DNA from: Azolla caroliniana
Taxonomy: Eukaryota; Plantae; Polypodiophyta
Direction: 5' to 3'
Assembly (NCBI GenBank): GCA_043228905.1
Contig: JBHGNT010000007.1
Location: 18,786,001-18,850,000 of the forward strand
DNA: 64,000 bases
Positions 1 to 64,000 of the stretch are shown one piece after another. A model generated the notes under the pieces. That model was not told the origin of the DNA. It worked only from the letters and a program-made list of their open reading frames with translations, and searched no databases. Numbering within the stretch: the first letter of the stretch is position 1; the number at the start of each line of letters is the position of its first letter. The translations under genes and the position numbers were made by a program.

Positions 1-2279
1 TTTACCGTGCCAAAGACCCCATAACTAAACGGGTTGGCCGAGAGGATGAACCGGACCATAATGGAGAGGGTCCGGAGTATGCTGGCGCATGCAAAATTAC
101 CCAAGACGTTTTGGGCTGAGGCGCTGTCGACAGCGACGTATGTGATAAACAAATCACTCTCAGTTCCCTTGGATGGAGACACACCACAGAAGGTGTGAAC
201 CGGTAAGGAAGTGTCCTACCGGCATCTGAAGTTGTTCGGGTGTCTCGCGTATGTGCATGTTGCTAAGGACCGGAGAGGAAAGTTGGATCCAAAGACCCGA
301 CCATGCATATTCCTCGGATACAGCGATGATAAGTTCGGCTACCGAGTGTGGGATCCGGTTGACAAGAAGGCTTTCTGGAGCCGAGATATTATCTTCATGG
401 AGGACAAGACTCTTGCCGACTGGGAATCAGAGAAGAAGATAATGAACTCCGATGAGATTCTGACCCACTCGGCTAAGAGCCGGTTGACACTCGAGGAACT
501 AGCTGGTTACGGTGAGGATACGAAACCGGCAGAAGAAGAAGTAGAGGAAGCTGAAATCGGAACCGGCCAAGACCCCGAATCGGATTCGGATGAAGAACAA
601 ATAGTGGCATCGGTTGCCAAAAGCCAAAGAAGGAGATATCCTCTCAAAGAGAGAAGGGCCCCCCAGAGATTTCCGGATGCAGAGCATGTGTTGCTGACCG
701 ATGAGGGAGAGCCGGAAAGCTTCGAAGAAGCGAAGAATGACACCCACAACCGCAAATGGTTAAGTGCCATGCAGGATGAGATGGATTCCCTGCATGAGAA
801 CCATACGCACGAATTGGTGGAGTTGCCGAAAGAAAAGCGGGCACTCCGAAATAAGTGGGTGTACAAGTTGAAACCGGGAGATGCTGGCAAACCCCCCAGA
901 TACAAAGCCAGGATCGTGGTGAAGGGGTTCCAACAGAAGAAGGGTGTGGACTTCGACGAGATATTTTCCCCGGTAGTAAAGATGACCTCCATCCGGACGG
1001 TGCTGAGTATAGCGGCAAGCATGGACCTCAAGGTAGAGCAGTTAGACGTGAAGACGACATTCCTTCACGGTGACCTCGAAGAGGAGATCTATATGCAGCA
1101 ACCGGAAGGATTCGTGGAGAAAGGGAAGGAGCACCTGGTTTGCCGATTGAAGAAGAGCTTGTACGGACTAAAGCAGGCTCCCCAACAGTGGTACCGGAAA
1201 TTCGACCCTTCATGACCAATCAAGGGTACCACAAGACACAGGCTGATCACTGCGTGTTTGTGAAGAAGTTCGAAGGAGGTGACTTCCTGATACTCCTTCT
1301 GTACGTGGACGACATGTTGATCGTTGGACGGGACCAAGCCAAAATACGGATGCTGAAGAAGGCTCTCAATCGAACCTTCGCAATGAAAGACTTGGGCCCG
1401 GCAAGACAAATACTGGGGATGCACATCATCCGGGACCGGTCAAAGAAGCAATTGTGGTTGTCACAAGAGAAATACGTGACAAAGGTACTTCAGCGGTTCA
1501 ACATGTTAGAAGCAAAACCGGTCGGATCGACACTACCGGCAAACTGCAGACTATCCGGTAAGCAAAGCCCGAAGACGAAAGCAGAGAAGGCTGATATGAT
1601 GAAGGTTCCATATGCCTCTACCGTCGAGAGGTTGATGTACACAATGGTGTGTACTCAGTCGGATATTGGATACGCAGTCGGAGTGGTGAGCCGGTTTATG
1701 AGCAATCCCGGCAAGGAGCACTGGAACGCGGTCAAATGGATACTCCGGTACCTGAAGGGCACTTCGAATATGTGTCTCCGATTTGGCTCTGGTAAACCTC
1801 AACTTGACAGTTTTACCGATTCAGACGTGTCGGCTGATGTGGACACCAGCCGGTCTACATCCGGGTATGTAATGACATATGCAGGGGGAGCTGTTTCGTG
1901 GCAGTCGAGGCTGCTGAAGACGGTTGCATTGTCAACCACAGAGGCGGAGTACATGGCGGTTGTGGAAGCTGGCAAGGAAATATTATGGATGAAGGACTTC
2001 ATCGGAGAGCTCGGTATCCGGCAAGATGAATACCGGCTCTGTTTCGACGGTCAAAGTGCCATCCACCTTGCTAAGAACGCAGCGTACCATTCCAAGACGA
2101 AGCACATCCAGCGTAGGTATCACTGGATCCGGGAGCGAGTAGAAGATCGAGAGTTCGCGCTGACGAAGATCCACACGGCTGAGAATGGGTCAGATATGTT
2201 GACCAAAGTACTGATACCCGACAAGCTGGATGCATGTCGGAAGCGGATCGGACTAGTACGACATCCCATGCCGGAGTGA
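1..2279 (+). mobile_element. Ty1/copia retrotransposon A, 3' part of pol (integrase C-term, RT, RNase H), one frameshift near 1210; runs off the left edge
   Basis: ORFs 211-1215 and 1140-2279: KLDPKTRPCIFLGY, RYKARIVVKGFQQKKGVDFDEIFSPVVK, QLDVKTTFLHG, LLLYVDDMLI, STSGY..GGAVSWQS, ALSTTEAEY, KHIQRRYHWIR; purine tract GAAGGGGAAG at the stop. Confidence 0.97.
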
Positions 2280-2289
2280 AGGGGAAGTT

Positions 2290-2556
2290 TGTTAGGAAAC
2301 AGGTCCCTCCGGATGGGATGTGAGAACCGGATGTGGAGTACCCGGCAACGGAAGACCCGGTGAGAACCGAATAACGAGTACCCGGCAAGGAAGGCCCAGT
2401 GAGAACCAGATGACGAGTGCCCAACAAGCGCCGGATGATGCAGGCCCGATGAGGAGTGCTCACCGGATGAAGGGACATATTCGTAAATATGTTTCTGAGA
2501 GTCCATTGGGGCTATATTTGTAAATAGCCGAAAAGTCATATTAGTATAAATATGAC
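2290..2556 (+). repeat. Truncated 3' LTR of copia A
   Basis: Starts TGTTAGG right after the PPT; collinear with the reverse complement of the solo LTR at 27515-28182 up to ...AAATATGAC, then switches to protease-region coding sequence. Confidence 0.85.
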
Positions 2557-5500
2557 ACGTCGGAGAAGTCCCTTTGAGCCACGTCGGATAGAGGGGGAAG
2601 TTGATGAACGTATTACACGTTCCGACCATCACGAAGAACCTGGTGTCGGTTGGACAGATTGTCGACCAGGGGATGCAAGTGCGGTTTACGCACCTCGGGT
2701 GCTTCATCGGGGAAGAGGGCCAAATCATTGTGCAAGGGCGCAGAGATGAGAGGATGTTTATCCTCGACACCAATGACGTCGACACCACTTTGTTCGCCAA
2801 AGGACAGAAGATTGAATCGGATATCGATCTCTGGCACAAGCGGATTGGCCACGTCAATTACTAGAGGCCTCAAGACTTGCAAACGAAACAAGTTGTTTTC
2901 GGTTTGTTGAAGTTTAGTGGCCGGAAGGCCCAAGTATGTGAAGCCTGCCAACTGGGGAAGCCACACCGGCTTACATTCCCCATTGAACGAAATCGGAGCC
3001 GCAACAAGCTCGATCTAATCCATTCGGATGTATGGCGATCGGCACAAAATGTGAGTCTTGGCGGAAGTCGATATTTCATCTCCTTCATCGATGACTACAG
3101 CTAGCACACATGGATCTACCTCATTGAGCGGAAGAGCGAAGTCTTCGAGTGTTTCCGGAACCTGCAAAGACTGGTTGAACGAGAAACGGAGAGGAAGATC
3201 AAGTGCCTGCGGTCGGATGGCGGAAAAGAATATTTTTCTAGCCAATTCAACAGTTATCTACAGCAAAAAGGAATTCGGAGAGAGTTTAGCTGCAGATACA
3301 CACTGGAGCAAAACGGTGTGGCCGAGAGGAGGAACCGGTCGCTTATCGACGCGGCAAGGGCAATGCTGGAGGAGAAGAACATGCCCCATTTATACTGGGC
3401 TGAGGCGGTTCGGACGACCGTCTATATCCAAAACCGGATCGGTGACAAGGTGTCTGTGCATGAGCTGTATTTCGGGCACAAGCCAAATCTGAGACACCTT
3501 CGGATATTCGGTAGTATTGCATATATGCATGTGCCAAATGAGAAGCGGAGGAAGTTGGATGCAAAGTCGGAAAAATGCATCTTGGTCGGTTACTCGCATG
3601 AGCAAAAGGGGTACAAGTGCTATAACCCCCGAACAAAGCAGGTCCGAGTTAGCCGGGATGTTGAGTTTGATGAGACGGCATCATGGTATCCCTTACCGGC
3701 TCCAACTTCCAACCCCGACCCAATACCAGAGGATGAGGCTAGTGAGCCTGAACCGGTCTAGTTAGAAGACGAAGGGTTTGAGACTCTAGATGAGAGTCCA
3801 AAATTGTTTCGGTTGAGCGGGCCGAACGAACGGCTGAGTTGGGATGACTAGTCGGATGAGGAACCGGCGAGTAGTGGAGACTCTACCGTGATCTCCCCTC
3901 GCAAGGAACCGAGGAGACGGTTCACGCACAAGGAAAAGGGGAAGAAGAAGATGTCGGAATACAAAACCGGCAACATTGAGTCAGATTGAAGCGAATCCAA
4001 CTCCGGAAAGGATGAAGGCGGATCTTCGGCAATGAAGATCGAACCGGCCAAGAAGGGCCTCAAACTGGGTAATGATAAGTTACGCCGGTCTTCCCGCCAG
4101 AAGAACCCCGTGAAGCGGTATGGGTAGAATGAGTACATGGCACATCACTATGTGTACATGACCAAGGTGGCGGAAGTGCGTGAGCCGGAGAGCTACGCAG
4201 AAGCGGCAAAGGACGCGAATTGGCGTGTCGCTATGGAGGAAGAAATGCGGGCACTTGCTGCCAACGACACATGGGACCTAGTTGACCCTCCCCGACATTG
4301 TAAACCGATCGGATGTAAGTGGGTGTACAAGGTAAAGTACAATGCCGACGGTTCGATTAACCGGTACAAGGCCCGGTTAGTGGCGAAGGGATACGCGCAG
4401 ACCCACGGAATCGACTACGACGAGACCTGCTCTCCGGTAGCAAAGATGATGACGGTTCGTGTGGTGGTGGCGGTTGTTGCGGCAAGGGGGTGGCATCTTC
4501 ACCAAATGGACGTGAAGAATGCATTTCTTCAAGGAGATCTTGAAGAAAAGGTCTTTATGACCCAACCCCCCGATTTCTAGTCGGAGATGAACAAGTCGGC
4601 AGTATGCCGGCTGAAGAAGTCACTTTATGGCCTGAAGCAAGCCCCCCGAGCTTGGAATGCGAAGATCACGCATCGGTTGCGTAAGATGGGGTTTGTTGCC
4701 TCCAAGTCCGACTCTTCGTTGTTCTTTCGGCAAGATCCAGACGGTCTGGTTTGCATCTTGTTGTATGTTGATGATCTAGTCATCACCAGACCCAGCCTCA
4801 ATGACATCCGCTGAGTCAAGTCCCAGTTGTCGGACACATTTGAGATGAAGTACCTAGGGGACCTTCACTATTTCCTTGGGATCGAGGTGATCCGAACCCC
4901 CGACGACATAGTGCTCTCACAAAGACACTATGTGTTGAATATGTTGTACAAGTTCGGCATGACAGAATGGTGACCGATCTCCATACCCCTGGATCGAAAC
5001 CAGAAGCTCCGTCCGGACTCTGGACCGGCCTGCGATGAGAAGCGGTTCCGATAGATCATCGGAAGCCTCATATATTTGACAATCACCCGACCCGACATCA
5101 GTTATCCGATCGGCATGATCAACCAATATCTGCAGAAGCCGACCATGGAGCACCTTCTGTGTGCGCATCGAATTTTGCGATATGCGAGCGGCACGAAGGA
5201 TCGGGGACTGTTATACCGGCATGGTATAACCGAAGAGGTAGTCGGCTACACCGATGTTGACTGGGTTGGCGATGCATCAGATCGCCGATTCACCTTCGGC
5301 TATATGTTTTTCCTTGGTGGCGCGGTTGTTGCGTGGAGCAACAAAAAGCAGCCAACAGAGGCCCTTTCGAGCACTGAGGGTGAATATTGGGGCGCTACCG
5401 TTGCCACATGTGGAGCCATTTGGTTTCGGCGACTGCTGCAAGAACTGTGGATCGAGGTGCCGACCCCAATCTTGATCTACTACGATAACATAAGCAACAT

Positions 5501-6197
5501 GCAGCTCGCCAACCCATGCTCGCACAAAGCACATAGAAGTGCACTACCACTTCGTGCGTGAGCGTGTTATGAGCGGTGAAGTTGAACTTCGGTATGTTCA
5601 TACGAGTCGGCAAGTTTCCGACATCTTCACCAAACCGCTCGGATCGGACAAGTTGCAACACTTCACCGAAATGCTTGGTGTTCAGCATCTCGACGTGCCA
5701 AAGACACCGGGACGGGCAAAGGCAAAGAAACTACCGATTGCGTCGGTGAGGGAAGAACTGACAAAGGGGGAGACAAGAAGAAGGCCGATGTGGTGAAGGG
5801 CCTGGAACCGGAAGACGAATCGGGAGCGACCGATTCGGACAAGATCTGGAACAAATCAGAGACAACTGATTCGGTTCAACAGACGGATTCGGAAGAACCG
5901 GATCAATTGAAGGCCAAGCGGACGAGAAGGTAGCGGACGTCAACGCCAACACGAAGGAACCGGCGGGTTGACAAGCGCCGAAGTCACAGCAGCAAGGGAG
6001 CTGAATTGGGCCTGTTGAGCAGACAAGTCGACCAAGGAGGACGAGGTGCACAGAATCCGAAGGGTCGCGGCAAACGGAACCGGACCAGACGAGGAGCACG
6101 AGCGAGGCAGAGTGACACCAGAAGGAATCAGGTGGAAGGCCCGACTGCCATGGAAATTGACACTACGATCCGACCTCAAGTTGAGCTTAAGGGGGAG
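2557..6197 (+). mobile_element. Ty1/copia retrotransposon B internal region (protease end, GAG-pre, integrase, RT, RNase H), pseudogenised
   Basis: NVLHVPTITKNLVSVGQ, LWHKRIGH, CEACQLGK, LIHSDVW, QNGVAERRNR, RYKARLVAKGYAQTHGIDY, HQMDVKNAFL, LLYVDDL; many in-frame TAG/TGA; PPT GAGCTTAAGGGGGAG just before 6198. Confidence 0.95.
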
Positions 6198-6623
6198 TGT
6201 TGAGCGGCAAGCTCAACTGGATCCGGATCGGCTGAATAAGCCTGAGCCAGATCAGTATCCGGAAGGATGAGCCGGATCGGTGAGCCGGTGAGTTGGGGAG
6301 CCGGTTAGCTGGATCCAGTAGTAACTGGAAGCCTAGTAGCAGCCTAGACTACTAGATAGTTAATGACTCGTAGTTAGTGTCAGACGCTCGTGTGAGCATT
6401 GAAGTACACAGTGCTTTTCTCAATCCTCTTAGGACTCATATAAATAATGATGTTGAGCACGTTGTATGTACAGAGAATTATTATTGTTTTGAAATAGATT
6501 TTTAACGTTCTGCTTTCTCTGTCTCTCCCGTGTACACTCTGTTTGTTCAATCTCCCTCTCTCTCTCTTTGTTGTTATCCAGCAAGGCCGGTTTGTCTAAC
6601 GCTTCCGCACATAATCTCTTACA
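6198..6623 (+). repeat. 3' LTR of copia B
   Basis: TGTTGAGC start directly after the PPT, TATAAATA inside, ends ...CTCTTACA where composition switches to AT-rich host DNA. Confidence 0.85.
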
Positions 6624-6988
6624 ATTGATATTAATTATATAGTGATCGCCATTTCTATCATATGTTCCTCAATGGTAGTAATAGAAATAATTATAAACTG
6701 CGCATCAAAAAATATATGCAATACGTGCCAAACATTTGATTCATTCATAAGTGCTTAAGTCCTCGATGTTGGCTAAATTAATATTTTTTGTTAACATATG
6801 AAAATTGAAATTTTGTTTTGTTTAAATAAAATAGTTTGCCTTGAGATTGACCCATTACAAGTTGTGACTTTTGTTTGGTTTTATTGCCGGCTAATCAAAA
6901 TTTCAAGAGGCATATCCAAATGTTACTAGCATCGAAGCTTATCATGAATCAATAGCTATTAAAGCTTTCCATCTGCCATTTTGTAGCA

Positions 6989-7176
6989 ATGCATTGGCTA
7001 TAAATGCATTTCTACGGAATCTTCCATGAGAAACCAACTCTCTCATAAAATAAAATAAAGCTTCATTTATGCTTATGGCCCTATGCATTGGCTATAAATG
7101 CATTTCTACAAAAACTTCCAGGAGAAACCAACTCTCTCATAAAATAAAATAAAGCTTCATTTATACTTGTGGCCCT
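6989..7176. repeat. Tandem duplication, 2 x ~94 bp
   Basis: ATGCATTGGCTATAAATGCATTTCTAC...GAGAAACCAACTCTCTCATAAAATAAAATAAAGCTTCATTTAT starts at 6989 and again at 7083. Confidence 0.9.
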
Positions 7177-8306
7177 TATCACACTAAACAAGACCAAATT
7201 TGAAAAAGTTACATTGCGACAAATGCTTTAAAGCTTGGTAGGGTATACCGTATGTAGAATAGAGTGGATTGGATCTCTAATATGAACATAATGTTTAATA
7301 GTGACATATATGTAGAAATATCAACTTTGTACAATTAGATGTTTTCTTTCCAATGGTGGATTACACCATTTTTCTATAACATTATGTGGGTTACTATGTG
7401 AATTTTACATTTGTTCCTCTTAAAGCTTTCTATAATATGTATTGGTATCTATCCATATGTGTGTGGATTTATGAAACAATATCCTATATTTATGCTTTTA
7501 AACAACAAATAAAAACTCTAGGATGTCAATGAACTTGCCAAGTTAGAAAATTTCCATTCCAATTAAGATGCATGTGTTTTCAAAATACATGTTTTACAAT
7601 TAAGTTAGAATGTGTGTGGATAACCATAACTAGAATGTAATAGGCCAATTGTTAGCGACTACATAAATATTCTATAAACGATGCATTGTGGGAGAGCGCA
7701 AAGATTGTAGAAAAAAGAGATCACGATTGAAAGCACAATGTCAAAACATTTAGTTTACATTCATTAGATTCCTTTTTTGTTCAAATTCACATATTATATA
7801 TATATAAATAGAACATTGCACTGACGTCAGATCTAAAACTTTGAAATAAATGAGTGTGCATTCTACACGTTCTTCATTATTTTAGCTTTGTTCATGCACA
7901 TTGATAAATGGATGTGCATTCTAATGGCTTTATAATAATATTGATAATAATAGAGTTTCCACAATACAAAGAGTGAAAACCATGAAACCTATTGTTCCTC
8001 CCACACATAGTGTTGTTTAGGCCATTGCTCAACACAAGGATATCATAAGAATGACATATATATTTTGCTCCATTGTTAGTTCATTGTTTGTAATGATCAC
8101 ATACAACAACAATATGGCTTACACTCTTCATTGTTCGTTCATCGTTTGTAATGATCACATATTTTTATTGTTCACATAGAGTGCTAATAGATAGGGACAA
8201 CGATGATGGAATACTATTAAGAGATATATATTTGGTAAAAAATTCAACATCCTACAAATGCATTGGGCAAACGTGATGTTGATGTCTTATGGGTGAATGT
8301 ATGGAA

Positions 8307-8403
8307 GATCTATATGCTAAGTGTGGAGTCTTAGAGAAAGTACATGAATTGTTTGATATGTTTCTAATTCGAAAGATAGTCTCCTGCAATGTTCTCATTA
8401 CAG
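8307..8403 (+). pseudogene. PPR gene remnant (one S/P motif junction)
   Basis: Hand translation DLYAKCGVLEKVHELFDMFLIRKIVSCNVLIT, compared with [32 protein letters not shown] in the intact PPR at 51-53 kb; no long ORF. Confidence 0.7.
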
Positions 8404-9387
8404 TTCAGTGTTTAAGCCAATGGTCACATGAGATGGAAAGAAGATCCTTGTAGGTGTTCACCGTTCTTTGTAGTTTTATACTGTGAGTCTTTGTAGTTTT
8501 TAAATTTGATCTATCACGGCTACAACCTTTATAAGGTTGTCAGTCTAATCATTTTGCCATGTAGGTACAATTTATACTAATGAAGAATATGTTTTTGGTA
8601 AATGTATGGAAGATCTATGTGGAAATATGTTGAGATATATGCTTTATACCTAATTTATCACACCAAAAGTTTGCATGAGATTAGAAGCCTAATCTATTAC
8701 ATATTTCCATGTAATTGTTATACATTTATACATACTTTGGTGATGTTTCATCAGTATTTGCATGAAATAAATATTACATAGTATGATCAAGAGATTAAGA
8801 AGCCTATATTATGATTGTTCAAGAGAATAAGTAGAACTGTTATGCAAAAAGTAATGCCCTCATGATTCATTAAAATGCAAGTTGATGTTTTGAACAACAT
8901 ATTTATGAAGGGAAGAGAATCCAAGTGATAGATATTGATCCCTACACAATTCCTAAAGATTTGTCAAAAATGACACTCAGAACAATCAATAAAAGTAAAC
9001 TTTTTGGAAAGAAATGTGGTTACTAGATTCACAATACATGAGTTTAATAGAAAAAAGATAGTAGGCAAGAATATGAAATCATTCTAAACAACAATAACAT
9101 TATCTAATATTATTATTCAATCAAACCAATATTCTCATGACGATAGTACAACAAGAGATTCCATCCCAAAAGCACCATGTATCTTTGGCTCTATACATTA
9201 CATAAGACAATTTACGGTAGCCAATTACATTATATACAAATATATTCACTATCATGCCTTTGTAAACCTTTAAAATTTAAATGTGCGCACGTGCTGATTT
9301 TTTATTACCATTATTGATTTAATATGCTTACATTAATCGAGAAAACATTTTAAACTAATGGTAGTAAGAGTATGATGTATGTATTAA

Positions 9388-9972
9388 TTAGTTGTAAAGG
9401 TCACAATCAAAAGAAAGGGTCCAATGAGCAGGTAATGTTGTGTTAAGGTTCATGAGTTTCGAAACAATTGCTCCATGTGCAACAAGAAAGTCACCATTTC
9501 CACCTACAATCGCAAGGGTTGGATTTTGTAAGCGCTCATCTTCTTGCCCAATTACAACAAGAGATCCTGTAAATGGGCCCGAAGAAACCGTGGCCGTGAA
9601 TATGTGCAATAGGACGAAAGCTTGTTGTGAGTTGACCACCCATGAACCTTGTGCAACCCCAATTTGTGTAGAATCTCTAGAAGCACCTATGGTGATGGGT
9701 GACTCAAACATAGACCGAATGCCAAAGTTGTAAGGGTTGGATTGGGACAAGTTGAAGGGTCCCGTACTGTAGACAGCCTCGAAGGCAGAGTTTTTGACAA
9801 CGGCGGAATACATTTGGATGTGCATGTAGAAAATGAAGTTGGCAGGACCTTGTGGTGGCTTACGACGAGCTAACACCAACATTGTGGGATTAAATTGTGA
9901 CATCGATTGCAATAGGATTAAAGCCACCATCAATGGAAAGTAAGTCATCTTGATCATGTCAATCCCTGACAT
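9388..9972 (-). CDS. Dirigent(-like) protein, intronless, secreted
   Basis: Hydrophobic N-terminal signal; dirigent motifs FIFYMH, FG.RSMFESPITIG, IGVAQG, LAIVGGNGDFLVAHG; N-glyc sequons NLS/NTT; start may be ATG 9972 or 9957. Confidence 0.88.
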   Translation of the reverse strand: MSGIDMIKMTYFPLMVALILLQSMSQFNPTMLVLARRKPPQGPANFIFYMHIQMYSAVVKNSAFEAVYSTGPFNLSQSNPYNFGIRSMFESPITIGASRDSTQIGVAQGSWVVNSQQAFVLLHIFTATVSSGPFTGSLVVIGQEDERLQNPTLAIVGGNGDFLVAHGAIVSKLMNLNTTLPAHWTLSFDCDLYN

Positions 9973-10520
9973 CTTTGGTTTGGGATGCAATATTTTGGTT
10001 TAGGGCCGAGATTTAAGGATTTAGAACTTTGACGATTTTTTGGTTTTAGGGCTACAATAAATGGATATAAGTGTACCACTTTACATCTTTATGTATAATG
10101 TTGGTTGGTCTTAATTGGCCCATGAAATAGTGTTCACACGTTAATACTTAGATTTTTTTCTACCACCTAATATTGTGACTTTGTCACATGCTCCAACATT
10201 CTTGAGATTAGATTCTTTCTATACAATTATCATAAATTTCCTTATTGAATATGATGGCTTGTAAAATACATAATACATGATGGAAGGAAATACACCCTCA
10301 CAATCATATGAAGGCTCCTAGGTTATTTATGGAATCCACATATTGTCTTTCAAAATTAAGCACAATAATTGTGGTAAGAAAAGGTCAGAAATCAGTTGCT
10401 ATACTACATTATTATTTGTTAAACATATTATTCTAAAATTAAAAAAGCATTTCGAAACTATTTGTTAAGTCATGTTTTATAAACATGAGTTGAGTTTGTT
10501 GTGACAATGCAAGAAAAATC

Positions 10521-11990
10521 ATACGATGGAATCTTGATTAAGTCATTCAACCATCGAGGGACACATATGTTAAACCCATTGAACACAAAAAATGTATGCA
10601 ATGAAATTGCAATTAATCATCCACGTAACCTGAAGGCTTTGGTCAATCTAGCATTATCAACTATTAGATATAGTTAATGATAACCTCCAAGTTGTCAGAT
10701 TATCCTCATATGTATTCTTCGAGTGCACATTTTGTGTTAAGTAATATTAGCACAACTTAGCTCTAGATACCTACTTACATTATGTAGAAAGTAAGAGAGG
10801 ATATGTATGTAGTCTCATATTCTTGAACTCGACCAAGGAGTGATTCCCCGATTTATATACTCGTATAGTCTTTTGTAATAATCTTTCCTAATTGATGGGA
10901 AAGTAGGCCCTTTTTTGGAAAAAATGATAATAGTAGCAGTAACTATGTCTAGAGGGCTAGGTCAGATTAAATTAGAAGTCAATTATAGAAAAAGAATATC
11001 CCCACTACTATCAATTTACTTGCATGTTTAATGTAACAATAAGAAAAAAAACATAATATAATATATATGGTTTCTTTTTATCTTATAGTGAGACACTTTG
11101 ACTATTATCTATGACAAATCAATTTATAGACGAGATCCCATCTAAGTTCAAAGGTACGAGTGCACAAAAGGACAACAATTGTAATATACTCTCATGCATA
11201 ATAGAAAGTTCGGATTGACACACATATATATATCTCAATGAGTGTAACTCTATATGCCTATCTAGTCGATGCTCAATATTATCCTAGTTGGGTTGACGTT
11301 TGCATGATCGACCCACACAAGTTTTTCTAACATGATATAAAAGTTGAGACATTGATCTAGATTAAGACTATATAGGTAGCCATTGTCTAGCATAACACAT
11401 ACGCACACACACACATAGATTATGATCACATATGGAGAACAATGAACATCCCCTCATTTCCAAATTATTTTTGAGTTCTTGAGGTATTGGGGGCTATGGT
11501 TTAATTGAAGTATGTGGAACACCTTCACTTTTGATTTGCAAGTTGGGGTGAGAAATATATGTTTTAACGTTAAAAGGACGTCTTTGTGGCAAATTGACAG
11601 TGCTAGAGAAATCATGAAATCTCAATGAACTCTACAAGGTCACATATAATCATATTTGTCATTTGAAATTGTGTGTAGAGTGACATTGAGTTTGTAGTCA
11701 TAGTAGTATTTAGTTCCCTAGAAAGGAACTAAGTAAAAGAAAAAAGAAAAAAAGAGAGAGATTATGATCATGTTAATTGTTCCTTTGTAGGCATACAATG
11801 GGCTTTGGACCACATACGTCTCACCTCATATTTTTTTTAGGGCAAGGTGCAATGTCTCGAGTAATGCTTGATGGGGGAGTTACATCATATATTGCCCTCA
11901 TTAGATTTGTTCGTCACGGAAGCTCAATTAGCCCATTGTTGTCACTCATCAATTGTTGGCGATGTTATCAAATCTTGCAACTAAAGGTCA
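10521..11990. repeat. Direct repeat copy A (partner at 14717-15680)
   Basis: Collinear blocks, e.g. ATGGAATCTTGATTAAGTCA..CAACCATCGAGGGACA and GAGATCCCATCTAAGTTCAAAGGTACGAGTGCACAAAAGGACAA; copy A has extra blocks ~10750-10960 and ~11415-11755. Confidence 0.92.
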
Positions 11991-12410
11991 ACAAAATATG
12001 ATATCATTTTGTGAATAGGTATTCATATGGAGAGTCATGTTTGGTTGGCAACTGTTAGATTTAACCTTAAATAGATGAGGACTAGGGTTAGGTACCTACT
12101 TCTTTTGCACCATTCCATTGGGGGATAACACACATAGGTTCAATAAATGTCCTATAACGCATATAATTTGGAAGTACTTATCATATATTTGGAAAGTTTT
12201 AACCCCTTGCGATTTTGAGGCCTCAACAATGGGTTTTTGTTCAGTATGTTCAAAATGGTACAAATAACAAGGTGGATATATAGCTCCAACCTTTACGATA
12301 TTGGAAGGTAGAGGAGAGTCAGGACTAAGAAGTTGTAACAAGTGGGTTTTACATACAATTAATATAATTGTGTACTTTTAAAAGAGAGAGAGAGAGAGAC
12401 AATGCCCAAA

Positions 12411-12576
12411 TGGATGTACCTCAGTTGGTAAGGTTGCCCAATGGAGACCAGGTGGTCATGGGTTCAAACACGCATCTACGTTTACACCTCTACGCCTACA
12501 TATATGTCTACGTCTACATTTACGCATGTATCTACGAATACACATATGTCTACGTCTACAAATACGCATACGTCTA
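12411..12576 (+). mobile_element. tRNA-derived SINE-like head followed by a degenerate 6-bp (TACRYN) minisatellite
   Basis: A-box-like TACCTCAGTTGG (12417-12428) and B-box-like GGTTCAAAC (12461-12469) at tRNA-like spacing; then TACGTC/TACGCA/TACATA repeats. Confidence 0.5.
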
Positions 12577-12831
12577 AGCCTGGGGAGTTTCTAACTTTCC
12601 ATCACATTGGGCTCACATGTGAATAAGAAAGAAACCATGGCTTCTTACAATACAAAGGGACAGGGTAACCAACTTTACAACCCCCTAATCACATACAAAA
12701 AAAACAGAGTAACCCACTTTAACCCCCCCCCCCCCCCCTTAATCATATGCAAAAAACAGAGGAAACAGGAACAGAGGAGGCCCCAAGGAGCCTACCTATT
12801 ATTAACAGAGGAGGAGAAGGAGAAGGTGGAG

Positions 12832-14469
12832 ATGGGCGATGGCAAGGACAGCAGCAGTTACCTCAGGTCTGTGTGTGAAGAGCCCTCCAACCTATACATC
12901 TTTATGGTTGCCCTAAGGTCATTCTTTCTTGTTCTAACAACGCACCTACTAGCAGGAGAAGTTACTACATCTTTGTCACCATCACCACCATCACCGCAAA
13001 TTCTCACCAAGCTCTCATGGACTCTGAGGTATTTCAACCCACTTAACCTTTCATGGCGCTATTACTCCATTCTCGCATATCGCTCCATAGCTAAAGATTG
13101 GGGCACTAAGCAACTAGCCATGATCAACTATGAACAACACCCTTTCGATCCTCCATTACCTTACATCTATGGAGAGTCTCTTGTTCATGATCTGAGTGTC
13201 CCAAGACTGGAAATGAGTGGGGTTTTTAGCTCTCAAGGCCTTCTCACACTTTCGTGTGCTTACCAAGGCGTGCTAGCGATGCAATATACCATCGCCACCG
13301 AAGGTATATCTTATTTGCCGAATGTTACGGTTCCGCTTGCAATCATGGGCTTCTTTAGGGTTTTGGTCTCTAAATGGGTCGCGAATAAAATTCATGTCGA
13401 TCCATATCCTTACCCTGTTCCCGAAGGGTCACTCCCACCCTCGCAATCACATGATTGGTTAAGGGCATTATGTGGTCAGTTTTCGAGGCCTAATAACTTT
13501 GAATTGACAAGATGGCCCATGTCATCATCTTCCTCATCATTCTCATCTTCATCTTCATCTTCATCCTCTTCATGCTCAACTTCATTGTCATGGTCATCAC
13601 CATCAACATCGTCGACACCATTATTCTCAGTCCCATCAAACAAGTGTACTCGATCACTCTCCTTATTGGACACCCCTCAAGAAGCGGCATCATCCACATG
13701 CTCATCCTCACACATATTACAATCTAACTCCACATTGTCATTGTTATCGTCATCGTCATCAAAATCGAAGATGTCCATACCTTCAAGCTCAAGTGCTCAT
13801 CTTGACTCTGAACAACAAAAGCAATTAGATTCCATTTCGTCAAGCTTGTTTACAATGCCCTCTAACTCTCCATTAACACCATCCTGGACACAAGATAGAA
13901 TACAACGTCCATGTCCTCGACGATTGTCAAGATCACCGTTAAGTAGATCAGTCTCATTTACGTCATTCTCTCCTACAAATGGACAACAGTTCTCATCACT
14001 AACACCGTCCATGAGTCCAACACCATTACTCTTAGAATCAAGAACACCAGATCACACTAGATCTTATAAGCAAGACGACACTCTACATCAATCTTCATCT
14101 TCGATGCGAAACCTTCCATACAATGATTATAGGTCTAACAAATATGTGGTATGTGCATGGTTCATGGTTTTACTTGGCGTCGTCATACTTTCTTGCTTAC
14201 CGTACAAGGTACGGAAGGCATATGGGTACCCAATAAAGTTGTTACTGTTTGCAATGCAATTGTTCTACCAATATATCGCGATAACAATGTTATTTTTCCA
14301 TGGCTATCTATTGTTTAAGGGGCCCCGAGCATTCGCAAACAGAGTCATGTGTTTTGATCATTGGACATTCAAGCTACAAACCATTGGCTTCTATTTACTC
14401 CTAGTTTTTGTGTTGGTAGTCTCTATCATTGATTTTATAAAGCATGGATTTTATCGGAAATGTTTCTAG
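12832..14469 (+). CDS. Intronless multi-pass membrane protein of unknown function (~545 aa) with a central Ser-rich region
   Basis: Uninterrupted ORF (open from 12607; likely ATG 12832, MGDGKDSS) in AT-rich surroundings; about 3-4 N-terminal and 3 C-terminal hydrophobic helices; no TE motifs. Confidence 0.8.
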   Translation: MGDGKDSSSYLRSVCEEPSNLYIFMVALRSFFLVLTTHLLAGEVTTSLSPSPPSPQILTKLSWTLRYFNPLNLSWRYYSILAYRSIAKDWGTKQLAMINYEQHPFDPPLPYIYGESLVHDLSVPRLEMSGVFSSQGLLTLSCAYQGVLAMQYTIATEGISYLPNVTVPLAIMGFFRVLVSKWVANKIHVDPYPYPVPEGSLPPSQSHDWLRALCGQFSRPNNFELTRWPMSSSSSSFSSSSSSSSSSCSTSLSWSSPSTSSTPLFSVPSNKCTRSLSLLDTPQEAASSTCSSSHILQSNSTLSLLSSSSSKSKMSIPSSSSAHLDSEQQKQLDSISSSLFTMPSNSPLTPSWTQDRIQRPCPRRLSRSPLSRSVSFTSFSPTNGQQFSSLTPSMSPTPLLLESRTPDHTRSYKQDDTLHQSSSSMRNLPYNDYRSNKYVVCAWFMVLLGVVILSCLPYKVRKAYGYPIKLLLFAMQLFYQYIAITMLFFHGYLLFKGPRAFANRVMCFDHWTFKLQTIGFYLLLVFVLVVSIIDFIKHGFYRKCF

Positions 14470-14716
14470 TTTTGATTGACAATGAAATGCATGGAAGTTC
14501 TTTCATCAAGCAAGTGGAGGGTAGATTCTCCCTGAATTCATTTAGCTTATTTCTAACATTCACGATGAGCTTTTGAGACATGATAGTTGTTAAAGGGCAT
14601 ATGCTCCTTACCTTGTAATTCAGACAAATACCTTTATTTGACTCTCAATGTATTACCACAAGAAATGAATACCCTTGTAATTTTCCATGGAGAGTGAATC
14701 AAGATGTTTAAGAGAA

Positions 14717-15680
14717 TACAATGGAATCTTGATTAAGTCAGTCAACCATCGAGGGACATATATGTTAGACCCATTGAACACACAAGAAAGACATACAATG
14801 GAATTGTGATTAATCATGCATGGAACATGAAGGCTTTGGTCAATCTAGTATTATCAACTACTAGATATAGTAATGATCACCTCCAAGTTGTCAATTTATC
14901 CTCACATGTATTCTTAGAGTGCACATTTTGTGATAAGTAATATTAGTACTAGTTGTATCGAGGGAGTTACGTTGTATTAAATTATATGTTGATTATGGAA
15001 AGGAATATCCCCACTGATATCAATTTACTTGCACATTTAATGTGACAATAAGAAAAAAACATAATATAATATATGTATTCTCTTTATCTTATAGTGAGAC
15101 ACTTTGACTATTATCTATGACAAATTGATTTGTAGTCGAGATCCCATCTAAGTTCAAAGGTACGAGTGCACAAAAGGACAATCATTATAATATAATCTCA
15201 TGCATAATAGAAAGTTTGGATTGACACATATATATCTCAATGAGTGCAACTCTATATGCCTAACTAGTCGATGCTCAATATTATCCTAGTAGGGTTGACC
15301 TTTGCACGATCGACCCACACAAGTTTTTCTAACATGATATAAGAGTTGAGACATTGATCTAGATTAAGACTATATAGGTAGTCATTGTCTAGCGAAACAC
15401 ACAGTGAGAGAGAAAGAGAGACCTTAATCAATCATGTTAATTGTTCCTTCATTTCTAGGTTAATGCATACAATGGGTTTGGACCACATATGTCTTGCCTC
15501 ATATTTTTATTATGACAAGATGTAATGTCTTGAGTGATGCTTAATCGGGGCATTACATCATATATTACCCGCCCTCATGAGATTTGTTTGTCCAGGAGGT
15601 GCACTTAGCTCATTGTTGGTTTTTGCTATTGTTACTCATCACTTTTTGGCGATGTTATCAAGTCTTGCAATTAATGGTGA
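14717..15680. repeat. Direct repeat copy B (partner at 10521-11990)
   Basis: Same blocks as copy A, in the same order and orientation. Confidence 0.92.
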
Positions 15681-15771
15681 CATCGTGGGCCAATTGGTTG
15701 CACATGTTTTCTACAAATGATTTTTCTTGTTTCTATGAGTCTCATGTCAGAATCTTGAGAAGGGATGCTCA

Positions 15772-18700
15772 TGTGGAGCCAATTTGGAATGTCTAGGATG
15801 GCAGGGATTATGGTCATAAAAAGCTCTATTTTCTTGAGGGAGTTGGAATATAAGACTTATATATTAACATGATGGCTCGTAGGTTTTCATTATTGCAAGA
15901 CATGTGTTTTGATGGCCACCATGTGATGGCAAGGCTTGAAATCATGACCTATGTGTACATATGCCAAGGACTTAACCATTAAACCATCTAATAATCGTAA
16001 GCATTTATTGTAACATGTTAAGAATTAGGTAATTAACTACAGGTTAATTAGCACCTAATTATGTGATTAAGTAGTGGAAGATTATGTGATGTGTGTGTAT
16101 GTATGCAATGTTAGGTGTAAAGGCCCGTAGTTCACAAATTAGGTAATTATTCGTATATGTGAACACATTGTTCACCTGGATAGGACACCTCCTTTTGTAA
16201 TGTGAACACACCTCTTTCTTTGTAGGGTTAACTAATATAATAACCTTTGTTTCTTGTGTACCAATCAAGGCGGTTGGGTACACCCAAAAAAATATGGGTT
16301 TCTACTCTCGTCTCTACTACAATCTTGTTTGCTGAACGTCATCAGTCAATAGCTGCTCCCTCAAACATCTCTCTTTACCTTTAATTGGTATCAGAGCCAA
16401 ATCTCTTTCCTTTGCTTTGCTATTTTTTTAGATTTAGAATCAACAGAAAACACAGTTAAAAAAAAAAACAATTATGTCAGACCCTTTCCTATTGGTAGTT
16501 TGCTCAATTTTCTGAAGGCATCTGTCATAAATCTTGGGAGCAATGGCCTCCACTTCAACTGAAATGAAAAGCTTCTTTGAAATCAAGAGATTTGATGGAA
16601 AAGGTTTCGAATTATGGAAAGCGCGTATGCTGGGTAGCCTCTTTTTGAGAGATTGTGAAGATGCTCTCGTGGAAAAGAAACCAGAGAGCTTGGAAAATGA
16701 TGCTTGGAACACTCTGAATAAGAAAGCCATTACATATATTAAAATGGCTGTTTCTGATGAAATTCTTGTAGATATAAAGGGCTTGATTACTGCCCATCAA
16801 GTTTGGGAGAAACTTAAGACAACTTACGAGAATACTACTCCTGTGAATCAGGTGCATTTGATGAGAAAACTTGTCGATATGAGGCTTGATGAGTCGAAAG
16901 GTGCAACAGAGCATCTATCGTTATTCACATGTACTTTCTCGCAACTACAAGATTTAGGATTACCAGCTTTTGATGTCAAGCTCAAAGCTATCTTCCTACT
17001 TATGACTTTACCCAATTCGTGGGAAACATTAGTTGTTTCATTATCTAATAGCCCCACCTTGACCTTCGATGGTGTGCGGGGCTCTATTCTCAGTGAAGAG
17101 ATTAGAAGACAATCTAGTGGAGAAGGTAGTGGTTCAACATACAATATTAGAGGGAGATATGATAAGAGGAACCGAAATATAGGACAAAGAAATAGAAGTA
17201 AGAGTAGAGGGAAAGGAAAGCAACAAGATATCGCATGCTATCAGTGTGGCCGTAAAGGTCATAAGAAACGTGATTGTAGATTTTGGAAGATGGAACTAGA
17301 AAGGAAGAAAAATGTAGGAGAGAAGAAAAATAAAGATGATAAATTTAATACAATAGAGAAAGCTAATATGGCTTCAAATGTTATCATCGAAGACCTATCT
17401 GGTGAAGATGGTGATGTACTTTGTATTACAGGTGATGCCTTCATAGCTCATGTTCAGAACATGCAAATCACCAAAACAGATGTTATTGATGCTTTATTGT
17501 CAATTGATGATGGATTGACATAGACATGGGTAGTAGACTCTAGGGCTTCTTTTCATGTTACTCCATGTTTGGAGTGCTTTACCACATTTGACACAAGCAG
17601 TTATGGAAAAGTTTATCTTGGTAACAATAGTGCTTGCAATATTGATGGTATTGAAACCATACACTTGTCTTTGGATAATGGTCAAGAGCTCGTGCTCAAA
17701 GATGTTAGGTATGTACCTGGCATTAAGAAAAGTTTGCTATCTGTAGGACAGATGGATTTTCATGGTTACACAACATTATTCGGTGGTGGATTGTAGAAAC
17801 TAAAGAAAGGATCTATGGTTATTGTGAAAGGTTGCAAAAAGGGCACTTTGTACTGTTTGCAATGTAAAGCCAAAAAGGACTTGAAGTCCTTTCTGCTCTA
17901 AAATGATTTGATGTTAAAGGATTAGAGCTGATTTTTTGTAATGATTGTCTATTTGGCAAACAAGTGAGAAATTCTTATTATTCTGGTGTCTCTCGTAAAC
18001 CAAATGTGCTAGATTTGGTGCATTCTGATGTATGTAGCATGCCTGTAAAATCCTTCGGCGGTGCTGCATATTTTATTTCCTTTATCGATGTAGGAAGATT
18101 TGGGTGTACTTGATGAAAAAGAAAGGTGATGCATTTAATGCATTTAAATCTTTTCATGCATTTGTGACTACCCAAAAAGGGACAAAATTGAAAAGTCTCA
18201 GAATAGATAATGGGGGTGAGTTTACATCGGCAGAATTTAAGTCCTATTGTGACTTACATGGTATTAAAAGAGAGTTTACAGCTCCATATAACCCTTCATC
18301 AAATGGGATGGTAGAAAGATATAATAGGTCCTTGTGTGAGCGAGTACGGTGCATGTTGTCCACAGCTAATCTCCCTCATGAATTTTTGGGAGAAGCATTA
18401 AAAACTGTGGTTCATATATGTAATCGTTCTCCCAACAAGTCCTTAAAGAATGGAATCCTTGAGGAGGTTTGGTCTGGCAAACCAGCCTCATATGACCATT
18501 TACGAATTTTCGGTTGTGATGCATTTGTACACATTAGAAGTGAGCTGAGAAATAAGCTCGATGCTAAGTCCACCATGGGCATTTTTATGGGCTATGGTGA
18601 TGAAGGTGAAATGGGCTATAGGATTTGGTTATCTCAATCTAGAAGAATTGTACACAACCAGGATGTTGTTTTTAATGAAGAAAAATTGCTGAAAATTGCT

Positions 18701-19848
18701 TGTTCCTTTGTTGGGAACTCTAAGAGCGTTACATTTTAGTAATTACAACCATCCACAAAATCTGAAATAAACCTCATGATGCTATACCAAAGGTTGAATA
18801 TGATGGTCGACCGGTTATCTTTGAGCCAGAAGAAGTTGGACAACAAAGAGATGCTCGTGAAGGTATTGGTCAATGAGATGAAGTACTGAAGAACAAAATA
18901 TAGATGTCAAACAACATGTTGGACATGGTTTGCAACAACTAGAAAGTGCTAAAACCGATTTTCCTCCAGATTTAGAACCAATCCCGGAAAATATTGATCA
19001 TTGGGTACATAGGTCTAATCGTTCAAGGAGGCAGGTATATAGATATGACCCCTCTTTGCAGTATGTCATGCTATCAGATGAGGGTGAACCTCTTACTTGT
19101 AAGGAGGCAATGTCATGTGGACTTAGCAGTAAGTAGGAGCTTGCAATGCAAGAAGAAATAAAATCTTTATATGCAAATGATACATGGGATCTTGTGTCCT
19201 TACCTCAAGGAAGGAAAGCTCTTCCAAAGAAGTGGGTTTATAAGGTAAAGGAAATTGAAGGGAAACCAAAATACAAGGCAAGATTAGTTTCCAAGGGTTA
19301 TGCACAGAAGGAAGGTATTGACTTCCAAGAGGTCTTCTCTCTTGTTGTGAAGATGACCACACTTCGTGTGCTATTTGCTCTCACTGCAATGCTTAATTTG
19401 GAGTTGTGTGGATGATATGTTGCTAGGTGGGAAAAGAAAGTCTAGTCTTGATGCTCTAAAAGATCAATTGAAATCGGTCTTCTCTGTGAAAGATTTGGGA
19501 AATGCAGAGCATATTTTGGGCATGAGAATTAGTAGAAATAGAAAGGACAATTTGTTGTATTTGTCACAAGAAAAGTACATTGAAAAAGTGCTTAACATAT
19601 TTAATATGGTAGAAGCAAAGTCTCTAGTTCCTTTACCGCCATATCTTAAACTTAGCAAGGCTGATTGTCCAAAGGATGAGATGGAAATCAATGCTATGAA
19701 GGGAATTCCTTATGCATCAGCATGTGGTTCTCTAATGTATGCTATGGTAGCTACTCGTCTAAATATTGCTTATGTAGTGGGAGTTGTTAGTCACTATATG
19801 TCTAATCCTGACAAAGCACATTGGGAGGCTGTCAAGTGTGTTTTCAGG
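15772..19848 (+). mobile_element. Ty1/copia retrotransposon C: 5' LTR (start uncertain), PBS, gag-pol; decayed, RT internally deleted, 3' truncated
   Basis: PBS TGGTATCAGAGCC (tRNA-iMet) at 16386-16398; gag FDGKGFELWK, Zn knuckle CYQCGRKGHKKRDC, protease WVVDS, integrase LRIDNGGEF, RT KYKARLVSKG; LNLEL jumps straight to (Y)VDDML near 19405. Confidence 0.93.
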
Positions 19849-22750
19849 TAAAACAACGAGACAAGATGGGGGATGATTAATATATTAAAAAGTATCATCA
19901 AATACAAAAATACCCACAATGAGGTATAACGGTGTACATGTGTGAGTAGAATATAGGTACAACGGTGTAAGTTCTATATTAAATGAACATGGGAGTGGAG
20001 GATCTACAATGTATCCCACTCAAGTACAAAATCCTATTTAAGGCTTTAAGGTCAACACACTAACTAGATTCTATCTAGGTAACTACTAGGTTACATGTGT
20101 TGACTAGCTAACTAAATATAGTTGAGCTTGATATCTCAACACGCCCCCTCAAGCTCAAGTGCGAGCCTTCTAACATCCGGTTTTGTTTTTGGCGTTGTCC
20201 GGTTTTTGATGTCGGCTTCTGTCTAGCTTTCAACATTTTCGGCTTCTTCGGCGTCGACACTTTTGTGGCAGTTTCAGTTCCTCCCCCTCAAGCTTGTAAC
20301 GAAGGCTTGAGTCAATTGCTTTCACCCATCATGGGTCACAAGCCACTTCTATAAAGCTCTCGGGCGCTTTTTCAGCCACTACCTTCATCGTGAAACATTG
20401 GGTCAATTGTTTTCACCCATCATGGGTCACGAGCCACTTCTGTGGAGCTCTTGGGCTCTTGTTCGGCTGCTACCTTCATCGTGAAGGCATAATGATGGGC
20501 CATGTACTTGTTGTAGTCGAGCCGAGCGACGAGGTTCTTGTCTCTAGTTACGCGTCGAAGTTTTTCGCTTGTTGATGTGAGCGTCTTCTTTACTCTGGGT
20601 GTCCGCATGATGGGTACACCAAACTCACTGTATAGTGAGGGAGCTGACACATCCGAATCATTGTCGTCGGGGTGATCGACTTTGTATTTGGGCATCTTAC
20701 CTTTGCATTTGCCCAAGGTCATACTTTGTCGTGACGCGCTTGGAATGCTTGAAGGCTCAGGTGAGCTTGGATTGTCCCTTGGTAGAGGACTTGTTCGAAT
20801 ATCGTCCTCTGAATTGACATTCAACTCTTCCTCGGCCGGGTCGGGTGGAGCCCAATTGGGCTTATACCATGATGCTGATTCGTCGAAGACTACGTCTCGA
20901 CTTACCCAAACCGCTCGGGTCGAAGTGTTATAGCACTTGTATGCCCTCTTCTCGGATGAGTATCTTACAAGGATACATTTCTCCGACTTCGTGTCGGGCT
21001 TCTGTCGGCTTTTGTTCAGGATGCGTACATTCGCAATGCTTCCGAACACTTTGAGGTGCGACAGGATTGACTTCCTTCCAACAAGGAGCTCGTATGGAGT
21101 TAGCTCATGTACTCCATTAGTGGTGCATCGATTCATGAGATAAACGGTTGTGGATGCCGCCTCGGCCCAATAGAGGTTCGAGATGTGTTTCTCATGTATC
21201 ATGGCGTGTGCTACCTTGAGTATTTGTCGATTCTTCCTTTTGGCGATTCCATTTTGTTGGGGTGTGTGTCGGCACGAGAATTCTCTCTGAATGCCTTCAC
21301 CTTGGAGGTAGAAAATGAATTCGTTGGAGAAGTACTCCTTGCCTCCATCCGATCGTAGGCATCGAATGTGCCGACCGGTTTCTTTTTCGACTTGGCCCTT
21401 GAGCTTTTGAAAGTGTGAGAGCACTTTGCTCTTCTTCTTCATCAGGAAGATCCACGTGTAGCGGGAGTAGTCATCGATGAAGGTGACATAGTATCGACAT
21501 CCGTCGATCGTCGACGTTTGAGCCGGTCCCCATGCCTCCGAATGTATGACATCGAGGAGGCCTTTGCGTACGTAGCTCTCCTTCAGGAATGGGAGTTGAT
21601 GTTGTTTGCCAAGTTGACACAGTTTGCAAACTTGGTCGACTCGTTTCGACTCGAAGGTTGGAAGTTCGATGAAGACTCCCTTTGATTTCATAGCTCAGAA
21701 CCTTTGGAGGTTGATGTGGCCGATTCTCTTGTGCCACAACTCAATGCTTGTCTCGGTTTTGAGACCTTTGGCATACATGGCCGATTTCACCTCATTCGAA
21801 TCGAGATTGAACATTCGATCGTCTCTTCGTCCCTTAGCTATGAGTGGGCCATCTTTCTCGATGAAGCATCATTCATTGTTGAAACGAACATGCATGCCTT
21901 GTTCCACAATTTGGCCAACTAAGACCAAATTCTTTGTTATTGTGGGCACATGCAAGACATTATTTATGCAATTGTTTTGGTCGTCTATGCTGAATGGAAC
22001 GTTGCGGATGTGCCGAATCGGATGTGTGATGTCGTCTCCCGTCTTTATGAAGCCGGGTCGATTGGGTGTGCGCAAATCATTGAACCACTCTTCATGGGAT
22101 GTCATGTGATGTGAGGCGCCGGAATCGATGAACCACATGTTTTTTGAGTTGGAGGTGCTTATAGGGTCGGAGACCATCATAGAGTTCATTTTATGTCTCA
22201 TTATGAATAGCCCACCATAGTCGTCGTATTCGGAGTTGGTGGCGTAATTTGTGATTTCTCAGCTTGTCGAAGCCGAGTCACTTCTTATCTTGCACCACTC
22301 CTCTTCGCGGTGGTCGATTTTGCCGCAATAGTTGTAAGTAGCGGGTCTCGTTTTCCGAGCTTGCTCGACATGGAAGCTCCCTCTTCTTTTGAAGGTTCCT
22401 TGATGGCTTTTGTCTTGTTGTCGAAGGTTTGAGTGCCCTTCGTGAGATGGGTCGAATTGACCTCTTCTACCGCCTCGACCTCGTCCTCGGCCACCATCCG
22501 AATTTGAGAAGAACATTTGTTCTTCCGATATCTTGCTTTTTGTTCAGACGTGGTTCTCTTCAACCAATAACATTGATTGGAGGTCGAAGAACGAAGGAGG
22601 GTTTTCCCTTGCTAGGATAGTTGTCCTTAACGAGTCGAATCGTTATGCGAGGCCACCCAAACATACTTGAACCATCTCACCTTCGTCGATGTTTATGTTG
22701 ATGGAGCCAAGCGAGTCGCAAATGCTCTTGAATTTGGCGGTGTAGTCTGA
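19849..22750 (-). mobile_element. Ty1/copia retrotransposon D (related to B): gag C-term, protease, integrase, RT/RNase H deleted, 3' LTR ~19849-20141
   Basis: WFIDSGASHHMT, CKLCQLGK, LRSDGGKEY, QQNGIAKRKNR; minus-strand PPT TTGAGCTTGAGGGGGCG followed by TGTTGAG at 20141. Confidence 0.92.
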
Positions 22751-22754
22751 TCAG

Positions 22755-23598
22755 TTTTATCAAGGACCATTTCCGTGCTCAAAATATCATCGTTGTATTG
22801 GATAAGCATAATGATAATCGAAAAGTCACTTTTAAGTGCTACTATGGGGGAAAATATCGCAACCCTCTAGGCTTGACTGATGATACTCACAAAAGACAAA
22901 CGAGGACTTCTCTAATGGACTCCCCATTCTTCGTTAGAGCAAACTTCTCGAAGAAAACGGGATAGTGGACTATTAAAAAGGCAGCTATTGTGCACAACCA
23001 TCCTATTTTCGACGATCTCGGTAGTATATCTACGGCTTGTAGACTAATTGAAATAGAAAAAGCCATTGTTTGAGACATGGCAAATGCTGGAACTGGTGTG
23101 GCTTCAACTCTGGCCTACTTGAGAGAAAAAACTGAAAATCAATAGACCACCAGGAAAGAAATCTACAACGAAAAAGTGGTTGCAAGAGTCGAGTTTCTTG
23201 ATGGGCGCTCGCCAATTCAAGCGTTGTACGATGAGATCTCCATTGGCGACTTTATCTTCAATGTCAAGGTGAACCCGAACGACTCAATCCGTGGCCTTTT
23301 CTTTTGTCATCAGAAGTCGGCAAATCTTGCCAGACGGTTTAATATGGTATTTGTCATGGACTGCACCTACAAAATGAATAGATTTGGCATGCCATTGCTC
23401 AACATCGTTGGAATTACGGCCACAAATAGCATGTTCAATGTTGGATTTGCGTTCATATGCAACGAGACGGAACCCATGTATGTTTGGGCACTGCAGTCAT
23501 TCGAATTTGTGACAAAACCATCAATAGTTGTAACTGATTGAGAACTTGCCTTGATGATTGCAATTGCTATCGTGTTCCCTTCTACAAAGAATTTGCTT
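22755..23598 (+). mobile_element. MULE/FAR1-type DDE transposase fragment (pseudogene)
   Basis: HNHP Zn-ribbon end, GLFFCH, VMDCTYKMNRFGMPLLNIVGIT, FAFICNETEPMYVWAL, IVVTD*ELALMIAI..VFP...LLC. Confidence 0.9.
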
Positions 23599-23901
23599 TG
23601 TAGTGGGGGGGTAGCCCAAATGAGGGGGCAAATAGCGCTTTCCTACAAAAATACCCACAATGAGGTATATATACATCTCATGTGCAAAGGTGCACATGTG
23701 TGAGTAGAATATAGGTACAACGGTATAAGTCCTATATTAAATGAATATAGGAGTGGAGGATCTACAATGCATCCCACTCAAGTACAAAATCCTATTTAAG
23801 GCTTTAAGGTCAACACACTAACTAGATTCTATCTAGGTAGCTATACTACGTTACGTGTGTTGCCTAGCTAACGAAATATAGTTGAGTTTGATATCTCAAC
23901 A
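23599..23901 (-). repeat. LTR of the copia D family
   Basis: Closely matches ~19904-20141 from TACAAAAATACCCACAATGAGG to GATATCTCAACA; left ends differ; no adjacent PBS or TSD seen. Confidence 0.85.
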
Positions 23902-23924
23902 TAATATAATATCATAAAGGGTAG

Positions 23925-24643
23925 AAAACTCATTCTAGAACTTCTCGACACATTCTAGAAAACTCAAGAGTGTTCCACGACCCATTGTATAATGAAGCCC
24001 CCTCACTTTTGTCGAACCATCCCAATTCAAAACCAGTCTAGAGTTCTCCAAGTAAGCTCTCTCTAGTATCTCTTTACCTTAATATATATATTTCATTACA
24101 TGGTTATTCTCTCTTTCTCTCTCTCTCTCTCTCTCTACTACTACTATCTCATATATTTCCTTCCATCATCATTCTCTCTTGCTCGCTCTATCCAGTAATA
24201 TCTCATTTGTTCCTTTCATCATCACAGTGACTCTTGCTCTCGTTCTTTCTATTATTATCTTGCCTCAGTTATGATAGTTTGAAGACTTAGGTTTACTAAT
24301 AGTAACACTTTGATTTACCCGACGTCATAGCCTATGAGGACAATTCACCGCTATATGTCCTAGACCACCATGATATAAGCAAAGACGAACTTCTCCATTT
24401 GAAGTGGCATAAAATCAAGGCTTTCCAATTCAGAGACAACAAGCATAAAATCTTGTTGGCTAACAATGGCCATAACTATATAACCCTTAGGAAGTGGTTA
24501 GGGAAAAGGGACTTCCGGTTCAAACTGTTAGAATTGAGGCAAGGTAACAATAGAAAGAGTGATGATGAAAGGGATAGAAGAGATAGTAATGGATAGTGTG
24601 AGTGAGAGAGAATGATGATGGAATGAAATATGTGAGATAGTAG

Positions 24644-24677
<34 letters not shown>

Positions 24678-24860
24678 AAAGGAAATATATTTTAAGATAA
24701 CAAGATACAAGAGAGAGCTTACTTGGAGGACTCAAGACTAGTGTTGAACTAGAATGTTCAACAAGAGTGAGGGGGCTTCATTATATAGTGGGGTGTGGAG
24801 CATTCTACGGTTTTCTAGAATGTTCTGGGAAGTTCTATGAAGTTCCAAGAAGTTTAGAAT
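23925..24860. repeat. Diverged inverted repeat: two ~350-bp LTR-like arms (~23925-24285 and ~24518-24860) around a ~230-bp spacer
   Basis: CTCCAAGTAAGCTCTCTCT vs AGAGAGAGCTTACTTGGAG; TATAATGAAGCCCCCTCACT vs AGTGAGGGGGCTTCATTATA; (CT)n vs (AG)n. Confidence 0.85.
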
Positions 24861-24915
24861 GCTCTTTATTTCTTTTGTGGTTGGGCCTCACGGTTAAGAA
24901 AAAGCCGAACCATCA

Positions 24916-27900
24916 TCAATCACCTTTGTTTCCATCCTTACTGTATGGTTGACCAAGGATGACGAGGTAGGTTGATTGATCCTGCACAAAGAAATTTTGC
25001 TTCGCCGACACATCTCCAATTGTTACCTTCACATTAGGGCATGCTTCGAATAGATCCTCTATAGTTTCTATGGCAGCTCTTATCTTCCTCCCATGATTCT
25101 TGTCAATCGGCTGAGACCTTCCTTGAGCGTAAAATTCTGACGACATCATGTTAATCTCGGATCCATGATCGATAAAAGCAATACATGGAATTTGTTGCTC
25201 CCCAATTTTTGCAGGCGTCTCCGTTGTTGCCCGAGCCCAATGGTCCCTTGTATAGTGACTTCTATCCCCTTCATGAACCCTAACATCATTTCTGTTTTTT
25301 ACACTTGCAACATTGATGGTGCCACCATACAAATCTTGGAGTGTTGTTGCACACCCTCCTGTAATTTCCTCCATCACCTGTCTCTTTCTTCTAATAATAT
25401 CTATGATAACTTCATGAAATTCATTCTTTGCTATACCCAACCCTTCTCTTAAAGTAAATTCTACCTTACTATTTAATATTCTTGTTTCTAGTGCCTATTT
25501 TATATCCGTCGTTGCTTATATGTCCGAAGCAAGCTTGAAAGATGGGCCTGACTTCCTTTTTACTATATTAGCTTCCTTCGACTTAGGAGCACCCTTTTCC
25601 ATCTCTCTTCTCTTTTGTTATCGTGTCTCATGTTTTTTTGCCAGATCAGCCTCCTCAACTCTCTTTCACTTCTCTTCCGCTAGTACCTCTTGTGCATTCA
25701 CTTGGGCAAATGCAGATAGTGTGTCTATTGGATCATTCCATCTAGTGAAGTTCCGTATTTCATCTCCTGCTCTTTTTAATTCATCCACTCGAACCTTCCC
25801 ATTTCTTGCATAATCCATCACATCTTCCCAAAAGCCAGATCCACCATATGAGTCTTCTACATGCAACCCTAACGTTACCATAGATTGTATCGCTTGAGTT
25901 GTTTCTCTCTCGGCATCTTCCATTAGCTTTTTCATCCCACCTCGCCCAAAGTTGAGTTGAAGTGGTTGTCAAGTCTCTGTCGATTGAATCTTATCATCTT
26001 GATAATATATTTTATCATGATTAAGAGCATCCCTATGTTCTTGACAATCTTTCTTTTGATGGTCGATACAGTCACACCACATACACCTTCAAACCATTCC
26101 ACCTCCTTGCCTTGACGAAGTTGAGCTTTGTCTCGATTCCAGCTTTGTCACTTTAATCGACAAGTCTTTCATGCCTTTCACCAATTTATGCAAGAGTGAC
26201 TCTTCTACATTCTTTTCCCCCAAGTCGTTCCTCGTTTCGTCTCCCTTCCTCTCAGGCAGCTCCATAAACCATAACTTTCTTTTACAGAAATGGGAGCACA
26301 CTCTTTTCACCTCTTCCCAGTCTTCGGTAAGTCCACTCGGACTATTCTGATATTCCAGAAGCATTCCCAAGTCCGTCCTGTCTTTAATATTAGTGACTTG
26401 TAGAAATAATATTATTTTATCTAGCATTATTATATTTCTATCCCTAACATTTAATTTCTTAAATCTTTCTGAAAATTCTTTTAACACTTCCAAAACACTT
26501 AAATATTTATTAGACTCTACCCAATCCATGAAAGCTCGCCTTGTCATCCTTGACATATCGTTGGGGTTGTATTTATTCAATAATACTCTTTCGAAAGTCG
26601 CCCATGTCTGATGCTCTCTCTGTAGCTCCTGGATCCTTTCTTGTAGCCCAATTGCAGTGACTCGACTAAAGCTATTAATTTTTCCAACTTCGTCCACACC
26701 TCGTTTAAGCATTTCCTCGTTGTAAATCTTCAGAAATCTTGTTAAATTCATACCTTCGAAGATCCCTACTGGTGCAAGAATATTGTCGACGGCTTTATCG
26801 ATGCTTGCCATCATTCGTTCCATCATCATACACATAAGCTTCATTTGCTACATTTTTCCTTGTCACCGCCTTTACGTTGAGTTCACCAAATATGTTGGGG
26901 TAGTTGTGGTTCGTGCGGCGAAGTCGCAGGGACTAAGGTTAAAGGAAGTGGGTTATATATTTTATAAGGGTTCTGCGTTGATGTTAGAAAGATTAAGGAT
27001 AGGAAGACAAAGTAATATGTGTGATAGAGACAACTATAGATAAAAGATAGAGACAATGTATGATATAAGAAGCAAGAGTATATGATATGAACATGATTTA
27101 TATTAAGATTTATTTATTTTACCAACTTTACAATGCTTGATAACAAGATGAAACCTTTCTCTACCGACTCTTGATTTGAACCCTCGACTTCAACTCCAAG
27201 AGACAAGACACTTCCCCGAATGAGCTAGCTTCTTTGCTTGATAAATTATTTGATTTCTTAATTTCTCTTGATCCCTCCTCCTTTTCCTTCCACTCTTTTT
27301 ATAGGTGCCCCCATGCATACAATGCATGTGAGGGTACAAGGCATGCATGATCGCCATTTGGCGTACATGCATTACATGTGATGCATGCTAGACATCTCAC
27401 TCATTTGAGCTCTCATGCATGAAAATAGATATTAGATAAGTAGAATGATGGAAAGATAATTCCAAAAAACAAATAATCTAGCCTAGTTGTATGTACTTTG
27501 TAATTGGTAGATAATGTTGAGGGTTCGAGTCTCTTATATTTTACTCAATACTGACAGGAATTCACGCTCCCCTTATCGCAACGCTCGACCACAACCGAGC
27601 TTAGAATCATACACAGAAAAAACGATGAAAGAATGCATGACACGAAGAAGAGAAGAGTACGCAGGATGTTTATGTGGAAAACCCAAACTAAGGGGAAAAC
27701 CACGGTAGCCCACAGGCTGCAAACTATCACTATGTTAGAATGTACAACAGTGAGTTCACGGAGGCAACGACCTCGTGCTCACGATCTTCGCCACAGGCGG
27801 CGGTTACAACAGAGGCAACAACCTCTTTCTCTCTCTATACACAGTTACGCACTCTCTCTCTCCTTGCACAAACAAGAATAACAACAACTCTACGTCATCC

Positions 27901-28233
27901 CAATAAGTTTGCCCTAAGTCATATTTATACTAATATGACTTTTCGGCTATTTACAAATATAGCCTCGATGGACTCTCAGAAACATATTTACGAATATGTC
28001 TCTTCATCTGGTGAGCACTCCTCACCGGTTCGGCACCACCTAGCTCTCTGTAGTCGGGTACTCCTCATCCGGTTCTCACCGGGTCTGCACCATCCGGCTC
28101 TCCGGAGCCGGGTACTCCTCATCTGGTTTCCCATCAACACTGTTCTTCTCCCTTCCCATCCGGAGGGACCTCTCTCCCAACAAATGCAATATTTAAGTTT
28201 ACTTTTATATCGTGAAGCACATCTCTCACAACA
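24916..28233 (-). mobile_element. Ty3/gypsy element 1, 5' part: 5' LTR (~26893-28233, interrupted by a solo LTR), PBS, gag, protease
   Basis: PBS TGGTGAACTCAACGT (degenerate tRNA-Trp complement) next to LTR end 26893; gag ORF 26089-26844 followed by CMWCDCIDHQKKDC knuckle; protease AFIDHGSEINMM and VILGQPY. Confidence 0.85.
27515..28182 (-). repeat. Solo LTR of the copia A family nested in the gypsy LTR
   Basis: TGTTG...CAACA termini; reverse complement matches 2290-2556; no PBS or PPT adjacent; flanks GATAA / AATGC do not form a TSD. Confidence 0.85.
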
Positions 28234-30444
28234 CCACCCAGGTTAAACACGAATTTGGGGTATTGTTTTGGCAGTTAAGGCCGATAAAGACTGCTTAATC
28301 GGGACAAAGGTAGTAATCGAGACGGATTGCCTACCGATTCTTGGTATGGTTTTTGGATGCGCGACTCCGGATTTGACGATGCTCAGGTGAATCGCATACA
28401 TCAAGTCCCTGAATCCAAAGATACAACACATCTCCGAAAAAGACAACGCCATGGCCAATATGCTTTCGAGAGCACAATTCGAGAATGAGGACAACATGGT
28501 ATTGAAAGACGAAGAAGTCAGTGTGGACTTCTTCAAGTCAGCTCGAACATCGGCGAACAGACGAAGCACTCCGACCCTGAACGAGTTCGATGAGAACGAC
28601 TATGACGGGGAGTGGCAGTATGATGGCACCAGACGCAACATGGACAAAGGACGAGGTGAGCCAGATCCAGAAGAAGGTTTACCGATTCTTCTTCCGGAAT
28701 GGTAAGATCTAGAGGCACCCGAAGAAGCGGACTAGTACACCACTCCAGGTGGTAACGAAGGAGAGCGAACAATCAATACTCGTGTCAGAATTCCACGAGA
28801 GCCCTTGGTCCGGGCACCGGGGAACGTGGGCCACGTTCGAGAAATTGAAAGAGAGGTACTGATGGCTGAGAATGTATTAGGATGTGCACCGTTTCGTGAC
28901 AACATGCGAGAGTTGTCAGATGCACTCTGAGATTCGGCACAAAGACAAGCTGCACCCAACCTACCCGCCGGCCATTCCCTTCAAATGGATGGTCGACCTG
29001 GTGATGATGTCAATAGGGGTGGGGCAGATGAGGTACCTGGTGCTCATGAGAGAAGACCTAATGAACCAGGTGGAAGGCCGAGTGTTGATGAACAAGACGA
29101 CCACAGTCGTATGCTGGTTCCTGATCGAAGATGTGATTTGCCGGTATGATTGTGTGGGTAAGATCATGGCCAACCGAGGGGAGCTGAACGCGCAAGAAGC
29201 CGAGGAGTTGTTCAACCAACTAGGGGTCAAGTTGTCCCTCACAATTGCGTACAATCTGAAAGCCAACGGGAAGGTCGAAAGCGGGCACAGGCCGATTGTG
29301 AAAGCGATGGTGTGAGCATGCGATAGACCGGTTGCGGGGAAAAGGATCAAGGCGTTCAAGAAACGGTACGAAGCATATCCGGATCCGGAGATCGAAGACG
29401 AAGGCACAAACGAGGGCGATGAGTCAGATGAAGACCGGACCGGCGACAGATTCAAGGAGGAGTGAAGTGTAAGTCAGAATCCCCACCTCTTCACTACATG
29501 GCACATGCCGGAGTATGTGCGGTTTGGTGGGGGTGGATGTCGTGAGGAATTCCGGCTAGGTGTCTTGAGGACGCGTGAACGGGGCGTGCATTGATGCACT
29601 CGAAATATCTTTTGTACAATCATGTGTAAATAAATTAGTGTTAGTTTAAGTATGGAGGAATACTAGGTAGGAGTGATTGGGTAGGTACTTTAAGGCCACA
29701 CGCATAGAGAATAATAATAATATCTAATGAAGGAAATCGAGGGAAATCTCTGCCCGAAAGCGAATGTCTTTATGGGTGATGTAACAGCCTCCCCTTGTTC
29801 TATAAAAGGGGAGGTTTGAGATTGTTTGAGGGATCCACGACTTGGAGGAGGAAGTGTTGTTGGATTGAGTGTTGAGCTCTCTCTCTGTCTCTCACTCTCC
29901 CTCTATCTCGTGCTCTGTACTGATTCGAGGAAGAAGGTGAAGCCTCTACTCGCGCATGAATCCCGTGAGCTCCCGACCAGAGATGCATCCTTCTACGTCC
30001 TTGTGCGTGTGCATCTCTCGAGAGCGCTTAGCTCTGTTGCCGACCGTGCCTGGTTGTACTCTTTTCGACTCTATTAATCATTAGTGTTTCCTGAGTTTCT
30101 TCTGTGTTGGGTATTTCTACATTGTCCCTACTTGTTGCATGTTTGTTGCGCCCCGAGCTCGTGTACTTATTCCTGTTCGGTTTCTGTTGTGTGCGCATCC
30201 GAATGTGCGAGCCCAAGAGCTTACCGTTGTCTGGCATCCTGACTGGAACAATACACTTTTTCAAGCCCGTGCACTAACCGGTTGGGACCCGGAATCGTTC
30301 TGGATCGGATACACGTCCGGAAACCGATCCGACGGAGCTATCCGAACATAGACCCGAACCACCCTTCTCCCTTTACCAACTCCTTGATTCGAGACCCTTG
30401 TTGTCTCATCCCATCTCTACGCACCCACACGGAATACCACGACA
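28234..30444 (+). mobile_element. Ty3/gypsy element 2, 3' part: RNase H, integrase (partly deleted), PPT, 3' LTR 29538-30444
   Basis: VIETDCLPIL, DNAMANMLSR, GHRGTWATFEKL..CESCQ, KANGKVESGH; PPT GGTGGGGGTGGA; LTR ends TGTCGTG...CACGACA are inverted complements. Confidence 0.9.
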
Positions 30445-31682
30445 ACGGTTGTTTTGTTTTGTTTTCCTTCTTTTTTTTCTTTACACACACACACACTAAA
30501 AAAACATTTACATTGGCCCTTTTCAAAAAGGGTAACTATAAAGAAAAAAGAAAAAAGAAACGTTATTTCTCTTTCACACATATTACTAATACTAGTAATA
30601 AATATTATTGAAAGAAAGAAAAATGAGACGGTGACCGGACACATCAACAATCTCCCCTTTCGGTCACACAAGGAGAATATTGCTTGTGTCTCAATTCATC
30701 TCCATGCCGGGAAGCTTGGCACATAGCTCAAGCTTCTCCCTTGGAACCACCTTTGTTAGCATGTCAACATTGTTGTCATTTGTATGAACTTTCTCTAGCT
30801 GTAACGTTTTCTCCTTAGTTGCCAATTGTAACCAATGATATCTTACATCGATGTGTTTTATTCGTGAATGATACATTGAGTTCTTGCTTAGGTCCATTGC
30901 ACTTTGACTATCACAAAAAACCACAAAAGTTAATTGAGATGTAGATTTCCTACCATCAAGATCCCCAACCATGTCTGCATCTGTAAAGCCTTCAAGAAGA
31001 GGTTTAGAACATCCAAAACAAATGCACAATTAGATGTACCTCTCAAATACCTTAGAATCCAAAGCATTTTTTTGCCAGTCTCAGTTGCCGCAATGTATTC
31101 GACTACCGTAGTGGACAAGGCAACACACTTTTGCAATTTGGACTACCAGGATATAACTCCCCCTGCAAAAGTAAATCAGAAACCAGATGTAGATTTCCTA
31201 CCCTCAAGATCCCCATCCATGTCTACATCTGTAAAGACTTCAAGAATTGTTTTAGAATCTCCAAAACAAATGCACAATTTAGATGTACCTCTCAAATACC
31301 TTGGAATCCATTTTACAGCATTCCAATGAGATTTACCAGGGCTAGAGAAATACCTACTCACTGTGCCAAATGCGTGTGCAATGTCTGGTTGTGTGCTAAC
31401 CATAGCATACATTAAGGATCCAACCGTCGAGGCATAGGGAATCAACAACATCTCATCTTTTTCCTCCTTGGTAACTAGACAACATTTCCCACTCAATTTA
31501 AAGTGAGTGACAAGAGGAGTACTTACTGGTTTCGCATGTTGCATGTTGAACCTCTCGAGGATTCTTTCTATGTACGTTTCTTGTGAAAGCCACAATTTCT
31601 TTGATTCTCTATCACAAGTTATTTGCATACCTAAATTGTGCTTAGCAGGCCTTAAATCTTTTATGTCAAAAGTCTTAGATAA
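30445..31682 (-). mobile_element. Ty1/copia element E 3' part: RT end, RNase H with an internal duplication, PPT, partial 3' LTR (30445-30649)
   Basis: FDIKDLRPAK, PYASTVGSLMYAM, DGRKSTSG, KHIDVRYHW; PPT AAAGGGGAGAT next to TGTTGATG on the minus strand. Confidence 0.9.
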
Positions 31683-31735
31683 GCTCCACCCCCCTCCCAA
31701 GGGGGTTCGAATGTGAGAGGAGAGAGGGAGAGATG

Positions 31736-34700
31736 CATAGATAGATAGATAGATAGCTTATATTATCGTCTTCAAAGGTCAAATATGACTTATGAAACCA
31801 AAAATATTACATTTCACGTGATACGTGTGAAGGTGAGTAGCGACTCTCAATGTTCAAGAACTTTACCAATGAATGTTGCAATCGAGAGTGCACATCGTGG
31901 TTGTAAGAGAAATTCGTGCAAGGATTGGGCTGGATTGAAGAGATGTGGAAAGTATGGTCAAATATGATCAAAGGTAGAGCATTATATGAAAGTGTGACAC
32001 TCAGACTCTCGAACTTGTTTAGGGCAAAGTGTGCATAGTCGGCCACTTTCATCACTTGTGCGCCAATGCCCCGTCTCACATCTCAATGCGTGCGAGCTAA
32101 GTTGCATGGAAGCAATGGTTCGAATGACAGATATCGGGATGGGCTCTAACATGTATTGATGTGTACGGCTTCCCCGTTCCGCGAAGAATATGGTTTTGTA
32201 GTTAGGTGCAACATTTGTAGTTAGGAACACAAAATTTTGCTTTTATGCGTCTTTTGGATCTTTTTGCTTGCTTCCCATGCAATTCTAGGAAGTCGATGTG
32301 ACGGGCTTTTTTTAACCTTAAGCATGTATTCAACTTTCTAAGAAAATGTTTTTGGACATTTTCAAACTGTTTCCATGTAGATTTAGGGATGCTACCGCCC
32401 CATACTTCCACCCCATAGAGAAGAACCGGTGTAACCAAAGTGTCAAAAAGATATTTCTTGAGGACCCAACACTTAATATCTCCAAGATTGCATGTGTTCT
32501 CAAATGCATAATATGCTCGCTTACCCGCCTCTAAGCGGCATGTAGCACATTCATTCCATTTATGATTTGAAGGAACTTCACGGCCAAGATATTTGAAGCT
32601 TTCCACACATTCAAGTGGCTCATTGTTGTACATAATAAATGGTTTATCTCTTTTTTTACTCTTCACAAGCATAATCTTTGTTTTAGTTTAGAGCTATTGA
32701 CACTTAATCTAGTATGCATGCAAATTTTTTCCAATGCCTTCATAAGCTTTTGTGCATCTCCTGAATTATTTGCAAAAAGCACTACATCATCCGTATATGA
32801 CAAAAGCATAATCACAACATTCCCAATGGCAACTTCTTCAACACATTCTTCCTTTACAAACTTGGTAACCATTTCTTCTAATTCATCAATGCATAGACCA
32901 AATAATGTTGGTGAGAGTGGGCATCCTTGCTTAACACCAATAGTGTTATTGAAAAAAACTGAAAGACTATCTCTTATTCGCACACAACATATAACCTTCT
33001 CATATATTCGGGAAATTGCAAGCATATATTCACTTTGCACCTCAAGTTCTTCCATCCGCCTCCAAAGATGCTCACGAGGTACCATATCAAAAACTTTCTT
33101 GAAGTCTACAAAGCAACTATATAAACCTTTACCTCTAAGGCGACTTTCCTCCATTAATACTCGAAGAGTGACAAGATGATCAATGGGGCTATGGTGTTTT
33201 CGAAAATTAGCTTGTCCATAAGCTCTCTTACCATTTTTTTCTTCCCATACACTTATCTTTGATTCCATTATACATCCAAATAGTTTTGCCATTAATGAGC
33301 CAACCATGATGGTTCCATAGTTGTTTACATTATTTACATCTCCACCTTTATGTAAAGGTTTGATCCAATTTGTAGTCCAATCATATGGCATACCATGTTG
33401 CAATGCATCATTAAACATATCGCATATCCATATATGTGCTTCCTTTCCCCTCCATTTGAGCATTTAAGCTTTTATACATTGAAGATCGATTGCCTTTCGA
33501 GAGGCCAATTTCTTAAGTTCTATGCATATATCTTCAATTATAAAGAAGGGAAACATATGTGAAAGAGAACCATAACACATCATCTTTCCGGCAAGAGATA
33601 ACTCATATAAATTTTTACAATGCATAGACAAGTCATGAAGAGTTAAGTCACCATAACTCTCAACACATTTCCCCTTTAGATTTCCCAAAATTTAGCACAT
33701 GCATGTGCTTTCTCTTGCGTTTGGAGAAGTTGTTGAGTAACTTCCCATATTCATCTCTTTCTTTGAATAAGCCTTTTATAGTCATGCAAATGCTTTTGGT
33801 AATTTTCTTTATCCTTAACTACATCCAAAACCATAAGGCACTTTCGAGCTTCATGAAATTCTTTATCAAACCATTTTTTCTTACATTTCTTGGTGCATTT
33901 CCATGATGTGCGGTTGGTCGAAAAACATTTGTTTGTACAAGAGAGAATGTCATTCTTAAAAGCTTCCCATTTGCATTCTAGTGTGGCACCATGTTGTGTC
34001 TTTGTCATTTGTAACATATCCTCAACCATCTTGGAATACATGGGCGCTCGCTTAAGATTCATGCTCAAGTGCATTTGTTTACTATCTTCAATGACCTTCT
34101 CGCAATCAAACCTATGCATACATTTGAGATCAATACATAAATTCCTATGATTGGATTTCAGTGCCCATTCCCCCAATTAGAATTTATGTATGCATAGAAA
34201 TTAGAATCTTGATGAGGAATGTAACATCCAACGACAAAAGTGGGCAAATCATTAGGTGTTTCTATTTTGAGCCATATGTAGCATTTATGTTCATCATTTT
34301 TTACGATTGACGCATATTTCTCTATTTCCTTCTTAATCAAACATGCCACCCCTCCTTGTCCTCTTCTTTGTCTTATTTTTCTCCCATATCAAAGAGTGTA
34401 CATTATAGTTTCCTAAACCTTGAATCCTTTGAGTATTGTGCTCCCATGTTTCAACAAGAAGTGTGATATCCGAGTCATCGATGAACTCCTCTATGCCGAA
34501 TCCCACATTCCATGGGTATCCATTGCAATTCCAAAAACATAGTCATAAAAGACGTGGTTTAGTCTCATAGGTCACGTGTCCCTATTTGCCTACATTTCCA
34601 TCTTTAAGCACATCCTTAACCTTATTTTTCAATCTTTCTTCATATGCTTTATGACGGGCATTTTATTGTGAGATAGTACAATCTTCACTCACAAAGCATT

Positions 34701-34770
34701 GCGTACCTTTGAGGTATACCCAATTATTTTCGAGTATGATCCGTCGTTTTGTATCATCCGTCATTGAGAG
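31736..34770 (-). mobile_element. Non-LTR retrotransposon (LINE; APE + RT, RTE/RTEX-like), decayed, with (CTAT)n 3' tail and ORF1 remnant
   Basis: RT GVKQGCPLSPTLF, LSYTDDVVL, CFVDFKKVFD; APE N-term FWNCNG and LVETWE, VGCYIP; C-term SSHALRCETGHW..RLCTLC; tail ATAGATAGATAG at 31737-31756. Confidence 0.9.
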
Positions 34771-35080
34771 TGAGAGAGAGAGAGAATTGAGACAAACACG
34801 GTTTGAGGGTAACTTCAATATATATTTTCCTTTTTGCCATGCCCCACGAGTGGGGTTTAAATAGCACAAGATGTGATCATTGCAAAAAGCCGAATGGATG
34901 TGGGTACACCTACTTACCCCACCTAACAAACACACATTCACATTTCATATTACACCTTACACACCACCTTCCACATTACACCTAACCCTCCCGTACATTA
35001 TCAACAAAGAGGATACAACACAAATACAAGCTCTACCTCTAGATACACTAGAGTAAAGTAAAGATATGTAGCAAAGATAC

Positions 35081-35527
35081 TATTGACAAAAATGGGTACA
35101 ATAATCCAAAGAAATAATAGCCAACTCACAAACAGATGAGTGGAGAAAAGAGAATAAAATCCGGATGATAAAGCCCACAAGTCGAAGTAGTAAGAGTGTA
35201 GATCTCACGTTAAATAGTGGAGTTGAAAGGAAGAAGAGTTGAGCATCAAACATGTTGTTTTTCGTTCTCTCTTCTTCACTATGTCTCTCTCTTCTATCTC
35301 GTTTTCTTCTTCTTATACATCTCAAAACAAAACAATTGTTTTGTTTTGTTTTCCCTTTTCTTTTTCTTTACACACACACTAAAAAAACGTTTACATTGTC
35401 CCTTTTCAAAAAGGGTAACTATAAAGAAAAGAAAAAAGAAACGTTCATTTCTCTTTCACACATATTACTAATACTAGTAATAAATGTTATTAAAAGAAAA
35501 ACAACACAGTGACCAAACACGCCAACA
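35081..35527 (-). repeat. LTR of the copia E family
   Basis: ~35335-35527 matches ~30447-30649 (CCTTTTCAAAAAGGGTAACTATAAAGAAAA, CACACATATTACTAATACTAGTAATAAAT); ends GCCAACA; left boundary uncertain. Confidence 0.75.
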
Positions 35528-35821
35528 CTTTTTCACCCATGCACATTCACCATCCACATCAACCTCTAGGCATGCCACCTGGTGTCCAATACATCTTGAT
35601 CATTGGGACCTAAGCCCTCTTACACACTCCACATCCCTACACCACACCCACCATCATACAACATTTCATTGGCAAGAATTGCCTTTTGGAAAGTACCCCC
35701 AATGACCCACTCTCTAACAAACATCATCCTCCACCAATGTCTTCCACCTCCTCATGACTTGCTTCATCTAATGTTTCGTCAACTTGCATTTAGACGATAA
35801 GTTGCTTGAGCACTTCAAGTT

Positions 35822-36815
35822 ACCTACTACCCAACAAGGTATTGGTGCATCTTGTACTCCCAAGATGCGAAGTTGTTTCTGTCGAGCTTCTCGGTAGGAA
35901 GAGCACTTCTCATCTGAGTGTTCATGTTGAGCTTTCTTCTTCTTCTATTTGATATAAACTGTGAAGATTGATGCTACAGCGATCAGCCGGTTCTTTCCAA
36001 ACGCGGGCTTCGGCACAACGTACATAAAGACGATGGGCTTGGATCAAGCTACCAAACGCTCTGATACCATGTAAAGAATTGGTGATGATTCTGTGCAGCG
36101 GAGGAACTATGTGTGTGTGGAGAGAGAGAGTTGCCTCTTGGGAAAGAGGTCGAGCCTTAACTACTTAAAGAATATGTGTCATAGGATATTAACTATCCTA
36201 TGACACACTATTTACAATACAAGGAGGTGGGGTATTCACACACTTGAGTATCTATCACAGACATGACAACAGTTATGTTCACACACTTGAGTATCTATCA
36301 CAGACATGACAACAGTTATGTCAGTCATAGACCTCTTGTATTATAATCAAGTGTTATATTGTAACCAACACATCCAAGTACATAATCGTGTTATATATAT
36401 CTTCATATGTCACTTGTAGCCCCATCATCTGTGCTCCGTCCTAGTCCGCGCTTGATGTGTCCGTGACAGTGTTGAATCCCTTGAAAGGGACCAAGGAGGT
36501 TACAAGTATTTTATATTGTGAGTTGAACTACATGCATTAGAATATTCTTGAGAATATTTTGGAGAATATTCTAGAACCCTCTAGAATCTTCTAGTTCTAG
36601 AACTTTCTAAAAACTCCTAGAATGTGAATAGATAATCTATGAAGATATATATAACACGATTATGTACTTGGATGTGTTCGTTACAATATAACACTTGATT
36701 ATAATACAAGAGGTCAAGAGTTCAAATCTTGACATAACTGTTGTCATGTTTGTGACAATATCTTAGTGTGTTCCCTATGTTCCCACACACGGGAAGTTGA
36801 GTTTGATTCTCAACA
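35822..36815 (-). mobile_element. Copia element F 5' fragment: LTR 36070-36815, PBS, gag N-terminus
   Basis: GCTCTGATACCA (reverse complement of iMet PBS) at 36058-36069; gag MRSALPTEKLDRNNFASWEYKMHQYL; LTR start TGTTGAGAATCAAACTCAAC resembles the B/D-family LTR starts. Confidence 0.85.
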
Positions 36816-38936
36816 CTTAGATTTAAATTTTGTATTAAATGGTTCGGATTGGTTTCAACTTTTCCATAAACGGTGTTGGTTAAATGGCTTGAGAGTTCAT
36901 AAACGGTTTGTTTTGCTTTTTGTTTTATATAAATGGTTTGTTCATTTCAATTCGGTTAGGCAAAGAAACTGAATTGGGCCCATTGCTAGCTCGCACATCA
37001 TGAATTCAACGAAGGGGTTCGGCAAGCTCACACATAGGTCGTTTGAAGGGAGGACAAAGTGGCTTGAGAACACTACTCCAATTTGAGACATCATAGCTAT
37101 CGGAGGTAGTCACGTTATCGCAGCCCCCTCAACTCACCTACACCGGAAGCTTTAACCCTCCAACTTTCGTTTCCATTTAAACTTAATGGTTATCTTCTAA
37201 TTGTTCATTGTATAGCTTCTCGTTACCACCATTGTACCTATTCATTATGTACATTTTGTAAACTCTATTCTTTTGTAATCTAGCGTTTCGGCCTAAAAAG
37301 TGGCCCCTTTTGGTCATAATATTATGCAATCCTTTGTAATCTCACGTTCTTGTGCTAGTTGCATATTTTGATCCTAACCTCGTGCATTAATCATTATTTG
37401 GCTCATCACTCCCTTCAACTCTGAGGAGCCTTCGAGCCTCCAAACATACACGCCCTCCTAGTATTTGCGCCCCACTTAGTCCAAGACCCTCGTGATCCTG
37501 CTCGAGTAGCACACGCACACGCATTTACGCTACAGCATTGCCTCACCCAAATCTCCATTATTATTGAGGTTCAAAATTCAAGTCTTTAGTGTACTCCATT
37601 GATCATCGTGTTTTATATGTGGAGCATGAAGATGCGGTTGACATACCTTTGTACTAAATTGTTTTTCACTCCTAGTGTCATGGAACCAATAATAAAGTTC
37701 CAATCAAACAAATGGTTTTGTGACTCCTGTGGTGGAGAAGGTACCCAGTCATGGACTAAATTCTCCGTTGTATAACAAATTTCTCTTTGAGAATGATAAT
37801 TTATATGTATTTGCTTCCACATTGAACGAGATCAAATGATCATTATTTATCATTAGATCCTTGACTTGGTAAACATCTTTTTCAAATAAATGACGTTTTG
37901 GCTTTATGATCTAGAAATGTAAAAAGGAATAGATAAGTCCAAGAAACTCTCCAACTACAAATTAACAATTCTTGATTTCATTCTATCGCATTGCATATAT
38001 TGTGAGACATCTATACAAATTTGAATCAATTTATGGTAAATGGAAATTGAACACCACCACCATCCTACTTATCTAATATAGTAGATACCAAAGGGTCATG
38101 GTCAAAGATCCAACAAAGTTTGATTTTATGCTTTTGCAATCAACATCTTTGCCCATAATCAGGTTTGCTTTTCCAAGTGTTGATTTCCTTGCTAACATGA
38201 GAATCTCAAATTTTAGTATATCAAACTTCCCAACGACATTGTCATTAAGAGCATCGCATAACAACAATCTTAAACCTTTACCTACATGGTTTGCCCTTTA
38301 AAACTGTTTCATGATCTCAATCATGATGTTTTGAAGAGCTTTGGAACTTAAAAAATAATCACATGTAATTTTATGCAAGCCACGAGTCATTTATGTGTTT
38401 GACAGCAACAAATATTGGGCTTAATATAAAAGCTCACTATATTCATTAGAGGTGCCATCCTAGAGTGCAAAATGAAAGGAAAAAACTTAATTAAAAGTGA
38501 GGCCTGAGGCTCCCAATGTATATTTATTACAACAAAAGAGCTCATGTTGAAATACAAGGCAGGGGAATTTTTCTATTATTATTATTACAAAGGATGTTTG
38601 TGCATAGCACCAAATTTGTTTGCTATATCTACATTTGGTTAATTTACAATATTGCATGTAGTTTGCAACTTGTGAACTTTGAATTAGTTGCAAAAGCCGC
38701 AACGAAATGTACATGTGTTATATGAGGGGACTTATCATTCTGATTGAGCAAAAAAGAATGCATTAGGTCTCAGGTGCCACTTCCAAGAAAAAAATTCAGT
38801 AAGGTTTAAAGGTGAGGGTCGTGGGTCGTCACAAGCTATACAATAACTACATATAGATGAAACGTCATCTACGCATCTTCGTTGGAGGAAGAACAGTGTG
38901 TCAGTGATATCCTCATCATCATGAGTTATTTGACCA

Positions 38937-41900
38937 CTATCTCCCATTACCTAGATGACCATGCTGATACCTTCTCTCCCTTAGATGCCTTATTCTTGCC
39001 TCAACTCGAGCAGTGAAACCAAACGTCGCTTTCTCAACAGCTTTCTTTTTCTCCTTTCGCCACATCTCCGGGTCATCTAGGTCTTGGTTAAGAGATTTTA
39101 TCTCTTGAAGGATGTGATGATCCATAGGCATAAAACGCCTTTGGAATGCTATATAAGCAAAATAAGGAAAAACACATGCGGCGGCCACTAAGAATGTGGC
39201 GATCCAATATCTTGGAGAAGGAGCCAAAGCTTCTAATAGGACATCATAAGCTGTGGTTGATATTGTTGGAGACATAAGACCGAATATAATAAGGAATATG
39301 TACCACATGGCAATACTTCCCCATATAAGAAAGTGTTGAATCACTGTGAAATAGCTTATTGTGAGAGCAATCTGACAATTCACTACCCAAATAATTGCTG
39401 TATACATGGTCGCACCAAACACTTCAAACCCTGATATTTGACCATCCTCTCGGAAAGCTCGATGTCCAAAAATGGTAATTATAATGAAGAATGAGAGCAA
39501 CGAACCAAGAACCCCATTAGCCATCCAAGAAAAGATCCGTGCCCATGTAAAGAACATGTTCTTGGGGCCTTGTTGGTAAATACTCGGAAACTGCATATTT
39601 CAAATAAAGGTCCCAAATAATTGAGTGTCTTATGAAAAGGACACAATTAAGAAATTTATAACAGCATCTTAAACCATTCAGTGGTAGAAATGAAGTGTAC
39701 AGCAATACAAAGTATCAACTAAGTCGATCATAAATTGGCAATGATGAAAAACAATACCTCAAGGCACAGTTTTGCTGGAATATCCTGCTCAAAAACTCCC
39801 AAAGCACAGACAGGTAGGGAAGTAAACAATATGTTGAAAAGTGTCAAAAACCAATCATTATAGAGAGTCTGGCCAGAATAATTTGTGTAAGCTTCGTAAT
39901 AGAAAAGTGTCAGTCCAAAGACAATGTTCTTGTAGAAAAAATAGCAGATCTGCACAACAAACTCTCATAAGAAACGAACACTAAACGTATTCATGAAACA
40001 AACTCAACTAGTCTGAATAAAACCATTACCATGGTTGCAATCCTCTTGTAGCACCAATGACCATGAACAATGAGGAGGCGTTCAAGGAAGCAGAATTGTG
40101 CAATTGAAAAATCACTTGCCATCACTGCCTGCCAGAATTAGATAAACAGCCTTATGCTCACAATTCTCCAAACTCTTAAAGCAGAATAGTGAATGTAATA
40201 TATATACCTGCATGCCTTCAACCCCACTGATACCAACACCAATATCGGCTTCTTGAATCATGCCAACATCATTTGCGCCATCACCAATTGCCAGAGTGGT
40301 CTTCCCTGTACCTTCTTTTACTAATCTGGTTACCTTTGAGAATTAAAGAACAAACTCAATCTGTTTATATCAATAAACCCCAAAGAATCTGGGATCAAAC
40401 ATAGGAAAGAGCAAAAGACTGTTTGTAAACTACCACCCAAACTAAGGACAACTAAAAGAGCGTGTATGACAAAATAGTTAAGAAAGTTTTATCTCACCGA
40501 CAGATAAACGTGTTATTAATCCATTTGCCAAAACCATATATTGTCTAAATTCAAACCCTAAATCCAGTGGATTTTCCATTCTTCAAGCAATCACAACTAC
40601 ATCAAGTTCCTGATTGTGACTATGTCTTAACAGCCTTGATATTAGAAACTACAATAAAATAGCACTGAAACTAGGCTTATATTGTTGAAACAGGGTAGAG
40701 CCAAGAGAGCACATCCATTGTCAAAATCAAAGCGTCACATGGGACACATTTCAGGCTGGAGAATGGGGTCAAAATCAAAATGGAGATTCCCTGTTATGAT
40801 GAGAGGGGAGTCTGAAAATATGGTCATTCACTGTGACTATCCTCACTTTTGTTACTCTCATTCTCAATCATTTATGGCGGTTCCTATGGGTAGCTTGAAA
40901 TTTATGATGAAACTTGTCAGATCAAAAACCTAATTTATGATGTGAGAAAATACAGTTGGTTGGAGAAAACAAGATAGTACCAAGGCTTTTTGCTTTGGTG
41001 AAACACGGCAACATATCACTGATGCACACTTCACAGCAAGCTGTAAGAACCTCTCTTTCATGTCATCTTCCAAAGCATATGCTAGTGATTTTCCATCAAT
41101 GATTAGTGCAAAGGCCATATCAGAACCTGGCTCCAGGCTCACTGCTTGTTGTCCATTTGCAAGTTGGTTCATTACAGCCTCCTTAGAAACCTGAAAATCA
41201 AAGAATTATTTTGAAACCATACAAAGATTATCGATAGCATTAGACATTCTAAGTTTTCAGTTTTAAAGATTAAATAATGGAAGTAATATAAATATCAAAT
41301 AACACCTTCATCAATGCATCCTTGTCATTGAGATCTTCGGCTGACTTGACAACAGGAATATCTAATGTGACAAGAAGCTGTTTCATGTCTTGCCTGAGCA
41401 GACTACATGCAAATCTGCATGCATTAAGAGGGAATACCATAATATTGAGTCATTATACAGAGAATACATTCCAGTGCATGTGCAATTGAAGTACTAATGA
41501 CACACATGAAAATCTATGCCAATCACTATATAATGTAACATACCCAATGTTGATAGCTGTCTCCAACTTATCCCCTGTTAGAACCCATATCTTAAGCCCA
41601 GCAAGAGCAAGTTTATCTATACACTCCGGCACCTGAATACACATGTTATGAGTGTTTGGTTTCATTAGCTTCTACTCAATTTTGAAATCCAATTACTAAC
41701 CCCCTTTTGCAGTTTGTCTTCAACAGCTGTTGCACCAACAAGGAACAACTCTTTTTCTATCATGTCTGATGCCTCATCAAGCTTAGCATCCCTACCCGGT
41801 CCCATTGCAGTTTTTGCATTCAAAAACAGTTCATTCCATTGTTGATAAGAACTTTCGTCGAGCTTCCGGTAGGCTAGAGCAAGTGTTCGTAATCCTGCAT

Positions 41901-44753
41901 CCCCATAATTAGTGAGGTGCGCCTTTGTGGCCTCCTCAAACTCTCTGCCAGCTTTACTAAGCCTCTCAAAGATCACACTGTGTAAAAAAAAGAATTCTCT
42001 TGGACACAATCTTTAAAAAATATAACGCATATTCATTGTAGTGCTTAACTATAGAGAATTGTTAAATGCAATTCCACTTACCTATCTGCACCCTTACAGA
42101 ATACATAAATTTGACCATCTTCATCACGAACTACCACAGACATTCTCTTCCTAGTACTATTGAACTCCAATAAGTTGAGTAGCTTGTATTCACTGTTGAC
42201 AAAATGTTTCAGCAAAAAAGACTCTAATTTCCCCTTACTAGAGGGTGTGTGCATATGTGTGTGTTTGTGTCATTGCACTACATTTTCTAAAATAATCTCA
42301 GTTTCCCTATAAAATCTCTTAGTCAGCCAATGCATATGACAAAGAATAAGTTACTCCTCACCGTTCAACCAACCGGCCTGATTGATCACATTCTCTGATG
42401 TACACCCCATTTTGAGTTCGTTTTGTAAACTCAAAACCAAGTTCTCTGGCTGCAACCACAAATGCCCCCTCATCGGGCGACTCTGCCTCATAAGTAATCC
42501 TACCATCATCATCTTCTTCTGGTATAGCTGTCTGGCAAACAGAGAGAATGCGTAGAAACATTTGAATTACCTCTGGCTTAGCTTCAAGCGCCCATTTTCC
42601 ATTCATGATTCGTTTGTCATAGAAGTTGAATCCTTTCACATGGGGCATGTCTGCCATTTCAATCCCTTCGTTGTCATCAACCTTCATTGGGATTTCAGAG
42701 GGAATATCACTAATTATTTGATCATTCTTTTTCATCCTCTTAGCAGTAGCTTTCTCCACTTCAGTAACCCCCACTCCATAAGAGACTCCAGCTATAGAAG
42801 CTTTTAAGAAATCCATTTGATTACAAGTCAGAGTTCCGGTCTTATCTGAAAGAATTGTATCGACTTGGCCAAGTTCCTCATTTAGATTCGATGTACGTGA
42901 ATGAGCTGGCTTATCAGTTTCTTCATAGTACATGTGGATGTCTTGGTCTATTAACCTTGCCTGAAATAGCTTAACAACTTCTAACGAGATATAAAGCGAG
43001 ATCGGAATGAGGTACCCATACAAGATAAGGGCAGTAATAAACTGATAAAATGCAGATAAAACAGCATTATTTGGATTGAAGTCATTGGATGTATTATCTG
43101 GGCGCATATACCACCAATTCGGCATGTCGAGTTTTGTCCTTATCCCAAACACTATTGCTCCAATGACGGAAATAAGCAGAAGCACACTGAACAGAAAATA
43201 AACGATATAATCCATTCTCCGCTCAATCCTGCTCCTCTTAGAGGGAGGATCCGTTGCATTCTGCATAACTTTCGTTTCATGGCCACTGAAGATCACAACA
43301 CCATACACATATTGTGTATTCCGAAGCTTGGAATCCCTTAGCAAGATTTGTTGTGGACCTAGTGACAAGGTAGCACCATCATACTCTATATTGCCAACAA
43401 AACTGTAGAGGTTCGGATTGGGGTCCTCGCACCGAATAATCCCAACAAATTCAGCAAAATTATCATCCCCTTCTAGTTCCAAGGTGGGTTCGAGTGTTTT
43501 CTTCAACTTCAAGTTGGTCTCTCCATCTAGATTCATGGTTTCCACATAGCAAACGCCATCAGGATAGCTTGATGAAAGCATAAGAAGATCTGCTGGAAAG
43601 AATTGATCTCTCTGGACCTGAACTACATCTCCAACTCGAATATGTTGCCATTCGACGTCAACAAACTTCCCATTGTTGGAATGCACCTTTACTTTCCGAT
43701 TGTTTACTTCATTATCCTGGAAAGGTCATGGACACTAGTCAATAATAGAATGGCAATGACCATAATGTTGACAGACATAAATCATTCTATGCAAAATGTT
43801 TCTTCCTAGTTTACAGTAATAGGACAATATGAGTCAATATTACAAACTAATAGGCATATGGCAGACAAACTATACATGTCTGCCAGATTTCATTCCCTTA
43901 AATGTATATTTCCAACAAGCAACTTGAAACCAACAACCGGCATTTTAGTAAAGTAAGATAATATGGAGCAATGAGATAGTGCAGAAAAAATATCTATTTT
44001 TTTCACATTTTGTTTCTTTTTAAGCATTTTTTCAGTTAAATTACTTCAAAAATCTAGGCAAAATTAAGTGAATAATACAAGGGGCGATAATATATTACAA
44101 TTTCCTTCCTTAGCCAACAAACCCAACCTGCATTTTTGTGATATAATAGGAAATTAGGAGAAAATACTACAAGAATTATAAAAGTAGACCAGAAACTGAA
44201 ACTTTACAATTGGCATTAGGCACTTTTTTCCCAGAGCATTTACATCCGATACAAATAACAATACTAACTCATATACTGAATATAATTACCATTAAAAACA
44301 CAAACACTGCAAAATAACCAATAAAAATACCTGCAAATATCTTCGCCAATCTTCAATAGCTTCCTTGAGCATACTAACTCCCACCACAAAAGCAAGTGGA
44401 AGAATGACTGAGGTAGCAGAAAACGGCGTCAATGGTGTGAGAGACAAAGCTGCAGTCATAAGGAAATACAAATTTGCAACCCTTCGAAACTGCTCAAACA
44501 AAGCTTTAGGTAAAAATGTGACAATATTATATTTTGTGGTGGAAACATAGTTATCTCTATATTTGAATGGCTTTGATTTATGCCTTCCTGGTTGATTACA
44601 AAAAACAACTCTAGAGAATCCAGGACCTCCTAAAGGAACTAAATCATCTGCTTCCAATACTGTTGGCCTTACACATGCATATGAGTAAAGCTTGCTTAGT
44701 CTTAGCTTTCCTTTCCTCTTTTGATCTTTCCGATCTTCCTGTTTCGGGGGCAT
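38937..44753 (-). CDS. ALA: P4-type ATPase / aminophospholipid flippase (ALA family), 11 coding exons: 44753-44331, 43716-42362, 42192-42082, 41977-41701, 41632-41544, 41414-41306, 41190-40981, 40333-40208, 40128-40030, 39949-39758, 39590-38937
   Basis: [31 protein letters not shown], phosphorylation motif [33 protein letters not shown]; GT-AG borders read for each intron. Confidence 0.97.
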
Positions 44754-44799
44754 TTTTGTGAAACGAAGAAGCTATGGAAACCAAAAACTCTGAAAGAAA

Positions 44800-45460
44800 A
44801 CCACTTGATTGCTCGATAGAGGAAAAGCACTTGCAAGAAAGAATCTAACTTTTTCTGATACCTTTTGGTACTTAGAAGGTATGAATTGATCAATTCCTTA
44901 TAAGAGAATGGATTCTCGTGAAAACAATCCAAATTTATCTGCAAATTTCGTGCTTAGAAGATGAACTCTTGATTTTTTGATTGCTCGACAAGGACAGAAT
45001 CTTGAAAAAAGCAGATATGAAGGCTAAATTTCTGATACTTCCTTTGTGATTATTATAGAGAGCTAATTAATTACTCCACAAGAAGACAGTATCTTGTCGA
45101 GAGAAGCCAAATTCCTGATGCAATCTTTTTGTGATCAAATTGTAGAACTGATTGATCAAGTTCTCTGACAAGGAAACAGATTCTTGTAGAAAGAAACTCG
45201 ATTCCTGACGCAATCTTCTGTTAGAAAAAAAGCTATGATAGAATCCAAATTCTGATGCAATTCCAGCATAAAAGAGAGAATGGCTTGATTGCACAACCCA
45301 GTACAGAATCTTGAAGAAAATAAGCTATCTTTTCTGATGCCTTTTTAGTGGTTAAAGGGAATCGATCAATCAGTTAACCTGAGAACGAAAAAATGCAGAA
45401 ATTTTGATCAACAAGGAGCGAATTGTTGTGACGCAATTTCTGCTCAAAAAATAGCTGATC
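44800..45460. repeat. Degenerate tandem repeat (~85-100 bp period) upstream of the ALA start codon, probably in the 5' UTR or its intron
   Basis: Recurring TTGATTGCTCGA / ACAGAATCTTG / TTCTGAT(A/G)C / GATTGATCAA blocks. Confidence 0.6.
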
Positions 45461-45972
45461 GATTCATCCCCACATAAAGGAGTGTGGGAAAAGCTCAGAA
45501 ATAGTGGGAGAACAACGACGGTTGAATACACCTAACAATGGATTTACAAGAACAAATTTGGTTCAATGTCTTTACGGTACATGTTGCAGAAGGGCAGATC
45601 AAATCGATATCCTTATTGAATCTTTATACATTGCATTGTTGCAGAAGAAGAAGAAGAAGAAGAAGAAGAAGGCGTTAGAAGTCAAGATTGGAATTCGTGC
45701 GTATACATTGCTGCGTTCATGCGAAATGGAAGTAAATAGGATTGATATGAATATACCTTTGCAGTAGATCAGGAAAAAAGAACAGAAGAAGAAGAAGAAG
45801 AAGACGAAGAAGAAGATCGAGTTTGTTCTATGGATTTTGAAGGAGAAACGGAATATCGAGCAACAGATTTGAGAGGAATCTGGGAACAAAGGGAATTCGC
45901 AGGGAATTCGCAGGGGAGGAGATGGTAGCGGGGAAGGGGAACAGGAACGGAAAGAAGAAGGAGAAGAAGAAG

Positions 45973-46105
45973 AAACCCTAACCCTAACGGAGAAGACGGG
46001 CGAATCAGAGGAGGACAGAACAGAGATGATCGGATCGGATCGGATCGGATGGGAAGGAAGGAAGGAATAACGTGGAGGAGAAGAGAAGGGTTAGGGTTAG
46101 GGTTT
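45973..46105. promoter_or_regulatory. Telo-box-like motifs and GAA/CTT tracts, likely TSS/5' UTR region of ALA
   Basis: AAACCCTAACCCTAA at 45973-45987 and AGGGTTAGGGTTAGGGTTT at 46087-46105 among (GAA)n tracts. Confidence 0.5.
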
Positions 46106-46279
46106 TTGTGGTCTTCTCCTTCCACGCTGCTCTTTCCTGCAGTCAGAATTTTGAATGGGTCTCTCTCTCAGTCTCTCTCAGTCTCTGTCTTTCCGGCTGT
46201 CTGTTCCGGCCGTCAGTCGCCGTCATCCACCGCCGTCAGTCGCCGTCAGCCGCCCATTTTCCGTCCAAAGCAGTCGGAC

Positions 46280-46800
46280 TTCCTCTTTTAAAACTTGTGA
46301 ATCCCGGAGGCTTTCTTTCCCGTCTGTCCACCCGCCCGCCCCGCACCGCCCATCAATCTAGACCTTCTTCTTTAAACTCAGGAATCCCGAGGCTTTTTGC
46401 CATTGGCCTGCTGTCGGGCACCAGACCTGTCCGCCTGCCCGTAGCATCGAAAAGTGTCCCAAAGGCTTTCTTTCCCGTCCATCCATCCGCCCGCCCATCG
46501 CTCTAGAACGAAGCTCTTCTTTAAACTCGGGAACCCCGATGGCTTTTGCCAATCGGTCTACTGTCGGGCACCAGATTTGTCCGCCCGCCTGTAGCATCGA
46601 AATGTGTCGCGAATTTCTCGAGAGACCCCCAAGTCCAACCCTCGCAATCTTGTCGATCCATCTGCCCCCGTAAGCATCGGAAAGTGTCACAAACTTTTGA
46701 GAGATCCCCTGAGTCCCACCCTCAAAGATCACAAGTATTGTGGATCTGTCCATCCGCCTGCAACATCGGAAAGTGTCGAATATCTTTGAGAGACCCTGCG
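46280..46800. repeat. GC-rich degenerate tandem repeats upstream of ALA
   Basis: CTTTAAACTC.GGAA.CCCGA and CTGTCGGGCACCAGA..TGTCCGCC.GCC.GTAGCATCGAAA twice; CATCG(G/A)AA..GTGTC four times. Confidence 0.75.
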
Positions 46801-49800
46801 TATGATCATCGCAATATTAGTTGGCCTCCTCTTGTGGATTGTTAAAAAAAGACCTTCTAGATGGTCAAACCCCTCACCCAAAAGCTTCGCTCATAGCTTC
46901 TCCTTCCGGAAACACGTGGGATCCTTGGATGGACAGAACACTCTTCGCGATGAAAGATAACAATAGTAAAATAACAGAGAAAATGCAAAAAGCGTGAACA
47001 ACTCTTTGAAATTGAAGCAAACACGAAATGTCATTTGAAAAAAGGAAATTAACAGCATTCTTGGTTTTTTAAAAAGGTTGTGATCTTTGGATGTATGTGC
47101 GTGTATGGCCAACATGTTTAGGGCCATGAATCCCATTCGAGATGTAAAGCGCAAAATATTCTTCAAAATGTGAGGTATAATACTCGCTTTGAAATGTTCT
47201 CGGCTTTAGGATGTGGGAAATAGAAAAGTAAGTCGCATGATGAGATGAATTATTTGTAAGAGAGGATGGTGCCATCGTGGCACAAGAATAATAAGTATTG
47301 AATTATATGAAAGAAGAACGTGGTTGGTGAAGAAGAAAACTAGTTGATAATGGTGTGGCAATATATAGAGATTATGAATTAGACGATTCTCTACAAAGGC
47401 TTATTACTCAACGGAGATGAATTATTATGTCTCATTTCAATCGCAATCAACCTAAAATTATCTCTCTAGCACATCTCTACTTGTAGACATAAGAACGCGT
47501 ACATTGAAGGTTCTCTTATTTACCTTCTTTGAAATTAAAGTCAAAAAAGTTGTTTACGATGCCTTATAGGCAACTATACTATCAAAAAGACCAAAATGCG
47601 CTAAACAAAACTCATGTTTTAAAGTTCTTGATTTCAATATCGACCCAGGACCAAATAATGATATATTGTAACATCCTCAAAAGGTCATACAATGAAATCT
47701 AAAAAGAGTGTTGTAACTAGTAAGACAATATTGTTTACTGCGTAGAGAATGTAGCCTCATGTAGATTGTGTATTTTTTTAAAGATCACTCCTAGGCTCCA
47801 GTGGAGAGCACAAATATGTGCCCAATGCAACCCAAGCTCTTACATGAAGAGATCTATAAACAACAATAACCAACAACTTTCACCACATTGTTTCCTTTCT
47901 TCTCAAAACGACATATTGTTCTATAAATTTATGGTAGTGTTGATGCCATAAAAGGTGATCGGTGTCCATCAAACATTTCCAAATGGTGTAGTGTGGAGAT
48001 AAAAAGACTTTGGCGAAGGATTTCGTTAGGCTTTATGGAACTTATTAAGTTGAATCAATTGAGTAAATAGGATCTACACATGTCTTTGAGTAATGTGTAA
48101 ATAACATGGCCCTTATAATGACATTTGATTCCAAATTATTTTCTCAACGATAACTCATAGAAGATATGACATGCGTATTTGATTGGAAGTATGTGTTGAA
48201 CCAAGTTTTTTCCAATAAGATAATTTGCAAGGTTTCTCTACAACTCCCAACTTGTTACATGCCTTCAAACAAAAAAACCATGTATGATGGTATTGGATGA
48301 AATTCCTTGGAGTTACTCGCATTCTTGCAAAGTAGTAGCTTCAAAACTCATACTTATTGCTCTAGTATAACTAGCAATTAGGTAATCAAAACATAGAACA
48401 TTTTGAGTTTGGGAGTCCAACCATTAAAAACTCTTGATTGATTCCTTGGTGTGCAAAGGTAAACTAGACACACAAAATATAACATTGTTGTGAATTGGGG
48501 CAATACCATATTGTTGAGTCACCGGTTTGGGGTTTTCTACAATTGCATGTACCGTATGGTACATCTACCATAAGTAGTTGCAAACAAAACACCATCTTAG
48601 TTTGAGACCTTCTAACATCCTACCATATATGTATACAAAAGCATAAAGATGCTCTCTTACAACTCACGTTGTCTTACTTCCGAGACCTTCTAACATCCTA
48701 ACATGTATACAAAAACACAAATATTCTCTCTTACAACTTGCCATCATCAGTGTGGCCCACTCTATGAATAAATAAACAAAACATTTGTTTTGGCTAGTTG
48801 CTAGTAAATTAAAGTGAAAAAGTATTATTGTGTTATATGATTTAGTAACAAACTCTCCTTGTGAATCACACTTCACGAGGTTAGTTGTAGCATTCACAAC
48901 AATTTTGTTATATGGAGTATGTCTAAGCTCATAATTCATTGTTGCTTTTCTGTGTACCCAGAAACACAAACGTACAAAGGTAAGAGCATTTTATTTGTTA
49001 TCGGTTTATGATTATTTAGTGGTTACAATGAAATGCAAACACATATAAGGATAGATCCAACTCCCCTCCCTCGAGTAAAATAATCAAACGGATCTAAAAT
49101 GGTGTGTTAACCACTAGACAATACGTTTGTAATTGAGGGTGTTTGTGTTGTGTGCATTGGGCGTATATTTTCATAGTTAAATAATTACTTCCACATTTTG
49201 GTTTTAGTGAAGTCCGTGATAAACCCATTGAGGCTAATGTCTTAATTTGATTTCTATTACAGGATTAGGCCATTAGAAAAATGATTCTAATTACATGTCT
49301 ATAAAAAGCATCAAGAGGTTTAACCACTTGTCATTCTTTATACTAACTTTCATTGTAACATTACATATAAATCTAATATTTTTCCCACATTTCTAGTTGT
49401 TTCAATACAATTCAAATCTAAATATTTGTCCATGTAGAAATACCTAATTATTAAGATATTGGAAACAATAAAAAATACAAGTATTGTAAAATTTTGATAT
49501 TCATTAAAACAATCTATCTTTTTCCTCAAGAAGTGTTAGTCAAGAAGATATTGCTCAAAACTCTAACAAAATTTCAAGAACTTTTGACAATGTAAAGTCG
49601 GATTTAAATTTCTCTTTCCCAATGCAACCATGTTCCAATATTTAGGAAAGACCCTAGCCTCTCATACATTCTTTCATACAGTATACCTCAAGGGAAAAGT
49701 GCTTTTTTGCTTCCCCGTTTGTCAACAATCAAAACGTGTTTTTGCTTATATTTGGTTGATACATTTTCACAAAGCATGCACGCAAACTGGTGATTAAAGG

Positions 49801-51198
49801 AGTCATCATGTATGTATGTCTATTTTTTCAGCTTTCTAGAAGCCCCTTTCACAATCAGGACCCAATCTTCAAATTCAAAGAATTGTACATAACATTGGGT
49901 CTTGATTCCAAAAGGGGCTTTTGGAAAGTTGGAAAAATATACAAGATTTTAGCAAATGAAATCTCAAGGAGGGAAGGGGGTTTGTCACCATGGTCCATAG
50001 TGTATATGTAACTTTGTCATGTTGTTTCAATCAAAGATATTTTTCAATACATTTCCTACACATCCAATTTGCATACGATAGAAAGAGTTTGTATATAAAA
50101 GAGAAAGGGAATATTTAAGCCATGAAAGATTTACAAAAAAGTTTGGGGTTTTTAATTTGAGTGTTGAATGCATGTGATATAGAATGGAGTGATGTATAGC
50201 GAACCCTCTTTGTGAATAAGGCTCAAGTATTGAGGTGTATAACTTCCAAGAGGGTTTCTAGTTTTTCAAAAACAAAGTCAAACTTAGGCTTAATTCTAAA
50301 GTCTTTCCCATATCAAAATGTTGTTGTTCTCATTTTATCCTATTCTAATAACGCGGCTGACATCCGTGCTTTATAACGACAAAAAATATTCATTCGAGGT
50401 ATGCACAATAAATTCAGAAATAAGCAGGACATAGGACCCATGGTCTACAAGTAATGCACAAAATTAATCAAAATGCTACTCTTAGTTGGCATGATTCCCA
50501 AAAATGCCACCCCTTTACCAAAATCGACCATAAAATATTTATTCTGTGAAGCATTACATTTTGCATTTATTTCGTAATACATTTTCAAAAATCATAGCTC
50601 TGTTTGATTTTGGGAATTATGGAAAACTAGAATGGCCAAAAGTGTCATAGACGAATGGACTAACACATGAATTTGATAACCCTCTCTCTCCATTGATAGC
50701 TGTCACACATATTTCCATCTTGGATTTCATTCCCTCTAAAAGTCTTTTTGACTGACAACTTCAACAAATCAAATGAATATTATTGAGTGTGAGCAAAGAC
50801 ATACATTTCCTAGTACAACCGTTGCATCTGATTATAACACATCATACATGTGGTGCATTGGCATCTCCAAACTAAACTGGGGTGTGCACCCCCATACCTC
50901 TACGAGAAATTACTTTTTAAGTTGTACTAGAGAAGTTGTCCAACCACTATCCTATCAAGTGTCCATGCATCAAAGAATGTTCTACTGCATCAATCAATGA
51001 TCTAATGTTACATAATGTCTGTTCATAATATGGTCCAGGATGACTATCAGCCCTTTCTCCATTCGACCTCCCATGACAAATATTGAGCATCATGCATATA
51101 CTTCAATGAAATAACGTATTCTCAAAACTTCAAGCTGCAAACAACCATCTAACCATCATAAAAAGGAAGTATAATACATGGTTTCCAAAGAACATCTT

Positions 51199-53631
51199 TT
51201 AGCTATTCACATCATGATATACAGTTTCCAATACCCAATGCAAATTTGTGGGACACGATTGGTGGGATAATATATTCTGATCATCTCCTAACTTTGCATT
51301 ATTGCACATATTTGGTTGACACTTACTATAATTTGTATTAGTTTGCACCCTCAAAGCATTCATTTCAATTACTTCGGAATGCATACCCGACGCAGCACAT
51401 ATGTTTCCCATGAAGACATATGCAGAACCACATTCTCCATTCATTCGCACTGATTGCTCAAAAGCCCACATCCCAACCTCGGTGTTTACCCATTTATGGC
51501 ATGCACCCAAAAGAACTAACCATAGTGGAAGACGATCAGAAGATTGAACTGTCTCAATCACAGCAATAGCTTTATCAAAGTGTCCTGATCGGCTAAAAAG
51601 ATCGACCATACACGTATAGTGTTCTAAATTCGGAGTGAGTTGATAAATGATGCTCATATCATTGAAGAGTGTTTGTCCTTCTTCCACGAGCCCTGCATGG
51701 CTACAAGCAGTTAGCATAATGAGGAAAGTAACTAGATTTGGCACAATACCTTTTCCCCTCATTTTATTGAACAGATTCAACACTTCTTTTGCGTGTCCTA
51801 GCTGAGCATAGCCAGCCATGAGTGCATTCCAGGGTACAACATCTTGTATAAGAAGTGTATCGAATACTTCTTGTGCTTTTACAAGCACACCACATTTGGC
51901 ATACATGTCTAGCAATGCTACGCCGAGGACGAGGTTATCTTCTAGCAACATTTGCTTCATGACTTCCTTATGTATCTCGCCTCCAGTGTTCAGAGACCCT
52001 ATGTTTCCACAAGCTTTCAAGATGGAAACAAAGGTGATTGCATTAGGGGAGACACCTTCGGCTTGCATTCTATGGAAGTATTTCACTGCTTCTTCACCGT
52101 AACCATGTTGGGCATAACCAGACACCAAGGCACTCCAAGATACAACATTCCGCTCTGGAAGTTCATCGAATACTTCTTGGGCCTTAATGAGAACCCCACA
52201 TTTCGCATACATATCCACCAATGCAGTGCCAAGCACCATGTCTCCCAATAACCCCTTTTTCTTCACTTCACCATGGATCTCTTCCCCCATCTTTAGAGAT
52301 GCTACACTGCTGCAAGCCTTCAAAATGCTTACAAAAGTGACAGTGTTAGGGGAGAGACCCTCATCTATCATTCTCTTGAAGCAATTTAACGCTTCATCAG
52401 CATATCCATGTTGGGTGTACCCAGCAATCAATGCAGTCCATGATACTACATTCCTTCTTGGAAGATTTTCAAATACTTCTCGTGCTTTCACAAGCACACC
52501 ACATTTGGCATACATGTCGAGCAATGCTGTGCCAAGTACTACATTTTCTTCTAATAACCCTTGCTTGTTAGCTTCTTTGTGTATTCTCTCTCCCACTGCT
52601 ATGGACCCTATGCTCCCACAAGCTTTCAAAATGCAACTAAAAGTTATGGCATTGGGAACAAACCCTTGATCTTGCATAAGCTCAAAGCACTTTAATGCTT
52701 CATGGCTACACTCATGTTGAGCATAACCAGCAATTAATGCATTCCACGATACAATATTCCGTTTAGGAAGCTCATCGAACACTTCCCTTGCTTTTCCAAG
52801 AACCCCGCATTTGGCATACATATCCACTATAGCCGTGCCGAGAATGATATTCTCGTCTCTTAATAACCCTTGCTTGTTAACTTCAGCATGTATATTTTCT
52901 CCGGTTTCGAGAGACCTTGTATTGCCACATGCTTTCAAAACGCAACTAAAAGTAACCACATTTGGAGAGGAACCCTCATCTTTCATATGCTCGAAACACA
53001 TTATGGCCTCATTACCCAGACCATGGTGGACATATCCACTGATCAATGCATTCCAAGTTATGACATTACGAGCAGGCATCTCATCAAATACTTGACGAGC
53101 TTTCCACATGACCCCAAACTTAGCATACATATCGACCAATGAAGTTCCAAGCACAACATTGTCTTCCAAAAGACCCATCTGTCTTATCTCACCATCTATT
53201 TCTTCTCCGATCTTGAGAGACCCAATCATGATACATGCTTTCAAAAGGCAACCAAATGTGAATGCATTTGGAGAGACACCTTTATCTCTCATATACATAA
53301 AACATCGAATAGCTTCATGGCCAAAACCATGATGTGCATAGCAAGCAATAATCGCATTCCAAGATTCAACTGTGTGCGTAGGAAGTTCACGAAAAACTCT
53401 TAATACATCTTCAATAGCACCACATCTAACATACATATTAAGCAAACCATTGCTTATCCTAAGATCCTTGAGGAGCAAATCTGTGTTGACAATATCGGCA
53501 TGTATCCTTCTTGCTTTGAGCAGATCCTTTTGTTTCCCACAAGTTTTCATAAGACCGAGAAGGAGGTAGGGATCTGGGAAGTGAAGAGTTGTGGAGACAT
53601 TCTCTGATTTGACATAAGAAACATGGAACAT
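51199..53631 (-). CDS. PLS-class pentatricopeptide repeat protein with E domain, no DYW; intronless, 810 aa
   Basis: Six P-L-S triplets (DMYAKCG / SWNALIAGY / [10 protein letters not shown]), [41 protein letters not shown]. Confidence 0.96.
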   Translation of the reverse strand: [810 protein letters not shown]

Positions 53632-54288
53632 TTCTTATCTATCTATCTATCTATCTATCTGTAACCCTGCTTCTTTCTTAATCTTCTTCTATCTTTCTGA
53701 GAGAGAGAGGAACCATCATCATGAGACCATGGCGCGCTCTTGCTGAAGTGTGTGTGTCTTTCTGAGGAGGCAAGAACAGGGGAGAAGCTTAATAATGATC
53801 ATTGAAATCATAGTACGTAATATACTCGAATGCATTGGAAAACATTCGTTTTTCATACGAATTCAAACGAATGACTATGTTATCAAAACATTCGTATGTT
53901 TTTTTTTACACTTTTTATCTTTACTTCCTTACATTATAAGTTACAATAAATAAGGAATACAAAAGTATGGTATTTACCATACCCGAATGACTGAAACATT
54001 TTTTGCGAATGCGAATGCACGTATGGTACGTATGATTCATAGTATGATTGAAATCACAAACCTTAGTGTTTTCTTTTGGAGGGTTTAGTGAAAGAAAAGA
54101 CCTTAGCCATCAAACCTCATCCTCTCTTTCTTTCTTTCTTTCTTCCTTTCTTTGTTTGTTCAATATACACAATTACATATGTTAATAAATGTGTGTGAAA
54201 AACTCTACTTACAAATTCACGATCACCCACTGACCACAAGGTAGTGGAACATTTTGAATTGCCATTAGGCAACATAGAACACTCTATT

Positions 54289-54620
54289 AAGAATCGGCAA
54301 TGGTTCGGTTTCGGCTTAACCGGTTTGGCCTTATCCATACCAAACTGTTTAAGCCTACACTGGTTTGGGAGTTCCCAAACCTGAACCGAACCAGTTCCTA
54401 CATTGGTTTAGGCTAACCGGGTAAGCTTAAACTAGTTCAGGAACCGGTTTTGCCAAGCCGATTACACCTTAACCGGCTTAGCCCAAATCGGTTTGTTCGG
54501 CTTGAGCCATCCCAGTTCGAGCTCAAACAAATTAAGGAAGCTTAAGCCTAAACTGAACCAAACCACTTTTAAATGGTTTAACGGTTCGATTTAGCCTTGA
54601 GCTGAGTCGTTGCTCCAATA
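54289..54620. mobile_element. Non-autonomous DNA transposon (hAT-like MITE) remnant
   Basis: Dense AACCG/CGGTT motifs in both orientations; degenerate terminal inversion GCAATGGTTCGG / CTGAGTCGTTGC. Confidence 0.55.
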
Positions 54621-57260
54621 AATAAAAATTGCCACATCAATACATCCTTCAGTTGTCATAAATATCCTTTGATTCCGTTCTGTGCCTGCCATCAAATTGA
54701 AAGCAATGCACATATCCCGATTATCATGCACTCCCTAATACCTCAGAAATAGAAAAACAATCTCCATCTCTAATTTCGGGTCGACTTGTGCAAATTTGAG
54801 CAAACACCCCATTATTTTGGCGTCAAATAACATTGTGATAAAACTTGCAGAATTCGAGAAATGTAACTCCAAATCGGACACGCAATTGGACATTGTATGA
54901 AACAATGACCACTTTCTTCCACTTGAGCTAGTGCAAAAGAAGCAATTGCTCATTGGTAGTCCATATTGCTTTAGAGCTAATCCCAAAGGCAAACCCCCCA
55001 ATCAAAACCTTTGATACAACTTGGCAATGTAGAATGCCAACCACATTTAATATCTCCCACCATCCATAATTAGAGTTATATACTTTCCATTCTTGTTCAA
55101 CCTTAAAAGTAGCCATCAAAGAGATGCAACAGAGCCATGATACAAGAGATTAGTAGTTACTTGTAAAAACGACATCTGACCCCATAAACACCAATCAACC
55201 CATGGTTGCTTTTCTATTTATTGAGATAAAGGACCTTGCATCAATGCAATATTGTGTAGTTATTGCCAGATAAACCTATAATTGAGTGGAACATGTAAAA
55301 CTTGCCACACTTCAACAAAGTCAATTTTTTGTGATCAAGTGTCTATTATCTCTCTCACCTCTTTGACCCCTAAACAAAACAATTGATTAAATTGAGAGTG
55401 CAATCTCTCATTTCTAGGCCAACATAATAACCAAGAAGACATCAGTAACTCTTTTTGCAAAGAATTACAATGCTCTCTATTAGAAGGTGGTTTCCATACA
55501 AACAACAAGAGTGTGTCATGCCATGAGACAACGAAGTGTTAATAATAACAATAATCAACATGGCATGTTTAAATTTGGACACATGCATACATGCTATGAA
55601 CTATATATATTATAGGCCATTTACATCGCATTAAACTAATTAAGTGTATATAATATCCCTTTAATTTCATTCTCCTCGTACAATAGTTCTCCTTTTTTAT
55701 CTACAAAATTTGTACATTTTCTAGCTTGTCATGAAATTGCAATTTCCCCTCTACCTGAAATACTAGGTAACAAAAAACTTGTGATATGTCAATACAAGCC
55801 TCAAGATGTTCATACTATTTGTATTCAATATAAAACAATTGTAGCCACACTTTATTACAACATGCTTATGAATTTGCAAGTCCAACATATACAAGCTCTA
55901 CACAAACATCCTTGTTGATACTTACACGATCAAGATTACATCATGGTCAACATCATTTTGAAACATGGTGATTACTTTGATCATCTTGCATTGCTATTTA
56001 TTTCCATTTTTTCTTCATTGTATTTTTATCTCTTTTGAATAGGAATATGGTGCATTGATCTCTCATGAGTAATTAGATGGATCACGTCAATAGAAATGCA
56101 GGGTTTTTTACGATAATGTTTGCCATTGCTTACATATATATATATATATCTTCAGTAATTGAAGGTTTTCAATTTCAATACCAATATTCCCCATTCGGTA
56201 AAGGGCATCCCCTGTGAATAAATACCATTTGACAAATATACAAATTACTTATGCTGCCATGTAAGCATTTGCAAGTATATGCTCATTCAAATAAGTATTT
56301 CACAAGAGTATTTCAATTGTAATTAGTACCAGAATATAAGTGTACTCATTTGATAAGAATTGTATAATATATGCCCATTTGATAAGCTGATGCCAAGGAG
56401 CAAGGGAGTACTTCGATACACTTCAGCCAAAGCTTCAGCAAATACTTCATGTCACTCTTTGGCCAAGAAGATTGTTTTTCAACATTAAACATTACATGAT
56501 GGAAGCTTCGATTTGTGAAACTTGTCATATCACTTTGGAGCTTTCTCAAGTGTTATTGGCATTCGTTCATGTAAGTGAAAATCAAGTTGTTTTTACTAAA
56601 CCTTATGGTTGAATTGTATTTGGCCACTTCATTTTTTGTTTTTATCATGATGGCCCACCATGGGGTATAGAACTTGTGAATGTATTTATCAAGGCTTCAG
56701 TTCTGTCGAGGGTAAGGTGAATAACATGGGTAAACTCACAAGCTCCAACGCCCCTCTTCATCGAGCCATCCTCTAAATTTACACCTTAGAATAGAGGAAA
56801 AAACAACACACCCTCTCCAAGGTTGTGAGCAGGTGAGCATTCTCAAAGGTAGGAAGTGGGAAAAGGCTGAAAATGAGATTGATTTACAGTTTCATCTTCT
56901 TTAGTAACACTACATGGATTGAGACCCTCTCACTTATGAGGAAGCATGGAATTGATTGATCTTGGATGGAACCAAAGATTAATACCAGACCACAATATAA
57001 CCCTATATAAATTAGAAGCAAATCTAAGTTTGTTTCCAAACTTCCGTCATCATATATTCCACTGGATCTTTTTTGTATTTCACAAAGATCCAGCTCAAGC
57101 TTGAGACCTTGTGAATTCAACTCGGCCTAATCTTCAGGGCGTCGTGAAACTTTGCTTCAATGCAATGGAGAATCACAAGGCCCTGTCAAAGTATCCTACA
57201 GGAACTCTTCTAAAATGTATGCATGCTGAAAGCACACAATCTGATTGGTATAAAAGGAAT

Positions 57261-60200
57261 CTATGGTACAATCACGAAATCTTGCTCATTTGCTCGTCGG
57301 TACAAAATCACTGAAGCCTCCAACCTGACGAAAAAAACAGCAATCAAGTCATTGATTCTTACATAGGTAGAATCAAATTTAGATATGGATGAATTTCTAA
57401 AACTCCTTGATTTTTTGCTATTTAGCAGAAAATCTGTTAAGTTCCCAAAATTACCAGAATGCTATTATGTCTTAATAGTGGGAATTTCTGGTAATTTTAA
57501 AAAACTTAAAAGGTAATTTGGTGCTTTTTTCTTCCGCTTGTCAGGGTTGGCCTGGTGGTTCAGGCAATGGCCTCTGCTAAAAAGCAGTAGATCGAGGGTA
57601 CAACTACCTACCCCCCCACAGAGGGGGTAACCAATAAGAGAAAATTAACTGAATGGGATTGTGATCTATTATCTAATGTACTCACCAACTAGGCCTAACA
57701 ACAAATCTGCCAGTAGATAAGGCCCAATTGACCTGAAAATCACACGGTTGGAAAGCCAAATCAGATCATAATACAAGTTACTGCTAAGTTTCCTTTATAA
57801 TTACTTTCATAGACATTACCTTGTCAGTCCCTAGGGAAATTGCCACCACATGCGTAACACTGTCATCAATGGCCATGGAGCATATGGCACCGAATTGTTC
57901 AGCTAGCTGCCAGAGTGGGTGTAGGTGAGGCTGAATCTCTCCTTGGGGGAAAACTCTACTAAATATAAGCTTACAACCATTTAAAACCCTCCGTTGCTCC
58001 TTTGCGAGAATATCACGCACATCAACTTGATGAAGCCTTGGCTTTGAGAAAAATTCATAATGTATTTTCTCAATTACCTGAGATTTAAACATGTGATTCT
58101 CTACTGATTGCTGAATGAAGGATTGCTAGTAGATACATATATACATAGACCAAAAAGTAAATAGGCTAACCGTCAAAGCTGATGCCAACATGCCATCTGG
58201 TTCCCTCTCATCATGACCCACTTCGAGAAGTGATGGACCCGGCAAACCAAATTGCTTTCTACTACAAGGGAAGTACATGTACCTATGGAGATCATTTACA
58301 GCAATTCAAACATAATTACTTGCAAACATGCAATGCAGCAATGTTGTGATCAACAAACCAACGAGATTTCACCTTTCCACGACAATAAGGTTATGTCTGT
58401 GGTGTGGCCAAACACGTGCTGAATCATCGATAATGACTACAGCTGATTCCATTCCCAGCACACCATCCAAATCTTTGCTTTTGGGAGGTCTTTCATCTCC
58501 ATCAGACACATCTCCATCATCACCCTTGGAAATTACCCTCCCAGCGAACAAAACCCCAGTGGGATCAAGAAGTCTCGCCATCTCTGTTGCATAAGCTTTG
58601 TTGCCCATTGTGTAGACATGAAGCTCATATAATTGGCTAGCCTACAAAAAAATGAGGGAAAATCAAAGAGAACGCAAAGTTTAGCTATACTGCCAAATTT
58701 CTGAGATCGCTGTGCTTCAATGATTATTACCACTTTTGATGCAGGAATGACAACTAAATACATGTTAATTTTGTAAAGCCCGGGGCATATACAAACAAGC
58801 ATCAGCATGAATGAGAGAGAGAGAGAGAGATGAAAGGTGTGATAAAAGAAAGCAAGCACATAAGAAACCAGGTTTAAGAACTAGAAATATGTCTTACCAG
58901 TGAGTGTCTACATTACACATGGCATCCCATCTCAAAGTAGAAAAAATGTCAGGCATAAAATGAACTAGATGTTATGGCATCCATCCACGTATCACCAGTA
59001 TGCCCAAGGAGTTGAAGGTGCATATATCAGCATTTGCATTATAGTGAATGAGAGAAAGGCATGAAAAAGCATAATGAAGGAAAGCAAGCACATACATAAC
59101 CAAGTTTAAGAGGTAGAAATATGAGTACAAATCCACACAGCACAAGGCATCTCATCTCAAGGAGAAATCACTTCGTGCAAAGCATGCAATATGGCATGCC
59201 TCCACATATAATCTGTATGCCCAAGAGGAGCTGAAGGTGCATATATCCGCATTCATATAATGTAATGCTAACTATATGAAGCATCCCACTGAGATTCTAA
59301 TTTCTACCATTTCTAAACAGTGATGACCAGACTTTCCACCCATGATGGAAAGATAGCACTGAGTAACAGAAAGACAAATTTGATATTACAAGTACAAATA
59401 CATATACAAATATGTCCAGATTTGAACTAATAAAATAAACCACCAAATATGATGTCTAATATAAGGTTTTTACCCTTGCCAAAAAGTTCCATATGCCAGG
59501 ACGTAGCTTTGTCCACATGCTCATGTGGGGAAAGCGATATAACTCACGTTTGTTGCCTTCCTTACCAAACTTAGCACGCTCTGTCATTTCATTCACCCGC
59601 AACTTGCCTTCCCATTCCTCTTCAATTTCAGCAAACTAGAAATAGCAAAGGACGTCCACTTAAGACAAGCCCAATTAACCTACAAACTGAAAGGAATAAA
59701 ATTTTCCAATACCTTAGCTGAATTAAGAAGTGTATGGTCAAGGTCAAGAACCAAGCATAGCTTCTTGGCAACAAACATTCTGGTTTGTTCCTCTATTCTT
59801 CTTGCTCTTTCTTGTCTAACTGCTTGCTTTCGTTTCTCATCAAGACCCTCAAGAAGTGGTTCTAAATTATTCCAATGGTTTATATTTTCTGATTGTTTAG
59901 GAGCTGCTGTTGAGACGCTTCCATTCAAGTCCAAGTTACTTGCTACATTGCTGGCAGACACTTTACTTGCAACACCAATAGGTTTGCTGATACTTGAAAC
60001 ATCTTCAACCCTACTCCCATTTATAGTTGAATCAATATCTTGAGATGGGTCATTGCCTTCAAGTAAAGGTGATGTTTCATCATTGTTAGGAGAGGATATA
60101 AGCTTCCCCTCAGCTACAAAAGAATCAATTGCAGCAATGTCTGCTTTTGAATGAGTCATCGGGTTTATGGTCATTCCTGATGGTGTGGTAATATTACCTT

Positions 60201-63200
60201 TCACAGGTAATAATATTTCCTGGTTGTTGGACTTTTCAACAGTACTTCCAAGCAGCACTCGTCGAGGGTCCCTTGGTTTCATTCTTGGCTTAGAGGAATC
60301 AGTCTGGAAAGAAAATGCCAAGCAATCCAATAAGAAAGAGAGAGAAAGAGAAAGAGATTACAGTCAGTTATTTTGAATACACCGTAACAAAAAAATAACA
60401 AAAGAGTGCCTTGAAAATATAATTAAAAACCTACTGGTGAATCCGAAGATGCATTGGGCAGCTTATGTTGTGTCCTTCTTAGTATAGATGTCTTATCATC
60501 CATAAAACTCTGTTTGATATTGTCAGTAGAAGCAATACTTTGCACTAGTGGAAGGTCATCTCCATCCTTAGCATCTGCGACAGGCTTCTGTCTTTTCGTA
60601 GGAACTTCTTGGCTTAACAATTCAAACTGTCTTTTTCGTTGAGAAATTTCACCAGATGAATCTGCACGCATACGTAATGTTTCATCATCTAAATCGATAT
60701 TTGTCAAGGTTTCGGGTATAGCCGGCATTAACCCTTGTTCTGATGACCATACTCCTGCTGTTCCCAATGTTAAAAGTGAAACTAGTTCACCTTTGAGCAA
60801 AGGATTATTTTGACATGCTAGAAGATCTTCATGCTTCTTCGCAGATATCATTTCAGTAGAAAGTTTTTTTGGACCTTCACTTTGTGAAATATCTCCTTCA
60901 AAAGCATGATTAACTAATCTTCTTCTCGGATCTCGACTCTTTTTTGCAAGCATTAACTTTGTTTGATGTCCATCTGGGTCCATATCTTCCACTCGAGCAA
61001 CAGGCAGCACAGAGCTCGGAAATAGCTTTAATTCAGTGTAAGAGACTCTGTTACCACTACTAATGCTACTGCTATCTTGTTGAGGAACATTTGATAATGG
61101 GAAATTTTGTTGTTTACCTTGTGATACTTCACTCTTCCTCATATTTCCTTGAATTTCACTAGTATCAGGATTGAGCCTAGAAGTCTCAAGCTGATTATTC
61201 ACAGTTGCATCGTCATCTTCATCTGAAGGCGTTGGACTCGGCAGTCGAGTATAACCAGTATGAGATTTTCCGGCAAATTTTTCATGATATGAAGTGAGAG
61301 CTTTGACAGGATCAATATTGGGTACAAATCTATCATTTTTTATGGTAGAAACTTGTACCTCCCTTGTATGGATATTAGTCATTCTAGTCTCTGCACTGCC
61401 TCCTAATGCATGTGTTGGATAGCTTTTACTTATGCCATCTTGAAAAGTCATGGGATGGCATCCCAAGTGTGTCAAATTTGTGGAAATTTGGTTTGCAATC
61501 GGGGTCACATTAGAGAAGCTTATGGCCTCTTGATAATTCATGGCATGGTTGGCAATCGGATTCAAAGTAGCAGAAATCTCCCTTGGAAAAGCGTAACTTT
61601 GAGCCTCATAGTGTTCTTGTGGGATGGAAGAAATCCAACCACCAAGACCTATATTTCCTGCCACATTAGTATTGTCTACAACATGAATATTGTTGTTAGC
61701 AGGAATAATGCCTGAAAGATGCCTTTCGGCATCGGTGGTTGATATTTGCTCTGTTTCAGTCCTACCATTGGCAGAGGTATCAGTACTACTATCACTTTCA
61801 AGCTGCGTTGTTGCTGATGTATTACATGATGATTCGCCAAACCTCCATTCCTTATCTTCTCCCTTCTCAGATTCTAATCCCTTTGAATATGAGTTTGGCA
61901 TGTAATCTCCCTTATTTAGACATCCAAAGGATGACATTATGGAATCAAGCTGCAGGAAATACATAAAAAAATAAGAATTCTGCAATTCACAAACTAGCCT
62001 TCTCTCATGACTGAATAATAAAATTGCTCAGACCTCTTGGATTTGCTTGGATGTGAAAAGACTTTGGCATCTGTTTCGGGCAAGGTCTAATAACCTAAAT
62101 AATTGTTGAAAAAAAAGTGATAATTAAAATTATTCGACAAAATATAAATGTAAAACCTAAGTTTTATATGATAGAAAACCTCGGAAATGCTTCTGTCCCC
62201 TCATTTTGCATTCTTCCAATAGGAGTGCTCCAAACCTACAAAAAAGCGCCCAAAGCATCAGACTTCAAGATCCAATGCTTTTACAATAAAAATAGATTAA
62301 AGAGCTCACTCACCTCATACGCAGCTCTTATTCCAGAGAAGACGTCTCTTGTGAATGCAATAATTTTCCTTTGATACCCTTCTGAATGCTTGAATTGTAG
62401 AACTCTTTTATTGAGATCTCGAAGAATCTTAACTGCCCTTCGTAGTTGCTTACAGACGGTCATAAAAGAACTGAAGCAAATGGGTTGAATGATTAGAATA
62501 GAAAGGCTTCATTCTCTAAAATAAGCTATGAATAGCCAAACATTTATTAGTTATATATAACAGTTTCTAACTCACTTTTGGGCATCTTTGACACTAACAT
62601 TCCTAAGCAACTCATTACATTCTGCAAAAAGCTTGTCTTTGAGTGAATCTGACATGATGTAAACGTGATCAAAAGCGTCGGAATCCCTCCTACCCTTGAG
62701 ATTGGATTGTGGAAATGACATATCCAATGGATTTATTTCTCTTCCTTTTGAATACCTTGCTGGTTTATCAGACCCCACGGCACCTATTTCAGCTAGCATT
62801 CCTCTCTTCCCTTCTCTCTCTCCCATTTCTAGATTCCTTTCGCCTCGTGCGCTTCGAAAATCCCTCTTTCTACTATCCTTAGCATATCTAACAGAATCTG
62901 ATCGCCTTCGGTATCCCTTGTCTAGTATCGAACCTCGTCCTTCCGGAATATTTCTATACTTCTCCTCCATTTTATTGTTTGCATTCTTTGACATATTTGA
63001 TCTTTCCGAGATTCCTTTGTTGCCTCGTCCTTTCCCCCATTTTACATCAGATTGTTCTCCTCCATCTTGCAAATAAATAAAACCATCATCACTTCTCAAG
63101 AAGCTAACATATTTCATGCCTTGATCACCCACAATCCATCCACTTTTGCTTTCAGCGATGAGGTCCATGTCCTTATTCCCAGACCAGGATGAAGACTTGA

Positions 63201-63978
63201 GCAAAGAACCTGAGGCTGAATCAGCATCACCAATCTTTCCTTTCGTTACAGATGAAGCCTCTTCTAGAGGAGAATCTATCGTTGATTCTTTGGTGTTTCC
63301 TTGAACACCTTTAGCCCAGGCAAATTGGTAGAATTTATCAGGCTTTCCCGAGAATGGAGAAGCTTCTTTTGGCCAATTCCATCCACTCTTTACAACATCG
63401 CCATTTGATCGCTCTGGCCATCTCACCGAAGCTATGGTTGAAGATTTCTCGGGTATTTCCGTTTTCAGACCAGAAGGTTCATCTATTTCATGTGCAGGTG
63501 ATATTGGCGTATCAACATTTCCCAAACTTTCATTGTTATCATCTGAAATCTCTCCTTCTTCTGGCTCCTCAGAATGCTCCGATATCTTCTCAGATACTAT
63601 TTCTGATACCATCTCCTGAACACTCTCCAGTATTGTCTCGTGAAGAGCTGCTACCGTATTGGGTATATTATCTGGTACCTTTTCTGATATGATTTCTGGT
63701 ACACACTCAGGTAAATCTTTGGATACACTCTCAGGTACACTTTCGGGTACACTCTCCAGTACATTTTCGGGTACACACTCTGATATCTTCTCCAGTGGGA
63801 TTAATGGTACATTCTCTGGTACATTCTCCATTATCTCGACATCATTTAACATTTGTGGTTCATCAGCTTCCTGAGGTCCTCCAACAATGCCCGGTTCTTC
63901 CCCTGTATCATCTTTGAATAACTCAGATGATTGCTCAAGATTAAGATCTATTTCACAAATTAACGAGGCTTGATCCAT
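57261..63978 (-). CDS. CPL3: RNA polymerase II CTD phosphatase-like 3 (FCP1-type catalytic domain + BRCT), ~12 exons
   Basis: EEPEEGEISD, FAWAKGVQ, RLPSPTPS, KSRDPRRRL, MKPRDPRRVL, LVLDLDHTLLNS (DxDxT), WTKLRPGI, TMGNKAYATEMARLLDPTG, BRCT ending LEASVILYRRANEQDF; stop at 57261; GT-AG borders. Confidence 0.93.
57545..57640 (+). mobile_element. Possible short tRNA-derived SINE in the last CPL3 intron
   Basis: GC-richer patch with A-box-like TGGCCTGGTGG (57548-57558) and B-box-like GGTACAACTAC (~57597-57607). Confidence 0.35.
58808..59253. repeat. Diverged tandem duplication (~2 x 220 bp) in a CPL3 intron
   Basis: GAAAGCAAGCACATA, GTTTAAGA..TAGAAATATG, TATGCCCAAG and TGAAGGTGCATATATC each occur twice in order. 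Confidence 0.8.
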
Positions 63979-64000
63979 TGAGCTTATGATCCTGTTTTGT

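Follow-up and report, generated by a model that had tools for sequence, protein, structure and literature searches.

The gene at 12832-14469 of the window, the 64-kb stretch of Azolla caroliniana DNA analysed here, encodes a long member of a previously undescribed fern membrane protein family with relatives in Pezizomycotina. On balance, we favour the reading that it is a working fern-family gene, derived from one ancient Pezizomycotina acquisition, and that the substrate moved or handled by its six-pass product would be a small anionic molecule or a lipid head group. The wider picture, an ancient fungus-to-fern transfer together with a multi-gene membrane family, a fold unlike solved structures, a fern-only regulatory loop and use in the gametophyte notch and the frond, has about an even chance of being right.

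An intact, intronless gene

The stop-free frame on the + strand extends over 12595-14469, and the intronless CDS, starting at ATG 12832, encodes 545 aa. For comparison, when 11001-16000 was shuffled 300 times, the longest run without a stop reached 199 codons (mean 103). The initial annotation had described an intact ORF of ~545 codons, free of introns and TE motifs, with hydrophobic helices, a Ser-rich loop and three C-terminal helices. Our analysis bears this out: the frame is confirmed, the five quoted motif blocks are all present, and the helices and the Ser-rich loop (~200-432) are all seen. Furthermore, the Pfam search finds no TE domain in the protein, and contigs from four runs guessed to be RNA contain no splice joint. 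A second in-frame ATG at 12637 would, if used, give 610 aa. The segment 12637-12831 is likely 5' UTR rather than coding, because homologue N-termini line up with ATG 12832 and none aligns over this segment, because a relative at 93% identity has the same Met as its first, and because a 1-base deletion at 12751 is seen in one sequencing run. Opposite the Ser loop, the reverse strand gives a D/E-rich reading; a gene there was rejected since stops break the frame. No second family copy was found elsewhere in the window. The features are as follows.

12832-14469, + strand: CDS, 545 aa, long (Ser-loop) member of the fern/Pezizomycotina six-TM family (ORF, homologues, profiles)
12637-12831, + strand: upstream in-frame extension from ATG 12637, likely 5' UTR (homologue starts, deletion at 12751)
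12874-12876, + strand: Cys15, in 16/18 fern rows, predicted luminal; may pair with Cys544 (alignment, topology)
12883-12954, + strand: predicted TM1 (~residues 18-41), ending in His38-x3-Gly42 (alignment, model)
12955-13230, + strand: predicted cytosolic/interfacial subdomain, residues 42-133 (alignment, model)
13231-13293, + strand: predicted TM2 with Q145-G146 (alignment, model)
13321-13329, + strand: N164-V-T sequon in short loop 2, predicted luminal (sequon count, topology)
13330-13380, + strand: predicted TM3 with P168, G173, invariant R176 and W182 (alignment, model)
13429-14127, + strand: loop 3, Ser/Pro/Thr-rich low complexity (~residues 200-432), predicted cytosolic (alignment, topology)
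14140-14208, + strand: predicted TM4 (model)
14242-14313, + strand: predicted TM5 with His490 (alignment, model)
14362-14445, + strand: predicted TM6 (W-x-F/Y-K-x-Q-T ... D534) (alignment, model)
14461-14463, + strand: Cys544, after TM6, aligned with a fungal Cys (alignment)
10521-11988, + strand: upstream copy of a ~1-kb direct repeat, with two insertions (sequence comparison)
14716-15678, + strand: downstream copy of this repeat, 77-89% identical to the upstream copy (sequence comparison)

The direct repeat bracketing the gene is young relative to the family and forms no part of the transfer argument.

A fern family integrated in the plant genome

The label 'orphan' given by the initial annotation is, strictly, wrong: fern paralogues and orthologues exist, including Adiantum and Ceratopteris genes on contigs of 158-201 Mb, and the gene belongs to an old family of ferns. 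The window protein shares 59-65% identity with these chromosome-scale fern genes; the median fern-fern identity is 49.5%, with paralogues down to 34%, and the fern clade has a support of 100 in the tree. Two forms are found in ferns, a compact one (~310 aa) and a long one with the Ser loop (~520-570 aa). Loop 3 is reduced to just 20-30 aa in the compact paralogues, its indels are all in-frame, and this predicted cytosolic loop may act as a phospho-regulatory insert of the long type. The Adiantum and Ceratopteris homologues bear tandem locus tags. All named plant members are ferns.

The gene is physically part of the plant genome. Its neighbours in the window include plant genes for a dirigent protein and a PPR protein with an E motif, and its GC3 of 0.40 falls among the host genes (0.27-0.44), the fungal loci having 0.48-0.92.

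Sequence differences point to the selection that had been suggested earlier from the intact frame. Among the 40 best-supported of 281 differences, which mix alleles, paralogues and species, 22 of the 37 listed within the ORF are synonymous; outside the loop the count is 14/23 (p 1e-4, rough dN/dS 0.2). All six listed indels within the ORF are multiples of 3, against none of six outside it. In Ceratopteris, Ceric.24G029700 is classed as 'notch-specific', 24G028700 and 07G082900 are notch candidates with FPKM<1, and 07G083000 is developmentally regulated in sporophylls (PMC13434465 supplements). This excess of synonymous change and the regulated expression of the Ceratopteris homologues support function. 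For the exact window copy, contigs of runs X4, X6, X9 and X13, guessed to be RNA and picked by their match to the gene itself, span ~12660-14750. On the dirigent gene X4 and X6 have no coverage, a Copia element is covered in X6 as well, and in the DNA runs X1 and X2 the depth on the gene is similar to that on unique flanks. Taken together, these runs give a weak hint of transcription.

Relatives in Pezizomycotina

To identify relatives, a fern HMMER profile was run against 1.84 billion (1.84e9) representative proteins and gave 52 matches at E<=1e-3: eight fern-type (at least 113.7 bits), one 67-aa fern-like fragment and 43 fungal-type (35-56 bits, best E 4.9e-10), with nothing between 113 and 56 bits. 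No named non-fern plant occurs among them. An organism look-up covering 29 of the 43 fungal-type matches named five clusters, from Hyaloscypha (2), Xylariales, Periconia and Botryosphaeria. In a fungal-profile search, all 46 organism-named proteins among the 120 of 173 matches listed belong to Pezizomycotina genera. Hyaloscypha was checked to be in Pezizomycotina, and we take the other named fungal genera to fall in the classes of this group as well. Taxon coverage is limited, with ~8,000 candidates scored and databases thin in non-seed plants: most profile matches come without an organism name, and the fern-type rows from Logan, ENA and EukProt carry no taxon, so that lycophyte, bryophyte or non-Pezizomycotina members may exist. 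The Atlas clusters nearest an Adiantum member are mostly Ascomycota (0.91-0.93).

The relationship is found in both directions. Alignment of the fern and fungal profiles with hhalign gives a probability of 99.4% (E 5.6e-22) over 267 colinear columns, covering the whole compact protein. Reciprocally, a fungal-only HMM scores the window protein at 66.7 bits (E 1.5e-13 at library size), compared with at most 17.9 bits in 500 local shuffles and -4.7 for the reversed sequence. N69, P70, R76 and R176 are invariant across the 129 fern and fungal rows, and H38, W75, Y77, Q145, G146 and W182 nearly so. As judged from these profiles, the fern and fungal families are homologous over their full length, and the Pezizomycotina family to which the initial annotation had pointed does exist, with a consensus that agrees with the quoted motif blocks. 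Between ferns and fungi, identity amounts to just 14-26% (median 19.5), against 42.5% among the fungal proteins; the closest single fungus reaches 23.8%, so there is no close donor, and the best BLASTP score to any fungus is 54 bits.

The fungal family, itself uncharacterised and without a Pfam family, includes Hyaloscypha hepaticicola PMD26118.1, H. finlandica KAH8768559.1, Periconia macrospinosa PVI00821.1 and Fusarium graminearum FG05_11110. It shares with the fern proteins a colinear six-helix layout, mostly single-frame genes (37 of 46 full-length fungal metagenome loci) and the elements H..G, NP, WRY, R, W, N, S, QG, P..GL.R...W, Y/K and a terminal Cys. On the other hand, overall identity is ~20%, the fern proteins lack the signal peptide of some fungal members, and they add an N-terminal Cys and, in the long type, the Ser loop of ~230 aa. 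Since the FW...GWDGSE block, the IPC motif and the ~65-aa glycosylated C-tail are replaced or absent in all fern rows, the ferns form, by sequence, a distinct subfamily.

Searches for other relatives gave none. Pfam returned no family for the window protein at E<=1 and none at cut-off in 48 members, and NCBIfam matched 0/37 members, in line with the earlier remark that no known plant family is recognisable. Motif scans, which depend on a conserved motif and may miss distant relatives, gave 8 and 44 pattern matches in GTDB genomes and 10 in viral contigs, none confirmed, and no relative in plasmids. A PDB sequence search yielded nothing below E 0.025; the match at that value, Orm2, covers part of the C-half and was treated as hydrophobic noise. 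Topic searches of the literature found no report of the fern/Pezizomycotina family, and main texts gave no match for the Ceratopteris gene ids or FGSG_11110. Nor do the Ceratopteris ids occur in the supplements searched for PMC12862073 or, as far as its files were readable, PMC9477723.

Predicted fold and conserved inner face

A model of a fern member built from the 129 fern and fungal rows has a pLDDT of 87.6, a pTM of 0.88 and six TM helices, whereas one built from 10 fern-type rows alone, with a different lead sequence, reaches a pLDDT of 58.9. The value obtained from the joint alignment would fit one shared fold. In the predicted topology, both termini lie outside and a conserved interfacial subdomain is inserted between TM1 and TM2. 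K/R residues are concentrated in loops 1, 3 and 5. Loop 2 has a mean of 0.78 sequons per fern row, fungal C-tails carry 1.7 sequons, and 23 of 37 fungal N-extensions of at least 22 aa resemble signal peptides.

Conservation across ferns and fungi peaks in the subdomain 42-133, which carries W63, N69-P70, W75-R76-Y77, R84, W90, A96, N99 and S133. Of 21 columns (near-)invariant in both kingdoms, including the polar H38, N69, R76, Y77, Q145 and R176, 15 map to the predicted cytosolic face, five to mid-membrane and one to the luminal side. His38 is kept in 18/18 fern rows and 110/111 fungal rows. His490 is present in all 18 fern rows, in 12/19 rows of one fungal group and in 5/92 other fungal rows. 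The strongest pairs in a noisy mean-field coupling analysis (252 rows, effective 156) agree with TM5-TM6 and inner-face packing, but nothing rests on this analysis. The homodimer prediction score of 0.01, obtained with the alignment unused, is evidence neither way.

Among 48,161 chains, VIA-align gave its best values for GPCR rows (Z 5.1, rmsd 5.0, 168 aligned residues), and Foldseek on PDB and BFVD found no match at E<=0.001, a GPCR/PTH11 comparison giving E>=0.14. The model would thus have no clear PDB match, which does not in itself prove a new fold. The PTH11-like family (Fung_rhodopsin, PF20684) is expanded in Pezizomycotina. Like class A GPCRs, it shares a helical membrane bundle with the window protein, and GPCRs make up the structural rows at the weakest level. 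In contrast to both, the window model has six TMs with both termini outside (C-tail predicted luminal), and neither the window protein nor the 48 members match PF20684 in Pfam.

Origin of the fern genes

The fern-fungal stem measures ~4-5.6 changes per site, exceeding the depth of either set, and the fern clade attaches with support 0 in an unrooted tree without outgroup. The trees quoted are a quick tree and a FastTree tree; the IQ-TREE set held 46 of the 129 rows, with loop 3 dropped. It is nonetheless very probable that the gene passed horizontally from one of these two lineages to the other, as opposed to vertical inheritance followed by losses. Of the three kinds of support that the initial annotation had looked for, best non-fern matches in fungi and a plant distribution limited to ferns are both found; nesting within a fungal clade is not seen at this attachment support. 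Since the stem is long, the attachment without support and no outgroup available, we infer the direction of transfer, and fungus to fern is the probable one. The donor gene would have been intronless and inserted as DNA; four or more paralogue lines would then have arisen in ferns by duplication, with the cytosolic Ser-rich loop added in the long type. As to contact between the lineages, the orders that dominate in the roots of ferns and lycophytes include Helotiales and Pleosporales (PMC10278937).

The very long stem, without intermediate sequences, and the joining of the fern clade at the base of sampled fungal diversity, with zero support, could also reflect an unsampled donor, be it a protist, a mobile element or a different fungal lineage, to ferns, or to both ferns and Pezizomycotina, the two families being sisters. 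We consider this unlikely: a third group is absent from the 52 matches, the scans of GTDB genomes and viral contigs gave none, and the TM5 His links ferns to one fungal group. Still less probable is an origin in early ferns or vascular plants, followed by passage to an ancestor of plant-associated Pezizomycotina and expansion there. The diversity of the fern paralogues and the unrooted tree are compatible with it, but the fungal members, rich in paralogues, span genera of the Leotiomycetes, Sordariomycetes and Dothideomycetes, and no named non-fern plant member is found. These fungal classes are older than the named fern lineages (Pteridaceae).

Vertical descent of an ancient eukaryotic gene, with loss or unrecognisable divergence in every other plant, fungus and protist, is very improbable. 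An identity of ~20% is typical of very old orthologues, and HMMER sensitivity stops near 35 bits. However, this scenario requires many independent losses, and closer plant lineages should outscore fungi, whereas the interval between 113 and 56 bits is empty. The row of Ceratopteris 07G083000 has empty columns for Arabidopsis, Physcomitrium, Marchantia, Selaginella and rice (PMC13434465 supplements), and fern and fungal genes are both largely intronless. Finally, contaminating fungal DNA or a transposon-derived frame, to which the position between repeats and near Copia elements could point, can be dismissed, given the orthologues on chromosome-scale fern contigs, far closer than any fungus, the host-like GC3 and the lack of a TE domain.

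Possible function

Under the preferred reading of an acquired fern gene, transport or lipid handling is our tentative choice of function, drawn only from the conserved polar residues and the topology. A polar pocket open to the cytosol would serve a small anionic molecule or a lipid head group. The protein would be a self-sufficient membrane protein of the secretory pathway, and working without partners seems most plausible for a protein retained after a cross-kingdom move.

A conserved inner and a variable outer face are also compatible with a receptor. A role as a sensor, or as a membrane effector in non-self responses or defence, in which the outer loops vary and an output domain on the cytosolic side is conserved, would be compatible with the transfer but is rather unlikely. 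The inner face is conserved and the outer tail is variable and bears Cys and glycans; the weak best structural rows are GPCRs. Furthermore, HET-domain genes adjoin 4 of 29 independent fungal locus groups, a raw count without a background rate; at other loci the neighbour is an NLR-type NPHP3_N gene, an ankyrin protein or a PTH11-like (Fung_rhodopsin) gene, the last of these seen twice. HET is described as a cell-death effector domain in the cited part of PMC4986451. These neighbours, scanned as ORFs of at least 170 aa (45/66 loci, 91/142 ORFs), nevertheless vary between locus groups, with none conserved across the 29, and the GPCR rows (Z<=5.1, rmsd ~5) lie within background for a model with six TMs, not seven. 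A partner-dependent receptor would also be less apt to persist after a kingdom jump.

Comparison with known transfers and significance

In the sections of PMC9477723, PMC6786969 and PMC12448838 relied on here, the fern genes Tma12, aerolysin-like, phenolic acid decarboxylase and squalene-hopene cyclase have bacterial donors, and neochrome came from a hornwort. These genes resemble the present family in being fern-restricted or patchy, with plant flanks, tandem expansion and tissue-specific Ceratopteris expression. They differ in the bacterial or plant origin, the known domains and the nested trees described for them there, while the window family has fungal relatives only, no known domain or matched fold, and an attachment with support 0. 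As for fungal donors, Fhb7 passed from Epichloe, a plant-associated ascomycete, to grasses, as described in part of PMC12448838. Fhb7 and FitD in Cycas are likewise plant genes nearest to microbial relatives; they are soluble and of known families, in contrast to the far more diverged polytopic membrane protein found here across fern families.

Collectively, these data describe a new protein family common to plant-associated ascomycetes and ferns; its model is confident and has no clear solved relative. If the proposed origin is true, it would be the kind of transfer that BLAST screens could overlook, given such a low best fungal score, and it would add a new donor kingdom for ferns, in which the transfers reported in the cited sections are bacterial or hornwort in origin and involve known domains.

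Intact reading frame and its surroundings

The plus strand is free of stop codons from 12595 to 14469, and the intact ORF reported in the initial annotation was confirmed: the ATG at 12832 opens a 545-aa frame containing the motif blocks described there. When the surrounding 5 kb was shuffled 300 times, no open run exceeded 199 codons. Starting instead from the ATG at 12637, also in frame, would lengthen the protein by 65 aa. Since homologue alignments begin at the 12832 Met, which is also the first Met of an ENA protein 93% identical to the window protein, and since one sequencing run carries a 1-base deletion at 12751, the 12637-12831 segment is presumably UTR. A Pfam search of the window protein gave zero matches. 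Copia/LINE remains also neighbour the gene, together with the following features.

Features of the window
9388-9972, minus strand: dirigent-like plant gene, single ORF (Pfam), 2.7 kb upstream of the membrane-protein gene
10521-11988 and 14716-15678: ~1-kb direct repeat, two copies bracketing the gene, 77-89% identical
~12410-12470: short element of very high depth upstream of the gene, tRNA-derived look by eye (A/B-box-like)
12489-12590: degenerate 18/24-bp tandem repeat directly upstream of the gene
38937-44753, minus strand: P4-ATPase-like exons (recognised by eye), ordinary plant gene
51199-53631, minus strand: PPR protein with E motif, 810 aa, single ORF (Pfam), ordinary plant gene
59680-63978, minus strand: CTD-phosphatase-like exons (recognised by eye), ordinary plant gene

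A second copy of the dirigent-like gene, about 90% alike, appears in DNA runs. The bracketing repeat, of high depth in DNA runs and without obvious LTR ends, may either have been left behind by tandem duplication or gene capture or represent one repeat inserted twice. The ~12410-12470 element, with many loose ends at 12467 and no tRNA called by ARAGORN, is probably a SINE head.

Selection and expression

Contigs of four runs, guessed to be RNA, span about 12660-14750 and contain no splice joint across this interval. Differences and indels in the runs pool alleles, paralogues and related species; among the best 40 of 281 differences, 37 fall inside the ORF and 22 of these are synonymous. Outside the Ser loop, 14 of the 23 ORF differences among these 40 are synonymous (p 1e-4; dN/dS roughly 0.2). 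The six indels listed inside the ORF are all multiples of three, compared with 0/6 outside. Over 13617-14160 the runs carry two gene versions, one near-identical, the other about 90% alike and differing by in-frame indels; there must therefore be a second copy, whether allele, homeologue or paralogue.

According to supplementary tables (PMC13434465), Ceratopteris 24G029700 is notch-specific (FPKM>1 in gametophyte notch only), 24G028700 and 07G082900 are low-level notch candidates, 07G083000 is regulated developmentally in sporophylls, and 24G029100 is found in the all-gene list only. As the notch list contains 7,817 genes, the listing of three of the five homologues is a weak pattern.

A fern family

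The protein had been described as an orphan, which no longer holds: when residues 15-230 served as the query, 17 proteins matched at identities of 50-65%, ten of them named (Adiantum capillus-veneris, A. nelumboides and Ceratopteris richardii) and the rest from EukProt (three) and Logan (four). A profile search listed 20 proteins, including four new ones, all of the same kind. Several homologues sit on 158-201 Mb contigs, and neighbouring Ceratopteris locus tags form runs (24G028700/029100/029200/029700 and 07G082900/083000); KP509_ tags are assumed to equal Ceric. ids of matching number. Fern proteins are either compact (~300-330 aa) or long (~520-570 aa), the difference being a low-complexity insert at a single site following TM3. 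In the FastTree phylogeny the 18 fern-type rows form four groups, all supported, and the window protein joins the long forms (support 99), whereas an IQ-TREE quick tree has it branching first on the fern side, with zero length; because of this disagreement, its exact position is unsure. The C-terminal parts of P0018 (KP509_07G082900) and P0022 (KP509_24G029200), both from Ceratopteris, depart from the family in a frameshift-like manner, and these genes are possibly decaying tandem copies.

Fungal homologues

The fern profile matched 52 of 1.84 billion representatives at E<=0.001: eight fern-type proteins at no less than 113.7 bits and, after a gap down to 55.7 bits, a fern-like fragment of 67 aa plus 43 proteins of a different family. 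Among 29 of these 43 examined, five clusters bear organism names, namely Hyaloscypha hepaticicola, H. finlandica, Xylariales sp., Periconia macrospinosa and Botryosphaeria dothidea. A fungal profile built from 37 members retrieved 173 proteins; of the 120 listed, the 46 that carry a name all belong to Pezizomycotina genera (including Mollisia, Phialocephala, Fusarium, Hypoxylon, Zopfia and Podospora). The Hyaloscypha lineage was looked up as Pezizomycotina; class assignments of the other named genera are presumed.

The Pezizomycotina likeness proposed in the initial annotation is borne out, as the best non-fern matches are fungal and the alignment of the fern profile with the fungal one covers 267 columns (probability 99.4, E 5.6e-22). 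The window protein scores 66.7 bits against a fungal-only HMM, compared with at most 17.9 for 500 shuffles keeping the hydropathy pattern. Plain BLASTP scores no higher than 53.9 bits, which may be why screens would miss the gene. An independent Atlas search gave unnamed, mostly ascomycete clusters, and motif scans of prokaryote genomes, viral contigs and plasmids confirmed no relative. Metagenomes contain 66 fungal-family loci; 37 of the 46 full-length ones have a single open frame, so intronlessness is also a fungal-family trait. P0246 (Botryosphaeria dothidea KAK7701958.1) is a 741-aa record that joins a family member to an oxidoreductase-looking C-terminal half, probably a gene-model fusion since other members of its cluster have 354 aa.

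Origin of the fern genes

The window gene is real. It belongs to a fern family that has a homologous family in Pezizomycotina; both are undescribed, and neither is covered by any Pfam or NCBIfam family. An inter-kingdom transfer between ferns and fungi is very probable. Vertical descent with loss elsewhere would require loss in every other plant and fungal line sampled, the score gap between fern and fungal matches is empty, and the published annotation row of Ceric.07G083000 lacks Arabidopsis, Physcomitrium, Marchantia, Selaginella and rice entries. Contamination is ruled out by the fern orthologues, ~20% identity to any fungus and the host-like GC3 (0.40, versus 0.48-0.92 in fungal loci).

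As to direction, we lean towards fungus-to-fern, and the fern family probably derives from a fungal gene transferred long ago. Some results call for caution: median identities are 49.5 (fern-fern), 42.5 (fungus-fungus) and 19.5 (fern-fungus), and the fern-fungal stem measures ~4-5.6 changes per site in unrooted trees. On the fungal side it attaches, unrooted and with support 0, between the H. hepaticicola PMD26118.1 group and the remainder. A His near the TM5 end, present in 18/18 fern rows, 12/19 rows of the PMD26118.1-containing group and 5/92 other fungal rows, hints at a tie between ferns and this group. Roots of ferns and lycophytes count Helotiales and Pleosporales among their dominant orders (PMC10278937), which makes fern-fungus contact plausible.

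Predicted structure and possible function

AlphaFold2 gave pLDDT 58.9 with 10 fern-type rows; with 129 fern and fungal rows, a compact Adiantum member reached pLDDT 87.6 and pTM 0.88. Window-protein positions were transferred to this model through the alignment. It contains six long helices and, between TM1 and TM2, two shorter amphipathic helices (lower hydrophobicity, higher moment) linked by an N-P motif. The predicted topology is N-out/C-out, which would place the Ser loop in the cytosol. Basic residues sit in loops 1, 3 and 5, a sequon is conserved in fern loop 2, 23 of the 37 longer N-termini in the fungal family resemble signal peptides, and the C-tails of fungal members carry on average 1.7 sequons and 2.5 Cys. 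Since Foldseek against PDB and BFVD gave zero matches at E<=0.001 and the best VIA-align hit (Z 5.1, rmsd 5.0) is under the 7-8 typical of unrelated models, the modelled fold appears to have no clear solved relative, though this does not prove the fold to be new.

Twenty-one columns are invariant or nearly so in ferns and fungi; by our placement on the predicted topology, 15 lie at the cytosolic face, one is luminal and five are mid-membrane (Q145, G146, G173, position 174 and R176). The buried Arg and Gln, with His, Asn, Arg and Tyr nearby, could form a pocket open to the cytosol, whose ligand might be a small anion or a phosphate-bearing head group. The Ser loop would likely be a regulatory insert added by ferns. 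We tentatively favour a transporter or lipid-handling protein, because a gene retained after a kingdom jump probably works without a partner. A sensor or defence effector seems somewhat less likely, though this reading has some support: HET-domain genes adjoin the fungal homologue in 4/29 independent locus groups, and NPHP3_N (NLR-type), ankyrin and PTH11-like genes do so in others. Neighbours are not conserved among locus groups, and the HET count stands without a background rate. The HET-domain, NPHP3_N (NLR-type) and ankyrin genes lie at L015:3891-5663, L025:7028-8917, L047:615-2957, L050:377-1561, L030:4118-5173 and L016:2185-4059.

Relation to known fern transfers

Topic searches of the literature found no paper on the family, and term searches in 10.1101/2024.08.27.609851, PMC12501142 and PMC9667741 did not find it. 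Main texts searched by gene id contained nothing on it; supplementary HGT tables could still carry an entry. PMC9477723, PMC6786969 and PMC12448838 describe bacteria-derived fern genes (Tma12, aerolysin-like, PAD, SHC) and the hornwort-derived neochrome. The kind of event proposed here is already known. If the transfer is true, the window gene would be set apart from these by a fungal donor kingdom, its protein class and the unmatched fold.
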